Shown: positions 1 through 41,371 of the stretch, piece after piece
Layout: every line of letters begins with the position of its first letter
Numbering within the stretch: position 1 is the first letter of the stretch
IMG/VR virus record: IMGVR_UViG_3300045988_116051
Source of the DNA: a virus
Length of the DNA: 41,371 nucleotides
Strand: one strand, 5' to 3'
The notes under the pieces: model-generated
Database searches by the model: none
What the model saw: the letters and a program-made list of their open reading frames with translations, nothing else
Told to the model about the DNA's origin: nothing
Translations under genes and position numbers: made by a program

Positions 1-141
1 CGGGGACGCCAACCAGTACCACTGTGCAGAGCCGCCACCGTTGTTCATTTTTTTGATCCGGCTGGCATTGTCCGTAAAAATCGGGTACTGCCGCGCATTG
101 CCCGTCGTGCGCTCCGTGGCCGGTGAGTAGCTCGATTCGCC
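1..141. repeat. Terminal direct repeat, copy A (identical to 41231..41371); circular-assembly overlap
   Basis: Read by eye: cggggacgccaaccagtaccactgtgcagagccgcc...ctcgattcgcc occurs at both window ends, 141/141 identical. Confidence 0.95.
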
Positions 142-1014
142 GAACATCTCAAACGTCAACGGCAACCAGAGTTTGTGTCCGCTCCATTTTCCGTTTGTTG
201 TGTTATTGCCGGTACCGTACCATTTGTACGCCGTTTTGATCACGGATTTCAGGTCGGAGGGCAGGGAGTTGTAAATGCTACCATTCAGCGTGGAGCAGAG
301 GGCGCTGGACGGAAAACCCCCGCTGTTTGTATCACTGCCGTTCATCTGATACGTTTTGTACAGCAGGTTTTTACACAAAAACGTCACGGCGGCTTTTTTT
401 GCCGTCGTTGCGCCGGACAAATAGTCGTGATCGAAGTCGGCGATTTGCAGTGTCATAGTCCCGATGCCCGACAGCGTAACATCTTTTGTGTCACCCAGCG
501 CAAACATTTTACCCAGCACACCAGCCGTGCCCAGCGTGTCAATTTGTGCCCAGCTCAGGTCGTTCAGCGGGAGCAAGGAGAGATACTGGACCTTCTGCGT
601 GTCGATAGCGACACTTTTGCTTTTCACAGCCCCGGAGATGGTAGCCGAAAATGTCCAATCTCCGTATGGTAACCCCTTAAAGGTTGCCATGCCGTTAAGC
701 GCCGCCACCGCCGTTTTTGTGTCGCTCCCGCTCTGTGCGGTCACGGTGACACCGCTGGAAGCCAGAACATAGGTAACGCCAAGGATGCCCGCCAGAATTT
801 TGAATGCATCGTCCGGCGTAGCGGTTGGCGGAAGCAAAAGTTCCGTTTTTGTGTCGTCGTGGAGCAGACCGGCCAGTTTCTTGTCCAGGCTACCGGCGAA
901 CCGGTCAATTTTGTCCCAGTTGTCATTGAGCATAGTTTGGACATTAAACGTGTCCGCTCCGTCCGTGGTTGGATTTTTTTTGAGTAGTTCCAGGTTTTCA
1001 GTGTTGCTTGCCAT
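1..1014 (-). CDS. Tail fibre / receptor-binding protein, DGR target gene, N-terminal 338 codons; continues across the circular junction into 41123..41230
   Basis: Manual translation of the minus strand from ATG 1014..1012 (RBS AGGAGGG 7 nt upstream). The frame is open to base 1: MASNTENLELLKKNPTTDGADTFNVQTMLNDNWDKIDRFAGSLDKK...GNARQYPIFTDNASRIKKMNNGGGSAQWYWLASP. The ORF track misses it because it has no stop inside the window. It sits directly after the baseplate genes. Confidence 0.85.
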   Translation of the reverse strand, partial: MASNTENLELLKKNPTTDGADTFNVQTMLNDNWDKIDRFAGSLDKKLAGLLHDDTKTELLLPPTATPDDAFKILAGILGVTYVLASSGVTVTAQSGSDTKTAVAALNGMATFKGLPYGDWTFSATISGAVKSKSVAIDTQKVQYLSLLPLNDLSWAQIDTLGTAGVLGKMFALGDTKDVTLSGIGTMTLQIADFDHDYLSGATTAKKAAVTFLCKNLLYKTYQMNGSDTNSGGFPSSALCSTLNGSIYNSLPSDLKSVIKTAYKWYGTGNNTTNGKWSGHKLWLPLTFEMFGESSYSPATERTTGNARQYPIFTDNASRIKKMNNGGGSAQWYWLASP

Positions 1015-1015
1015 A

Positions 1016-1558
1016 TTAGGTCCCTCCTGCAAAACTGGATAGTGGCGTGGCGTTGAGTTCAGCCAGGGTCATTACCTCATGGACCTCCCGAATGAGGAGG
1101 TAACGGTAGGCGTAATTTACATAGATATGTGCCGGGACAGCGCGGATGATGGCGTTTTTTAGGTCCTGGATGTTCGCCGGGACACCCACATCTCCGATAA
1201 ATTTCAGGGTGAGTTCGCCGGGGGTGTAGGTGCAGATAACGCCGCCCGCCTGCCACGCATCGCAGATGCTCTGCATGGTTTCCAGGGACGGTTTCTGGGC
1301 GATGTTGTAGGCCGCTTGGATGGCCGCCCGACGGTCGGACAGGGCCTTATTTTCGTCCTGTTCCAGGCCCAGCAGGCGCTCATAGTAGCGCACACGCTCG
1401 ATGGGCAGCTCGTCAAAATTTTCGGCGTTGTAGATGGCGACAATTCGGTCTGCCAGAGCGTCCAGGGTCACGCCGCCCGCCGTCATGACGGCCTCGATCC
1501 AGGGGTCCTTTTGCAGTATCCAATGGAGCTGCCGTAAGGCGTAATCTTTAACTAACAA
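1016..1558 (-). CDS. Baseplate/tail protein, XkdU / DUF2313-like
   Basis: 180 aa. It follows baseplate J, and the ...RYYERLLGL...SDRRAAI... pattern is typical of this family. Confidence 0.6.
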   Translation of the reverse strand: MLVKDYALRQLHWILQKDPWIEAVMTAGGVTLDALADRIVAIYNAENFDELPIERVRYYERLLGLEQDENKALSDRRAAIQAAYNIAQKPSLETMQSICDAWQAGGVICTYTPGELTLKFIGDVGVPANIQDLKNAIIRAVPAHIYVNYAYRYLLIREVHEVMTLAELNATPLSSFAGGT

Positions 1559-2624
1559 CGGTCAAAGTCACCTCCCCCAGCATCGGTGTCTCCCGGTCGC
1601 CCAGGGCTACGTTGGTCGTGCCGCCCGCAACAGTCAGGTTGCTGTGGTCCAATACGCCCTCGGTCGCGTTGATGCGGCTGGCGATCTGGGAGTAGGAGAC
1701 GTAGGTGCCGGTTTTCTCAAAGGCCAGGCCCCGCAGATACTCGGTCAGAGCGGCCTGCACTTTGGTTTTTACGGTCCCGATGCTGGCCCCGTCGGCTAGG
1801 GTGATTTTCGCCACCACGTCGATGTATTTCGCCGTCCCCGTGGTCACCGTGCAGACCGCCCCGATAGGCGCTTCCCCCACGCCGTCCCCGTTGTGGTTGG
1901 GGTCGATGAGGGTCTGCACCTGCTGGATGAGGGGAGTGCCTGCCGGTTCCTGGTTGGCGTCCAGGATGCAAACTTCCACCGTGTTCTTGCCCTGGGCCTG
2001 GGGGAAAATTTTCACCCGGCCCACCCCGGCGACAGAGGTCGCCCAGGCGATGTATGCCTGTTGGTTGGCCCCGTTGTTGGGGTTTTGCAGGTCGTCGTAG
2101 TAGCGCTCCCGAAGCTCGTCATCTGTCTCGCTGTCATAGCCACCGCTGGACGGCTCCGGGTTGGTCACCGCCGAAATGCCCGCGATGGTGATGGGCATGT
2201 AGGTGATCGTGTTGGCGTCCACGTTGCCGGTCTCCCCGGCGTTGTAGGCCCGCACAGTAAATTTGCTCCCGGCCTCCACGTCGCTGTCGGCAATGGCATA
2301 AAACTGCACGCCGCTCTCGGTGGAGAATAAATCGCCCGCCGAAATGCTGCCCGCCCCCGTGACCACCTGCATCTCTGCCGTGGCGTAGGTGGCGTATTTG
2401 CGGATAATCCCACGATGCTGTTTCACAAACTCATCCAGGGCCACCCCGGTGAGGTTGTCCACGTTCAGGTTTGCTTCCGCCGTGGCGATGTCATCGTCCA
2501 GGGACAGCACCGCCTGGGCAAAGGCCGCCGTGAAATCGTAGGCCGGAAACCCGGCTGTTTTCTGGTATCGGTCAGGGATGCGGGCCAGCATCTCCCGATG
2601 TACCGTGTCAAAATTAAGGGACAA
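1548..2624 (-). CDS. Baseplate J-like protein (XkdT analogue)
   Basis: 358 aa. Synteny, plus the NPEPSSGGYDSETDDELRERY motif typical of Baseplate_J. Confidence 0.75.
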   Translation of the reverse strand: MSLNFDTVHREMLARIPDRYQKTAGFPAYDFTAAFAQAVLSLDDDIATAEANLNVDNLTGVALDEFVKQHRGIIRKYATYATAEMQVVTGAGSISAGDLFSTESGVQFYAIADSDVEAGSKFTVRAYNAGETGNVDANTITYMPITIAGISAVTNPEPSSGGYDSETDDELRERYYDDLQNPNNGANQQAYIAWATSVAGVGRVKIFPQAQGKNTVEVCILDANQEPAGTPLIQQVQTLIDPNHNGDGVGEAPIGAVCTVTTGTAKYIDVVAKITLADGASIGTVKTKVQAALTEYLRGLAFEKTGTYVSYSQIASRINATEGVLDHSNLTVAGGTTNVALGDRETPMLGEVTLTVVS

Positions 2625-3042
2625 TCTGGATCACCTCCGTGATGCCGTCGTCGTTGTCTTCCAGGGTCAGGGTGCATTGGATCGTCTCACCGTCGTAGCG
2701 CATCTGTCCCACGTCCCGGATGCCTGGGTTGTAGGCGGCGGACTCTGCCAGATGGCGGCGCAACTCTGACAAATCGTAACCCTTCGGGGCCTTCTGGCCG
2801 ATCAAATCCTGCACGGGCGCTCCGAAATCCGCCGGGTAAATGGGAGAGCGCCCCTGCCGCGTGCGGACCACCAGCTGCACCCACTCTTTGATGGCCGCCA
2901 CACCGTAGACCAGGACGGGCGTCCCGTCCTGCATCCGGAGCCGCTGATTCTGCCAGTCGAACGCAAATCCCATCCCGATCTCCGTCTCCGGGCGGGTGGC
3001 AGTCATAGCCTCCTGCTCCTGGGCCACTGCATCGAATAACAT
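2614..3042 (-). CDS. Baseplate protein, XkdS / DUF2634-like
   Basis: 142 aa, sits immediately upstream of baseplate J. Confidence 0.55.
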   Translation of the reverse strand: MLFDAVAQEQEAMTATRPETEIGMGFAFDWQNQRLRMQDGTPVLVYGVAAIKEWVQLVVRTRQGRSPIYPADFGAPVQDLIGQKAPKGYDLSELRRHLAESAAYNPGIRDVGQMRYDGETIQCTLTLEDNDDGITEVIQIVP

Positions 3043-3341
3043 TAGATCACCCCCAGCAGTAGGATCGTCTGCCCGCCGGCAGACTTGCCAAAGGGGTCGC
3101 CCACCAAGGCAACGGTCTGGGGCGCGTACACCTGCGGCACATGGTCCAGCACCCGCAGCTGCTCCGCCCGCAGGATGATCTGCCCGTCAAAGGCGGTGAC
3201 GATCAGGGGGCCGGAGTAGCTGACCTCCCCTTTGTTGTTGACTGTGCGAATGGGGGACTGCACTGTCCCGGCAAACCAGGCGTAGGTCGTGGGGTTGTCC
3301 CGTTCCTTAAATTGTTTTGCAATTTGATGTTCCCAGCTCAT
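3042..3341 (-). CDS. Baseplate protein, XkdR / DUF2577-like
   Basis: 99 aa, called by PBSX-like synteny. Confidence 0.5.
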   Translation of the reverse strand: MSWEHQIAKQFKERDNPTTYAWFAGTVQSPIRTVNNKGEVSYSGPLIVTAFDGQIILRAEQLRVLDHVPQVYAPQTVALVGDPFGKSAGGQTILLLGVI

Positions 3342-4903
3342 TGGTCACACCTCTCCATCGTTAGAGTCATCATGTGTACAGGGGCCAGCTCATGGCTCAC
3401 GGCAGTTACCCAAAACTCGCCCACCTCATCGGGGATGTTCACTTTCATCCGGCACCCGGCAACGACCTTGTCGCTCCCGTACACCCGGCAGCTAAACGTC
3501 TCTTTCGTCCGATTCTTCTTCCCCAGCATGTTTTTTGCCTTGGCCGTGGCGCTCACCGTGTCGCTGTCGGAAAACGTCTCCAGCGCCGTGCGTTTGCCGT
3601 AGCGCTTGATGCTCGCCTCACTGGAGGCCACGCCCTGGATGGAAACGGTATCGTCCTGCTCCGAGTAGACGGTAATGTGGTTCCGCAAGTCGGAAATGTC
3701 CCAGGACACCTGGGGGCTTGCGATCTCCTGCATCACGTCAAACGCTGCCAGGTTGCTCTCCTGCCGGTACCACGCCGTGATGCACTTCTGAGCGTAAGAG
3801 CGGATCACCAGGGTGTTTCCCATCATCCGGGGAAAATAGGTCACGCCGTTCTCGCTGGTCACGGTCTCCAAAATCTTTTGGATGATGTTGCTGGTCGTGT
3901 CCTTCTCCGTGCCATACACGGAAGAAATCAGGTTCGGGCAGCTGATACGCTGGATTCCGACCTTGTTGGCCAGCTGAGACAGTGCATCTTTCGCCGGGAT
4001 GTTGTTGAACTGCATAATCACATCGTTGGTGGTCAGCAGCCGCCCCGCGTCGTGGCACACGATGCTCATACTCTCGCTGTAACTCCCGCTCACGCTCTGC
4101 ACCTGCCCCAGGAAAATGCACTCCCCAGAGGCCAGGTTGCTCACGCTGACCAAATCCCCGCACTGGATCCGCAGCGGCGGGAAGAATTTCTCCCCCCGTG
4201 CTTGGAGTACGGAAAACGTAAACTCCACCGCCACGCTTTCGGAATCGTCCGTCAGGGTAGGGGAGCCGCAGCGATCCGTGATATCCCGCGTCCTGCCGTT
4301 GTTGCCCAGGGCCTGCCACACGATTTTATAGCGGTCCGGGTTTTTGTACGGGGTATCATCCGCATATACCGTGTAAATTTTCTCGGTCTGCGGAATGTGG
4401 ATCACGGTGACTTTTTCATCCGCCTCATCCGTGGTGGCTGAAAACCCGTCTGTCCCGGCGGAAGCAATCGGCCCGCCGGTGTACTTGCCCGCCGTGTCGC
4501 TGTATTTGACGTAGTTGGACGGGTTGACCGGCGTCCCGTTGACGTGTACCTCAAAATGGAGGTGATACCCAGTCACGCCGCCGGTGTTGCCCACCCTGGC
4601 AATGGTCTGTCCAGCCTGGACAGTTTGGCCCAGCTTGACGCCGATGCTGGAACAGTGCTGGTACAGCGTCGAGATGCCGCCGCCGTGGTTGATGATGCAA
4701 AATTTGCCCCTAGCCTTGGAGGTCCAGACCTTCGTCACGTTGCCCCCACGGGCCGCAATGATCGGCGTCCCGTTGGAGGCCGGAATGTCGATGCCTGCAT
4801 GGTTGCTGGATGACATGCCGTTAGACGTCTTGAAAGACTTCCGGTAGCCAAAGGGGGACGATATGCGACTGTAACCCGGCACCGGCCAAATCATCTGTCC
4901 CAT
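3338..4903 (-). CDS. Tail protein with an N-terminal M23 peptidase domain fused to an XkdQ-like baseplate hub domain
   Basis: M23 motifs HAGIDIPA and GYHLHFEVHVNG. 521 aa, downstream of the tape measure gene. Confidence 0.75.
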   Translation of the reverse strand: MGQMIWPVPGYSRISSPFGYRKSFKTSNGMSSSNHAGIDIPASNGTPIIAARGGNVTKVWTSKARGKFCIINHGGGISTLYQHCSSIGVKLGQTVQAGQTIARVGNTGGVTGYHLHFEVHVNGTPVNPSNYVKYSDTAGKYTGGPIASAGTDGFSATTDEADEKVTVIHIPQTEKIYTVYADDTPYKNPDRYKIVWQALGNNGRTRDITDRCGSPTLTDDSESVAVEFTFSVLQARGEKFFPPLRIQCGDLVSVSNLASGECIFLGQVQSVSGSYSESMSIVCHDAGRLLTTNDVIMQFNNIPAKDALSQLANKVGIQRISCPNLISSVYGTEKDTTSNIIQKILETVTSENGVTYFPRMMGNTLVIRSYAQKCITAWYRQESNLAAFDVMQEIASPQVSWDISDLRNHITVYSEQDDTVSIQGVASSEASIKRYGKRTALETFSDSDTVSATAKAKNMLGKKNRTKETFSCRVYGSDKVVAGCRMKVNIPDEVGEFWVTAVSHELAPVHMMTLTMERCDQ

Positions 4904-4916
4904 GTTCGTCCCCCTC

Positions 4917-5852
4917 TCAGTTTGGATATGGTGAGCTTACGCTCTTAAAATTCCAGCGCTGTGCCCGTTTGCAGGGCCAGCTTGGGTAAAACCAGTTATG
5001 GCTTCCGTCCCCGGCATACCACTTGTATTGCTTGGGAAGCACCCGGCCCACGTTGGTCTGCCCGGCTTTCTCCCGGCTCCAACGATCCAGTACGTCGGTG
5101 GCCAGGGCCACCAGGTCATAGCCGTGGTCACTGACTGTCGGCGCACCAGCTTTGTAATAAAACTGATTCGCCGCCAGGGCCACCGACTGGATGTTTTTTC
5201 CCATGCCCGCATCCACGCGGTTCAGGATACACCAGGCGATGCAGGCGATCTCCGTTTTGCTTTTGATGCCCCGTGCTTCGCCGTACATGATTTTTGCGAT
5301 GATGGTAGCATCGCTCTTGGTGTACCGTTTGGTAAATGCCCCCCCGCTGGAGGAGCCGGTACTTGCGCTGAGCTGTGCCGCCGTCTGGGTTTTCTCGCCC
5401 GCTGCGTCTTGTGGCTTGCTCAGGGTAGCGGCGGAACCGTTGGCGAATCGGTACTCTTTGAAGTCAATGGTGTATCCGATGTCCCCGGCTTGGTCGAGCC
5501 AATACTCAAAATTTTCTACCGTCACGGGGAGATTGAATACCTCCTGGCTGTTGTTATCCAGGTGCAGCGCCCGAAACGGGATTTTCCGTTTTCGGACTGC
5601 TTCAATGACCCGGACATAGTGCCAGCCGTTGATGCTGGAATAGGGGCGGAGGAACGAGTAGCGTTTCAGCGGGAAAAAGCTTGTGATGCTGAAGGTGGCC
5701 AATTTCATGTTACCCAGCGCTTGCAGTTCGTGGTTGATGCCGTCGAAACTCTGGTTGTCCTGGTCCCTGGAAAGCTGGATGCCCGCATTGGGCACCACCG
5801 GGAAAACCAGCACTTCTTCCTTATTGTTGTAGCTCAGAGTAAAATCCATCAA
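4917..5852 (-). CDS. Tail protein (XkdP position) with a C-terminal SleB/CwlJ-type cell-wall hydrolase domain
   Basis: MYGEARGIKSKTEIACIAWCILNRV...ANQFYY resembles the Hydrolase_2 (SleB) signature. Confidence 0.65.
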   Translation of the reverse strand: MMDFTLSYNNKEEVLVFPVVPNAGIQLSRDQDNQSFDGINHELQALGNMKLATFSITSFFPLKRYSFLRPYSSINGWHYVRVIEAVRKRKIPFRALHLDNNSQEVFNLPVTVENFEYWLDQAGDIGYTIDFKEYRFANGSAATLSKPQDAAGEKTQTAAQLSASTGSSSGGAFTKRYTKSDATIIAKIMYGEARGIKSKTEIACIAWCILNRVDAGMGKNIQSVALAANQFYYKAGAPTVSDHGYDLVALATDVLDRWSREKAGQTNVGRVLPKQYKWYAGDGSHNWFYPSWPCKRAQRWNFKSVSSPYPN

Positions 5853-7084
5853 ACCACCCCCTGGGCCACCAAAATCTTGTTGGCAATGTACGCGCCGGTC
5901 TGCTCCATAAACGCCCGGTTGCCGATCACGTTCCCTTGGATCGTCACCTGCACAGAAATGTTGTTGGCCTTCTGTTGCTTTTTCGCAACATCATGGGGGA
6001 TGATCTGCGTCCCGTTGGGCAGGTTCATGATCTCACCACGCCCGCCCTCATTCACGCGGGTCAGACCACCCCGGAAATACGGGGTGCCGGTGGCCTTGCC
6101 GCCGTTGGCGGAGAGGGAATATTGGCTCCCGTTGTTGGCAGAGCTGCCAAAGCCCAGGTTTTTCAGGCCGTTTTTGATTTTGTCGATCAGGTCGATCATC
6201 GGCTGCAAAAACTCGCGGATTTTTTCAACAGCAGACTTGATTTTCTGCTTGATCTTGTCGAACACTCCAACGATTTCGTTTTTCATCTGGACGAAAGCAT
6301 ATCCGAGCGTCAAAACGAAGTTTTTAATACCGTTGCCGAGTTTGTTGACGAAATTCCGGAAGGTCTCACTTTTCTGGTATAGCTTCACAAAAACGCCCGC
6401 CAGAAGTAAACCGATGGTAATTGCAAGACCGACCGGTCCCATCAGAGCCGTCAAACCGCTTCCTGCCAACTTAATGACGGCAATCGCGCTTTTCGCCGCC
6501 TTGACCACTGTCATGACTTTTCCTGCAATGTCCGCAACGATGGAAAGCGCAGATACGGCCGCAACGACTTTCAGGATCAGTGGGATGATGGTGTCGGCGT
6601 TTTGAATTAACGCCATGACCACCGGCTTGACGTAGCCCCAGACGGTAGAAATACCGGTTTCGATCTTCTGAATTGCCGCCGTGATCTTGTCGGAATACTG
6701 GCTCACGTCGATACTCTCGATTTTTGCCTTGAACGCCTCCGACTTCTGCATGATCCACTCCAGCGCAGACCCGGACCGGATGCTCCCGTCCTCTGCCACG
6801 CCGAACAGCTCCCACAGCTTTCCTTTGGCGATCACGCTGGCCTCGCCCAGAGTTCCCGTTACCTTTTGCATAGCAACTTCACTCTGCCGAGCTTTTACCA
6901 ACGCCTTGTTGTTTTCGTAAAACGCCGCCGCCGCCCCTTCGTAGGTTCCGGCCAGCGTTTCCATGATTAGTTTGTTCCGGGCCGCTTCACTACCGGCAGC
7001 GGCCAACTTTTCGTTAAATTTGTCTTCCGAAATGCCCGACCAGTTCAACGCATCAGCCAAAACGCCCGTGACCTGTCCAACTTT
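5849..7084 (-). CDS. Tape measure protein, exon 2 (411 aa)
   Basis: The frame stays open upstream of the track start: KVGQVTGVLADALNWSGISEDKFNEKLAAAG... It has a glycine/alanine-rich TM-like core and lies downstream of the chaperone pair. Confidence 0.8.
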   Translation of the reverse strand, partial: KVGQVTGVLADALNWSGISEDKFNEKLAAAGSEAARNKLIMETLAGTYEGAAAAFYENNKALVKARQSEVAMQKVTGTLGEASVIAKGKLWELFGVAEDGSIRSGSALEWIMQKSEAFKAKIESIDVSQYSDKITAAIQKIETGISTVWGYVKPVVMALIQNADTIIPLILKVVAAVSALSIVADIAGKVMTVVKAAKSAIAVIKLAGSGLTALMGPVGLAITIGLLLAGVFVKLYQKSETFRNFVNKLGNGIKNFVLTLGYAFVQMKNEIVGVFDKIKQKIKSAVEKIREFLQPMIDLIDKIKNGLKNLGFGSSANNGSQYSLSANGGKATGTPYFRGGLTRVNEGGRGEIMNLPNGTQIIPHDVAKKQQKANNISVQVTIQGNVIGNRAFMEQTGAYIANKILVAQGVV

Positions 7085-7319
7085 CCTTTGATACCCTCGG
7101 TTTCCCGATATTTATTAGGGGAGTAGACTATACCATCAACCACGTGGGTTGCCGATTGGTAGTCGTTGGGGGCTTCCATCATTTCTAATGGCTATCCCTG
7201 CTGATTGCCCATTGTGTCATACCCTGTACTGTTACGCTTTGGTGTCAGGGCCTTTAGGGGTTTCCAGCATATTCTCGGTTTTCTCTATACCTTTCGATAC
7301 AAAGGGCCTGTTATTGTTA
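7085..7319 (-). ncRNA. Candidate group I self-splicing intron (235 nt, no ORF) interrupting the tape measure gene
   Basis: The 5' exon ends in U (GCU|UAAC...) and the intron ends in G (...AUCAAAGG|AAAGUU). GACUA...UAGUC (P7-like) flanks a CAACC/GGUUG hairpin, with a GGUAUAGUC junction. There are three GAAA-capped hairpins. Removing it fuses the two ORFs in frame. Confidence 0.65.
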
Positions 7320-7847
7320 AGCCGTTTCATTGGTGGCCTCGATCAATCCCTCGATAGGGAGGGAATCGCCGAAGGTGCCGTTTACGCCGGCGGCGATCCG
7401 CGTCCATTTAGACACGTCCTGTTCGTTCTGGGTTAATTTGGATAAAAGCTGGGATGCCTCGGTTGCGGTGTCGGTGTCGCCCAGAATGGCATAAAATTGG
7501 CTGTACGCCTTTTGCCCTGTCTCTGCGCTGTACCCGGCGGCCTGGTAAGCCGTGTTCAGCTTACCCATGGCCTTGCGGTATTCCTCGGTGGATTCTGCCA
7601 GGCCGATAAACCCGGCAGTGATACCCGCGAACGAAATCCCAGCCAACGCCGCCGCCGCTTTCCCGATGCTCTTGATCATGTTTCCCGCGCCGGTTCGCAC
7701 CGTGCGGGAGAACTTCATGGCAGAGCTGGCACACTTGTCCATAGCCCGCCGTTGTTCATCCGTGATCTTACCAGCCTTTTTCATTTTGCTGGTGAACTGG
7801 TCGTTCAGTTTCAGGAGGATGTTAACATTCTTGTTTGCCACTGCCAA
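7320..7847 (-). CDS. Tape measure protein, exon 1 (176 aa)
   Basis: Ends ...NGTFGDSLPIEGLIEATNETA and then runs into a UAA formed by the first three intron bases. Confidence 0.8.
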
Positions 7848-8369
7848 ACATCTCCCTCATGTATTCAAGTTCCAGCTCCCAACCGATGCGCAAAAAGGCC
7901 AGCTCCAACGGCGACATTTTTACCAGGTCGTTCAGGGGCTGGCCCCTGCTTGCAAAATGGGCGATGGTCGCTAAGTCAGCGTCGCCCCTGATTAGTTTTT
8001 TAAGGCTTCCTCCTGCCCATCGCCCATTTCATCGTCAAAGTCCAGCAGGGCAGTGGCGATGTCCATGATCTCATCCGGGGTAAATAGCTTTTCCACCACG
8101 TCATAAGGCTCCACGCACTCGCAGGCCTCCTGAAGCTGCCGATCATGCAGCAAAGGGCAAGCGTCAAAAACTGCTGTGGCCTGAAGCTTCATAGCTGCCT
8201 TGCCGTCCTCGATATGGCGGCCAAAGCCCATTTTCAGGTCGTAGTATTTATCGTTCGGGAGACGCTTGATCTCCAGCTCCATGCCCTTGATGTTGATGGT
8301 TTTCGTCTTGGGCGCATTTTTCATGCTCTCTGCCTTGTTCAGCAGGGCTTGTAAATCAGCTTTTGCCAT
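7822..8369 (-). CDS. Tail assembly chaperone (XkdN-like); short form ends at 7992, long form made by a -1 programmed frameshift and ends at 7822
   Basis: The 125-aa ORF ends ...EEALKN*. The -1 frame is open for about 58 further codons (LIRGDADLATIAHFASRGQPLNDLVKMSPLELAFLRIGWELELEYMREMFGSGKQEC*). It sits between the tube and tape measure genes. Confidence 0.75.
7995..8001 (-). promoter_or_regulatory. Slippery heptamer A AAA AAC for the -1 frameshift
   Basis: The minus strand reads GCC UUA AAA AAC UAA, a canonical X XXY YYZ site directly before the stop codon. Confidence 0.7.
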
Positions 8370-8379
8370 ATTGTCCTCC

Positions 8380-8811
8380 TCAGTCGATCAGGTCCAGCAT
8401 CTCGAAGGAACCGGCCGTAAATGGCACCTCTTCCTCCAAGACGGTCTTGTTCTCGAACTTGTTCAGTGTGATCTCATCCAGATGCACGTCATACAGCGCA
8501 CAGCGCTCCGTGCCGTCGCTCTGGGGGTCGCTCAGAGAGGCCACAATTTTCACTTCCGGCAGTTCGCCGGTCATGATAGCGCCCTGATACAGTTTTAGGA
8601 TGGCACTGTCAAACTTGTGGAGGGTCATCGTACCAGAGATAGAGTATCCCATGTACCGCTTCTTCTGGCCAAAATCGCCGTTGATGTCCAGATCCTCGTA
8701 GTCGATAGACGCCTTGGCCTCAAACGATTTTACGTTGGCCATGAGTTCGCCATTGACCCACACGCGGCCAAAAGTGCCGCGGATGACTTTGTTGTGGCTG
8801 AATTTACCCAT
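8380..8811 (-). CDS. Tail tube protein (XkdM-like)
   Basis: 143 aa, immediately downstream of the sheath gene. Confidence 0.75.
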   Translation of the reverse strand: MGKFSHNKVIRGTFGRVWVNGELMANVKSFEAKASIDYEDLDINGDFGQKKRYMGYSISGTMTLHKFDSAILKLYQGAIMTGELPEVKIVASLSDPQSDGTERCALYDVHLDEITLNKFENKTVLEEEVPFTAGSFEMLDLID

Positions 8812-8826
8812 GTGTCACACCTCCTG

Positions 8827-9891
8827 TCAGCCCATGGTAAAGACCATCCGCATGTCCTCCATGGCGTCCAGGATATGCGCCTGCGCCGCCACAAAGACCT
8901 GAGAACGGAAAGTCTTCTTTTTGACTTGTGCATCGGTCAGGGACGCCGTGGACGTTCCAGCAGCTTCCCAGGCCGCCCGCATAGCGGACACGTCGATGGA
9001 GACGCTGATGCCCTCGCTGTCTACCACGTCCTCATCTGCCAGAGCGCGGAGATAGCTAGAGACGTCCGTCACAAACAGCGCCTGATTGTCCGCCGTGTTT
9101 TTCACCCGGCCCAGGTAAGAGCCCTTGAATGTGCGGATGATATCCTCCTGGATGAGGTCCATCGCTTCGACCACCGCGATCTTTTTCATGTCGTCGGTCA
9201 GGTCGCCCGTCACGGTTTTCAGGGTGTTCACGCCGCGGGCGATGCGGATGGTGTCATCATCCGAAAACAGGCACAGGTTGCCGCCGTCGATGCTGGCATC
9301 CAGGCCGGTCACGGCCTCCACCCCCTCCAGGTCGTCCAGGGCCTGGAAGGTCACGGCCTCGTCCATCGGGCAGGCGGCCAGGATCCCGGCCAGGCGGGGG
9401 AGATAGTTGTTGATGTCAATGGCGGTGCTCTCGCCCTTGACGGTGACCTTGGTGTTGGCTACGTTCACGATGTGGATATCGTCCGCGCTGGTCTGCCCGC
9501 TCACCAGTGCTTTGGCCTTGCGGATACGCCGGGGGGTGTTGATGCTCTTGACGTAGGTCACAAGCCCCGCCTGGAACGCAGCCGGGACGGCGCAGACCCA
9601 GTTGTAGCTCAGCTGGTCCAGAATGGTCTGGGCATTGGTCATGGTGTCGTCGGTGCCCACTCGCACAGCGATCACCTGGTAAGGCCCCGCCGCAAACGCA
9701 CGGGAGAGGATCGTGTAATTCGCCGCCGTCCAGTCCGCCTGTGCCACCTCATCCAGCGCCGTGTAAGTTTTCGATGTAAAATTGGTCTTGGTGGTGTCCT
9801 GGAGAATCACCGCCAGGATCCCCCTGGCCGACCGCGCCGTTGCCGTGGTCGCCAGCTTCTTAAATTCAACGGAGATAGTAGGTAAACCCAT
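8827..9891 (-). CDS. Contractile tail sheath protein (XkdK-like)
   Basis: Start MGLPTISVEFKK with RBS AAAGGA. About 354 aa, with sheath/tube/chaperone/TMP synteny. Confidence 0.8.
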   Translation of the reverse strand: MGLPTISVEFKKLATTATARSARGILAVILQDTTKTNFTSKTYTALDEVAQADWTAANYTILSRAFAAGPYQVIAVRVGTDDTMTNAQTILDQLSYNWVCAVPAAFQAGLVTYVKSINTPRRIRKAKALVSGQTSADDIHIVNVANTKVTVKGESTAIDINNYLPRLAGILAACPMDEAVTFQALDDLEGVEAVTGLDASIDGGNLCLFSDDDTIRIARGVNTLKTVTGDLTDDMKKIAVVEAMDLIQEDIIRTFKGSYLGRVKNTADNQALFVTDVSSYLRALADEDVVDSEGISVSIDVSAMRAAWEAAGTSTASLTDAQVKKKTFRSQVFVAAQAHILDAMEDMRMVFTMG

Positions 9892-9892
9892 G

Positions 9893-10327
9893 TTATCCGT
9901 CCTTTCTGCTAACATTCAGCGTTTCCATCATGTCCGCTTCGTCTTCCTTCCGCAGCTGGTACGTCTCCACCGTCAGGGTAGTCCGTAACAGCATATCCTC
10001 TCTCTCGATCTCAAAGCTCACCTCGTCTGGGTAGAGGAAAAATTCATTTTCCACCACCACAGGCTCCTGTAAGGCAAGCGCAAGTTTGGCTTCCCACTCA
10101 AGCAGGGATAAATATCCCTGCTTGGTGTGTTCTGCCATGCGGATGATCTCCAACTCATAGGTGTCATGCTGCATTTCTCCCTCTCTGGAGGTGTCCATGT
10201 AGTTCGGTTGGATGTAGGTGCAGGGGACCGTAAACCCCTCGGTAATATCTTTGGTGGTCGGCGGCTCCCCGAACAGCGTTTCGATCAGGGCGGAGAGTGC
10301 CCGAATGGTATCTACAATCGTAATCAC
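9893..10327 (-). CDS. Tail completion / sheath-proximal protein (XkdJ position)
   Basis: Called by synteny only. Confidence 0.4.
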   Translation of the reverse strand: MITIVDTIRALSALIETLFGEPPTTKDITEGFTVPCTYIQPNYMDTSREGEMQHDTYELEIIRMAEHTKQGYLSLLEWEAKLALALQEPVVVENEFFLYPDEVSFEIEREDMLLRTTLTVETYQLRKEDEADMMETLNVSRKDG

Positions 10328-10755
10328 AGTTCCAACCCCTTCGACAATAATTCATCCACAAAACCTTCCACATCACGCGGAAATTCCTTCTTCAGCTGCT
10401 TCACGGTCGTGGCTGCCGGGTGTTTTCCCGGCACCATGCGGCCCGTGTTGTGCCCGTTGATCCACAGGATATGCCCATGCTCGATCAAATGGGCATGGGG
10501 CGCTTTGTTGTACACACGGATCTGGAAATCTCCGTTGTATTTCTGCACCCCAGTCCGGCGGATGCCCTTGAGCAAGTTGCCGGTCTTCTTCTTGGTCACG
10601 GCCTTGGTTTTGGCCCTCAGTTCCCTTCGGCCTTTGTTGCCCTCCCGCTTCATAAAATCCTTTGCTTCGGCGGGGTAATCTTTTTCTGCGACCTGAAACA
10701 TCCGCTTTGCCAGTTCATCCAGCTCACGGGTGTCCATTCCCTCGCTGATTCCCAC
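10324..10755 (-). CDS. HK97 gp10-family head-tail joining protein
   Basis: ...KKKTGNLLKGIRRTG...APHAHLIEHGH resembles the HK97 gp10 family. Confidence 0.6.
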   Translation of the reverse strand: MGISEGMDTRELDELAKRMFQVAEKDYPAEAKDFMKREGNKGRRELRAKTKAVTKKKTGNLLKGIRRTGVQKYNGDFQIRVYNKAPHAHLIEHGHILWINGHNTGRMVPGKHPAATTVKQLKKEFPRDVEGFVDELLSKGLEL

Positions 10756-11101
10756 GGATCCTCACCTCACAGAAAATCTCAAGCCATTCATGGCGCATAT
10801 ACGGGTCTAAAATGTAGAGGATATCGTAGGTTTCCCCCTCGATCTCCAGCCACATGTCCTCCGTCAGACCCTTGCGGTAACGGATTGTTACCTTGTGGGT
10901 GGTTCGGGAAATGGCGGTTTCAGCCGCCCTCCCGGATAAGAGACTGCCCGTCTGGGGGGTCACACCCGCCCAGACCTTGGCAACTGTCTCCTCCACAACA
11001 GGGTATTGCCCTAGCTTGTCCCGTTCTTGGGACGTCACCATGTGCTTGATGGTGGCTTTTTTGTTCAGCCTGGAAGAAAGCCGGTCAAAATACCAGTTCA
11101 T
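10724..11101 (-). CDS. Head closure / head-tail adaptor protein
   Basis: The VWAGVTPQTG...HKVTIRYRKGL...YDILYILDP pattern is typical of head-closure proteins. Confidence 0.6.
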   Translation of the reverse strand: MNWYFDRLSSRLNKKATIKHMVTSQERDKLGQYPVVEETVAKVWAGVTPQTGSLLSGRAAETAISRTTHKVTIRYRKGLTEDMWLEIEGETYDILYILDPYMRHEWLEIFCEVRIRGNQRGNGHP

Positions 11102-11427
11102 ACATCACCCTCCACGCTGGGGAGCAGATTCGTGGAGTGCATGTCCAAAATCTGCTTTACCGTGGCGTTTTGTGCGCTGTATTGCTGTGTCATCTGCCGG
11201 TTGTCGTACATCTCAGCAGCCACAACAAAAATTGCGTAGCCGATCTCATCGGGTAGCTCCTGGGATGTATCCAGTCCGGCGTATCTGGCACAGTAGGCAA
11301 CAGCCAAAGGGAGGATGCGCTGGAAATCCGTCTTGTCCGCGCTGTCCAGGCTGTTGTAGTCGTCCTCATCAAACGCTACCCGGCAAAACCGTGCCAGTTC
11401 CCACGGTTTCAAATCAGATACCAGCAC
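11098..11427 (-). CDS. gp6-like head-tail connector protein (GTG start chosen after the capsid gene stop)
   Basis: RBS AGGAGGG plus 6 nt, then GTG. ...LAVAYCARYAGL...AAEMYDNRQ resembles the gp6 family. Confidence 0.55.
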   Translation of the reverse strand: MLVSDLKPWELARFCRVAFDEDDYNSLDSADKTDFQRILPLAVAYCARYAGLDTSQELPDEIGYAIFVVAAEMYDNRQMTQQYSAQNATVKQILDMHSTNLLPSVEGDV

Positions 11428-11441
11428 ATCCAACCCTCCTA

Positions 11442-12587
11442 TCAGCCTGCCTTCATGGCCAGCGCAGCGATCTTCTGGGCGTTCTCTACCTTGGAATCCA
11501 GCTCCATCCAGCAAATCACACCAATGGCGTGCTGGTCGGCATACTTCTCGCGCAGGACCTCCACAGAGGGAGTCTCGGTCATTTTCACAGCCAGGCCGGT
11601 GGGGTCAAGGTACAGGATAGCCCGCTTGCCCGCAGCCATATCAGGCATGTTGTCGCTGATATACACGTCCTTGCCAAACAGGGTATAGCCCCAACGGCTG
11701 GTTGCATCCTTGTTCAGCAGGTAGTTGTTCTGGCCGTCCTTGAGCTTGCGGATAGCGGTGCGGGTGGCCTTGGACATCACCCAGATGCAGCCGCCCTGAT
11801 ACACATCGGGGATGGTCTCCTGAAGATCGATCAGCTCATCGGCGGTGACGGCGGTGGCAGAGGCGGCAGTGACAGAAGCAGCGACCTTGGACAGGCCCTC
11901 GATCTTGCTGGTGGTGCCGTTGATCAGCTGGTTCTCAATCCAGTAGGCAGCGGCCTCCGCCATCTTGCGGACCACGAAGGGCACAAGGTCAAACTGACTG
12001 TTGTTTACCAGAGACTTAGACACCAGGGAACGAGCACCGGCCAGGAAGCCGGTCAAGGAAATGCTGGTAAACTTGCCGCTGGTGGAGTCGATTGTGGCGA
12101 ACTCCGTGGCGTAGGCCATGGTGATCTTCTGGGTGGACTCATCGTAGCTGGGGATGGTCAGAGTGCCGCCGACGTTGTAGTGGGTCGCCATGGCGAACAG
12201 AGGAGACATCTCCTTGACCTTCTCGATGATCTTGTTGGCAATGGAGGAGGGGATCACAGCGCCGTTGTCGCTCTTGGTCAGGTTCACATCGGCGCGGGTC
12301 TCCAGGTCCAGGGTGCCGCGAATGTAGCTCTCAAAAGCGCGTTCCTCCAGCTCGGCCCGGTCCTTGGTCTCGTCGGGCTTCTCGATGGGCTGATAGCTGC
12401 GCTTCTCATCCAGCTCATCGGCGGCTTTCAGAGTGGCGTCCAGGTCGTTCAGCTCCTTGGTGGTCTCTTCGTAGCGCTTGTTCTCGTCTTCGCTGAAAGC
12501 ACGGGTCTCAGTCTCGCAGGCCTCGACCATCTTCTCCATTTCCTCGATCAGCGCATTGCGCTTCTCGATCAACTGCTTGTATTTCAT
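11442..12587 (-). CDS. Major capsid protein, HK97 fold
   Basis: 381 aa with a coiled-coil delta domain. It follows the prohead protease. Confidence 0.85.
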   Translation of the reverse strand: MKYKQLIEKRNALIEEMEKMVEACETETRAFSEDENKRYEETTKELNDLDATLKAADELDEKRSYQPIEKPDETKDRAELEERAFESYIRGTLDLETRADVNLTKSDNGAVIPSSIANKIIEKVKEMSPLFAMATHYNVGGTLTIPSYDESTQKITMAYATEFATIDSTSGKFTSISLTGFLAGARSLVSKSLVNNSQFDLVPFVVRKMAEAAAYWIENQLINGTTSKIEGLSKVAASVTAASATAVTADELIDLQETIPDVYQGGCIWVMSKATRTAIRKLKDGQNNYLLNKDATSRWGYTLFGKDVYISDNMPDMAAGKRAILYLDPTGLAVKMTETPSVEVLREKYADQHAIGVICWMELDSKVENAQKIAALAMKAG

Positions 12588-12591
12588 TGAT

Positions 12592-13236
12592 TTATCTCCT
12601 TTTCAAACGGAAAATTTCAGCGCGTTTCCCAGCCAAAAAAGCATCGGCGGCTGTTTCGCCGGTGTCTTTCTTCTTCTCAAGCTCTTCTTTTTCTTCTTTT
12701 TCCCGAATTTCTGTAATGTCCGGTTCCGCGTCCTCCATGCGGAACTCCACCAGAGTTTCCGTGTCATCACGGGTCTCAATGCTGGTCGCAATGTAGGCCG
12801 GGGTTACATCCAAGATGGAGACCTCCCGCAGCTCCAGTGCATCCACAAATCTCCGGCGGGTGCCATCTTCTCCGGTGGACCAACGGTCCGCCTTTTTCAC
12901 AAAGCCGAAGGACCATCCGCGCAAGGCCCGACGTTCTGCCGCTTGGATCACAGCGGGGTCGGAAACAACGGCGTTTGCCAACAGGCCGATGCTGTCCTCA
13001 CGCAGAGTGATCTCGCCTGTCTCTGTGGAGCCAAGCACTTGATTGTGGTCAAAACGCAGCTCTACCGGCATCCCGGACTGCAACGCAGAACCAAAAGCAC
13101 CAGGCGTGATCCGCTCGATGTAAGGTCCGGATTTATCATGCAGTGTCCTGCTGTCCCGGCCCACCACGTTCACGTAGCCCGTCACCGTCAGTTCCTTCCT
13201 GTCCGTCTTCGGATTGGATCGGATTTCGACCTTCAT
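12592..13236 (-). CDS. HK97-family prohead protease
   Basis: Start MKVEIRS after RBS GGGGGTG, with an acidic C-terminal tail. It sits between the portal and capsid genes. Confidence 0.75.
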   Translation of the reverse strand: MKVEIRSNPKTDRKELTVTGYVNVVGRDSRTLHDKSGPYIERITPGAFGSALQSGMPVELRFDHNQVLGSTETGEITLREDSIGLLANAVVSDPAVIQAAERRALRGWSFGFVKKADRWSTGEDGTRRRFVDALELREVSILDVTPAYIATSIETRDDTETLVEFRMEDAEPDITEIREKEEKEELEKKKDTGETAADAFLAGKRAEIFRLKRR

Positions 13237-14458
13237 CCTTTTCACCCCCTTTCATAGCTTCGTTGATACTCGTCCACTCCTTGGTATTGGGCGTGTACAT
13301 CTGTTTTGATTTGGGATCGTAGATCACCGTGTCCAGGCCAAGCCGCACAAATTCCAGGCCCAGCGGGTTCTTGCCCTCCTGGTTCCGCACCTCGTCCAGC
13401 TGCATCCAGCCGTTGCGGACGGCTACCTCATACGCCTGGTATCTGGTCAGCATATCGGTGTTGTCCAGGTCGTCCATGTCGATCTCAAACTCAAGGACGC
13501 CTTTCTCTTCCTCCAGCAGGCAAAACCGGTTGATTGCCGATTGCAGCGCCCGGACGATAGGCCGGATGCCGAAGCGGACGGTGTTTTTCAGGTCGTCTGC
13601 CGATGCGCCGCCCTCGATCACAGAGGGGACAATACCGAAAATCTGATAGATTTCATGGTCATTGGTGGCCTTGTTCTGGTTCAGCTGGCTGTCTACTGCC
13701 GTCTGGCCTGCATCCTGGAACTCAATGCCATCGTTCAGAACTACGGTGTTTTCGTCCGAATCGTTCCCGTACAGCTTGTTCCAGCTCTTCCGCAGGGAGT
13801 TGATGACCTCCTGGGTCACTTTTTTCCCGGCCTGAACCTTCAAAAAGCCTTTTTTTGCACCGGTCCGAACCATGCGATTCTCATATTTCATCGTGTTTAA
13901 CACGACGGACAACTGAGTTGGGTTCTCATCCAGAACACCGTAGCCCCGGAAACCATCCTTGGTGTTCCGTAGGATACGGAACAGAACGTCAGGCCGCCAC
14001 TCTTTCTGATTGATATAGAATTTGCCGTCCTTCTCCACAGGGTCGATGTCTTTGGTATAGGAAACATAATCCGGGTTCACATAGCAGATTTTCCGAATGG
14101 TATTCCTATCCCAAAGCACCGCCGTATAGCCGTTGCCTCGAACCAGATAGTCCCGGATCATGGCTTTTTTCCACTCAATGGCATCCAGCGTGTCGCCGGT
14201 GTCGTCGTTCAGCAGGGCCAAACGGTAATCTTTTGTAACCTCTTGGGTGTTCTTCCCTCTGCGCCGGTACAGCTTTACCGGCAGGGTAGCGATGATCCCG
14301 GAGAGAAAGGAAACCGAAGCGGCCACCGCCGGGATCTCCAAAGCGCCGTCTTCCGTGCCCACCTTCGTACCGCCCATAGCGGCACGGAGAGAGGTATCAA
14401 GCGCCCCTTCATCCAGCATCTCCCTGGTCTCCACTTCCTTTTTTGCAAAAATGCCCAT
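13136..14458 (-). CDS. Portal protein (HK97 family)
   Basis: 440 aa. Its start overlaps the terL stop (TAATG). Confidence 0.85.
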   Translation of the reverse strand: MGIFAKKEVETREMLDEGALDTSLRAAMGGTKVGTEDGALEIPAVAASVSFLSGIIATLPVKLYRRRGKNTQEVTKDYRLALLNDDTGDTLDAIEWKKAMIRDYLVRGNGYTAVLWDRNTIRKICYVNPDYVSYTKDIDPVEKDGKFYINQKEWRPDVLFRILRNTKDGFRGYGVLDENPTQLSVVLNTMKYENRMVRTGAKKGFLKVQAGKKVTQEVINSLRKSWNKLYGNDSDENTVVLNDGIEFQDAGQTAVDSQLNQNKATNDHEIYQIFGIVPSVIEGGASADDLKNTVRFGIRPIVRALQSAINRFCLLEEEKGVLEFEIDMDDLDNTDMLTRYQAYEVAVRNGWMQLDEVRNQEGKNPLGLEFVRLGLDTVIYDPKSKQMYTPNTKEWTSINEAMKGGEKDEGRNPIQSEDGQEGTDGDGLRERGGPGQQDTA

Positions 14459-16155
14459 TAAATCACCACCGCTCCCCAGTCAATGGCCTCGGAGAACATG
14501 GTGTTCTGCTGGAGCATGTAAACGGCGTTGATGAGTGCCGCCACCATATCCACCTTGCCATTCGACTTTTTCTTGTTCACATACCGGTTTAGGTTCGTGT
14601 CGAACGTACACCGGGCGTTTTCAAAATTGATCTCCAACAGTTCGTTGGGTTCGTAAGCAAATTTCCCATCGGCCACCAGCTCGGAAAGCCACTTTGTCGC
14701 CGGGTGCAACACACTGGAGTGCTGTTTTACCTCGCAGGTCACATAGGTTTCGTCCCATTTCTGGGCGGAAGAGAGGGCGTTGTATCGGTCAAACCCGATG
14801 CCCAGAACGGTCACGCCGTATTTTTCTTCCACATTGAACACAAAATCTTCCACAACCTTGTAGTCAATGGTCTTATCCCCGCAAGCGACGCACTTCCCGG
14901 CCCGGATAAACTTGCGGTAATCAATGCGCTCCGCTCGGTTCTTTTCCTCGATGCGGCCCTCCGGGATAAATGCGATCACGTCCGCGTAAACCTTCCCAGC
15001 GTCATCGTCCAGAGCCACCATAGCAACCGCTGTGTTGTCGTTGGTCATGGACAAGTCCACGCCCAAATAGACATCTCTGCCATTCCAGTCGATCTTATCC
15101 TGCTGGCAGGCGATCACATCCTGAACGGGAATGTAAGTCTCTGTCCCGACGCCCTGGTAAATGATGTTGCAGTGTTTGCACAAGAAATTCTCGCGCCGCC
15201 CCTCGACCTCAATGGCCTGCTGTCGCTTCTTCTTCAAATCTTCCATGATCTCCGGCACTTCCAGAGCCAAAGGATTCGCATGGGCAAGAATCAGGTCATC
15301 GGACATCCAGTTTGTCGGGTCATCCGGTTCATACAGCAGGGCAAAAACGCTCTCATCCTCTACCACATCATCGAGAATCTTCTTCGCATACCCGATTTCA
15401 TCCTCAAACGGGTTCTTGGTCTTCGGGTATTTGGTGGAAATCACGCACCCCAGCTTGTTCAAAATGGTAAGCTGGCCGGACCGCATGGCCTCCAAAGCGT
15501 AGGGATTCGGCAGACCGCCGACCTCATCCGCCAGGAAAACCGACGGAAGTTTGCCGTCTAGGTGTCCGTTTGAATAGGCCAGGGGATAGTAGCTGTTCTC
15601 CGTCAGGTTGCAGGTGATGGAATCCCGGAGCATTTTGAATTTCTCTTTGCCCTGATACTTCCCAACCAGGGCAGGGGAACTCTTGATGATCTCCTCAATG
15701 GCAGACTTCACTTCGCGGGACAGCGAACCGTCCGGGGCCACACTGTAAAATTTGGAAAATCTAGGCTCCGTCAGGAACAGCAGGATAAAAATTACTGCCA
15801 CCAAGAACGTCTTCCCGTTCTTCCGGGAAATCTCCAGGATAGCCGTCTGATACCGCCGTTTCTCCGGGTTCTCCCGCCAAACGACGCACAAAACTGCCAC
15901 AATGTACAGCCATTGAAATCCAACCAAAGTGTCCCGCACGGACTCCCGCGCTTTCAGGCCTTTTGCCATTACCATCAAACCGAGTAGTTTCTCGATTTTC
16001 TGGATCTTTGCCAAGTCGATCATGTATTTGTCGCTCTTGCCCTGGGCCACGAAAACAAACTCAGAGCATTGCAAGATCACGTATTTCGGGGCTTTGATCT
16101 TGCCGGAAACGACGCTCTTGGCGTACACATACGCCGGGTGATTTTTATCAATCAC
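14458..16155 (-). CDS. terL: Terminase large subunit
   Basis: 565 aa. A Walker-A-like region (ISRKNGKT) and the position after the small subunit support the call. Confidence 0.9.
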   Translation of the reverse strand: MIDKNHPAYVYAKSVVSGKIKAPKYVILQCSEFVFVAQGKSDKYMIDLAKIQKIEKLLGLMVMAKGLKARESVRDTLVGFQWLYIVAVLCVVWRENPEKRRYQTAILEISRKNGKTFLVAVIFILLFLTEPRFSKFYSVAPDGSLSREVKSAIEEIIKSSPALVGKYQGKEKFKMLRDSITCNLTENSYYPLAYSNGHLDGKLPSVFLADEVGGLPNPYALEAMRSGQLTILNKLGCVISTKYPKTKNPFEDEIGYAKKILDDVVEDESVFALLYEPDDPTNWMSDDLILAHANPLALEVPEIMEDLKKKRQQAIEVEGRRENFLCKHCNIIYQGVGTETYIPVQDVIACQQDKIDWNGRDVYLGVDLSMTNDNTAVAMVALDDDAGKVYADVIAFIPEGRIEEKNRAERIDYRKFIRAGKCVACGDKTIDYKVVEDFVFNVEEKYGVTVLGIGFDRYNALSSAQKWDETYVTCEVKQHSSVLHPATKWLSELVADGKFAYEPNELLEINFENARCTFDTNLNRYVNKKKSNGKVDMVAALINAVYMLQQNTMFSEAIDWGAVVI

Positions 16156-16597
16156 TGAGCGCTTCCGCCAACGGGTCCGCCGCGTCCTTGGTTTTCATCG
16201 AGATCACGGCTCCCAGTTTTGCCCGGTCCTGTGGGGAGAGACAAAACGCCGTACAGCCCCAACGCACGGTTGCCTCATACTGTTTTCTGGCGGACATCAG
16301 TTTGTTGTTCTCCATCAGCTCCGGGTCATCATTGATCTGTTTGTCGATCATCGCCACCCGATCAAAAGCCACGCACAGCATACCCAGGCCCTCGCTGTCC
16401 AGAGCTGAAAGCATCTCTGCTTTTGCGTAGTACCCAGAGATCCACTCAAAAATCCTTCGCTGATTCTCGTTCAGCCACTCCGGGCACTCCGGGCGTTCAT
16501 CACCCCGAAGCATCGCCTCGGTCGCAGCCCTCAAGGCCGCTTCTTGTTTCGTAGCTGCGCCGGTTTTTACAGCCGCCGCTTTCGCTGGTCTTCCCAT
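16148..16597 (-). CDS. terS: Terminase small subunit (P27-like); internal start MGRPAKAAAV
   Basis: RBS GAGGAGG 6 nt upstream of ATG 16597. The upstream part of the track ORF overlaps the HNH gene. Confidence 0.7.
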   Translation of the reverse strand: MGRPAKAAAVKTGAATKQEAALRAATEAMLRGDERPECPEWLNENQRRIFEWISGYYAKAEMLSALDSEGLGMLCVAFDRVAMIDKQINDDPELMENNKLMSARKQYEATVRWGCTAFCLSPQDRAKLGAVISMKTKDAADPLAEALSD

Positions 16598-16689
16598 TAT
16601 TTTCCTCCTCAATTTCTGGTAACTAAAAAACGTACCTAAAATATTGTCTGTAAAAGAGTGAGCAGTGCGGGCCGAGCAGTTACCCCTTG

Positions 16690-17076
16690 CTAACTCTCTA
16701 CCCACCGGGGGGGATGCTTGATAATATCCCGGAGTTCCCCTCTCCCGATCTCGCCTTTTTCTGCCATGACGTGATGAATATGGCACAGCGTAACAAGGTT
16801 ATCTATATCAGCACGCATGGAGTAGTCTTCGACCAGTGGTACAATGTGATGCACCTCCATCCGGTCTGTTAAATACCTTCCATGTTTTCCGTCATTGCAA
16901 ACACGGCACAGATGATAGTCCCTATCTAGGGCAGCGTCCCTAGCCTGATACCATGCAACTGTACGCCGGAATCTATCCAAGCGCTTATCCCTACGCCCCC
17001 ATACCCTCCTAGGTTTGGCTGGGCAGATATACCCTACTGGGTGGATGCGCCCGCAGTATTTACAACTCTGTTGCAT
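16690..17076 (-). CDS. HNH endonuclease (terminase-associated)
   Basis: CxxC ... HHIVPL ... NLVTLCHIHH motifs. It sits directly upstream of terS. Confidence 0.8.
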   Translation of the reverse strand: MQQSCKYCGRIHPVGYICPAKPRRVWGRRDKRLDRFRRTVAWYQARDAALDRDYHLCRVCNDGKHGRYLTDRMEVHHIVPLVEDYSMRADIDNLVTLCHIHHVMAEKGEIGRGELRDIIKHPPRWVES

Positions 17077-17087
17077 ATTCCCCCCGA

Positions 17088-17138
17088 ATAAAAAGAAAAA
17101 GGGGCCAGCTGCCTAACAAAACGCTAGACAGCTGACCC
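17088..17138 (-). terminator. Rho-independent terminator separating the early/tRNA transcript from the late operon
   Basis: Minus strand: GGGGTCAGCTG-loop-CAGCTGGCCCC followed by TTTTTCTTTTTATT. Confidence 0.65.
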
Positions 17139-17177
17139 CTCTCGGCCCTTCCTACCAACCGCTTATGGTAGGGAACA

Positions 17178-17315
17178 CTATTCCATTTTCCAGCGGGATA
17201 CCGTTCGTCGTTTCTGTTGCACGATCCTGATTTCCTTGTTTTTCCCAGGAATCAGCTCTACACGGTCCCCGCGTTGCAGGATTGCTAATATTTCACGAAT
17301 CAAATCATCTGGCAT
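17178..17315 (-). CDS. Small hypothetical protein (45 aa)
   Basis: Manual translation: MPDDLIREILAILQRGDRVELIPGKNKEIRIVQQKRRTVSRWKME*. Confidence 0.4.
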   Translation of the reverse strand: MPDDLIREILAILQRGDRVELIPGKNKEIRIVQQKRRTVSRWKME

Positions 17316-17331
17316 ATTGCAACCCCCTTTT

Positions 17332-17421
17332 TGGCGGTAGGAGTAGGATTTGAACCTACGCAGGCCGTAGCCTCTACTGTTTTAGCAAAACAGCCCCTTT
17401 ACCGTACTTGGGTATCCCACC
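17332..17421 (-). tRNA. tRNA-Ser (anticodon GCU), class II with a long variable arm
   Basis: Manually folded 90 nt: acceptor GGUGGGA/UCCUACC, discriminator G plus CCA, anticodon stem CUGUU/AACAG with loop UUGCUAA, variable arm AGGC-UACG-GCCU, T arm GUAGG-UUCAAAU-CCUAC. Confidence 0.85.
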
Positions 17422-17976
17422 GTATCGCCCAACGGAATTGCACCGGGCCTGATAACAGGAGCCACTTTTACGGGCCGTGGCTTATATCTTTTAGGAGGCG
17501 AAACGAACTTGAAACCGTCTGCCGTGGTGCCCAGAAATGGTTCATGCACCATTCCCAGGCGTATACCCGCGTCTTTCCGCGGTGCCATCTGTTTTACACC
17601 GTGGCCTTTGGCGCCAGATACAGAAATCTGTTTTTTGTTTCGGGTCCCGGCAGTGCTTTTATCTGCCCGTGCTTTTTGGCATTTCAACACCGCTATCCTA
17701 GCAAAAATGATTTTTTATCACAAATTATGTCGCCATCCGACAAACCGAAAAACAAAAGACAAAGACGAAAAGGAGGCGAAGTTTCACCTGCCTTTCTTCT
17801 TTGAAATTTTGCTCCCAGGGAACAGAGTTGAACTGTTCTGCGCGTCCGCATTGCCCACCCTGGGTTATAGGGTGTGGTTTCCCACACCCAAAAGAGGAAA
17901 AATGAAGAAAGAAAAAGAAGGAACTCCCAAACGGAAATGGATGGAAAACGGTAGCTTTCGCTACACCTTTATTTTA
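17422..17976 (-). ncRNA. ORF-poor, hairpin-dense 555-nt spacer; candidate large structured RNA (unclassified)
   Basis: No credible ORF on either strand. There are several GNRA-capped or nested stems on the minus strand (GUAGC-GAAA-GCUAC; GGGUGUGG-GAAA-CCACACCC; CCCAGGG...CCCUGGG enclosing GAACAG/CUGUUC). Confidence 0.25.
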
Positions 17977-18201
17977 TCACATTTGTTTGTTTTTGTCAGT
18001 AAAAACTTTTTGCGGAGATGGTTTATACCAAATATGAATTTTTCTTCTATGATAGGCTCTTCTTGCGTTTTCTCTGCATTCCTCACAGCTTTTCTTGCCT
18101 GGAGAAACCGGATTTTTATAGCAACGGGTACAGATGCCGCTTTGCTGAGCTTCCGCCTGCTTTTTGTTTTTCCACCGTTGTTGCGGCGTATCTTTCGGCA
18201 T
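17977..18201 (-). CDS. Small Zn-ribbon protein
   Basis: CTRC...CEEC pairs, basic, 74 aa. Confidence 0.5.
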   Translation of the reverse strand: MPKDTPQQRWKNKKQAEAQQSGICTRCYKNPVSPGKKSCEECRENARRAYHRRKIHIWYKPSPQKVFTDKNKQM

Positions 18202-18252
18202 CTGTACCGCCCCCTATTTCTCTGTGCATGACGTGTGCATTTTTTGCACAGG

Positions 18253-18579
18253 TTATTCGTTGTATCCGCGCAATTTATCGCCGATCAAAAAGAAAAACGG
18301 CAACTTGTACGCATCTGCGGCGGCGATCTCCACCTTGCATCCTATTGCTTCGCTCCACCCCTTGCACACGATAACAGAATCCGCATCCGCCATGACCTTC
18401 AGGCTCTCGCCCAGAAACCACAAGGGCTTCGCTTCAGTGGGAGCGCCCCGAAAGAAACTCTCCAGAACCTCCACATCATCACCCCACTTGGCTTTAGCGG
18501 CCTTGATAGCTCGCTCCCGTTCTGCCAGGATTTCGGCGTCGGTTTTGCCCCGCATGGGCTGAGAGATAAAAATTTTCAT
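18253..18579 (-). CDS. DUF4406 / nucleoside 2-deoxyribosyltransferase-like protein
   Basis: The MKIFISQPMRGKTD... N-terminus is typical of this family. Confidence 0.4.
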   Translation of the reverse strand: MKIFISQPMRGKTDAEILAERERAIKAAKAKWGDDVEVLESFFRGAPTEAKPLWFLGESLKVMADADSVIVCKGWSEAIGCKVEIAAADAYKLPFFFLIGDKLRGYNE

Positions 18580-18782
18580 TTTGAATCATCCTCTCTGTTT
18601 TCATCGTTCCAGGACAAAACGGCTAGGCCGTAGGTCGGCTCCGTTTCTCCCGTGTTCTGGCATTTTTCACATCTAACCCGGTACAACTCTACATCATCCC
18701 CGATTCTGTACATGCACTGCACAGCGGGTTCTCTGCCGCATTTCCGGCAACGGTGGGGATTAGGAATCATTGCCGTACACAT
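18576..18782 (-). CDS. Lar-like restriction alleviation / Zn-ribbon protein
   Basis: CRKCG...CEKC...SWN pattern. Confidence 0.4.
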   Translation of the reverse strand: MCTAMIPNPHRCRKCGREPAVQCMYRIGDDVELYRVRCEKCQNTGETEPTYGLAVLSWNDENREDDSK

Positions 18783-19269
18783 CCGCCGCAATCTCCCCTG
18801 CACAGGCCGCATAGCCTGCCATATCAACCCAGTTGTCCTGGTGTTTTGGGTTCTCCTTTGCCCTGCCGACTTTTAACAGGATCATCATCTGCGCCACGTC
18901 AACCGGCGTGATCTCACGCCCAGTATCCAGATAGGCTGTCCACAAGTCTGCGATAGCGCCGAAGCTGTCTTCCGGCCTGCCGTGCGTATCCTGCCTATCC
19001 TGGCACACGCACTTTTCAGCGGCGTCCAGGATGGTTTTGCGGGTGGTGGGCTGTTCCTCCTGATTACCGATGGTGTGGCATTTGATAAATGCCGCTGCAT
19101 CCTGCATCAGTTTTTCGTGACACGCGATCCCCTCCACAGATTCCGCAACATACGGGCATTTTGTGTTGCAATCTCTCGGCGTTCCGGCACATTGGCACAC
19201 CTCTAAAGCGGCAATCATCCGCATAGCCTTATCAAATTCCAGCCGCTTAGTTACCTTGTCCATCAACAT
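18760..19269 (-). CDS. Phage protein with a C-terminal DUF6378-like domain
   Basis: ...HGRPEDSFGAIADLWTAYL...VAQMMILLKVGRAKENPKHQDNWVDMAGYAACAGEI. Confidence 0.4.
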   Translation of the reverse strand: MLMDKVTKRLEFDKAMRMIAALEVCQCAGTPRDCNTKCPYVAESVEGIACHEKLMQDAAAFIKCHTIGNQEEQPTTRKTILDAAEKCVCQDRQDTHGRPEDSFGAIADLWTAYLDTGREITPVDVAQMMILLKVGRAKENPKHQDNWVDMAGYAACAGEIAADVYGNDS

Positions 19270-19573
19270 TTTTACACTCCATTTCTTCCAGCCGCTTCTT
19301 GTGTCTCTCAAATTTCCAAACGGATATATCCGCATTGGGTTTCAGTTCCAGGGCGATAGCGCAAGAAACGACGTCGGTGTATTCTTCGTCCAACTTATCC
19401 AGGTAGCTCCTTCCGCCCTCTTTAACCGGGTTATCTCCCCGCAAAACTCTGGCGAGTTTCAGGGCGCAGTGGGCCAACTCCATGCACTCTTCCGCTAGGG
19501 CTTCATAGCAAGCGGCATAGCCTACCATGGCTGGGAAATCTCCCCAGCATTTCATTTTATCCGGGATGTTCAT
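19247..19573 (-). CDS. MazG-like nucleotide pyrophosphohydrolase (tentative)
   Basis: Helical 108-aa protein with EE...E...EE..D acidic ladders. Confidence 0.35.
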   Translation of the reverse strand: MNIPDKMKCWGDFPAMVGYAACYEALAEECMELAHCALKLARVLRGDNPVKEGGRSYLDKLDEEYTDVVSCAIALELKPNADISVWKFERHKKRLEEMECKNVDGQGN

Positions 19574-19616
19574 TTTTCCTCCTTTCTAACCGTGTCGATT
19601 TTAACACGGTTACGCG

Positions 19617-20251
19617 TTATCCCCATTGCTCTGCCATGGCATTAGCTATACCGTAGGTTAGCTTTGCCCTGTTTTTCTGTCGTTCCTTCCCGCCTTTCAT
19701 AAACCACGTTCCAGCACTGTGGCACTCTGCCAATGGTTCCACCATGTTTGTTGGTTTCAGCGGTTTCAGCCCCTTTAGCCACAACAACGTTTTTTCTGCC
19801 ATGGGTCACCGAAATAGTATGGCTGAATGATTTGGGATGCTTTTGGGAAATCAAACACAGTGGATGGTAGTGGGTTTTCTACTGCAATTTTTTCGCAGTC
19901 AGCAGCCAAAATCGACATAAAAAGCGCCTTGCCGCACAACCCATCGTAGTATCTCGGGATATTCAATTTCCCGCCCTTCCACAGGTGCTTTGCCCCCGCG
20001 TTGCTTGTCTTTGTGCAGGGCGGGAACGCTAAAATCATGTCCCACCGCCCATCAATACGGCGCTCTGCACCATCCATCGTGCGGAACGCACAGTCCCCAT
20101 TCAGCAGAGGCAGGCAATCTCCCATGATATGCCATTCAGGATGCCCCCCAGACGGTTCCTGGATATCGCAGGAATACGCTTCCCACCCCCTAGCTCTAAA
20201 CGCGGCTGTGACACGCTGTGATTCTTCACAGGCTACCAGTAGCTTTTTCAT
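19617..20251 (-). pseudogene. C5-cytosine-methyltransferase-like gene split by a frameshift in an A6 tract
   Basis: ORF 19775..20251 (ACEESQRV...FPPCT...ENP...GDPWQKK) continues in the -1 frame as TLLWLKGLKPLKPT...GIANAMAEQWG (19617..19789). The junction is CAGAAAAAACG (plus-strand T6 at 19790..19795). Confidence 0.6.
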
Positions 20252-20535
20252 GGCTCCACCCCCGGCGGTTCCGGCAGGAGCATCCAGTGGGTGGGCTGTA
20301 AGCCACGCGCCACGTTATCCAGCACCCAGATACCTGCTACGAACATGCCCTGGAAAACCACATTTCCATCGCTACACAGGATAAGCTCTCCTTCTGGCGG
20401 ATTTTCTTCCGACACAGGAATCCATCTTGTCCGTTGCAGCTCCTCCAGAATCGTCTTATACGCCTCTCTCGCTCCGGGCATGGGAGTGTTGTCTGCGTGG
20501 CGTTGGAGCCACACTCTCGCCTCATCAATCGTCAT
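20248..20535 (-). CDS. DUF551-like protein
   Basis: WIPVSEENPPEGELIL...THWMLLPEPP pattern. Confidence 0.5.
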   Translation of the reverse strand: MTIDEARVWLQRHADNTPMPGAREAYKTILEELQRTRWIPVSEENPPEGELILCSDGNVVFQGMFVAGIWVLDNVARGLQPTHWMLLPEPPGVEP

Positions 20536-20905
20536 TTGGCACCTCCATTCTCACGCCGCAGTTGGGAGTTCCAGATGAATCAACCCGTTCTCTTTTGATT
20601 TCCTTCTCGACTGTTCTTTCGTCGATAGCTTGCTGGACCGCTTGCAGGAATCGCTCCCACTGCTCGATGTCCATTTTGTCGATGATGGATTTGGGCGGGC
20701 ACTTGGCGTATGGCTCGACGAAGTCTTTGATATCTCGCTCCATACACCACAGTGTCCTATAGCTAACGTAGGGCAACAGCGGGCCGATGAAATCCATAAC
20801 AAGCCCCGGCATGTAGGTGTGACGGCCCAGGCTGTATCGAACCGCGCAGTTTAAGACGGCCCCGAAGTTGTCATTTTTTAGATCGATGGTGGGTTTAGTT
20901 TGCAT
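20525..20905 (-). CDS. Hypothetical early protein
   Basis: ORF with an internal start at MQTKPT. Confidence 0.4.
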   Translation of the reverse strand: MQTKPTIDLKNDNFGAVLNCAVRYSLGRHTYMPGLVMDFIGPLLPYVSYRTLWCMERDIKDFVEPYAKCPPKSIIDKMDIEQWERFLQAVQQAIDERTVEKEIKRERVDSSGTPNCGVRMEVPNDD

Positions 20906-21218
20906 GGCTCTTCTCCTTGTCCATCTTGGAACCACATTTTGGACAAAATAGCATCATGGATAGATCTACCCACTCGGTTTGTATGCCATCGGTCCGCTTC
21001 ATCCCTGCTAGGCACTCGCTGCATGTTGTCCCATCGCCAACCCGCACCCAATGCCCCCGCCGCACCTGGGCCACATCGGCGGCAGAAAAACTGTCGATTT
21101 CGTCCACGATGCACTCAATGCACCCTTCACCTGGTTCATCACAACCGGTACAACCCTCCTGGAATTTTCCGCCGTAGAGATACTCTTTCAGCGCTCCTCG
21201 CTCGATGTAGTCAGTCAT
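20895..21218 (-). CDS. Hypothetical Cys-rich early protein
   Basis: Internal start MTDYIERG, with several CxxC pairs. Confidence 0.4.
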   Translation of the reverse strand: MTDYIERGALKEYLYGGKFQEGCTGCDEPGEGCIECIVDEIDSFSAADVAQVRRGHWVRVGDGTTCSECLAGMKRTDGIQTEWVDLSMMLFCPKCGSKMDKEKSHAN

Positions 21219-21378
21219 TGTCTTCCTCACTTTCTTTCGGCATCTTCCAATCAGACGGGACGGTGTTATACATAACACAGTGCCCTTCATTGTCGGCAAA
21301 ACGACAATTGTCGCAATTTGGTTTCTTGTCGCAGTATCCGCGCAACCGCTGGAACGCTTGTTCAATATATCCTTTCAT
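21211..21378 (-). CDS. Small Cys-rich hypothetical protein
   Basis: Internal start at MKGYIEQAF. Confidence 0.35.
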   Translation of the reverse strand: MKGYIEQAFQRLRGYCDKKPNCDNCRFADNEGHCVMYNTVPSDWKMPKESEEDND

Positions 21379-21391
21379 ATTTTCCCCTCCA

Positions 21392-21757
21392 TTACACAAA
21401 GATTTTCGGCGGCGTGGGCATATCCTGAGAGGTTGGCCGCCAGAGGTGCAGACAGTAGGGATGGTTGTTCACGTACTCGCTCTTTGGCGGGTGGTACTGC
21501 ACGACAGCCTCATCGTTCTAGAAAAACATATCCTTGATAGCACACATCTCCTCCCAGGTTGGCGGCGTTGCCCGTTTGCGGTTGCAGGGGGACACGCTGA
21601 CGTGCTCCCAGCCCCCGCCGTTGCTGGCGATGCAGAAAAACGATTTTCCGCTGACATAAACTTTGAAAGCGCCATTACCAGCATCTCCGGGTCCGCCGTG
21701 GATACGGTACCCAAAATCCCTATCTCTGTATTTGTCCAGGGTATGCAAGTCTTTCAT
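21392..21757 (-). CDS. Conserved phage protein interrupted by one in-frame TAG (21520..21518)
   Basis: MKDLHTLDKY...GGWEHVSVSPCNRKRATPPTWEEMCAIKDMFF*NDEAVVQYHPPKSEYVNNHPYCLHLWRPTSQDMPTPPKIFV*. The frame is uninterrupted apart from the TAG. Confidence 0.6.
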
Positions 21758-22548
21758 TCTGCATCCCCCATCTCCCGATCCCCGGCGGGCAGATCCAGCC
21801 ACCGCCGCCAGCATTTGCAGCAGTCTCCCTCGCCGTCATCCAAGCACTCATTCTTCGGCACGTCCGGGGGACAGGGACCGCAGCCCAGGAGCGCAGCCAG
21901 GGCGTCCGCGTCCATCTCGCGCAGGGCGTCCGCGTCCATCTCGCGCAGGGCGTCCGCGTCCATCTCGCGCAGGGCGTCCGCGTGGGTTTTGGTTGGTTTC
22001 TCCCACTGGTCCGCCTCCTGATACAGCCGGGACGGGGTAGCCACCTCTTGATCGACGTATTTTCCGACGTATTCGTCCAGAATCACGCCGCAAATTGTGT
22101 GGTAATAGATTTGGCAAATTTCCATGCCGGGGTAGATACGCACCGGCTCGGTGGCTGCCAGCTCCAGCGTCCAGCGACCCCGAAAGCCGATATCCCCAAA
22201 CCCGGCGGTCACATGCACAGCCAGTCCCAAGCGCCCCACGGAAGACCGTCCTACGAGTATCGGAACCAGGTTCCGAGTCTCTGTCCATTCCTCCGTGGAC
22301 GCGATGTACACCCTTCCGGGCTTCAACACGTAACCCTCCGGCGGGATGATAATCTCCCGTGTGCGGTTGTCCCGTTTTGGGTCCAACACCGCCTCTGTGT
22401 ACACCAGCATCCGATCCAGCAGGCGCAGATTGTAGCTGTTGGGGCCGAGCTGCTGGTCGTTGTAGGGGTGGATGATGATATCCCCTTTGGACATGCGCTG
22501 GCGGATTTCGTTGCCAGACAGAATACCATATTGGTTCAGTTCGTTCAT
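21754..22548 (-). CDS. dcd: dCTP deaminase with a C-terminal extension of about 84 aa (repeat linker plus Cys-rich tail)
   Basis: Dcd-like core (...LVGRSSVGRLGLAVHVTAGFGDIGFRGRWTLEL...), then ADALREMD x3 and GCGPCPP...CCKCWRRWL. Confidence 0.75.
   Translation of the reverse strand: MNELNQYGILSGNEIRQRMSKGDIIIHPYNDQQLGPNSYNLRLLDRMLVYTEAVLDPKRDNRTREIIIPPEGYVLKPGRVYIASTEEWTETRNLVPILVGRSSVGRLGLAVHVTAGFGDIGFRGRWTLELAATEPVRIYPGMEICQIYYHTICGVILDEYVGKYVDQEVATPSRLYQEADQWEKPTKTHADALREMDADALREMDADALREMDADALAALLGCGPCPPDVPKNECLDDGEGDCCKCWRRWLDLPAGDREMGDAE
21899..21983. repeat. 24-bp perfect tandem repeat, 3.5 copies (agggcgtccgcgtccatctcgcgc)
   Basis: Read directly. It encodes (ADALREMD)n on the minus strand. 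Confidence 0.9.
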
Positions 22549-22562
22549 TTATTTTCCTCCTA

Positions 22563-22582
22563 CGCGGGACACAAGGCCCGCG
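22563..22582. other. GC-rich inverted repeat (cgcggg/cccgcg, 8-nt loop) 17 nt downstream of the VR2 gene stop
   Basis: Read directly. The spacing relative to the stop is the same as for the VR1 hairpin (16 nt), and no U-tract follows. Confidence 0.5.
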
Positions 22583-22598
22583 ATTGTTAGATTTTAGA

Positions 22599-23171
22599 TT
22601 AAATGTCGAAGCCGAAGCAAACACCGCGGCTGTGGCTGGCGTCGTTGTTGCCGCTGTTGCCGCCGTCGGTCACAGTGCAAAAGTACGCGGGGTCTTCCGC
22701 ATGCGGGGATGCCAACCAGTATGGAAATGGGACGCCGTTCAGCGTTTTAACCCGGTTTTCCTTCTCAGAGTAACGATGGAGTACTTCGCACAATTCTTCA
22801 TTCCCGTAGTTGTTTTTTCCAAAGACTTCCTTCTCTCGCAACAATCGGAGCGGCTCAGTTACAACTTCTTGCAAATCGTACGGCAACAAGCGGAAGAGCT
22901 TGCCCAGATATGCCTCCATCGTACTCAACTGCTCACCGTTTTTTGCTTTCCGGTTCTCATTCATGCAGTGAGTATCTTCGAGCAGGTTTTTCGTAAAAAA
23001 CGTTGCGCTCCTATGCCCTGCACGTTCGCAAACCAGCGTGACTTTTTCGCCGGTTTTTAGCTCGATGTCGATTTCGTCACCGATATTCAGTTGACTGGAA
23101 CCGGCATGGACAGCGTCCCTCAGCTCCGCCCATGTTGTTATCGTATCGGCGCATTTTCTGATTTTGATCAT
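22599..23171 (-). CDS. 190-aa stand-alone paralogue of the tail-fibre C-terminal domain, ending in a VR-like segment (VR2)
   Basis: C-terminus ...FPYWLASPHAEDPAYFCTVTDGGNSGNNDASHSRGVCFGFDI* parallels the fibre WYWLASP...YFCGVN...GVCFGLCV*. RBS GGAGG. Confidence 0.8.
   Translation of the reverse strand: MIKIRKCADTITTWAELRDAVHAGSSQLNIGDEIDIELKTGEKVTLVCERAGHRSATFFTKNLLEDTHCMNENRKAKNGEQLSTMEAYLGKLFRLLPYDLQEVVTEPLRLLREKEVFGKNNYGNEELCEVLHRYSEKENRVKTLNGVPFPYWLASPHAEDPAYFCTVTDGGNSGNNDASHSRGVCFGFDI
22612..22716 (-). repeat. VR2: second, diverged copy of the DGR repeat (105 nt, same length as TR)
   Basis: Codon-by-codon alignment to TR gives about 14 differences at TR adenines and about 8 at non-adenine positions. 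It shares GTTTGCTTCGGCTT with VR1. Confidence 0.7.
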
Positions 23172-23207
23172 TGGTTTTCCTCCTTTTTCGCGGGGTCACG
23201 GAAATGG

Positions 23208-23585
23208 TCACTTTTCCCATTCCACGACTTCCACGCCGATCTCCCGGCGTTCCCAAAATTCATGCGACACCTTCCTGTACCAGCGGCGGTTATCATCCGG
23301 CAAAATCCAACCCTTCAAAGCATCGACGATCATCTTCCCCAGGACGGCGTGATTATCTACATCAAGCCCATCGTCCCAGTAGAAAATCACCTGCACGGGC
23401 GTTTTTACCAGGTCCTTCCGCACTCTAGCCCGTTTTAGAGCTATGATAGTCAGCAGGTGGATATCGTCAGCATCACGTTTCCGCTGGTGGTAGTTTTTCC
23501 CGGAGTAGTAGGCGTTCAGGCTAAATCGTTTGTTCCACGCTGCGACGGCCTTTTTCCTTCCGGGTAGGGGATCTCGAATCTGCAA
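23208..23585 (-). CDS. rusA: RusA-like Holliday junction resolvase
   Basis: ...DDGLDVDNHAVLGKMIVDALKGWILPDDN... matches the RusA D-x-D-N / K / D-D pattern. Confidence 0.65.
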   Translation of the reverse strand: MQIRDPLPGRKKAVAAWNKRFSLNAYYSGKNYHQRKRDADDIHLLTIIALKRARVRKDLVKTPVQVIFYWDDGLDVDNHAVLGKMIVDALKGWILPDDNRRWYRKVSHEFWERREIGVEVVEWEK

Positions 23586-23595
23586 ATCAGCGCCA

Positions 23596-24465
23596 TTACT
23601 GCACCCCCAGTTCTCGTTGCATCCGTTCCATTTCCGCCCACGAACGATCTACGTCCGCCGCCGTTACAGGCGAACAAGGCCCAGGAGCTGGCGCATTGCT
23701 AACTCTCGCCGAACGATTACCTGGAATGGTCGAACGATTATCGTCATAATTACCGTCCAGCACCTTCGCCATGTTTGCATCTGCCAGCAACCAATCGAAC
23801 GTTGCTCGCCAATTTTTCTTGTTCTCGCCGCGCAAGAATGCGCTGGCTTCGGCTTTTCGGAATAGGCGTTGGAAATCTGCGAACGTATAGCCGCCGCTGT
23901 GAATCCGCGCTCGGATAGCAGCTTTGCGCTTGTCGGACAACGCATTGCATTTTGGGAACGACTGGCAAATTTCGTTGTAGGTGTCCCGAATAGCGGCATA
24001 CGGGATTTTTTCTCTGTTGTCCGCATGGTGGGGGGATACCTCCCCGTCAGGGGAGGTAGGGGAGGTAATAATATATTCTTCTTCCCCTTCCTTTATCCCT
24101 CTTCCTTTATCCCCTTCCCCATCGCTTGCTTGGTTTTGCATTTTGCTTTCGTTTGCTTCCAGTTTGCTTCCGTTTGCTTCATTTTGGTTTTCGGGTGCTT
24201 CCCCGTGATTGTTTTCTGCTTCGTGTTTGCTATTGTTAGCTTCCCCGCCTTTTCTACCGGCTTGTGCGCGTTTGCGGCTGATATCCAGGTTCGGCTTTAC
24301 CAGTGCAAAGAGGGCGTTGATAATTCCGGAACCTTCTGGCTCTTTCCTATTCAAGGCGTACTCGCAAATAGCCATCAGGAAATCGGCCTGCATCGCCTTA
24401 TCAGGGATATTTTTCGCCGCATCGTAGAACGAACGGAAAAATTGAAATGTTGAACGCTCCTCCAT
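23596..24465 (-). CDS. Replisome organiser / replication initiation protein with a conserved phage C-terminus
   Basis: N-terminal FQFFRSFYDAAKNIPD..., Q/N/E-rich linker, and C-terminal ...RATFDWLLADANMAKVLDGNYDD. Confidence 0.6.
   Translation of the reverse strand: MEERSTFQFFRSFYDAAKNIPDKAMQADFLMAICEYALNRKEPEGSGIINALFALVKPNLDISRKRAQAGRKGGEANNSKHEAENNHGEAPENQNEANGSKLEANESKMQNQASDGEGDKGRGIKEGEEEYIITSPTSPDGEVSPHHADNREKIPYAAIRDTYNEICQSFPKCNALSDKRKAAIRARIHSGGYTFADFQRLFRKAEASAFLRGENKKNWRATFDWLLADANMAKVLDGNYDDNRSTIPGNRSARVSNAPAPGPCSPVTAADVDRSWAEMERMQRELGVQ
24087..24181. repeat. Iteron-like direct repeats inside the organiser gene; candidate origin of replication
   Basis: ttcctttatccc x2 (period 14, at 24088 and 24102), and gtttgcttcc / gtttgcttcc / gtttgcttca (24151..24181) with degenerate copies upstream. 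There is an AT-rich patch at 24065..24080. Confidence 0.45.
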
Positions 24466-24503
24466 TGGTAAAACCTCCATTTATCTTTTGCAGCCGTTCA
24501 GAG

Positions 24504-24899
24504 TCAGAATGGCAGTTCTCCATCATCTCCGGCGAGGTCACTGAACTCCGGTTCAGTATAGTTCCCGCTCGGCTGATTGTTCCCGCCGCTCTTCGGCCCA
24601 CAGAAATGCGCCTGCGACACGATCAGCTCCGTCACCTGCCGGTCGTTCCCGTCCCGGTCGGTGTAACCCCTGGTGTTCAGCTCGCCCTCTACGACGATCT
24701 CCTGCCCCTTGCCGAAATACTTGCAGAGCATCTCAGCTGTACCTCTCCAAGCCACGCAGTTCAAGAACAGCTTGGTTTCGCTCTCCTTGTACTTGCGGCT
24801 CCAAGCCACCCGGAACGATGCAACAGCAACGCCGCTCTGGGTGTGTCGAAGTTCTGGTTGGGCCACTAAACGGCCCTGCAAAATCACATGATTTACCAT
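24504..24899 (-). CDS. ssb: Single-stranded DNA-binding protein
   Basis: OB-fold N-terminus MVNHVILQGRLVAQPELR..., with the acidic C-terminal tip DDGELPF. Confidence 0.9.
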   Translation of the reverse strand: MVNHVILQGRLVAQPELRHTQSGVAVASFRVAWSRKYKESETKLFLNCVAWRGTAEMLCKYFGKGQEIVVEGELNTRGYTDRDGNDRQVTELIVSQAHFCGPKSGGNNQPSGNYTEPEFSDLAGDDGELPF

Positions 24900-24902
24900 G
24901 GG

Positions 24903-25595
24903 TTATCCTTCTTTCTTTTTGGTTTTCAAGTGCCAGACTTTGCAGAGCGTTTTATCCAGGATGATACCACCCGGCAGGTGGTACATCTCAAAAAAATCGC
25001 TGTCCGGCATAGTGTGGGCCAACTGGTGCATCTCCGGGGACAGAGGTAAAACCTCCATCCCCTCATGCACGATGTCCGTCCTGTCTCGCCCTGCGCCTAC
25101 CCGGTCGATGTGGTGGAGTTGGGCCGGCCTGCCGGTGATGCAGCATTTTTTGTGTGCTAGGCAGCTATACAGGTAATCCCCTACATCGTCTACCATATCC
25201 AACAGCGGGAATCGTGTCGGAATGTCCCAATCAACGATGAAGCGCACTATGAAACGCTGGAACCCGCAAACCAAGGACATTGGAGCGTTGCTTAGGCTGA
25301 ATATCTGATTGCCCATATCTTCCGTATCTTCCAGAAGATACTTTAGCTTCATGCGCTCTTTTGTCATATCCTTGCCCTCCCCGGTGTAGTCAGCAATTTC
25401 ACCAAGGAGGGCGTAACAGGCTTTACGTTGCCTGTCAGATAGTGGTCTGCTATCAATGGGCTGTACCAAACACTTCTTATACTGCCGTTTGGTCATCAAT
25501 TCCCAATCTCGGTAGGGCACCCGAATAACCAGCTCTGCCGTTCGTTCATCGTAATCAACGATACGGCCTTGCAGCACCTCTGTTGGCGTTCTCAT
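24903..25595 (-). CDS. DUF968-like putative HNH nuclease
   Basis: ...CCITGRPAQLHHIDRVGAGRDR...LSPEMHQLAH. Confidence 0.5.
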   Translation of the reverse strand: MRTPTEVLQGRIVDYDERTAELVIRVPYRDWELMTKRQYKKCLVQPIDSRPLSDRQRKACYALLGEIADYTGEGKDMTKERMKLKYLLEDTEDMGNQIFSLSNAPMSLVCGFQRFIVRFIVDWDIPTRFPLLDMVDDVGDYLYSCLAHKKCCITGRPAQLHHIDRVGAGRDRTDIVHEGMEVLPLSPEMHQLAHTMPDSDFFEMYHLPGGIILDKTLCKVWHLKTKKKEG

Positions 25596-26167
25596 CCGGC
25601 GCTTTCATCCTGTTGTTCTGCATGTTTCATGCAATCAGAACACAGGCACCGCCCAAATTTTTTCCAGCTGTAGTCAGCCAGGAAATTAGGGCTGAGAAGT
25701 TGCCCTTTTTTGGAGAACGTGGCGATAATATCACTGCCGCACTGTTCACATTTTGGCAGGCTGGTTTGCTGAGCTGGTGCCTGAGCGTCCGCGTCCTTGG
25801 TATCGTCGATTGCCAACAGACCGTTAAGGGCATATTTGCGGGCGTAGGAGCTAGTTGCCCCCGTTACCTGACTGGTATCCATCCCGCGCTTTTCGTTGGC
25901 TTCACGGGCCTGGGCGGTGACTGCCACCGTTTCGCCGGTTTCGGCATCAATGATGGTTGCTGTAGCGAAAATGTAGTAGCGCTCTCCGACTAACTTAATT
26001 TCATCAGAAATCGTCAAAACAGCTTTCTGTTCGCCCAGCAGAGGCTTCACCGCTTCAACGATATCTTCGCAGCTTCGGTAGTTATACTTGCCGAATGTGT
26101 TGGTCTGGCCCTTGGGGGCTTTCAATGCCTGCTGGATTTCCAGCAACTTCGAGTACACGCCCATCAT
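25592..26167 (-). CDS. ERF-family single-strand annealing recombinase
   Basis: ...TFGKYNYRSCEDIVEAVKPLL...SYARKYALNGLLAIDD. Confidence 0.75.
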   Translation of the reverse strand: MMGVYSKLLEIQQALKAPKGQTNTFGKYNYRSCEDIVEAVKPLLGEQKAVLTISDEIKLVGERYYIFATATIIDAETGETVAVTAQAREANEKRGMDTSQVTGATSSYARKYALNGLLAIDDTKDADAQAPAQQTSLPKCEQCGSDIIATFSKKGQLLSPNFLADYSWKKFGRCLCSDCMKHAEQQDESAG

Positions 26168-26670
26168 TTCACCCCCAGACTACGCCGCTCCACCAGCCGC
26201 ACACCAGGCGGATTGAGCGTACAACCTTCTTTCAGGTACCGCAACAGATTGGCCTTGTTGATCTCAGGCGATTTGTAGCGGACGAAATTGTCCTCCTGCC
26301 CATTCAAGCAAGCCCAGTTGATAAGGGCGTCTTCGTCATCTACCTCAACTGCCTTGCTGTTGCGGAAGAATACCACACAGCGGGGCGTCTGGAACTTCTG
26401 CCCATCCAGTGCCTCATCAAGCACAGCTTCCAGCCGCGCAACCTTGTTCTCCGCCACCCGGCGGCGCTCGGTGAGGGCCTGGGCCTCCGCTTTCAGGCCG
26501 CGCACATCGTCTTTCAAGTTTTTCACCAAGCAGGCAATATTCTCGATCTTCTGGTCCCGCTCCATTTGCAGGCCCATGAGTTCGTCCAGGTTGTTGATCT
26601 CGCCCGTCTCCGGGTCGGTGCCGTGGGCGATAGCCGTCAGGATTGCGGCGTCGATCTCAAAAAGCGTCAT
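26164..26670 (-). CDS. Siphovirus Gp157-like protein
   Basis: MTLFEIDAAIL...DPETGEI... plus a coiled coil. It is the usual partner upstream of ERF. Confidence 0.65.
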   Translation of the reverse strand: MTLFEIDAAILTAIAHGTDPETGEINNLDELMGLQMERDQKIENIACLVKNLKDDVRGLKAEAQALTERRRVAENKVARLEAVLDEALDGQKFQTPRCVVFFRNSKAVEVDDEDALINWACLNGQEDNFVRYKSPEINKANLLRYLKEGCTLNPPGVRLVERRSLGVK

Positions 26671-26866
26671 CGGTCATGCCTCCCTCTCGAATCCAGTTCT
26701 TAAATTCCTCATCCCGTTCGGCAAAAAACCGATACAGTACATAGCTGTGTTCCTCGGACAGGAAACTAATGAACTCATCAAATTTCTCGGCGAGAAACAT
26801 TTTTCCCTTTTCCAGCGGGACGGAAATCGTAACATCCACCGGGAAAAAACCGTTTTTTTCTTCCAC
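26657..26866 (-). CDS. Small hypothetical protein (GTG start)
   Basis: RBS GGAGG plus 8 nt, then GTG. The longer track ORF lacks an RBS. Confidence 0.35.
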   Translation of the reverse strand: MEEKNGFFPVDVTISVPLEKGKMFLAEKFDEFISFLSEEHSYVLYRFFAERDEEFKNWIREGGMTDDAF

Positions 26867-26951
26867 TTGACAAACCTCCGTTGGTCGGCTTATAATAGCC
26901 GTAGTGTATTTTGCTTGTTGCCTGCTGGATGCCAGTCCACAGGCAACTTTT

Positions 26952-27236
26952 TTATGCCCTGATTTTGGACAGTTCCAGCGCTCTTGCAACATCACGGGCC
27001 AACCACTTCTTTCTCCCGTTGATGTCAACGGGTAAGATATTCTCCGCTTCGGCCCACTTTTTAGCGGCCTTATCATCCCTCAGACCCAGGACTTTTTTTA
27101 ACTCCTGGAGGTCCAAGCAGATACCGCAAAACTGGATGATATCATTTTCCAGCCCTTGGCTCCGCACCTGCCGTCTAGGCTCCGGCGCAGGCTTTCCCAG
27201 CATGTCGGGGTTGCAGTAGTTTTTGATCCTGGGCAT
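26952..27236 (-). CDS. Small hypothetical early protein
   Basis: Internal start at MPRIKNY. Confidence 0.35.
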   Translation of the reverse strand: MPRIKNYCNPDMLGKPAPEPRRQVRSQGLENDIIQFCGICLDLQELKKVLGLRDDKAAKKWAEAENILPVDINGRKKWLARDVARALELSKIRA

Positions 27237-27238
27237 TT

Positions 27239-27607
27239 TTACACCCCCAATTCGAGCGCCCATTTACGGACGGTAGACTTAGACACGCCGTAATATTTAG
27301 CCGTCCAGGCGTAGGTGCGCCCAGCGAATACCTCGGTAAAATCCGCCGGGATCGGGAGACGACTAATTTTACTCTCACGTCTCCGGGTAAGCCCTTTTCC
27401 CTGGTCTGCCCTTCGTGCGGCGTCCGCTCGTGGGCAGATGTTCCCGCTGCAATCCTCTTTGGTGCAGGATAGGCAGGCTTGTATCTCTGCCGGACCCTCT
27501 GCACTCCGCATCCTCGGTGGAGTTTTCCCTTCCCACAGAACGGAGGATGCTTCACCGCTCCAAGGGCGGCGGGCATGCACCTCGATGTTTATCCCGTTGC
27601 TTTTCAT
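27239..27607 (-). CDS. Early protein with a C-terminal helix-turn-helix
   Basis: ...AKYYGVSKSTVRKWALELGV. Confidence 0.45.
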   Translation of the reverse strand: MKSNGINIEVHARRPWSGEASSVLWEGKTPPRMRSAEGPAEIQACLSCTKEDCSGNICPRADAARRADQGKGLTRRRESKISRLPIPADFTEVFAGRTYAWTAKYYGVSKSTVRKWALELGV

Positions 27608-27749
27608 CTTTCACCATCCCTTCCCTGGTTTGATACCACGGTTGCCCAGCACAGCGGGGACAGATGTATTTTTTGTCGTACTTTTCCAGCGCCGACACGT
27701 TCACCTGTTTCCCGCACTTCCGGCAGAACCGGTAGATAGCGCCGTTCAT
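27552..27749 (-). CDS. Small Zn-ribbon protein
   Basis: CRKCG...CPRC. Confidence 0.4.
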   Translation of the reverse strand: MNGAIYRFCRKCGKQVNVSALEKYDKKYICPRCAGQPWYQTREGMVKDEKQRDKHRGACPPPLER

Positions 27750-27973
27750 ACCAACCGCAGCGGGATACCGGCGTTATGCAGAGCGGCGTTGATGTTCGCC
27801 TTGCGCCGGTTGCGGATACGCTTCCGCCGGGCTTCCCGCGCCTTGCGGACTTCCTCATCGCGCCGATTCTTGGCGTTCTTCTCCAGCGTGGGGCTGATAG
27901 CCCGCACCAGGGCCTCGATATCAGCCCATTCCCGCTCGGTGTTGCGGGCTTTGATCTCTTGCACAGTGTTCAT
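27746..27973 (-). CDS. Small basic hypothetical protein
   Basis: ORF in a tightly packed operon. Confidence 0.35.
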   Translation of the reverse strand: MNTVQEIKARNTEREWADIEALVRAISPTLEKNAKNRRDEEVRKAREARRKRIRNRRKANINAALHNAGIPLRLV

Positions 27974-28164
27974 CGTAATTTCTCCTTTTCCTCAAGTTTT
28001 GCGGCTTCCACCCGATAAAACCGGGTTTCCCCGCCGCGAATCGTCCTGGTGATGATTTGCCCCAGCAGGTTCCGCCGGGCGGAACGGTACTCCGTCCGGC
28101 GGTGATCCTCCCAGCAGACACGCCCGTTATCATCCAGGCGGACATGCCTGATTCGATAAATCAC
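27970..28164 (-). CDS. Small hypothetical protein
   Basis: ORF in a tightly packed operon. Confidence 0.35.
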   Translation of the reverse strand: MIYRIRHVRLDDNGRVCWEDHRRTEYRSARRNLLGQIITRTIRGGETRFYRVEAAKLEEKEKLR

Positions 28165-28502
28165 AAATCTTCCTCCGTCCAGCCGGTGGCGGCAAAAAGC
28201 GCATCCAGAACCGCATATACAGCACGTACCATGCGTTTCTGCTCATCCTGCAAGCTAGAATGAGCTAAAAGCTCGTCCACGGCAACGCCCTGGGCCTCCG
28301 CTTCCTTCTTGGCACCCCTTGAGGCTTTCAGCTCATCCAGCAGGTAAAATACCTGCTCCCTGGTCAGCGAAAGCGTCACAAGCTCGTTGCCCTTGTCCCC
28401 GACAAGGCTTTCCATTTTGGTCTTTCTTCTCCGGGCAGCTTCCTCGAACAGCATTTTTTTCATCCGCTGTACGCTCCCGATGACGTCATTGATGTCTCCC
28501 AC
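28161..28502 (-). CDS. First gene of the leftward early operon (GTG start)
   Basis: RBS AAGGAGG plus 8 nt, then GTG. The operator repeats lie just upstream. Confidence 0.4.
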   Translation of the reverse strand: MGDINDVIGSVQRMKKMLFEEAARRRKTKMESLVGDKGNELVTLSLTREQVFYLLDELKASRGAKKEAEAQGVAVDELLAHSSLQDEQKRMVRAVYAVLDALFAATGWTEEDL

Positions 28503-28517
28503 TTTGTTTTCCTCCTT

Positions 28518-28565
28518 TTGGATAAAAATCTTGGATAAATCTCGGATACATCCCAACTTATCCAA
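28518..28565. promoter_or_regulatory. Operator-like array: TTGGATAA x2, TCGGATAC, and inverted TTATCCAA
   Basis: Motifs at 28518, 28531, 28542 and 28558 (inverted), between divergent genes. Confidence 0.5.
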
Positions 28566-28655
28566 GCGTGGGGTGCAGCGTTTAACGTCCGCCGCCTAAC
28601 GACGCTCTTTCTTTTCCCCTCCCGGCGCGTTATACTGGCCAGGAGGTGATTTTTT

Positions 28656-28994
28656 ATGCTCACAGAAAACTGTTCAAAGATCCTAGCCTATCTAACCAGC
28701 CTCCCCGGTGAAAAACCAAGGTGGCGTCACAGTCTCCAATCCGTTGCCAGCGCCGTAGAGCTGACACTGGAGGAAACTGTCTCCGCCGCGAAGGAGCTGG
28801 AAGCGATAGGATACGCAGAGGTCCATTGCGTTTCAACGCCCTTGGGCAACGCCCCGGAGGGCGTCACCCTGACAGAGAAAGGGATCAACTACAAGGCGTT
28901 GAAACGCTGGCAGACACGGGCGTACTGGGCCGACAAATGGATTGATTTGTTAGCTCTGGCCATTGCCATTGCCGCGTTTATCAGGACCCTTTGA
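28656..28994 (+). CDS. Winged-helix-like protein with a C-terminal transmembrane helix (moron)
   Basis: RBS AGGAGGTGA. Hydrophobic tail WIDLLALAIAIAAFI. It is the only plus-strand gene within the early region. Confidence 0.5.
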   Translation: MLTENCSKILAYLTSLPGEKPRWRHSLQSVASAVELTLEETVSAAKELEAIGYAEVHCVSTPLGNAPEGVTLTEKGINYKALKRWQTRAYWADKWIDLLALAIAIAAFIRTL

Positions 28995-29134
28995 CAAACG
29001 TCGCCACCAGCGCCGCCAACGACACAAAAAAGGTGATCTTGCTGACTAGATCAAAGTCAGAGAATTTCCTCCAGCCTTTAAGCGGGCCTCTGTTGTAGCG
29101 TTGCACAAACTCCAACCTCCCCCCGGCCAGCGCC

Positions 29135-29338
29135 TTACGACGCTGGCCCGTTCTTTTCTTGTAACCCACGCATGATGGCCATGCCCTGGGCTACGCCGAG
29201 AATCCGTTCTTGCTCAGTTACATCAAAATCTTTGATATACTCAGAGATCAAGGCGCCAATTTCATCGGCTGGTTCCCTGATGTTCTTTTCGATCAACCGC
29301 ACCGCCTCCTCTCTTATCGACTGTCTATATTCTATCAT
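29135..29338 (-). CDS. Small hypothetical protein divergent from the repressor gene
   Basis: 67-aa ORF, no recognisable HTH. Confidence 0.4.
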   Translation of the reverse strand: MIEYRQSIREEAVRLIEKNIREPADEIGALISEYIKDFDVTEQERILGVAQGMAIMRGLQEKNGPAS

Positions 29339-29387
29339 CGTTTTCCGATAAAGTCAAGACTTTTTTATCGGCTATTGATAATTTTCC

Positions 29388-29416
29388 TTGACTTCTTGGC
29401 GTATATGTGGTTTAAT
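29388..29416 (+). promoter_or_regulatory. Sigma-70-type promoter for the repressor operon
   Basis: TTGACT, 17 nt, TTTAAT. It is flanked by the inverted repeats AAGTCAAG/CTTGACTT and CCGATAAA/TTTATCGG. Confidence 0.5.
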
Positions 29417-29444
29417 AGACTTAGAAAATGCAGGGGGTAGAGAC

Positions 29445-29846
29445 ATGGAAAGTTTGAACGACAGAATCAAACTGGTTTTCAAAGATTCTGGACTGACGCA
29501 GATGGACATTTCCAAACGATTGAATATCGCACAATCATCCGTATCGGGAATAATTTCAGGAAAGGCAAATCCGTCAAAGCGTACATTGGCCGACATTGCG
29601 GACCGTTTTGACGTGAATTTGGAATGGCTAAGAGACGGAACGGGCCCGATGAAAAAAGAACACCCATTAAAGCATGATCTTGGCGAGTTTTTCGCGGAAG
29701 TCATTTCGACAGATGTTCCGTACAGGGATGAATTTATTCTCGCGCTTTCGGAGTTAGCCCCGGAACACTGGAAAATACTCGGTGATTTGATTCTGAGGAC
29801 AGCAGAACGAATCAAAGAAAAGACCGAAGAAGGTGAACAGCTATGA
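29445..29846 (+). CDS. CI-like XRE-family repressor
   Basis: HTH LTQMDISKRLNIAQSSVSGIISGK, lysogeny-module position. Confidence 0.75.
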   Translation: MESLNDRIKLVFKDSGLTQMDISKRLNIAQSSVSGIISGKANPSKRTLADIADRFDVNLEWLRDGTGPMKKEHPLKHDLGEFFAEVISTDVPYRDEFILALSELAPEHWKILGDLILRTAERIKEKTEEGEQL

Positions 29847-30889
29847 TATTTTTTGTTATGGTTGTCGCTGTAATTATCGTTTGCTGTATCGTAAACAACA
29901 GGGGCAAAGTGAAAATCCCAAAAGGAAGCCTGCCAAACCCTATGTGGGAAATTTCTGGGAAGGAAATTTTGGACGTAGATGATTACATAGTCCTGGACAC
30001 AGAAACGACAGGACTAAACGCCCAGGAAGAACGGATCATTGAAGTGGCTGCGATCCGTGTTCAAAACGGAATTACAACAGGGCGATACTCCACGTTTGTA
30101 AATCCAGGAAAGAAAGTACCAGAAAAGATTACAAAGCTAACAGGAATCACGAACGAACAAGCTAAAAGCGGGAAACAATATGCCGTAATGGCACATGAGT
30201 TGAGCGTTTTCATGGGAGATTTACCGATGGTGGCGCATAATTCCAATTTCGATGCAAAATTCGTGGAAATTGCATTTCGGGTGGGCGGCATCAGAAAGAA
30301 AATTAACCACATAGACACGATACCAATGGCCCGCGAAGCATTTCCTAACATGGCAAACTACAAATTGGCGACATTGATTCCAGCTTTGCACCTGGCGAAT
30401 GGACCGCAAACCCATAGAGCAATGGATGATGTTCTTGCCACCGCCGAGCTTTTCAAACTTTGTAAAGGAAAGCTGAAAGCGATGAACGAAATAGCCACGG
30501 AAATGAAAACCATTTCCAAGGCCGAGGAAGCGCTAGAGGAAGCCAAAAGTGCGGTTGATATTTTCCTCGCCTACGACAAGGCGGATGCAGCTCTGATGGA
30601 TGCCATTTTGAAAAGTCCAGAATCCATCCTGGAGCTGTACGGTGGCAGGGAAGAGTATTTATCAAAAACCTACGGGCAAGCTGTTAACGCAATGATGCGA
30701 AAAGAGTTTGAAAAAGAAAAAAAGGCGATTCAACGCCTGAAAACAAGAAAGTCTATGGATAATCACATTGCAACCTTCCGGCTTGTGTACGACAACAACG
30801 AAAAGCGGTTAACAAGAGGAAATAGGCAAATGCTCTCGAAATACGTTCGTGAGTTGGGTGAAGTCCGGGACATGGTTTCACCAGAGTAA
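29843..30889 (+). CDS. Membrane-anchored DEDDh (DnaQ-like) 3'-5' exonuclease with a helical C-terminal domain
   Basis: N-terminal TM MIFFVMVVAVIIVCCIV. Exo motifs VLDTETTGL, HNSNFDAKF and HRAMDDV. Confidence 0.7.
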   Translation: MIFFVMVVAVIIVCCIVNNRGKVKIPKGSLPNPMWEISGKEILDVDDYIVLDTETTGLNAQEERIIEVAAIRVQNGITTGRYSTFVNPGKKVPEKITKLTGITNEQAKSGKQYAVMAHELSVFMGDLPMVAHNSNFDAKFVEIAFRVGGIRKKINHIDTIPMAREAFPNMANYKLATLIPALHLANGPQTHRAMDDVLATAELFKLCKGKLKAMNEIATEMKTISKAEEALEEAKSAVDIFLAYDKADAALMDAILKSPESILELYGGREEYLSKTYGQAVNAMMRKEFEKEKKAIQRLKTRKSMDNHIATFRLVYDNNEKRLTRGNRQMLSKYVRELGEVRDMVSPE

Positions 30890-30895
30890 AGAAGA

Positions 30896-30927
30896 AGCCA
30901 GCCCCTGGGGGCTGGCTCTTTTTTTAA
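30896..30927 (+). terminator. Rho-independent terminator of the repressor-exonuclease operon
   Basis: AGCCAGCCCC-TG-GGGGCTGGCT followed by CTTTTTTT. Confidence 0.75.
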
Positions 30928-31037
30928 CCTTTTAGCAGTCCACGAACAAAGATCAGCACGATCTCAACCTTCCAATCGGGTAACTGTTCCATGATTTTAA
31001 CGATTTCTGCTAGCATTTCCTTCCTGGTTTGCTCCAT
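30924..31037 (-). CDS. Small hypothetical protein (37 aa)
   Basis: RBS AGGAGGA. MEQTRKEMLAEIVKIMEQLPDWKVEIVLIFVRGLLKG*. Confidence 0.35.
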   Translation of the reverse strand: MEQTRKEMLAEIVKIMEQLPDWKVEIVLIFVRGLLKG

Positions 31038-31046
31038 GTAATCCTC

Positions 31047-31202
31047 CTATCCGGTATAGAGCCGCTGGACGTAAGCTAAAACTAATCGCAACCGCCGCCC
31101 GTCCATGCCTTCCAGCAGTTGCGTGATCTGGGCCACAAGCATCATGGTTTCCAATCGAATCGTCTCCTTCCATTTTATCAACATCCGTTCGCTGTCTACC
31201 AT
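31047..31202 (-). CDS. Small hypothetical protein (51 aa), similar in pattern to the 37-aa neighbour
   Basis: MVDSERMLIKWKETIRLETMMLVAQITQLLEGMDGRRLRLVLAYVQRLYTG*. Confidence 0.3.
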   Translation of the reverse strand: MVDSERMLIKWKETIRLETMMLVAQITQLLEGMDGRRLRLVLAYVQRLYTG

Positions 31203-31284
31203 ATTCTAGCCCTCTCTCGCACAAACCATATTCTTCCAAAGAAGCAGAACAACAACAAAAAACGTCGAAAGAAGGGGAAAATTG

Positions 31285-32535
31285 ATGAAGAAAGACACAA
31301 AGTACAAATACGTCCGAAAAACGATGACTTGGGAAGGGCGGAGATATGAGGTTACGGGGAAAACGGAGCTGGAAGCACTGGAAAAATTGGCAGAGTTGAA
31401 AGTGCGATTGAAAAACGGCGATGTGGTGATGAATCGAGAGACAACGGTTGATCGGTGGTTTAAGGAATGGTTCCAGCTGTACAAGGCCCCGTCCGGCGGG
31501 ACGAAAAAAAGTCTGAGCATGTACACCGAAAAGTATAATTCGATCATCAGCCCAGCAATCGGGCGGATGAAGCTGGGAGATGTGCGGGAAGTGAATTTGC
31601 AGCGTATCCTGAACAGTCAGGCGGGCATGTCGTTTTCACACGTCTCCAAGCTGCGGATGATCCTCAAGGCCATGTTCTCGCGGGCAGCAGCGTCCCGGAT
31701 CATATCATTCGACCCCAGCACGCAACTGGAGTTGCCGGAGGCGAGCAAGGGAGAACATAGATCGTTGACGGAAGAGGAGCGGGTAGCTCTGTTGAAGGTG
31801 TGCGAGACGCACCGATACGGCTTGTTGATGCAAATCATCCTGTATGCCGGCCTGCGCCCTGGTGAAATCGCGGCGCTGAATTGGGGAGATGTAGATTTTG
31901 AAAAAAACGAAATCAGAGTACACAAAGCCCAGGAAAGCGGTAGTAAGAACATCAAGGCCCCCAAGACAAGCGCGGGGTTCCGGGAGATACCGATGGTTCC
32001 GGAACTCAGAGAACGTCTCTGGGCCGCGAGAGAAGCCCCAGAGGAAGCCGTGGTAAAAAACACAGTAGGTAAGCGTCTGGACAGCGACAGCATGTATAGA
32101 GCGTGGAAGAGTGTCCGAAAAGCGATGGACATCGAAATGGGAGCCACTGTCTACCGGAACCAAATTATCGAGAGTGTCATTGCGCCGGACCTCACTCTGT
32201 ACTGCCTGCGGCACACGTTCTGCACGGATTTACAGCGGGCCAGTATCTCCATCAACATAGCAAAGGAACTCATGGGGCACAGCGATATCAGCGTGACCGC
32301 AAACATCTACACCCATAAGGACCAAGCCACCCTGCACCGCAACATGCAGAAGCTGGCAGCCCTGCGAAGCGCTGTGACAAACTCCTCCGCACATTACGGC
32401 GTTTCCATCTGGCCAATGGGCCAGGGCTTGGCAGATTTCGGTTTTCTGCCGTTCCTGATCTCCCACATGTCCCACACATTCCAGGAGGCGGGCTCTCCAA
32501 CAATCGTGGAGGTAAATGTGGAAAAAATAAGGTAA
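31285..32535 (+). CDS. int: Tyrosine integrase
   Basis: ...GLRPGEIAALNWGDV...HCLRHTF...LMGHSDISVTANIYTH. The tail after the catalytic Tyr is unusually long (about 80 aa). Confidence 0.85.
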   Translation: MKKDTKYKYVRKTMTWEGRRYEVTGKTELEALEKLAELKVRLKNGDVVMNRETTVDRWFKEWFQLYKAPSGGTKKSLSMYTEKYNSIISPAIGRMKLGDVREVNLQRILNSQAGMSFSHVSKLRMILKAMFSRAAASRIISFDPSTQLELPEASKGEHRSLTEEERVALLKVCETHRYGLLMQIILYAGLRPGEIAALNWGDVDFEKNEIRVHKAQESGSKNIKAPKTSAGFREIPMVPELRERLWAAREAPEEAVVKNTVGKRLDSDSMYRAWKSVRKAMDIEMGATVYRNQIIESVIAPDLTLYCLRHTFCTDLQRASISINIAKELMGHSDISVTANIYTHKDQATLHRNMQKLAALRSAVTNSSAHYGVSIWPMGQGLADFGFLPFLISHMSHTFQEAGSPTIVEVNVEKIR

Positions 32536-32601
32536 AATGCCGCAATCCATTGGAACGCAATGGTTTTAAAATAGGGAAAAAGAGACTCTGACTCTGTTTG
32601 T

Positions 32602-32629
32602 GAGGGTTCGAATCCTTCTCCCGCTGCCA
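32602..32629 (+). other. tRNA 3'-end fragment (T arm, acceptor 3' strand and CCA); candidate attP core
   Basis: GAGGGTTCGAATCCTTCTCCCGCTGCCA with no matching 5' acceptor strand upstream. It lies 67 nt downstream of int. Confidence 0.55.
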
Positions 32630-32634
32630 AAAGA

Positions 32635-32685
32635 AAAAAGCCGAGAAACCATTGAAAATCAAAGGTTTTTCGGCTTTTTCTTATT
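32635..32685. terminator. Bidirectional terminator hairpin
   Basis: AAAAAGCCGAGAAACC-loop-GGTTTTTCGGCTTTTT. Confidence 0.65.
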
Positions 32686-32787
32686 TTCTCACACTCCGGA
32701 TTTTCCTAATCACAAACCGGAAATACCCGAAAAAGGCGGGGTTTTCCTGGGTTACGCTGTGGAAAAGGCGTGGAAAAATTTTAGGCG

Positions 32788-33093
32788 TTACATCCCCTCG
32801 ATCTTCCCCCGCACCTTCGCCACCCAAGGCTCCGTCCGCTCCTCGGTCAGCTCACAAATTGCCGAAATACCGGCTTTATTTTCGTCATCCGTTGCATCTC
32901 GGCAAATTTTCCGCATCATGTCCATGAGCATATCTCGATGCCCCAGTTCCTGGCTGGCCATAGTAGCATAGCTCCGAGCCATGTTAGGATCGTACTCTCT
33001 CAGTTTTTTGGCAATCTTGCCATAATGCTGCGCCCCCATGATCTCATCGTCAATGTCGGCGGCGATGGATTTGATCTGCTCCAATTTTGTCAT
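32788..33093 (-). CDS. Hypothetical helical protein (accessory cluster gene 5)
   Basis: RBS GAGGTG, 101 aa, no recognisable motif. Confidence 0.4.
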   Translation of the reverse strand: MTKLEQIKSIAADIDDEIMGAQHYGKIAKKLREYDPNMARSYATMASQELGHRDMLMDMMRKICRDATDDENKAGISAICELTEERTEPWVAKVRGKIEGM

Positions 33094-33101
33094 GGCACAC
33101 C

Positions 33102-33497
33102 TCAAATCTTATCCACAGTCACGGCGATGTTGGACACGGTGGCGGCGGCAGACAGCACCACGGTATAGGTGGCGCCCGCGCAGTTACCAAATTGCCGCAC
33201 CATCGCAGTGATCGGCAGCGTCACAGCCTCACCAACAGCGGAGGCAGTGACGGTGGCGGTAGCACCAGGCACGGCAACACCGTCCCGCATCAGCGTGGCG
33301 GTGATAGCCCCAGCGGCGGCAGGCAGGGCAGTCAGCACGATGTCGAAATCATAATAGCCTGCGCCGTTGATGATGATGCCATTGCCGTTGAGGTTGATGT
33401 TACACCCAAACCGGCGGATGATGCTCCCCAGCGGGATCGAGCCGCCCGCCGTAGCGGTGGCCCCGGTGTTTACAGTATAGATACCAGAGTTACAGCT
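33102..33497 (-). CDS. Hypothetical Ala/Thr/Gly-rich beta protein, possibly with a BclA-C/C1q-like fold (accessory cluster gene 4)
   Basis: RBS GAGAGGAG, MSCNSGIYTVNTGATATAGG...; the fold guess rests on composition and pattern only. Confidence 0.35.
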   Translation of the reverse strand, partial: SCNSGIYTVNTGATATAGGSIPLGSIIRRFGCNINLNGNGIIINGAGYYDFDIVLTALPAAAGAITATLMRDGVAVPGATATVTASAVGEAVTLPITAMVRQFGNCAGATYTVVLSAAATVSNIAVTVDKI

Positions 33498-33569
33498 CAT
33501 AATTTTTGCTCCTCTCTCAAAAAACAAGGCGGGGACATTTGCCCCCGCCCACCCGGTCAATGCGACCAA

Positions 33570-34157
33570 TTAGATATTGCCGTTGCTGCAGCCGCCGAAA
33601 AACGGGTTGCAGTTGGTTGCATACGCAGTGCTGGTAGGATACCGCACCACGCCGCACATAGCCTGGGCAAGCTCAAGCTGCTGGATGCGAGCCGCCATAG
33701 CCGCCTCGCGGTCTGCGCACATTTTGTCCAAAACTTTCTGGATCCCGGCGGTAATGTTTGCGTTAGTTGCGGCGTTGTAGTTGGCCATGTCAAATCGCAC
33801 GCTGTCGATATTGCGCTGAGTGGTGCAGCAGCAGTCGGAAATCTGTGCCTGGAGGTCCCGGAAATTGCCCTGGGTTGCGTAGCCAAGGTCACAGATGCCC
33901 TTAGTAAGGTTGATGTTTACGCCGTCCAACTGGTCGCTCAGACGGCCCACAGAGTTTTTCAGCTCGTTAAACGAGTTGGCACTGCAAAGGTCCCCCTCGG
34001 TCACGGGGTTGCCGTTGTTGTTGCGGCCAAACCCATTGCCACCCCAACCAAAAATCAGGGCAAACAGGATGATCATGATCCAGCCGCCGCCGGAACCCCA
34101 ACCGTCGCTGTCGCGGGTCACAGCCGCGATGTCGGACAAACTCATTGCGTTATCCAT
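33570..34157 (-). CDS. Hypothetical membrane protein with a Cys-rich helical ectodomain (accessory cluster gene 3)
   Basis: TM GGGWIMIILFALIFGWGG, and 11 Cys including a CCC triplet. Confidence 0.4.
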   Translation of the reverse strand: MDNAMSLSDIAAVTRDSDGWGSGGGWIMIILFALIFGWGGNGFGRNNNGNPVTEGDLCSANSFNELKNSVGRLSDQLDGVNINLTKGICDLGYATQGNFRDLQAQISDCCCTTQRNIDSVRFDMANYNAATNANITAGIQKVLDKMCADREAAMAARIQQLELAQAMCGVVRYPTSTAYATNCNPFFGGCSNGNI

Positions 34158-34214
34158 TTTGTTTTCTCCAATCGTTAAAATTTTACCAGCGGGCGGCCGT
34201 CCCGCAGATAATCG

Positions 34215-34445
34215 TCAAAAAATGCCCTTGAAATCGTCCAGGTTGATGCCGTACTGTGCAGCCACCTGGGAAGGCGTCTTGCCCTTGCACTCCTGGGCAA
34301 ATCGGGCAAACTGCGGATTTTTCTGCATCAGCAGTGGGATGATTTTGTTCGGGTCCTGCCCGCGCAGGGTGCCCATCATCTGCCGGATGGCCTGGATTTT
34401 GCTCGGCCCGCACTGAGTGGCCTGCTGGAACAGTGGGTTACTCAT
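34215..34445 (-). CDS. Small hypothetical protein (accessory cluster gene 2)
   Basis: RBS GGAGGG, start MSNPLFQQ. Confidence 0.4.
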   Translation of the reverse strand: MSNPLFQQATQCGPSKIQAIRQMMGTLRGQDPNKIIPLLMQKNPQFARFAQECKGKTPSQVAAQYGINLDDFKGIF

Positions 34446-34830
34446 CGCTAAACCCTCCAATCTGCTCATTCAGTTTTCCCAAAAATTCGGAAAACTCCGC
34501 TTTTGTCACAAACTCCGGTTCCGCCGCTTTCTGTGCAGCCTCCGGGTCGTATTTTTCAAATTTGTAATAGCTCGTAGTGGTGATGCCGGTGGTGTCCGCC
34601 TCTTTCACGGCAAACACCGGCTCGCCCTGCGCCATGATCCAGGCCTTTACGCCCGGTTGTACGCTCACGTTAGCGATGTCGGAAACTCCGGGTACCAGCA
34701 CCCACCCAGGCCCGTTCTGACGCTCCTGGGCGCTTCCTGCGCCCTGTGGCGGCGTCTGACGTTGCCACCATGGACTCTGTGGCGGCATCTGCCCCCATCC
34801 GCTCATCATGGGATAGCCCATCTCAAACAT
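34438..34830 (-). CDS. Hypothetical protein with a Pro/Gln/Trp-rich N-terminus (accessory cluster gene 1)
   Basis: RBS GGAGGGA, 130 aa. Confidence 0.4.
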   Translation of the reverse strand: MFEMGYPMMSGWGQMPPQSPWWQRQTPPQGAGSAQERQNGPGWVLVPGVSDIANVSVQPGVKAWIMAQGEPVFAVKEADTTGITTTSYYKFEKYDPEAAQKAAEPEFVTKAEFSEFLGKLNEQIGGFSDE

Positions 34831-34892
34831 CCTGCATCCCTCCGTTTCTGTTAAAATCGTACCAAATTTTTACAGCCCACTTGTCCAAACCA

Positions 34893-34925
34893 TGCCCAAT
34901 TCCTGCTCAATTTATGCTCAATTTC
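34893..34925. repeat. Three tandem 11-bp repeats (tgcccaattcc tgctcaattta tgctcaatttc) plus a partial fourth copy; candidate regulator-binding array
   Basis: Read directly, 63-95 nt upstream of the accessory-cluster start codon. Confidence 0.6.
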
Positions 34926-34930
34926 TGCCC

Positions 34931-34962
34931 AACAAAAAAGCCCGCCCCCAAAATGGGACGGG
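34931..34962 (-). terminator. Rho-independent terminator insulating the accessory cluster from upstream transcription
   Basis: Minus strand: CCCGUCCC-AUUUUG-GGGGCGGG followed by CUUUUUUGUU. Confidence 0.6.
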
Positions 34963-35076
34963 TTTCGACACTAGAAATGTGGTATTTTATAGCTACCTTA
35001 TTCTCCCCCCAGAGAAAAGGCAGCCCCCACCGGCACGTTGCAGAAAACCGGCGGGGGCTTTTGTTTCGTCATGTTG

Positions 35077-35141
35077 TACACCTAGCAGGTGTATATTTGT
35101 GCAGTATGTCAATTGTATTCTGTACCTTCTAGGTATATAAT
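35077..35141 (+). promoter_or_regulatory. Promoter (TTGTAT, 17 nt, TATAAT) with two related palindromic operators
   Basis: TACACCTagcAGGTGTA at 35077..35093 and TACCTtctAGGTA at 35123..35135. The second fills the spacer and abuts the -10 at 35136..35141. Confidence 0.5.
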
Positions 35142-35183
35142 AAAGACAGTTAAGAGAGGAACACAGAACAAGGAGGAAACACC

Positions 35184-35915
35184 ATGAAGATGACCGAGAA
35201 CTTGATTAAAAAGCTGGAAGCCAAGGGTTTCAAGCGTTGGACCAAAGGTGAGCATGACCGCCTGTATGCAAATGTCGAGAACTTCGGGTTAGAGCTTGGC
35301 TATTACAAAACCGGTAACGTGTCCTCTGCCACTCTGAACGGCGAGAAAATCAGCCACAGCTACGGTGCAGAAATCAAGCGCAACACCAGCATCTACCTCA
35401 ACGTGAACGACGGTGAGCTGTACCTGACCGACAGAGCCAACGATGAGATCGTTGCCAACGTCAAGGCCGCTATCGCCAAGGCAGAGGAAGAGGTTGCCGC
35501 CGAGGAAGCCACCCGGGAGCCTGCCGAAGCCGAGAACACCGTGGCAGAAGTCGAAGCTGCCGCCAACCTGACCGGCACTCCTGAACAGATTGCCGCCGCC
35601 CGGAAGATCATTGAGGATCAGAAAATTTTCGTCGAGAAAAAGATCCAGAAATACCAGGAGAAGCTAGTCAAAAACGCAGGCAACGAGAAGCGCGTTGCCA
35701 GCTACACCAAAAAAATCAACGCTATGCGCGGCGCACTCTGCTGGGCCATCGAGAACATCACAAGCGCCCAGTGGTGGATTAGAGGGGCGAAATGCACAGA
35801 CTATGGTGCGCCGGTTTGTGACGCCGGTGTTGGTGGATGGAGCGCCATTTTCACAAAATACCTGGAAGACCCCGGCATGAATTTTATCTCCAATTTTTTA
35901 GACGACATAAAGTAA
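35184..35915 (+). CDS. Hypothetical protein (accessory operon gene 1)
   Basis: RBS AAGGAGGAA, 243 aa. The N-terminal domain and a Cys/Trp-rich C-terminal domain are joined by an acidic Ala/Glu linker. Confidence 0.45.
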   Translation: MKMTENLIKKLEAKGFKRWTKGEHDRLYANVENFGLELGYYKTGNVSSATLNGEKISHSYGAEIKRNTSIYLNVNDGELYLTDRANDEIVANVKAAIAKAEEEVAAEEATREPAEAENTVAEVEAAANLTGTPEQIAAARKIIEDQKIFVEKKIQKYQEKLVKNAGNEKRVASYTKKINAMRGALCWAIENITSAQWWIRGAKCTDYGAPVCDAGVGGWSAIFTKYLEDPGMNFISNFLDDIK

Positions 35916-35927
35916 GGAGGAACCGCC

Positions 35928-36440
35928 ATGAAAAAACTAGAAAAAAGTGTCCGTAGCTGCATGAACACCTACGGCCCCGCCCTGCGAAGTGGTCACATTG
36001 TCGTGCAGGGCAAAATGCCCGGCCATATCCTGGAGGACGGCGTGGATCGGATGTTAGATCATGCCTATGCGGATGTAGAGGACGGCGTGGTAACCGACAT
36101 CCGTATGTATTTTGAGCAGGAGAGCCGCTCAGCACACGACTACAAAGGCGACAGTCTGGAGATCACCAGCGAGATCGAGGAATGGTTTGGGAATTGCGAA
36201 ACCTGGGACGATTTGATTCAGCGGATCGTCCATGCCGTGGAGGAACACCAGAAAGACGGTCAGGATGCTCTATCGCCTGCCGCGATTCGCGCCGCCACAG
36301 GCCTGAACAAAAAAGAGTTTACGGCGCGGTACAAAATCCCATACCGCACCTGGCAAAACTGGGAGCTTGGGATAGCGCCCTGCCCGGAATACATCCTACT
36401 GTTGCTAGATCGTGCGGTTCAAGCAGATTTCGGGGGATAA
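35928..36440 (+). CDS. Protein with a C-terminal XRE/antitoxin-like HTH (accessory operon gene 2)
   Basis: ...GLNKKEFTARYKIPYRTWQNWELGIAPCPEYILLLL. Confidence 0.5.
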   Translation: MKKLEKSVRSCMNTYGPALRSGHIVVQGKMPGHILEDGVDRMLDHAYADVEDGVVTDIRMYFEQESRSAHDYKGDSLEITSEIEEWFGNCETWDDLIQRIVHAVEEHQKDGQDALSPAAIRAATGLNKKEFTARYKIPYRTWQNWELGIAPCPEYILLLLDRAVQADFGG

Positions 36441-36478
36441 AGAGGAACCCACAGAACAAAAACTAGGAGGAAACAAAA

Positions 36479-36898
36479 ATGTATGAATGGTTGAAGGAGC
36501 GTTATACGGGCTTGAAAGCTGCATTTGATTTCTGCAACGCAGCAGTTGATGCAGAAATCGCCGCAAAAAATCAGGCTATCGAGAATCTCGCAAAGAAATT
36601 CTTCCCGGAGTATGATAGTGAACGTTATCACTACTACGAGGAGAACGAGTGGAGAGAGGATTTCACGGAGACGCCAGAAGAAGAGGAGTACAACGAACGT
36701 TGCGAGAACGCATACCGCGACGCAGCCGCCTACATCAATGAATATTACAGCGAGTTCAAAATCGCTGAGCGGCACACAGAGATTAAAAAGAAAATCAGCG
36801 CTGAGATCGGCGACTTGGCGAAGCAGGCCGAAAACGTTGATGCCAGCTTCTGGCACGGAGAACCGTGGGAGCGGGAATTCCGTTCCTGGAACATCTAA
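36479..36898 (+). CDS. Highly acidic hypothetical protein (accessory operon gene 3)
   Basis: 139 aa, rich in E/D/Y, RBS AGGAGGAAA. Confidence 0.45.
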   Translation: MYEWLKERYTGLKAAFDFCNAAVDAEIAAKNQAIENLAKKFFPEYDSERYHYYEENEWREDFTETPEEEEYNERCENAYRDAAAYINEYYSEFKIAERHTEIKKKISAEIGDLAKQAENVDASFWHGEPWEREFRSWNI

Positions 36899-36904
36899 AA
36901 AGGC

Positions 36905-36931
36905 AAGCCCCTGGGTCACACCCAGGGGCTT
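36905..36931. terminator. Bidirectional terminator between convergent genes
   Basis: AAGCCCCTGGGT-cac-ACCCAGGGGCTT. Confidence 0.7.
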
Positions 36932-36933
36932 CT

Positions 36934-37128
36934 TCATAGACTTTTCCGCCGAATCGACGCCAAATCGTTGTTGACGGTCCCCCGCGAGACATCCAACTCT
37001 GCCGCCACATCCTCAATCGCCCACCCCCGCCGGTAATGCAACTCAAAAGCAGCCCGCTCCCGGTCCGTGAGCCATGGATTCCCGTGCATTTTCTCCAACT
37101 GGGCGGGGCTGTACCGATACCTGGGCAT
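36934..37128 (-). CDS. Small sigma-70 region-4-like HTH protein
   Basis: LTDRERAAFELHYRRGWAIEDVAAELDVSRGTVNNDLASIRRK. Confidence 0.55.
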   Translation of the reverse strand: MPRYRYSPAQLEKMHGNPWLTDRERAAFELHYRRGWAIEDVAAELDVSRGTVNNDLASIRRKSL

Positions 37129-37143
37129 GGTATCACCCCCCGC

Positions 37144-37935
37144 TCAAACCTCGGTGGTCTGAATCAACTCCATTCTGCACAGCACAGCGGCCAGCTCATC
37201 CCGCTTGACAAATCGCTCCGGTCCCGTTCCATCCATGATGCCGCGGTGTTTCATGTTCAGGAAATCGCCCTCTTTCCTCGACCACTCCGGTTCCGGCAGG
37301 TTGTCGGCGTAGGCCATGGCCTCGGCTACGATAGCGTAGCACATTTCAGGAGTGAGCTGTTCGATAATTTTTTTGATGTCCATGTCATCCTCCGTTTCCG
37401 CCCCCAGCCGGTTGTTTACGGCCTGGGCAATCGCAGCGTGTTTGTTGTACAGGTAGTCCCCCGGACAGGCTTTGTTCGCTGTCCAGCGATGCACCACCAT
37501 GTTCTGCTCATCCCACTTGCCCATCAAGCTCTGATCCCCCCGCCACAGCAGGCGGGGAATGTTATTCCGCCGGCAGATATCCACCAGCAGCTTGATGAGG
37601 CTGTTGAGCGCCGCCGCATTGCATTTGCACACCCCGTCGGCGTCGCTGGCAACCTCGATGGTGATGATCTGGTGGTCGATTGGGTTGCTGGTACACCAGG
37701 CTCGGTTTTCCTCCCGGCACACCTGGGCAATGGAGCCGTCCCCGCCCACGACGTAGTGGCAGCTAGCCCCGTTTTTTTGCTTCACGGCAAAACGGTTCAT
37801 ATCCGCAAAGCTGCGGGCAGGCAGGTTCCGCCCACCGGCGGTGCAGTGGATTGCCACGCCCTTAATAGTCCCCTGCCGGGGCTTGGTGCAGTTTGGGGAG
37901 TAGTGGACATAGGTGGCCAGGCTGGATTCACTCAT
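37144..37935 (-). CDS. Endolysin, N-acetylmuramoyl-L-alanine amidase (Amidase_2 type) with a C-terminal wall-binding region
   Basis: ...GVAIHCTAG...SCHYVVGGDGSIAQ...ENRAWCTS...ITIEVAS...KACPG. It follows the holin. Confidence 0.75.
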   Translation of the reverse strand: MSESSLATYVHYSPNCTKPRQGTIKGVAIHCTAGGRNLPARSFADMNRFAVKQKNGASCHYVVGGDGSIAQVCREENRAWCTSNPIDHQIITIEVASDADGVCKCNAAALNSLIKLLVDICRRNNIPRLLWRGDQSLMGKWDEQNMVVHRWTANKACPGDYLYNKHAAIAQAVNNRLGAETEDDMDIKKIIEQLTPEMCYAIVAEAMAYADNLPEPEWSRKEGDFLNMKHRGIMDGTGPERFVKRDELAAVLCRMELIQTTEV

Positions 37936-38119
37936 TTTTCGGCCCTCCCTCCGTTTTCTTGGTAAAGAAATACGTGATGATAGCCCCGTAGGCCGTGCAG
38001 AACAGCGCTACAGCGTCCTGGTTCACGTCCACAGGCGAAAACAGCAAGGCGATCATCGCCCCGGTCATGGCCAGCGTTACCAGGCTCTTAACGTCCAGCA
38101 GTTTCAGCAGTTGTTTCAT
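37928..38119 (-). CDS. Holin
   Basis: 63 aa with two TM helices and a charged C-terminus. It overlaps the endolysin start. Confidence 0.7.
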   Translation of the reverse strand: MKQLLKLLDVKSLVTLAMTGAMIALLFSPVDVNQDAVALFCTAYGAIITYFFTKKTEGGPKNE

Positions 38120-38131
38120 ACGTTTCCCTCC

Positions 38132-38551
38132 CTACAAAAAATCGTTGTTTTCCAGCCGCGCCCGATACACGTTTTCGATATGCCCGATGGAGATAGCAGC
38201 TTTATCATTCGGAAAATCAGGGTGTGTGGCGCAGTATCGGTTGTACTCCGTGATATCCTCCAGGATCTCATTAAAATGTTCCTGACTGTGCCGCTCCCCT
38301 TGGAGTAATTCATCAGCAAACCGCAAAATCCGCCCCCGCAAGCGTTTGGCCTTGTCCCTGGCATCCGCTTCGATGTGGCTTTTCAGTTGTTCGGAAATCC
38401 CGGACAACTGCTCTGTAACGTCTCCCAGAATAGCCTTCCCGATTCTCCGGGCCAGCCACGTCCAGGGGTTGATTTTAATGGGGATGATTTCAATTGCGAC
38501 GGACGAACCCAGCACAGCCAGGAGCGCCGTGATGATCTGCTCAGGTTCCAT
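38132..38551 (-). CDS. Hypothetical protein with an N-terminal TM helix, lysis-module neighbour
   Basis: 139-aa ORF. Confidence 0.4.
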   Translation of the reverse strand: MEPEQIITALLAVLGSSVAIEIIPIKINPWTWLARRIGKAILGDVTEQLSGISEQLKSHIEADARDKAKRLRGRILRFADELLQGERHSQEHFNEILEDITEYNRYCATHPDFPNDKAAISIGHIENVYRARLENNDFL

Positions 38552-38610
38552 ATTCTGGCACCTCGTTTCTTTAAGTTTGGCCCCCGCAATGCGCGGGGGC
38601 CGTTATGATC

Positions 38611-38772
38611 TTACTGTGCATCGGCAGTGCCACCGTATTCGGAGGGCACCAGTTCTGGCATGCCGCAGTCCTCAATCAGGACTTCGGCAACCTGCTTCTT
38701 CAGCTTGGGGGGCACCTGTTCAAAGGTGGTCTTGCCCAGAATAATTCTGGAAGCAAAGAGCATCGCCATCAT
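38611..38772 (-). CDS. Small XkdX-position protein
   Basis: Internal start MMAMLFASR with RBS AAAGGAG. Confidence 0.4.
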   Translation of the reverse strand: MMAMLFASRIILGKTTFEQVPPKLKKQVAEVLIEDCGMPELVPSEYGGTADAQ

Positions 38773-38827
38773 GTTCTCACTCCTTTCTGCTTTTAGCAGG
38801 ATTCTAAACGCTAAATTAGCGAGTAGT

Positions 38828-39124
38828 TTACGCATAAACGATGTTAGCCATTTCCACGATGCACTCTTCGTGGAAGTCAGCTTGTGTAGAAAGAGCGGAT
38901 ACCTGCTCTTTCAGTAGCTTATTTTCCGCCCGAAGCGCCGCCATTTCATCCTCTTCCTCCGCAAAAAACTCTCCGATGGGGTAGGTTTTGTCCGTGGCCG
39001 GGGAATACACGGCGTTGTAATTCTCCCGTGTGGCGATCACGGCAACGCCGTTATCCTGTTGCAGGATGTAGCGCAGCGTTTCTGCGCGTTCGACGATTTC
39101 ACCATCTTTGTAAATTAAAAACAT
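38828..39124 (-). CDS. Hypothetical protein (tail-fibre/lysis junction)
   Basis: 98-aa ORF with a C-terminal coiled coil. Confidence 0.4.
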   Translation of the reverse strand: MFLIYKDGEIVERAETLRYILQQDNGVAVIATRENYNAVYSPATDKTYPIGEFFAEEEDEMAALRAENKLLKEQVSALSTQADFHEECIVEMANIVYA

Positions 39125-39125
39125 G

Positions 39126-39422
39126 TTATCCCTCCCGTAAAACCAGCATCGTTTGCTGGTTCGATGGATTTTTCTGGATGCTTACGGCGCTGGTGAATCC
39201 GTGGTATTCCAGCATGGGGCCGTCCCTCTGGTGGATACTGATACAGTCCGGTAAATGCAGAGCAGCTCGATCTACATCCTCGATGGGAGTATCCGCAAAT
39301 ACGATCCGCAGCTCATCGTCTGCTGCAATCACGTTGTCAACGGGGTAAATTTTTCCGCCGATATCCGCATACACTCCAAAAACACCCCTTTCATCGCTGT
39401 TTTTGTTCTCCAGGATTTGCAT
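39126..39422 (-). CDS. Hypothetical protein overlapping the RT 3' end
   Basis: ORF with an internal start at MQILENK. It overlaps the RT gene by about 94 nt. Confidence 0.35.
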   Translation of the reverse strand: MQILENKNSDERGVFGVYADIGGKIYPVDNVIAADDELRIVFADTPIEDVDRAALHLPDCISIHQRDGPMLEYHGFTSAVSIQKNPSNQQTMLVLREG

Positions 39423-40378
39423 TTCGATACATGGCCGCACCAGCTGACAAAACTGGTTCGCAAATCCTCCGGCGGGATTTTTCCAGCCAGCTTTTTCAGT
39501 TTTCTGCGTTGCCTGGTAACGTTTTTCCGGCTGATCCGCCGCACGACGCCTCCGGTTTCCGTGAGGCTGAATTTTTGCTTCAGCCAGGAGAAGCCGCGCC
39601 GAAGTGGGACGATTTGCGTTTTTGTTTCATTCATTTCCACGCCAAATGCTGCCGCTTCTTGTCGAATCACTTCCAGGCAGGCGAGCAAATGCTCTTTGTC
39701 GTGATGGATGATGTAGCCATCATCCATGTAGCGCCCATAGCATTTACAATGCATCCGCTCTTTGATCTTGTGATCGAGCCGATTCGGGACGGCTAGCGCC
39801 AAATTTTGGCTGATTTGGCTGCCAAGCCCCAGACCGACCGGCCCAAACATCCCGACCAGATGCAAAATCAGGTGTTTCAGCCGTTCATCGGCAATGTAGC
39901 GCTCCAAAATTTTTACAATAGCATCATGGCTAATACTGTCGAAAAATTTGTGGAAATCATAGATCAGGATGTATCCATCCCGCTCAAATTTGCGGTAAAA
40001 CTGGTGTAAGTGCGTTTCCAGGCGTCTGAGTGCGTAGTCAACGCCTTTTCCTTTCTGACTGGCCGAGTTATCAGGGATTAGCCTCGGTCCAAGAACGGGA
40101 GTGAGCAGATTATCGCACAAACAACGCTGCACCACGCGCTCCGTGATATGCACAGAGCGGATGTGCCGATGTTTTCCACGCTCAAAAATGTCAAACTCGA
40201 TAAATCCGTTGCTTTTCCATGCGCCACTCAGCAATTTGCGTTGAGCTATGCGCACATTGATAAATGCGTTCTCTTTGTAGGCCTGGGTCGAATGTTTCCA
40301 GCCTACGCCGCGCCTACATTTTTTATAGGCGGCATACAGGTTTCCAAAAGTGAATACGTCTCCAAACTGAATTTTCAA
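39329..40378 (-). CDS. DGR-type reverse transcriptase (TTG start in the ORF track)
   Basis: RT motifs are present: FFDSISH, LGLGSQISQNLA (the SQ motif typical of DGR RTs), and catalytic YMDD. It lies 140 nt downstream of TR. Confidence 0.9.
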   Translation of the reverse strand: MKIQFGDVFTFGNLYAAYKKCRRGVGWKHSTQAYKENAFINVRIAQRKLLSGAWKSNGFIEFDIFERGKHRHIRSVHITERVVQRCLCDNLLTPVLGPRLIPDNSASQKGKGVDYALRRLETHLHQFYRKFERDGYILIYDFHKFFDSISHDAIVKILERYIADERLKHLILHLVGMFGPVGLGLGSQISQNLALAVPNRLDHKIKERMHCKCYGRYMDDGYIIHHDKEHLLACLEVIRQEAAAFGVEMNETKTQIVPLRRGFSWLKQKFSLTETGGVVRRISRKNVTRQRRKLKKLAGKIPPEDLRTSFVSWCGHVSKCKSWRTKTAMKGVFLECMRISAEKFTPLTT

Positions 40379-40518
40379 AAGGGGGAACCTCGCTGGTAGC
40401 GGATTAGCTCGAAAGCGTCCGCGTCTCGGTGATATTTACCCATGTGGGAGGGTCAGGCGCTCCTTACGCGCGTGGACTGATTTCAGCAAACGCTTACTCT
40501 GTCTCCCTACCGCGCAAT

Positions 40519-40623
40519 CCGAAGCAAACGCCGTTGCTGTTGCTGGCGTTGTTGTTGTTGCTGCTGCCGTCGCTGTTCACATTGCAAAAGTTCGTGGAGT
40601 TGGACGCATTCGGGGACGCCAAC
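40519..40623 (-). repeat. DGR template repeat TR (105 nt, non-coding, AAC-rich on the coding strand)
   Basis: Coding-strand TR: TTGGCGTCCCCGAATGCGTCCAACTCCACGAACTTTTGCAATGTGAACAGCGACGGCAGCAGCAACAACAACAACGCCAGCAACAGCAACGGCGTTTGCTTCGG. It matches VR1 and VR2. Confidence 0.9.
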
Positions 40624-40668
40624 GCGCCCGCCTGCGACCGGCAGAATTTACAGTGCCTAACCCATAGC

Positions 40669-41070
40669 TCAAAACTTAAAACGTGCCTTGTCGGATTTTT
40701 TCGCCCCGGCGATCAGGCGGCCCTCATCGATCATCAAATCCGCCCAGTGCTCCAGGGCGTGCTCACTCAGGCCGTGTTGCAATTCCATCAAAACGCTGCA
40801 TTTTCCAATCAGGGCTTGCAAGCAGTTGTTCGCCTCGATCAGGTGGTCCCGCCGCATCTGCGCTTCGTGTTCATTCGTCGGGTAGATGCTGTTCGCCATT
40901 TTGCAGTGGTTGTGCACCTCGCTGGCCAAACGGCTCAGCTCCGTCCCAATAAAAAACGTGTAGCGTTTTGGCAGTTTCATGCAGCATTTCAGCGTGTGCA
41001 GTTCCAAATCGTAAGCGGTATCCAAAAATTTGATGCCGCTTTCCTTGCGCTGGCTTTTCAATACCGACAT
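40669..41070 (-). CDS. avd: Accessory variability determinant (Avd-like four-helix-bundle protein)
   Basis: 133-aa basic helical protein located between VR and TR, the canonical DGR position. Confidence 0.75.
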   Translation of the reverse strand: MSVLKSQRKESGIKFLDTAYDLELHTLKCCMKLPKRYTFFIGTELSRLASEVHNHCKMANSIYPTNEHEAQMRRDHLIEANNCLQALIGKCSVLMELQHGLSEHALEHWADLMIDEGRLIAGAKKSDKARFKF

Positions 41071-41085
41071 TCAGGGTCCTTTCCA

Positions 41086-41107
41086 TCCGCGCCAAAGGCG
41101 GCGCGGA
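41086..41107. other. GC-rich inverted repeat (8-bp stem tccgcgcc/ggcgcgga, 6-nt loop) 16 nt downstream of the target stop codon; cruciform/hairpin of the kind associated with DGR target recognition
   Basis: Base pairing read directly. The position between the VR1 gene stop and the avd start matches the arrangement described for the Bordetella phage BPP-1 DGR. Confidence 0.6.
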
Positions 41108-41122
41108 TTATTTGATTTTAGC

Positions 41123-41371
41123 TTAAACGCATAAGCCGAAGCAAACGCCGAAGCTGTCGCTGGCGGTGCTGCTGGCGCTGCTGCTGCCGTCGCTGTTCAC
41201 ACCGCAAAAGTACGCGGAGTTGGACGCATACGGGGACGCCAACCAGTACCACTGTGCAGAGCCGCCACCGTTGTTCATTTTTTTGATCCGGCTGGCATTG
41301 TCCGTAAAAATCGGGTACTGCCGCGCATTGCCCGTCGTGCGCTCCGTGGCCGGTGAGTAGCTCGATTCGCC
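41123..41371 (-). CDS. C-terminal end of the same tail-fibre gene (373 aa in the circular molecule), carrying VR1
   Basis: Same frame as 1..1014 once the 141-nt overlap is collapsed: ...WYWLASPYASNSAYFCGVNSDGSSSASSTASDSFGVCFGLCV*, stop TAA at 41125..41123. Confidence 0.85.
   Translation of the reverse strand, partial: GESSYSPATERTTGNARQYPIFTDNASRIKKMNNGGGSAQWYWLASPYASNSAYFCGVNSDGSSSASSTASDSFGVCFGLCV
41136..41243 (-). repeat. DGR variable region VR1 (108 nt)
   Basis: Aligns to TR 40519..40623. There are 13 substitutions, all at TR adenines on the coding strand, plus one extra AGC codon. Confidence 0.9.
41231..41371. repeat. Terminal direct repeat, copy B (identical to 1..141)
   Basis: Same 141-nt string as the window start. 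Confidence 0.95.

Follow-up and report, generated by a model that had tools for sequence, protein, structure and literature searches.

The introns in the td, nrdB and nrdD (sunY) genes of phage T4 are self-splicing group I introns that interrupt protein-coding genes at conserved sites, and the Twort intron, whose self-splicing has been demonstrated experimentally, is also available as a crystal structure. Group I introns in tape measure protein (TMP) genes were published in 2008 for prophages of the Bacillus cereus group, namely TMP-IVS1, IVS2 and IVS3a/b (Tourasse & Kolsto, PMC2504315). They occupy three sites, some of them have no complete homing endonuclease gene, introns that are 80% identical to each other lie at different TMP sites, and intron-plus and intron-minus alleles coexist (PMC2504315). 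The T4 introns have an in-frame stop codon near the 5' end, and such stops at the start of an intron are seen as keeping ribosomes off the folding ribozyme (PMC3984707). As for mobility, nuclear rDNA group I introns at neighbouring sites have been attributed to reverse splicing (Bhattacharya et al. 2005, PMC1299323), and the movement of endonuclease-less group I introns is experimentally unresolved (PMC3984707).

Here we describe a 235-nt element in the TMP gene of a phage (IMG/VR record IMGVR_UViG_3300045988_116051); 'the window' denotes the whole stretch of 41,371 nt that was analysed. As judged from comparative sequence analysis, the minus-strand element 7319..7085 is very probably a compact, ORF-less group I self-splicing intron that is removed to give a 587-aa TMP (probability roughly 0.9, covering identity and splicing role), and what can be said about its mobility is much less certain. 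Group I introns without a homing endonuclease gene (HEG) are already known in prophage TMP genes, and the window intron adds one more. By description, the B. cereus TMP introns resemble it in being group I introns of prophage TMP genes, some of them endonuclease-less, with different sites and mixed alleles. They reside, however, in lambda01-like siphophages with a TMP of >1200 aa and belong to subgroups IA1/IA2, whereas the window intron lies in the 587-aa TMP gene of a PBSX-like, contractile-tailed phage of gut Clostridia and, unlike them, has no P7.1/P7.2; furthermore, the internal guide is kept at both insertion sites of the window family, whereas the guides of IVS1 and IVS2 have diverged. 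The T4 introns, again by description, are larger, carry or once carried endonuclease ORFs and have P7.1/P7.2, whereas the window intron is smaller and lacks both.

A TMP gene interrupted by 235 nt

The window is a circular assembly in which the first 141 nt are identical to the last 141 nt, so that the true genome size is ~41.2 kb. It encodes an integrase, ERF, SSB, a reverse transcriptase and an HNH gene directly upstream of TerS, along with a PBSX-like contractile tail module (sheath, tube (DUF2001), chaperone, TMP, M23 peptidase and baseplate), and is a temperate, contractile-tailed gut phage. The interrupted TMP gene is laid out on the minus strand as follows, where intron position i corresponds to window position 7320 - i.

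7320..7847, minus strand: exon 1 of the TMP gene, 176 codons from a TTG start, ending in ...NETA with GCU; last base U at 7320
7085..7319, minus strand: predicted group I intron, 235 nt, without an ORF
7311..7319, minus strand: two in-frame stop codons (UAA CAA UAA; intron nt 1-3 and 7-9), which terminate exon 1 translation at the intron border
5849..7084, minus strand: exon 2 of the TMP gene, 411 codons plus stop; first bases AAA GUU (K V G Q V T G...)

The initial annotation had noticed two ORFs split by 235 nt where a TMP should be continuous, and both the coordinates and the frames were borne out. The ORF 7847..7317 has the C-terminal end ...PIEGLIEATNETA followed by UAA, and the frame of the ORF 7060..5849, whose annotated start is the TTG at 7060, extends upstream without a stop as far as 7084 (KVGQVTGVLADALNWSGISEDKF / KVGQVTGVLADALNW). 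The spacer between them contains stops in all three frames, and the sole ORF touching it (45 aa, 7182..7045) crosses its 3' boundary. Fusion of 7847..7320 with 7084..5849 keeps the frame across GCU|AAA, and the product of 587 aa has no internal stop. The base that ends exon 1 is U (7320) and the base that ends the spacer is G (7085), as had been pointed out from the sequence. When the PHROG 23464 profile was aligned, exon 1 covered positions 155-270 and exon 2 continued from 271, the fusion forming one stretch; the break falls within the most conserved motif of the TMP. In two other copies of the locus (L002 and L135, see below), gene callers split the TMP into genes of 176/174 aa, 45 aa and 403 aa.

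Natural alleles without the element

A public protein search with the predicted 587-aa product returned P0001, a 587-aa protein of a continuous gene, at 100% identity over 100% of the length; the in-frame GCU|AAA excision suggested in the initial annotation thus yields a stop-free fusion that is identical to a natural allele. About 40 further protein clusters of 585-587 aa were 97-99% identical to the predicted spliced TMP, and two clusters of 403 aa, P0046 (85 members) and P0049 (14), represent the ORF of exon 2 in further copies that carry the intron. In nucleotide alignments, precisely 7319..7085 is missing from eight intron-less loci (L001, L003-L005 and L136-L139), and the exons of these sister phages are 96-97% identical to those of the window. 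Since the flanking bases differ, the gap in the intron-less alleles cannot be slid, and these natural alleles confirm the splice junction of the predicted intron.

TMP homologues, whose identity ranges from 53% to 100%, run through the junction as one uninterrupted protein each. The more distant ones (53-74% identity), among them an Agathobaculum prophage and an Acutalibacteraceae phage, are uninterrupted here too and gave no match to the intron model R1 (described below). The alignment with uninterrupted homologues that had been proposed as a check returned alleles that lack exactly the 235 nt and have the predicted junction, and the homologues were found to encode one continuous protein rather than two proteins with the same boundaries.

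Predicted secondary structure

The following elements were assigned on the minus strand; percentages are alignment cells paired in the intron family.

7305..7323, minus strand: P1, exon GGCU (7323..7320) and U1 with the internal guide A11-GGCC15 (7309..7305), U.G at the 5' splice site
7284..7303 (nt 17-24/29-36), minus strand: P2, 8 bp, GAAA loop; 8/8 pairs compensatory, 92%
7275..7278 (nt 42-45), minus strand: P3 5' strand CCGA, pairing with nt 165-168; 96%, 4/4 pairs compensatory
7170..7269, minus strand: P4-P6 domain, comprising P4, P5, P5a, P6 and P6a
nt 51-56/116-121, minus strand: P4; 99%, many double changes
nt 61-63/110-112, minus strand: P5; 99%, many double changes
nt 69-74/94-99, minus strand: P5a, weaker; 77%
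nt 122-124/148-150, minus strand: P6; 98%, many double changes
nt 129-134/139-144, minus strand: P6a, GAAA loop; standard pairs
7160..7166, minus strand: P7 5' strand of the guanosine-binding helix, A154, bulged C155 and G156-A160 (GACUA); core invariant
7152..7155 (nt 165-168), minus strand: P3 3' strand UCGG, 4 nt (CCAA) past P7
7137..7151 (nt 169-173/179-183), minus strand: P8 hairpin CAACC/GGUUG, loop CACGU; 98%, 5/5 pairs with double changes
7125..7136, minus strand: J8/7 AUGGUA (nt 184-189) and P7 3' strand U190-U195 (UAGUCU); GGUAUAGUC invariant in the seed alignment
nt 156-160/190-194 plus A154-U195 across bulged C155, minus strand: P7 pairing; 98%
7094..7120, minus strand: P9 (nt 200-202/224-226) around P9a (nt 212-215/220-223, GAAA loop)
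7085 (element 7085..7087), minus strand: omega-G235, boundary set by the intron-less alleles

All listed pairs are standard, and the whole intron length is occupied by the ribozyme helices. Each of the structural elements named in the initial annotation was recovered: GGCC near the start of the element (intron nt 12-15) pairs with exon GGCU with the wobble at the junction; GACUA (156-160) and UAGUC (190-194) surround the CAACC-CACGU-GGUUG hairpin (169-183) and GGUAUAGUC is present; and the three GAAA-capped stems lie at 21-24/29-32 (extendable to 17-24/29-36), 129-134/139-144 and 212-215/220-223. In P1, the wobble pair U7320-G12 marks the 5' splice site, and exon GGC is paired with GCC. In the guanosine-binding site, which we take to be homologous to the G264-C311 site of Tetrahymena, G156-C194 adjoins the bulged C155, and the closing pair 154-195 covaries (A-U 57, G-C 17, U-A 2).

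P3 consists of 4 bp only. Because CCAA alone separates P7 from the 3' strand of P3, the helices P7.1 and P7.2 are absent, so that the window intron lacks this hallmark of subgroups IA1/IA2; its core and P9 sequences are IA-like. At the 3' splice site, a candidate P9.0 would be formed by C197-U198 (7123..7122) with A233-G234, a two-pair helix with one compensatory case only (L085), and across the family the 3' tails in alignment A3 are too variable in length to follow it, with omega-G aligned in 35 of 96 rows. No convincing P10 emerged: AAAGUU of exon 2 cannot be paired in any register with the bases that precede the guide, and L028 offers none either. The internal loop between P5 and P5a (CCUAAAG / AAUGG), considered as an 11-nt GAAA receptor, showed partial resemblance only. 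An energy computed for the drawn structure is meaningless, as dot-bracket notation cannot hold the P3/P7 pseudoknot.

Match to the Rfam group I model

The search with the Rfam group I model on the minus strand, which the initial annotation had named as a check, gave a full-length match: RF00028 aligned from model position 1 to 253, end to end, with 7329..7104 at 41.5 bits (E = 2.7e-9 when the region alone was searched, and 2.3e-7 with the whole window, both strands and all 4227 families), and it was the sole intron match in the window. This score falls short of the 50 bits that Rfam sets as its curated gathering cut-off, which is a convention of annotation and not a biological criterion; at the gathering threshold no intron match was obtained in the whole window, and RF00028 appeared only under permissive thresholds. 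The same model gave 27.9 bits for the intron of Listeria phage P100, 34-47 bits for the introns of Brochothrix phage ADU4 and 63.3 bits for L030, a relative in another TMP gene, and no match at E <= 0.01 for the Twort TerL intron, which is a self-splicer. Given these values for Twort, P100 and ADU4, the cut-off of 50 is a poor guide for phage introns; the generic RF00028 model under-scores them, and its gathering cut-off passes over the window intron and several relatives. The folding energy z-score of the intron was -2.1. Taken with the RF00028 E-values and the independent intron-less alleles, it places the signal beyond chance.

A family of compact phage introns

BLAST of the intron against deposited phages matched the spacers of DNA polymerase, Pol III alpha and terminase genes that are split in two, as well as an unannotated locus in Lak megaphages, where the family members sit in nrdD. 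The predicted fusions of the host genes of these relatives (DNA polymerase, terminase, NrdD and TMP) match their profiles continuously. A hand-checked seed alignment showed compensatory changes in P2, P3, P4, P6 and P8, and the covariance model R1 was built from it, with P7 left unpaired because of the pseudoknot. Searched against 80 IMG/VR loci retrieved by the motif GACTACCAA-N12-42-TGGTATAGTC, R1 recovered ~80 full-length relatives of 190-300 nt in viral contigs, and the window intron scored 283 bits. In the R1 alignment, 92.5% of 4147 cells were paired, versus 34-45% when the 3' partners were slid by 1-3 columns; pairing counts are somewhat inflated by fitting the alignment to the model, and this effect is too small to account for the gap to the slid controls. 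Changes on both sides of the pair were found in 52 of 53 pairs. Of the 86 family sequences, 78 have U.G as the splice-site pair, and covariation is seen at the remaining four pairs of P1, while the invariance of the P7 core is partly due to selection of the loci by motif. A second search of viral contigs, with the junction pattern CGGCTTAACAA-N2-6-GGCCC, gave 80 loci, of which ~75 turned out to be ordinary gene ends (TAA stop plus terminator hairpin) and the real additions were L132 and L206 only.

Among the ~10 closest relatives, five lie in TMP genes (at two or more motifs), one in a tail protein gene, several in DNA polymerase genes and two in NrdD. Nearly all members of the compact family are ORF-less; members with embedded endonuclease ORFs include Twort (IepA), CS266P4 (an I-HmuI-like ORF) and EH93P1 (an ORF). 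On this sequence evidence, compact ORF-less introns make up a large family in uncultured phages, from 40-kb temperate gut phages to Lak megaphages, for which TMP genes appear as a recurrent, favoured target; at the gathering cut-off of Rfam, most of this family goes unnoticed. The initial annotation had called TMP introns that lack a homing endonuclease uncommon; this did not hold, given the 2008 description (PMC2504315) and the composition of this family: with five of the closest relatives in TMP genes and nearly all members ORF-less, such an intron is typical of it.

The P7 strand AACGACUA and the P4-P5 core are common to the window intron and the introns of Twort TerL (orf142), of Herelleviridae TerL and DNA polymerase genes (P100/A511, Romulus/K-like) and of SPbeta-type phages, which likewise reside in essential late or replication genes of Firmicute phages. 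The module from J8/7 through the 3' strand of P7 to P9 is 90-97% identical over 40-59 nt to those of Twort TerL, P100, SPbeta-type, Romulus DNA polymerase and PH15 terminase introns. The span from P7 to J8/7, on the other hand, is ~87 nt in Twort, read as a P7.1/P7.2 domain, and 29 nt in the window intron; and many of the Twort, Herelleviridae and SPbeta-type introns bear endonuclease ORFs, whereas the window intron has none. With its near-identical 3' module and short P7-J8/7 span, the window intron can be described as a pared-down relative of the classic IA introns known from Firmicute phages.

Further copies and insertion sites

Three further independent assemblies (L002, L135 and L141) carry the same intron (~96% identical) at the same site, giving four copies with the window; L002 comes from SRR30129570 and L141 from ERZ1034920. 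An intron-internal 22-mer was found in one more copy in JGI metagenomes (L141) and in no further copy in IMG/VR. The copies differ at 9-10 positions, which lie in loops or junctions (nt 60, 80, 84, 87, 151 and 178) or keep the pairing: 35 G>A is opposite U18, 69 G>A is opposite U99, and 75/92/93 re-pair P5a. One change, nt 73 U>G, gives a G-A mismatch with A95 in the drawn register of P5a. This substitution pattern suggests selection on the RNA fold.

The closest relatives at other loci, L028 (with L132 and L206), L085 and L041, have introns 75-78% identical to the window intron in host TMPs that are 31-34% identical. In L028, L085 and L041 the intron lies 12 nt (four codons) upstream in the same motif (...E-A-A|N-E/H-T... 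versus ...N-E-T-A|K... in the window). The 5' exons at the two sites are GAAGCGGCU (L028, L085, L041) and GAAACGGCU (window), the 3' exons are unrelated, and the guide is GGCC in both. In every TMP, just one of the two positions carries a sequence that matches the guide and ends in U; the sequences at the non-used sites are GAGGCCACC upstream in the window and, downstream, ACAGCC in L028 and L041 and ACCAUA in L085. Homing copies an intron to the homologous position, and therefore the clean 12-nt shift is left unexplained by homing, whereas a choice of site by P1 pairing would explain it. The nuclear rDNA introns are similar in that relatives occupy two nearby sites of one gene, each site being complementary to the guide, although they concern structural RNA genes of eukaryotes, whereas the present case is a phage protein-coding gene with an in-frame shift of 12 nt in four lineages. 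As the two-site argument rests on four lineages, we rate guide-sequence-directed arrival at the window site, by a reverse-splicing-type route, as suggestive only; the literature support for the reverse-splicing model is circumstantial and of this same kind (PMC3984707, PMC1299323).

Within the population, the four copies with the intron all have A at position +3 of exon 2, and the three intron-minus haplotypes all have G there (AAA versus AAG). Apart from +3, the exon 2 background over ~77-90 nt of the window matches L003 and that of L141 matches L001, and the markers at -4, -10, -27 and from +25 onward occur in all combinations across intron-plus and intron-minus alleles. The pattern at +3 fits a short DNA-level co-conversion, or a single origin with frequent recombination, and not repeated reverse splicing. 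The G at -4, considered as an intron-linked exon adaptation for P1, is also present in the intron-less L136-L139 (ACGGCT), and this reading was therefore dropped.

No endonuclease gene was found inside the 235-nt intron, with its stops in all frames, nor adjacent to it. The neighbouring genes encode tail chaperone, tube, sheath and a LysM/hydrolase-type protein. The HNH gene adjoining TerS (PF01844) lies at 16693-17076, and a second domain, HNHc_6, is outside 1.1-16.1 kb.

Proposed mechanism and alternatives

We propose that late mRNA is transcribed through the intron and that ribosomes halt at the UAA opening it, which would leave the RNA free to fold. An exogenous guanosine bound in P7 would then attack after U7320, and the freed exon 1 would attack after G7085, joining GCU|AAA and allowing the 587-aa TMP to be made. 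Within the population, ordinary homologous recombination probably accounts for movement or loss of the intron, through exchange between genomes with and without it; the phage itself encodes ERF and SSB. Arrival at the window site may have been by reverse-splicing-type transposition, the target being chosen by its match to the internal guide. In the fullest version of this proposal, the lineage moved between sites 12 nt apart in the NETA motif of divergent TMPs, recognising GAA-N-CGGCU with an unchanged GGCC guide, via reverse splicing into the TMP transcript, cDNA synthesis and recombination, with the phage DGR reverse transcriptase (39332-40378) and ERF/SSB as conceivable helpers. We regard this chain of events as speculative and improbable as a whole; if true, it would be rare evidence of RNA-level group I intron transposition in a phage protein-coding gene and would provide a matched pair of natural sites for testing it.

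The group I reading of the initial annotation is upheld by the agreement of model match, covariation, splice-site nucleotides, profile continuity and intron-less alleles, with catalysis predicted. It could be objected that the element is a dead relic that no longer splices, leaving the TMP broken and the phage with no functional tails: the RF00028 score is under the gathering cut-off, P3 is short, no P10 was found and splicing is predicted only. A relic would, however, hardly be expected to keep the core helices and the invariant J8/7-P7 nucleotides intact, to be flanked by two open exons encoding a protein 100% identical to that of an intron-less allele, or to recur in four independently assembled copies whose substitutions fall in loops or preserve pairs, a pattern that itself argues against a relic; moreover, the genome is a complete circle whose structural genes are all intact, and we judge this explanation very improbable. 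Even less credible, in our estimate, is that two separate genes encode proteins of 176 and 403 aa with a structured intergenic RNA or regulatory region of 235 nt between them. Automatic callers do annotate L002 and L135 in this way, but the homologues from 53% up to 100% identity are single proteins, one profile crosses the junction without a gap, the break would divide the most conserved TMP motif, and the spacer has a group I fold with splice-site nucleotides.

A stronger competitor concerns arrival and spread rather than identity: the intron may be real and yet have reached its site, and be spreading, by means of a homing endonuclease that acts in trans (collaborative homing) or was recently lost, and not by guide-directed reverse splicing. 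Such a course is compatible with the strict tie between +3 A and the intron on several exon backgrounds, which resembles a short co-conversion tract, with the embedded ORFs of some family members (Twort IepA, CS266P4, EH93P1), with the two HNH-type domains of the genome and with collaborative homing as documented in phages (PMC3984707). On the other side, the intron neither contains nor adjoins an endonuclease gene, the HNH gene with PF01844 is located directly upstream of TerS, the usual place of a packaging HNH, the precise 12-nt shift without duplication or deletion is left unexplained by homing, and what the two sites have in common is the guide-pairing 5' exon and not the 3' exon. Endonuclease-driven arrival is thus possible, though we consider it unlikely on balance.

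With the group I intron as the preferred reading, its added interest, which is modest, consists in the size of the compact family, the annotation errors and the two-site pattern. TMP length serves tail-length prediction, so unrecognised introns of this kind corrupt phage annotation. Intron-plus and intron-minus sisters, together with two sites that have one guide match, constitute a small natural system for studying endonuclease-less intron mobility.

Host and a nearby tRNA

A scan of genome contigs with the single TMP protein returned nothing, and a scan with the TMP alignment returned only the 53%-identical Agathobaculum prophage. From distant relatives only, a member of the gut Oscillospirales is the probable host. 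A candidate suppressor tRNA (CUA anticodon) at 17.3 kb is given by ARAGORN as an ordinary tRNA-Ser(GCU).

Conservation and relatives of the intron

The 3' end of the window intron was compared with 262 deposited phage genomes, and its nucleotide identity to other phage introns was 90–97% over the following segment.

7085-7145, (-) strand: conserved intron 3' end, comprising J8/7, P7' and P9 with a AAUAAAUA internal loop and a GAAA hairpin

The phages sharing this segment infect Staphylococcus, Listeria, Enterococcus, Bacillus, Brochothrix, Lactobacillus and Clostridia hosts. Outside the 3' end, identity to the same phage introns fell to approximately 65–70% or became undetectable. The conservation of the 3' end far exceeds what pairing alone would need.

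The nearest relatives of the intron were found in three IMG/VR contigs, and an intron of the same compact family is carried by Lak megaphages.

L028 10242-10481: intron relative in a divergent tape measure gene
L085 5974-6228: intron relative in a divergent tape measure gene
L041 8270-8524: intron relative in a divergent tape measure gene
L006 660-913 (Prevotella phage Lak-B1, MK250020.1) and L071: intron of the Lak megaphages

In the three contigs the insertion point is shifted upstream by 12 nt, or 4 codons, relative to the window site. The 5' exon there is near-identical to that of the window (GAAGCGGCU versus GAAACGGCU), and these introns share the GGCC guide sequence with the window intron. 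The Lak intron resides in a gene for an NrdD-like anaerobic ribonucleotide reductase, directly after ...YDRIIG and near the C-terminal end; the MK250020.1 record is unannotated.

An annotated ORF over the 3' splice site

A short ORF begins within the intron and spans its 3' splice site.

7045-7182, (-) strand: 45-aa ORF with an ATG start

In L002 and L135, two of the independent assemblies bearing the same intron at the same site, automatic pipelines annotated this ORF as a gene. It seems to arise incidentally from the intron sequence and not to be a genuine gene.

Among the intron-less sister phages, L138 carries an additional ORF that is absent from L136, L137 and L139.

L138 2146-2943: 265-aa ORF between the large terminase gene and the small ORF preceding the portal gene

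No Pfam match is on record for this ORF, which may be a mobile insertion.

RNA genes and nucleases near the packaging genes

In the phage packaging region, two RNA genes neighbour each other a short distance upstream of the genes for the HNH endonuclease and the small terminase.

17332-17421, (-) strand: tRNA-Ser(GCU) with a long variable arm
17128-17175, (-) strand: gut-2 RNA (RF02990), scoring 45.8 bits and so passing its gathering cut-off
16693-17076, (-) strand: HNH endonuclease (PF01844)
16151-16786, (-) strand: small terminase ORF (Terminase_4)

The HNH gene lies directly upstream of the small terminase ORF and overlaps with it, a layout that is typical of packaging-associated HNH proteins and not of a homing enzyme. 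HNHc_6 (E 2.6e-23), a further nuclease domain of the window, is encoded somewhere outside 1.1–16.1 kb.

Circular genome and diversity-generating retroelement

The window begins and ends with the same 141 nt (1-141 and 41231-41371) and is therefore a circularly closed assembly, approximately 41,230 bp in size; a tail-fibre ORF on the (-) strand spans its ends. The region 39332-41243 holds a diversity-generating retroelement.

39332-40378, (-) strand: reverse transcriptase (RVT_1), adjoining the repeat pair
40511-40623 and 41128-41243: repeat copies, 79–86% identical to each other

Nearly all mismatches between the repeats fall at + strand T of the 40.5-kb copy, corresponding to A on the coding strand, and the 41.1-kb copy is located at the 3' end of the tail-fibre gene. 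At 40340-40511, between the reverse transcriptase and the template repeat, the Rfam RT-2 RNA gave a match below threshold (34.5 bits against a cut-off of 40).

Follow-up and report, generated by a model that had tools for sequence, protein, structure and literature searches.

The Mtd DGR of Bordetella phage BPP-1 is reportedly the prototype of these systems, with its target said to be recognized through an IMH and a hairpin or cruciform. The locus described here lies on a gut-phage contig of 41,371 nucleotides (IMG/VR record IMGVR_UViG_3300045988_116051), referred to below at its full length as the window, and shares with BPP-1 the adenine-specific transfer from TR to VR, a VR placed 3′-terminally in the gene for a protein of the C-type-lectin fold, an IMH distinct from IMH*, and, downstream of the VR, a GC-rich hairpin. 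It departs from BPP-1, which has a single, adjacent virion target, in having a second target (VR2) 17.9 kb away and outside the structural module, and the VR2 hairpin is shorter and has a larger loop than that of BPP-1.

Two-target DGRs are known from related gut phages. In Roseburia phage Shimadzu (GenBank LR596903) orf43 (VR2), which adjoins the Erf and SSB genes, has been shown experimentally to diversify (Cornuault et al., bioRxiv 10.1101/575076), and mutations were seen at both VRs, in vitro as well as in mice (bioRxiv 10.1101/575076). Shimadzu and the window have the same gene order, with a tail fibre gene (VR1) followed by Avd, TR, RT, lysis genes, integrase and early genes, and both have an A>C change in the IMH and GC hairpins after both VRs; orf43 is a 209-aa stand-alone DUF6273 protein to which the window protein is homologous (tblastn E = 7e-8, 28% identity over 87%). 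However, Shimadzu is a myovirus of Roseburia, its TR and hairpin sequences are unrelated to those of the window, and its VR2 differs from its TR at 14 A sites and no non-A sites, whereas the window VR2 has eight non-A changes and appears nearly frozen. Faecalibacterium prophages Lelie and CP11 encode 'large' and 'small' DUF6273 DGR targets (PMC11792537) and, like the window, have one DGR and two VRs, each at the C-terminus of its target. The CP11 VRs are both variable across 37 cognate IMG/VR genomes, with no read-level variation in the cultured strains (PMC11792537); Lelie has a phiC31-type integrase and the window a tyrosine integrase. That report does not treat the position of the small target in the replication block, its cis elements, or frozen alleles (PMC11792537). 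In Toutatisvirus the second VR is in a core gene 17,480 nt from the TR (bioRxiv 10.1101/2024.10.15.618418), and as in the window both targets are DUF6273 or C-lectin-like and some phages keep targets without a DGR, although this is another phage genus, and there the adjacent target is not fibre-like but decorates the head as a Hoc-like or tentaclin protein. Dual-target DGRs with tentaclins, with two DUF6273 or C-lectin targets per DGR, are also described in gut phages (PMC10743442); one target is single-domain, as in the window, but one VR is near the N-terminus, unlike either VR of the window.

Because the same two-target layout has been described in these related gut phages, and is experimentally functional there, the architecture of the window is real but largely known. 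A preliminary description of this locus had regarded a target that is not a virion protein as unusual, a point of novelty that is anticipated by Shimadzu orf43, the small targets of Lelie and CP11, and the remote Toutatisvirus target. A megablast search of positions 18000–41000 of the window against a GenBank phage collection gave no match, and scans of genome contigs for a host returned no true relatives with peptide patterns and chance matches only with a VR2-end DNA pattern.

The DGR and its three repeats

All of the features described here are on the minus strand. The reverse transcriptase gene (39329–40378) encodes a 349-aa protein matching RVT_1 (E = 1.1e-17) with intact motifs (LGLGSQISQ, YMDD), and between it and an Avd accessory gene (40669–41070; phrog_3206, 'Avd protein of DGR', E = 1.3e-12) is the template repeat, TR (40516–40623), so that this one genome holds the TR together with its accessory protein and a cognate RT bearing the DGR signature. 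The fibre-like VR1 gene spans the circular junction, with its 3′ part at 41123–41371 (matching DUF6273 at 44.4 bits) and its 5′ part, starting with the ATG at 1014, at 1–1014; the 373-aa ORF was rebuilt across a 141-nt terminal repeat, bases 1–141 being a duplicate of 41231–41371. VR1 is different in every one of six genomes compared, and in all six has zero non-A mismatches to the resident TR. Because of these all-different yet perfectly TR-matched VR1 sequences and the intact RT motifs, the DGR of the window is, as judged from sequence, intact and active on VR1.

A repeat search of the window recovers a single family of three copies, comprising TR, VR1 (41136–41243 in this search, 41133–41243 over its full 111 nt; it is 3′-terminal in the fibre-like gene and one codon longer than TR when aligned) and VR2. 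The preliminary description had reported VR2 as a third TR/VR copy of 105 nt (22612–22716), forming the C-terminus of an ORF some 18 kb from the DGR; it is indeed such a copy, with an exact span of 22609–22716 (108 nt) and a distance to TR of 17.9 kb. VR2 aligns to TR over its 108 nt without gaps or indels at 79% identity, and differs at 15 of the 30 A sites (the A>C change in the IMH is counted among these) and 8 of the 78 non-A sites (Fisher p = 2e-5), a recount close to the earlier figures of about 14 and 8. The differences are concentrated at TR adenines, though without the perfect A-only pattern of VR1, which departs from TR at 13–14 A sites and no others. The non-A changes are GCG>GCA, TCC>GAA, TCC>CCC and GGC>GGT, all four of which had been noticed previously, and AGC>GAC and AGC>AAC. 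With these eight mismatches VR2 is excluded by the strict DGR-finder rule for active pairs, which allows zero non-A mismatches to the resident TR.

The similarity of the two VRs extends to their putative cis elements. VR2 is ORF-terminal and has an IMH unlike the IMH* at the end of TR (...TTCGGATTG): the VR-type IMH GTTTGCTTCGGCTT is common to VR1 and VR2, and its TR counterpart is GTTTGCTTCGGATT, with GGCTT in both VRs and GGATT in TR. The IMH-like 3′ end of VR2 (22609–22625; GGTGTTTGCTTCGGCTT) has the C in place of TR's A and matches at 16 of 17 bases, with a C>T mismatch at VR position 94. The 3′ flank of VR2 (22583–22608), containing the last codons, the stop and a 16-nt spacer (…TTTAATCTAAAATCTAACAAT), resembles the VR1 flank (…TTTAAGCTAAAATCAAATAAT), and no such flank follows TR. 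Downstream of VR2 is a GC-rich hairpin (22563–22582; CGCGGG, an 8-nt loop, and CCCGCG) with a 6-bp stem (dG -7.6 kcal/mol, z -2.5 to -3.5), immediately upstream of the dcd RBS; the VR1 hairpin (41085–41108) has a 10-pair stem and a 4-nt loop (dG -12.5, z -3.1 to -4.1). The hairpins begin 16 nt (VR2) and 14 nt (VR1) past the stop codons, where 17 and 16 nt had been given before, and the earlier reading of a conserved IMH end and hairpin is sustained.

Among relatives, the stem of the VR1 hairpin is invariant in 12, with variation in the central bases, and the VR2 hairpin is kept in most, with an altered loop in one (L016); it is broken or absent in six contigs without a DGR. The VR2 hairpin of the window is weaker than the family consensus, with one G deleted to leave 6 bp. 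Selection on the structure of the VR2 hairpin is suggested rather than established, because relatives differ in it by isolated mismatches, by wobble pairs and, in one case, by replacement of the loop, and never by a double compensatory change. A role as terminator, already doubted in the preliminary description, is rejected, since the hairpin has no T-run behind it and is directly followed by the dcd RBS.

The VR2-bearing gene and its product

VR2 is located in an ORF of 190 codons (22599–23171) whose translation ends ...GVCFGFDI*; it encodes approximately residues 153–188, and ends 10 nt from the stop codon. The upstream neighbour, across a 36-nt gap, is a RusA-like resolvase gene (23208–23585; phrog_4632, E = 5.6e-20) and the downstream neighbour, across a 50-nt gap, is a dCTP deaminase gene (dcd, 21754–22548; PF22769, E = 3.1e-42), matches that bear out the placement between rusA and dcd proposed from the sequence at the outset. 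The ORF is co-oriented with a block of replication and nucleotide-metabolism genes in the order Gam, Erf, HNH, SSB, replication initiator, RusA, 190-aa ORF and dcd, and there are no terminator-like sites in the gaps that flank it. By inspection the protein has no hydrophobic N-terminal stretch, and it is apparently cytoplasmic. We found 394 homologues, nearly all of them 190 aa in length.

The 190-aa protein is a stand-alone C-type-lectin-like DUF6273 domain and a paralogue of the C-terminal domain of the VR1 fibre-like protein, as the preliminary description had supposed. BLASTP aligns the two proteins with E = 1e-14 and 27% identity (residues 13–188 against 154–371), and an AF2 model built from a diverse alignment of 65 sequences has a pLDDT of 90.5 (with 47 close homologues as input the model was unusable, at a pLDDT of 42.9). 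The best BFVD matches to this model are DUF6273 proteins (E = 2.4e-27, TM 0.92), in answer to the comparison by structure prediction proposed earlier, and in the PDB the best matches are 9qa6 and 8q4e, the C-terminal domain of Lcl (TMt 0.67), with C-type lectins ranking behind them at weak E-values. Membership in the family is seen by fold and homology: the protein itself scores 15.9 bits (E = 0.012) against DUF6273 (PF19789), below the gathering score of 23.5 bits, with 23.4 bits for a close homologue (P0045) and 44.4 bits for the fibre paralogue, and PF19789 is present in the precomputed annotation of several homologues. Searches of Pfam, PHROGs and NCBIfam at default thresholds gave no match for the 190-aa protein, and a PDB sequence search with the family profile gave nothing meaningful. 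The variable residues described below are located in its C-terminal beta-strands.

As the 190-aa and fibre-like proteins are paralogues, the likeness of VR2 to TR might in principle reflect nothing more than shared domain ancestry, or chance, with no relation to a DGR. The proteins are about 27% identical outside the VR, however, as against 79% nucleotide identity between VR2 and TR; the likeness to VR1 continues into the non-coding 3′ flank; the mismatches are concentrated at adenines (p = 2e-5); and population variation is specific to adenine sites. The adenine-biased mismatches, the population variability and the comparison of TR with VR2 in relatives effectively refute this reading, to which we give next to no credence.

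Variation and near-fixation of VR2

In an alignment of 107 homologous proteins, entropy at residues 1–156 is mostly no more than about 1 bit, with a few positions reaching as much as 2.3 bits, and is 2.1–3.3 bits at residues 157, 159, 160, 163, 166, 168, 174–177, 180 and 182; with the exception of 159, these correspond to the AAY codons of TR. In the DNA, TR-A sites have a minor-allele fraction of 0.37, the remaining VR sites one of 0.087 and the ORF outside the VR one of 0.109 (21 same-register ORFs with 17 VR alleles; Mann-Whitney p = 1.7e-8). The gene family is thus hypervariable at adenine sites among close relatives, although the window allele itself is mostly invariant. Relatives also differ in how well VR2 fits the resident TR. 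In one (084946) the departures of VR2 from the TR of that genome comprise 18 A sites and a single non-A site, inside the IMH, and over six genomes the non-A mismatches number 1, 4, 8, 8 and 14 in the relatives and 8 in the window, whereas VR1 always has none. The TR alleles of relatives themselves differ at non-A sites, in codons 159, 161 and 169.

Two relatives, L282 and L284, carry sister alleles of the window VR2. The L282 ORF is the same as that of the window over nt 1–455, and the 7 nt that differ are all at VR positions 66–94, six of them at TR-A sites and one restoring the TR base at position 94. In L284 too, the departures from the window allele are confined to the 3′ third of VR2, and the 13 differences in the two relatives together comprise 11 at TR-adenine sites and 2 at position 94, where the TR base is present. 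Codon 182 of L282 (CGC) is unchanged despite its position within the apparently rewritten tract, and a simple 3′-anchored replacement would have spared it by chance only.

Against this background of variability, the window VR2 allele (…HAEDPAYFCTVTDGGNSGNNDASHSR…) is widespread and nearly fixed. At least six other IMG/VR contigs have identical DNA, and the protein, recovered from Logan and ENA assemblies, occurs unchanged on 25 contigs; the VR2 sequence is invariant while the N-terminal 156 residues vary by up to 27 aa. The allele also occurs in contig 073795, even though the TR resident there differs at 14 non-A sites, and three near-complete contigs (139886, 092515 and 3300029746_000016) have it as their sole copy of the repeat, with no TR, VR1, RT or fibre gene detected in four independent pattern scans; the scans for TR and repeat copies used a 24-nt TR-spacer pattern and a repeat-head pattern, a 14-mer IMH* pattern being non-specific. 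The preliminary description had set invariance of VR2 in populations, combined with its identity in relatives lacking a DGR, against a role as DGR target; the identity is found, in the three contigs without TR or VR1, and in part bears out that objection.

A near-fixed allele in genomes without a DGR raises the question of whether VR2 is a dead relic, written once by a DGR but now unhittable and selected as an ordinary gene, with later differences arising by recombination or point mutation. Besides the spread of the allele through at least six other contigs (25 for the protein) and its presence as a single repeat copy in three, the eight non-A mismatches to TR, including the one at IMH position 94, and the shortened hairpin fit such a history, as does the persistence of targets in Toutatisvirus phages after DGR loss (10.1101/2024.10.15.618418). 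It does not readily account for the differences in L282 and L284, 11 at TR adenines and 2 at position 94, all within the IMH-proximal third and in L282 against 455 nt of otherwise identical sequence, and 16 of the 17 IMH bases are intact and the hairpin is still significantly stable. We regard the relic as unlikely, while giving it more weight than any other alternative to homing at VR2.

Variation in VR2 could also be second-hand, with the DGR homing to VR1 only and VR2 acquiring variants by homologous gene conversion, the donor being either VR1 or a VR2 in a co-infecting phage. Some 110 nt plus flanks are common to VR1 and VR2, mosaicism of the genomes is evident, and VR2 often fits a non-resident TR allele, as in contig 081074. 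But the VR1-specific end (GGCTTATGC) is in no VR2, all VR2 ends staying GGCTT(C/T)GA(C/T)AT, the VR2 and VR1 alleles of one genome are unrelated at A sites, and VR2 retains its own IMH, spacer and hairpin, for which conversion alone offers no explanation. Moreover, in a clonal culture of Shimadzu 2% of reads at both VRs have 10–15 DGR-type mismatches (10.1101/575076), and we consider gene conversion as the source of VR2 diversity highly improbable.

Probable rewriting of VR2 and its implications

We think it probable that the single DGR truly acts on VR2 as a second, remote target, which is rewritten far less often than VR1 and whose 5′ part came from a different TR allele. The evidence observed here consists of the repeat, the cis elements, the fold, the adenine-specific population diversity, and the 3′-limited differences between otherwise identical genes; experimental demonstration that both VRs diversify comes solely from the homologous Shimadzu system. 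By analogy with BPP-1 and Shimadzu, the RT (39329–40378) and Avd would copy TR RNA into cDNA with misincorporation opposite template adenines, and the cDNA would replace a VR, directed by the VR-type IMH (…GTTTGCTTCGGCTT), the downstream spacer and the GC hairpin, elements that VR1 and VR2 carry alike. In the lineage of the window, rewriting of VR2 was probably mostly confined to the IMH-proximal 3′ third, and the source of the 5′ two-thirds was probably another TR allele, acting in an ancestor or else in a second phage from which recombination later transferred the tract; because the genomes are mosaic, ancestral states are uncertain. We infer that homing is still ongoing in this exact genome.

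The central proposal of the preliminary description, that VR2 is a second DGR target and not a product of chance or plain paralogy, is upheld by the adenine-biased mismatches and the population variability. It had offered three options, a live target only partly overwritten, a decaying former target, and a target of a TR that has since changed, and the data favour a mixture of the first and third: partial overwriting is supported by the L282 and L284 changes at TR-A sites and position 94 in the 3′ third only, and a changed TR by the non-A TR alleles of relatives and the 1–14 non-A mismatches between VR2 and the resident TR across six genomes, where VR1 has none.

The window adds another well-resolved example of a single phage DGR that has both a neighbouring fibre target and a distant one, a small C-lectin encoded among replication genes, and the comparison of relatives suggests two points beyond those published. 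First, the two targets of one DGR may be rewritten at very different rates, VR1 always matching TR at non-A sites and VR2 lagging by 1–14 sites. Secondly, VR2 rewriting can apparently be limited to the IMH-proximal third, and single VR2 alleles seem able to spread and freeze across phage backgrounds, including those without a DGR. As to function, we speculate, on a reading that we hold to be possible but doubtful, that the 190-aa protein is a DGR-diversified, non-virion binder, either intracellular or released at lysis and expressed with the replication genes, for which anti-defence, host-takeover or receptor-masking factors are candidate roles. If this is true, one DGR would diversify two functionally different interfaces, and the near-fixed VR2 allele in diverged and even DGR-less backgrounds would reflect a selective sweep for one ligand specificity.

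Genome layout and the DGR cassette

The first 141 nt of the window are identical to positions 41231-41371, and it follows from this exact terminal direct repeat that the phage genome is closed into a circle (or terminally redundant), with a size of ~41.23 kb. The minus strand carries a canonical DGR, a mutagenic retroelement, consisting of a gene for a 373-aa fibre-like target (DUF6273, 44 bits) that starts at an ATG at 1014, runs across the circular junction and stops at 41123, with the VR1 repeat at its 3′ end (41243..41133); an Avd gene (40669-41070, read as 41070..40669; phrog_3206); the template repeat, TR (40623..40516); and a 349-aa RT (40378..39329; RVT_1, with LGLGSQISQ and YMDD motifs). 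Between TR and the RT gene (~40440-40482, minus strand, 3′ of TR) lies an element of ~40 nt, GAAATCAGTCCACGCGCGTAAGGAGCGCCTGACCCTCCCAC, which is almost unchanged in all 11 related DGRs (L019-L029), with variation in the adjacent bases; it is probably part of a structured DGR RNA spacer.

Outside the DGR the genes are arranged as in a temperate siphovirus-like phage. The TerL gene (16155..14458) is followed by portal and tail genes, in that order, an amidase is encoded at 37935..37144, and a plus-strand tyrosine integrase gene (31282..32535) is directly preceded by a gene for an RNase_T-family exonuclease (29843-30889, plus strand). No family match was obtained for several further plus-strand ORFs, at 33087-34178, 35184-35915 and 37036-37965, on the stretch from the integrase to the lysis/DGR region. 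The early block, on the minus strand, contains in order genes for Gam-like, Erf, HNH, SSB, replication initiator and RusA proteins, the 190-aa ORF, dcd (dCTP deaminase) and a methyltransferase. No close relative of the window (18000-41000, megablast) was found in the GenBank phage collection.

The VR2 repeat and its 3′ flank

A repeat search identified a single three-copy family in the window, at 22609-22716, 40516-40623 and 41136-41243, and the third TR/VR copy reported in the preliminary description is therefore present, having been placed to within a base or two. This copy, VR2, belongs to the 190-aa ORF, which lies, as had been proposed, between genes for RusA (phrog_4632, E = 5.6e-20) and dCTP deaminase (E = 3e-42). 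VR2 can be aligned to TR over 108 nt with no gap and 79% identity, and the two differ at 15 of TR's 30 adenines, counting the A>C change in the IMH (the VR-type 3′ end), and at 8 of the 78 non-adenine positions (Fisher p = 2e-5), close to the split of about 14 and 8 first counted. Between TR and VR1 there are 13–14 adenine differences and none at other bases. VR1 has one codon more than TR, within an (AAC)4 run that corresponds to five NNC codons in VR1. The same additional codon is present in VR1 of four relatives (L022, L023, L027 and L028), and some VR2 alleles (L160, L177 and L181) have one codon more or two codons fewer. Because codon number varies among relatives in both VR1 and VR2, slippage in the AAC run at reverse transcription or integration is suggested.

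The 3′ ends read GGTGTTTGCTTCGGCTT in VR2, GGCGTTTGCTTCGGCTT in VR1 and GGCGTTTGCTTCGGATT in TR. The likeness of VR1 and VR2 extends 3′ of the stop codon, as TTTAA(G/T)CTAAAATC(A/T)AA(T/C)AAT, and the TR 3′ flank is unrelated to this. Each VR is followed by a GC hairpin, 14 nt past the stop codon for VR1 (41085-41108; 10 pairs, 4-nt loop, dG -12.5 kcal/mol, z -3.1 to -4.1) and 16 nt past it for VR2 (22563-22582; 6-bp stem, 8-nt loop, dG -7.6 kcal/mol, z -2.5 to -3.5); neither has terminator features, and the dcd RBS directly follows the VR2 hairpin, in agreement with the earlier view that the hairpins are similarly spaced and that the VR2 one is not obviously a terminator. Most VR2 flanks keep the hairpin (consensus GCGGGGC, 5-nt loop, GCCCCGC), and in contig L016 the loop is wholly different with the stem intact. 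It is broken or absent in six contigs (L011, L015, L012/L173 and L017/L018) and weak in L166, and no DGR was detected in any of these. In BPP-1 a hairpin acts in target recognition, and conservation of the VR2 hairpin would fit such a role by analogy; we infer this role, rather than regard it as established, because no double compensatory changes were seen in the stem among relatives.

Targeting of VR2 across the gene family

For the gene family as a whole VR2 is a real DGR target, because of the variability of the proteins, the variability of the DNA, the TR/VR2 pair of contig 084946, and a homologue in the Roseburia phage Shimadzu. First, among the window protein and 107 homologues of equal length, entropy is mostly at or below ~1 bit over residues 1–156 (a few positions reach 2.3 bits) and is 2.1–3.3 bits at residues 157, 159, 160, 163, 166, 168, 174–177, 180 and 182; these correspond to AAY codons of TR with the exception of 159, a codon that varies between TR alleles. 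Secondly, 21 same-register ORFs, with 17 VR alleles, have a minor-allele fraction of 0.37 where TR has adenine, against 0.087 at the remaining VR sites and 0.109 in the gene outside the VR (Mann-Whitney p = 1.7e-8). Thirdly, VR2 of 084946 departs from its own TR only by 18 adenine differences and one IMH base. Lastly, Shimadzu has the same layout as the window, with a fibre gene (orf22), Avd, TR and RT, and then orf43, the homologue of the 190-aa protein, beside Erf and SSB. Its own TR and VR2 show 14 adenine differences and none elsewhere, the IMH has the same A>C change, and a GC hairpin, unrelated to those of the window, follows both VRs. Cornuault et al. (10.1101/575076) detected DGR-type mutations at both Shimadzu VRs, in 2% of reads in vitro, and in mouse viromes 47% of reads carried VR2 variants.

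One related phage (L013/L175, IMGVR_UViG_3300045988_095641) has two tandem VR2-type small genes 2.2 kb apart, at ~1276-1383 and 3456-3563 of L013, each of which carries a diversified VR, an IMH and a hairpin of its own. The Shimadzu-type small targets P0141, P0142 and P0160 represent 90%-identity clusters with 1006 to 4824 distinct members, a diversity that DGR hypervariation in a highly abundant gut phage has probably left in the databases.

The 190-aa protein aligns over its full length to the fibre-like protein, at residues 154–371 of the latter (27% identity, BLASTP E = 1e-14), and its description as a stand-alone paralogue of the fibre C-terminal domain holds. It scores 15.9 bits for DUF6273, under the 23.5-bit Pfam threshold; close homologues score up to 23.4 bits, and several carry PF19789 in precomputed annotation. 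There are 394 database homologues, almost all of 190 aa, and among 1.84 billion cluster representatives a profile search found 8151 related clusters, including many stand-alone proteins of 190–220 aa and giant multi-copy proteins. The DUF6273-like family exceeds 8000 clusters at 50% identity, and in giant proteins of 1500–4000 aa (P0261-P0269) as many as 12 stretches match the domain. An AlphaFold2 model from a diverse 65-sequence alignment is confident (pLDDT 90.5, pTM 0.86), and among viral folds it is matched best by DUF6273 proteins (E = 2.4e-27, TM 0.92) as well as by tail-collar fibre and receptor-binding proteins; structure prediction supports the relationship to the DUF6273 fold. Of the solved structures, a Thomasclavelia IgA peptidase (9qa6) and the C-terminal domain of Legionella Lcl (8q4e, TMt 0.67) match best, and C-type lectins come next with weak E-values. 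The variable residues 157–182 are located in C-terminal beta-strands of the model. Inspection of the N-terminus revealed no hydrophobic stretch; the absence of an anchoring domain, and a location in the replication block that is conserved even between distant phage relatives, would be compatible with a non-virion role.

State of the window allele and published two-target systems

In six genomes with both VR1 and VR2, VR1 has no non-adenine mismatches to the resident TR (6/6, each with a different VR1 allele), and VR2 has 1, 4, 8, 8, 8 and 14. The TR alleles of relatives (L019-L029) differ at non-A sites, including codon 159 (TCC, AGC, ACC, TCG), codon 161 (TCC, GCC, ACC, TCT), codon 169 (AGC or GAC) and the IMH-proximal codons (GTT TGC, GTG TGC, GTG AGC), and some non-A mismatches of the window VR2 agree with other TR alleles (GAC at codon 169; CCC, from ACC, at codon 161). 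Because VR1 exactly tracks its own TR in all five relatives tested, TR evolution passes fast into VR1 and not into VR2. VR2 of the DGR-positive contig L288 (IMGVR_UViG_3300045988_081074), whose IMH reads TGCTTTGGCTTT with a TTC>TTT change, is closer to the window-type TR than to its own divergent TR (AAC GAC AGC AAC), and is another instance of VR2 lagging, or swapped between genomes.

The VR2 allele of the window is widespread and hardly varies. It looks frozen, because its DNA is identical in at least six other contigs (073795, 072688, 139886, 092515, 080551 and 3300029746_000016), the exact 190-aa protein is present on 25 contigs, the VR is constant while the N-terminal 156 residues vary by up to 27 aa, and in three allele-sharing contigs of 41–47 kb four independent scans detected neither an RT nor a fibre gene, and neither the TR spacer nor a second copy of the repeat. 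Complete inactivity is argued against by two sister alleles. L282 is identical to the window ORF over nt 1–455 and has seven differences, all in VR positions 66–94, six of them at TR adenines and the seventh, at position 94, regaining the TR base; L284 has six in VR positions 71–94, five at TR adenines plus the same position-94 change. As read from these alleles, the pattern would be the trace left by IMH-anchored homing when it replaces the 3′ third of the VR alone, with the caveats that codon 182 of L282 is unchanged inside the apparently rewritten tract and that the related genomes are mosaic. VR2 in the window genome is thus probably rewritten rarely and only partially. The initial reading, in which VR2 could be a partly overwritten live target, a decaying former one or the target of a TR that later changed, is supported in part; of the two observations that were to count jointly against it, identical VR2 is indeed found in three contigs without a detected DGR, and variability is present at adenine sites across the family.

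A second VR2 allele (YASNSTYFRYVRSDGSSNYATASYSY, in which the conserved Cys165 is replaced by Arg) is present, with minor variants, in L012, L014, L018 and L173, and is apparently also frozen; no DGR was detected in these contigs, and in three of the four the hairpin downstream has been deleted or is missing.

The two-target architecture of the window has already been published, and VR2 is a DGR target of a published type. In the Faecalibacterium prophages Lelie and CP11 the DUF6273 targets are a 'large' and a 'small' one, and both VRs of CP11 vary among 37 cognate genomes (PMC11792537). In Toutatisvirus the second VR gene is a core gene 17,480 nt from TR that is retained after loss of the DGR (10.1101/2024.10.15.618418), and the same architecture has been described in tentaclin phages (PMC10743442).

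Follow-up and report, generated by a model that had tools for sequence, protein, structure and literature searches.

The question raised by this locus is whether the cassette next to the end of the assembled sequence forms a complete DGR that is still at work, and what kind of protein it diversifies. The stretch of DNA that was analysed (the window, 41,371 nt) is a circularly assembled genome of 41,230 nt, whose first 141 nt are exactly the same as its last 141 nt (positions 1-141 duplicate 41231-41371), and the phage is an uncultivated human-gut myophage with a contractile tail. A megablast search of the GenBank phage records in the INPHARED set gave no match to the window or to the cassette, and an exact search for a 60-mer of the template repeat (TR) gave none in representative bacterial genomes. 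A scan of representative bacterial genomes with the RT peptide returned only DGRs of Collinsella/Coriobacteriaceae with 39% identity, and the host was not found. One relative of the phage (L068) occurs integrated in a contig of 1.36 Mb.

The terminal overlap splits the target gene of the cassette, as a sequence-only reading of the window had proposed: given the exact identity of the ends, the ORF runs from 1014 through the junction to its stop at 41123, and translation across the junction on the circularised sequence gives a single ORF of 373 aa on the minus strand. In relatives where the gene is not split, the public gene calls have DUF6273 proteins of 372-374 aa in the same position. The Pfam domain DUF6273, already published as a DGR-target domain (PMC11792537), matches residues 215-367 of the target (E 2e-11). 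The order target-hairpin-Avd-TR-spacer-RT, which is that of BPP-1, was likewise confirmed on the minus strand. The coordinates of all features are collected in Table 1.

Table 1. Features of the DGR and of the second target-like gene, in positions of the window
Feature	Position	Strand	Remarks
Target gene, 5' part, 338 codons	1..1014	-	Start at 1014; crosses the circular junction
Target gene, 3' part	41123..41371	-	Stop codon 41123-41125; 41231-41371 is the duplicated overlap
Variable repeat VR1, 111 nt (TR plus one codon)	41133..41243	-	13 substitutions relative to TR, 3-nt insertion
IMH-like invariant 3' end of VR1, GGCGTTTGCTTCGGCTT	41133..41149	-	Beyond the last mutated adenine
GC-rich inverted repeat (hairpin or cruciform)	41085..41108	.	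24 nt downstream of VR1
Putative avd (accessory variability determinant), 133 aa	40669..41070	-	phrog_3206 'Avd protein of DGR', E 1.3e-12
TR, 108 nt, 30 adenines	40516..40623	-	Homologous to VR1
IMH*-like 3' end of TR, GGCGTTTGCTTCGGATT	40516-40532	-	One A/C difference from VR
TR-RT spacer, conserved structured RNA region, 137 nt	40379..40515	-	Resembles Rfam RT-2
DGR RT, 349 aa, TTG start	39329..40378	-	Pfam RVT_1 1e-17; phrog_1423 6e-85
Small second target-like gene, 190 aa	22599..23171	-	Paralogue of the main target's C-terminal half
VR2, degenerate	22609..22716	-	Mismatches to TR: 15 at A, 8 elsewhere
GC hairpin of VR2, 6 bp	22563-22582		

In a proper alignment of the two repeats, all 13 substitutions of VR1 fall on adenines of the TR, as had been claimed, though adenine makes up 30 of the 108 nt (Fisher P = 5.8e-9). 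The number of substitutions depends on where the gap is placed and is 13 or 14, every one of them at A. The adenines themselves are distributed over the codon positions of the VR frame as 17, 12 and 1 in positions 1, 2 and 3, which puts 29 of the 30 in positions 1 or 2. Two details of the first description had to be corrected. The alignment of TR with VR1 is not end to end, because VR1 carries a 3-nt insertion in an AGC/AAC triplet run, with seven codons versus six in the TR, and the coordinates first assigned (105 versus 108 nt) already show this mismatch. VR1 is also not exactly the last 36 codons of the gene, since its homology to the TR ends three codons (L-C-V) before the stop of the 373-aa ORF.

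The alignment supports the distinction drawn earlier between the 3' ends of the repeats, with GGCTT in both VRs and GGATT in the TR. The A/C site is synonymous, with C fixed in all VRs examined, including VR2 and those of distant DGRs, and A in the TR, and it is constant also in DGRs whose RT is only 39-44% identical. As this site near the 3' end never varies, it would lie outside the copied segment. Under the operational definition of PMC5758913, by which IMH and IMH* are imperfectly matching constant segments after the mutagenised region, the 3' ends can be assigned as IMH in the VR and IMH* in the TR.

The inverted repeat that follows VR1 has a stem of nine Watson-Crick pairs (seven of them G-C) and a possible G.T pair, more than the 8 bp counted before, which encloses a CCTT loop; a 75-nt region around it folds with a dG of -14.7 kcal/mol. 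In 12 phages the stem is invariant and the loop variable, with CCTT, CTTT or CCCT on the sense strand, none of which fits GRNA. The inverted repeats of DGRs have been described as lying 4-34 bp downstream of the VR, with a stem of 7-10 bp and a 4-nt loop of the GRNA consensus, which is essential in BPP-1 (PMC3240598). The stem found here and its 24-nt distance are within this description, and the loop is outside it. A terminator was considered for the hairpin and rejected, as the coding strand has no T-tract.

The ORF between the hairpin and the TR is assigned as a putative Avd from its PHROG profile and its position only, with a size and position that agree with bbp7 of BPP-1. Its match to NCBIfam DivGenRetAVD (E 0.004, 17 bits) is below the curated cut-off of 80, it has no Pfam match, and BLASTP against the BPP-1 Avd was not significant. 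The spacer between TR and RT, measured at 137 nt instead of the 140 nt first given, is matched by Rfam RF03077 (RT-2) at 40340-40511(-) with 34.5 bits and E 2e-6, short of the gathering score of 40, and lacks an internal part of this model. Directly after the TR of distant relatives RF03077 scores 98-99 bits, and one small hairpin of the spacer shows compensatory changes. The spacer is probably a shortened variant that works like RT-2 and is derived from it.

The best PDB match of the RT is the Brt of BPP-1 (8ub7_A, E 8e-24), which aligns over nearly the full length, with IGSLTSQ of Brt on LGSQISQ and the YMDD conserved. Both motifs recognised in the first reading are present, YMDD at 39719-39730 and the SQ motif, LGSQISQ, at 39806-39826. 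As criteria for a DGR RT we took Brt as the closest relative, a motif 4 of the form [I/V/L]GxxxSQ, YxDD, and a protein without a maturase/endonuclease domain, and by these the sequence of the enzyme places it in the DGR clade.

The activity of the element can be judged by comparison with related phages, where natural variation serves in place of read-level polymorphism. Two assemblies from other metagenome samples, L056 (ERZ27272125) and L059 (SRR3992998), match the window with 100% identity over 6.4 kb and 4.8 kb, respectively, with the exception of 17 and 20 differences, which are all inside VR1, at 41151-41230. Several relatives share a 100% identical TR, and each of them has a different VR1; the phages L024 and L025 have identical RT genes, target bodies 99.8% identical, and different VR1 sequences. 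When the TR of each of 26 related contigs was compared with the VR1 of the same contig, 386 of 395 substitutions were at TR adenines and 9 elsewhere, i.e. 98% are adenine-specific. Furthermore, 22 of 23 lineage-specific changes of the TR at sites other than A are mirrored in the VR1 of the same phage, which shows a TR-to-VR transfer. Mutagenic retrohoming thus appears to be ongoing, on comparative support, and we are highly confident that this human-gut myophage carries a complete and currently active DGR with the layout of BPP-1.

The adenine signature could in principle be historical, left by a fossil DGR that has ceased to operate in this phage. Decay of targets does occur in this family, as seen from VR2, and several DGR-bearing Faecalibacterium prophages were without read-level variation in culture (PMC11792537). 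A fossil does not account for assemblies from other samples that are identical over kilobases and differ at 17-20 sites confined to VR1, nor for non-A changes of the TR that are copied to the VR1 of the same phage, and the RT and Avd ORFs are intact, with the RT motifs kept, so we consider this explanation very improbable. It could also be argued that the repeats arose by ordinary paralogous duplication of a gene's 3' end and diverged by normal mutation and recombination, and that the RT is that of another retroelement, e.g. a group II intron, retron or defence RT. The best named NCBIfam match of the RT is indeed a group II intron RT/maturase (TIGR04416), and VR2 has scattered non-A differences, but the score of 76 bits is far under the cut-off of 300 and the 349-aa RT has no maturase/endonuclease extension. 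The match to Brt is much stronger than those to a group II intron RT (8e-24 versus 8e-7) or a retron-type RT (2e-4), which agrees with the earlier view of the enzyme, and a search of 38800-41371 with Rfam (E<=1) detected no group II intron or retron RNA. With the low TIGR04416 score and no flanking intron RNA, a group II intron was rejected, and as the substitutions are also adenine-specific, the duplication explanation is effectively refuted.

Within the active DGR that we favour, the role of the target is suggested by its neighbours. It is the final gene of the baseplate operon and comes immediately after the Mu-Gp48-like (1016-1558), Baseplate_J (1548-2624) and sheath-initiator (2614-3042) genes, and from this gene order a tail fibre or receptor-binding protein is plausible. 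Relatives exchange the N-terminal module of the target jointly with the tail genes upstream of it, which is what an attachment domain would show. AlphaFold modelled the full target with a mean pLDDT of 67 and a confident beta-sandwich at residues ~80-146; Foldseek aligned only this middle part to PDB entries, all of them generic Ig-like beta-sandwiches. The pLDDT is <50 across the VR region, so this low-confidence model does not resolve the fold of the variable region, and the C-type-lectin (or Ig) fold on which DGR targets display their variable residues could not be demonstrated for it.

The target might instead be another virion or secreted binding protein diversified by the active DGR, e.g. 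an adhesin for mucus or non-host surfaces. Neither sequence nor structure matched any characterised tail fibre (Pfam, PHROG, Foldseek, a profile search against PDB sequences and hhalign against Mtd, the last two negative), and one weak PHROG match is to a Hoc-like head decoration protein (E 1.4e-4). The paralogous small target is encoded in a non-structural module, and the role of DUF6273 targets is left open in the literature (PMC11792537, PMC10743442). Against this explanation, which we regard as unlikely, stand the position of the gene at the end of the baseplate operon after Baseplate_J and Mu-Gp48-like genes, where the fibre gene is found in Mu/P2-type tails, and the swapping of the N-terminal module together with the upstream tail genes in relatives.

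The protein encoded by the small second gene shares 29% identity with the main target in BLASTP (E 4e-20). This gene is part of the replication/early module, where a dCTP deaminase gene follows downstream, and the AlphaFold model of its product has a pLDDT of 58 and leaves the variable-region fold unresolved. VR2 shares the GGCTT end with VR1, but with its non-A mismatches to the TR it is not equivalent to VR1. A better fit of VR2 to the variant TR of some relative was also considered and rejected, as 7-14 non-A mismatches remain. VR2 is nucleotide-identical in 16 other contigs, and in four phages it does not follow the resident TR. From the 8 non-A mismatches, together with the identity in the 16 other contigs, VR2 looks like a retired target that is no longer rewritten in this clade.

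VR1, in turn, varies in length. The TR is always 108 nt, and VR1 is 105, 108, 111 or 114 nt long (-1, 0, +1 or +2 codons), with all indels confined to the triplet run. Of 112 homologous targets, about 27% differ from the modal length, and one VR1 length change separates genomes that are identical otherwise. The loop length may change occasionally by slippage of triplets on the (AGC)2(AAC)4 run, and the VR1 of the window would be a +1 codon product. In-frame indels adjoining AAC repeats, with RT template slippage as the proposed cause, were described by Wu et al. 2018 (PMC5758913) as part of a non-canonical mutagenesis in which, like here, VR and TR differ in length by a multiple of 3 inside an AGC/AAC run; the VR indel is therefore not novel. 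Compared with that work, the present observations are at population scale, in a single DGR lineage with a constant 108-nt TR. We put forward tentatively, with slightly less than even confidence, that this lineage routinely diversifies the length of the loop by slippage (-1 to +2 codons, in about one quarter of the natural variants) and has decommissioned a non-structural VR2, which is sequence-frozen across many phage backgrounds. If this is true, DGR diversity would have a second, programmed axis in the variation of length, and the retirement of a target would be an evolutionary state open to observation.

By analogy with BPP-1, the avd-TR-spacer region would be transcribed, and an RT-Avd complex would bind the structured spacer RNA and reverse-transcribe the TR, starting just upstream of the GGATT end and misincorporating opposite template adenines. 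The cDNA would then replace VR1, with the invariant IMH-like segment at the 3' end and the GC hairpin downstream of it as guides. In this way up to 29 first- and second-position adenines could be recoded in a C-terminal surface loop region of a DUF6273 protein. The gene of this protein is located as the gene for the tail fibre or receptor-binding protein is in phages with a Mu/P2-like baseplate. Inferred in this scheme are the site of priming, a complex of RT and Avd, the function of the hairpin, and the binding of a receptor by the target.

The likeness to BPP-1 (mtd-avd-TR-brt) extends to the sizes of the components, which are here 133 versus 128 aa for Avd, 137 versus 144 nt for the spacer, 349 versus 328 aa for the RT and 373 versus 381 aa for the target, as well as to the GC-rich inverted repeat after the VR and the adenine-specific mutagenesis. 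In contrast, the target has DUF6273 and no detectable similarity to Mtd, the TR is 108 nt instead of 134 nt, and the IMH-like segment has 17 nt with one fixed A/C difference compared with the 34 bp and the (GC)14 run of BPP-1. The element also has no GRNA in its hairpin loop and a spacer like Rfam RT-2, not RT-10 (PMC5737381), and its phage is a myovirus that infects a gut bacterium.

Gut Firmicutes phages whose DGRs have large and small targets with DUF6273 have already been described (PMC11792537). The Faecalibacterium (pro)phages Lelie and CP11 of that study, also from the human gut, share with this phage a single DGR with two VRs, a large and a small target with DUF6273 in both and the VR at its C-terminus, and adenine-specific variation across cognate IMG/VR genomes. 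Both VRs vary in relatives of CP11, whereas here VR2 is frozen in the close clade. The window is not the published prophage CP11 itself, in which the TR-VR distance is ~1.8 kb by the CP11 repeat coordinates versus 0.5 kb here.

The element is thus a DGR of ordinary type that is demonstrably active; such cassettes are well known in gut phages, and it involves no new mechanism. The comparative evidence is unusually clean, with genomes from different samples that are identical except for the variable repeat, which makes this phage a good candidate for receptor-switching studies in gut Firmicutes phages. These findings also give population-level support to two effects that were proposed earlier, triplet slippage at the AAC run and loss of activity at a secondary target.

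Besides TR itself, a BLAST search of the window with the TR region recovered exactly two further copies, VR1 and VR2. Read on the coding strand, VR1 and TR are separated by 13 substitutions, all 13 at TR adenines (Fisher P = 5.8e-9), as the sequence-only reading had reported. Its end-to-end alignment of the two repeats has to be corrected, as VR1 is 3 nt longer, with seven codons against the (AGC)2(AAC)4 run of TR, and VR1 does not form the final codons of the target ORF, since three more codons precede the stop. The 42-aa ORF that lies wholly within TR is annotated as a gene in public records of relatives; it is a copy of the target C-terminus, with the frame kept, and probably not a genuine gene.

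Features of the DGR and neighbouring genes (positions in the window unless a related contig, L-number, is named)
Feature	Position	Strand	Size, evidence or remark
RT	39329-40378	minus	349 aa, TTG start; RVT_1 match; phrog_1423 E 6e-85
TR-RT spacer	between TR and RT	minus	137 nt
RT-2 (RF03077) match	40340-40511	minus	Rfam
ORF within TR	40494-40622	minus	42 aa
TR	40516-40623	minus	108 nt, 30 adenines
Avd	40669-41070	minus	133 aa; PHROG 'Avd protein of DGR' match, E 1.3e-12
Inverted repeat	41085-41108		24 nt past end of TR/VR homology; 9 Watson-Crick pairs, loop CCTT
VR1	41133-41243	minus	BLAST of TR region
Triplet run of VR1	41166-41186		off-length (-1, +1 or +2 codons) in L026, L027, L031, L032, L038, L065, L066, L069, L070, L071
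Target gene	1014 -> junction -> 41123	minus	373 aa; ORF on circularised sequence; Pfam DUF6273
Mu-Gp48-like	1016-1558	minus	baseplate operon, adjoins target
Baseplate_J	1548-2624	minus	baseplate operon
Sheath initiator	2614-3042	minus	baseplate operon
VR2 hairpin	22563-22582		6-bp GC; distance equivalent to VR1 hairpin
Small target ORF	22599-23171	minus	190 aa; VR2 at its end; replication/early module
VR2	22609-22716	minus	BLAST of TR region
RT-2 matches in distant DGRs	L034 2179-2426; L035 2200-2421; L037 2195-2416; L043 2695-2916		directly after TR

Many relatives are found in public collections, all of them in human-gut metagenomes. Two contigs, L056 (ENA ERZ27272125, 41,321 nt) and L059 (Logan SRR3992998), match the window at 100% identity along 6.4 kb and 4.8 kb, save 17 and 20 differences, respectively, which all fall in 41151-41230, within VR1. 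Likewise, the relatives L024 and L025 do not differ in their RT genes, and their target bodies are 99.8% identical, yet each has its own VR1 sequence. Comparing the TR and VR1 of the same phage in 26 related contigs, we found that 386 substitutions hit TR adenines and 9 fell on other bases. At TR positions with a lineage-specific base other than A, the same base was present in the VR1 of that phage in 22 of 23 cases, which is the footprint expected of information transfer from TR to VR. The isogenic pairs, the adenine bias and these mirrored bases together decide the refutation tests proposed by the sequence-only reading in favour of a functioning DGR.

The remaining components agree with this assignment. 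The RT carries YMDD and LGSQISQ motifs, and its closest solved structure, matched over nearly the full length, is 8ub7_A (E 8e-24), which tblastn identified as BPP-1 Brt (100% identity); matches to group II (E 8e-7) and retron-type (E 2e-4) RTs are weaker. Avd gave only a weak match to the NCBIfam Avd model. The BPP-1 record has the identical order, as had been suggested, and similar sizes: mtd/VR, avd, TR, a 144-nt spacer and brt. By each criterion that sequence can test, the cassette is a DGR, and the original DGR finding was correct.

The two ends of the window share an exact overlap of 141 nt (1-141 = 41231-41371). The largest MEGAHIT k-mer is 141 nt, so the overlap points to a circular assembly path and disfavours a physical terminal repeat; the window is most likely a circular-assembly product, of 41,230 nt once the overlap is collapsed. 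A sibling contig has a name of the form k141_.... On the circularised sequence the minus-strand target ORF does run across the junction, as first noticed. It is the final gene of the baseplate operon, with DUF6273 at residues 215-367 (E 2e-11).

Profile searches of the target against PDB sequences and against Mtd gave no match. With an alignment of 28 sequences as input, AlphaFold modelled only residues ~80-190 confidently, with scores <50 in the VR region, and Foldseek returned only Ig-like beta-sandwiches, for residues ~80-146; the small-target model is poor. Gene order makes a tail fibre plausible, and this assignment is supported by relatives that have another tail module upstream, in which the N-terminal ~60 residues of the target differ and the C-terminal body is the same. 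The N-terminal module is swapped jointly with the tail genes. An identical Avd protein and the same DGR cassette occur behind two tail modules (L057, L058, L061 and L066 versus L056 and L060), one with Baseplate_J, the Mu-Gp48-like protein and a 372-374-aa target, the other with a 726-aa protein, a 171-aa protein and a target of 382-384 aa that differs over its first ~60 residues.

TR is 108 nt in all relatives examined, and VR1 is 105, 108, 111 or 114 nt. The indels are confined to the AGC/AAC triplet run, and the remaining differences are all at adenines. The loop has the TR-encoded length of 15 aa in 82 of 112 homologous target proteins; it is 14 aa long in 2, 16 aa in 19 and 17 aa in 9, so that ~27% differ. 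The window VR1 has one extra codon that is missing from both isogenic siblings, and this insertion is therefore recent. One of two siblings of a DGR with 44% RT identity has the same +3 at its own (AAC)4 run. In-frame indels beside AAC repeats, for which RT slippage was proposed, occur in ~7% of DGRs (PMC5758913) and are also described in PMC12875486, which makes the length variation a supporting detail and not a new phenomenon: it is known in principle, yet frequent in these phages.

The final 17 nt of the repeat are invariant except for one fixed difference, GGATT in TR and GGCTT in all VRs. This synonymous site, the sole TR adenine at codon position 3, is occupied by C in every VR1, in VR2 and also in VRs from DGRs with RTs only 39-44% identical, whose TR/VR 3' ends read GGATT/GGCTT and GTGATT/GTGCTT. 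Because a mutagenised synonymous site would show polymorphism, the A/C base lies beyond the copied segment. BPP-1 cDNA synthesis begins inside the TR 3' end, with which the fixed difference agrees. The segment agrees with IMH/IMH* as Wu et al. define them operationally (PMC5758913). The 3' flanks up to the hairpin are common to VR1 and VR2 (TTTAAnCTAAAATCnAAnAATC) and absent from TR. Seven of the nine Watson-Crick pairs of the VR1 hairpin are G-C, with one further possible G.T pair; a role as terminator of the target gene is ruled out, as the coding strand has no T-tract. In 12 phages the stem is constant and the loop variable, its sense-strand sequence being CCTT, CTTT or CCCT (the window and L023-L033). 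The loop therefore departs from the GRNA consensus required in BPP-1, where a CTTT substitution abolished homing (PMC3240598).

The Rfam RT-2 match of the window scores 34.5 bits, under the gathering score of 40, and lacks an internal part of the model. RT-2 scores 98-99 bits in distant relatives, one of them a Collinsella stercoris chromosome, and starts a few nucleotides after TR there; it thus appears to be the RNA between TR and RT in a DGR lineage, and the window seems to carry a shortened version. Three compensatory base-pair changes occur in a small spacer hairpin of the window clade. Weinberg et al. linked RT-10 alone to a DGR and speculated on other RT motifs (PMC5737381).

The small-target gene has a dCTP deaminase gene directly downstream. 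Its product and the C-terminal half of the main target are paralogous (29% identity, E 4e-20). VR2 differs from TR at 15 adenines (enrichment P = 2e-5) and at 8 other bases. Its nucleotide sequence recurs unchanged in 16 other contigs, six IMG/VR relatives and ten from different samples with mosaic neighbourhoods, including phages whose VR1 sequences all differ. Nor does VR2 follow the resident TR, with 4-14 non-A mismatches left in the four phages whose two loci are both known. For these reasons, VR2 is probably a former DGR target that is not rewritten any more in this clade. Across more distant relatives VR2 does vary, preferentially at TR-A columns, and occasional rewriting under strong purifying selection is conceivable. 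Replication modules are exchanged around the conserved small target gene. Its identical 190-aa product is found in mosaic early regions (L046-L055), with ERF/HNH/SSB/DUF6291 upstream in some and DnaB/RusA in others.

Megablast of the cassette found no close relative among GenBank phages, and an exact TR 60-mer search and an RT peptide scan of representative bacterial genomes found no host. Contigs with the exact Avd or small target of the window are all <50 kb. A relative with a 92% identical target (L068, ENA ERZ28752778 contig_3118) is embedded in a contig of 1.36 Mb, beside a gene for an SLH-domain protein, which shows that some members at least exist as integrated prophages. The cassette probably works like that of BPP-1, from which it differs in target family, short IMH, hairpin loop and spacer RNA family. 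Identity of the window with the prophage CP11 was rejected, as the repeat spacing differs. The Faecalibacterium prophages Lelie and CP11 already provide a published case of a DGR with two VRs, in a large and in a small DUF6273 target (PMC11792537).
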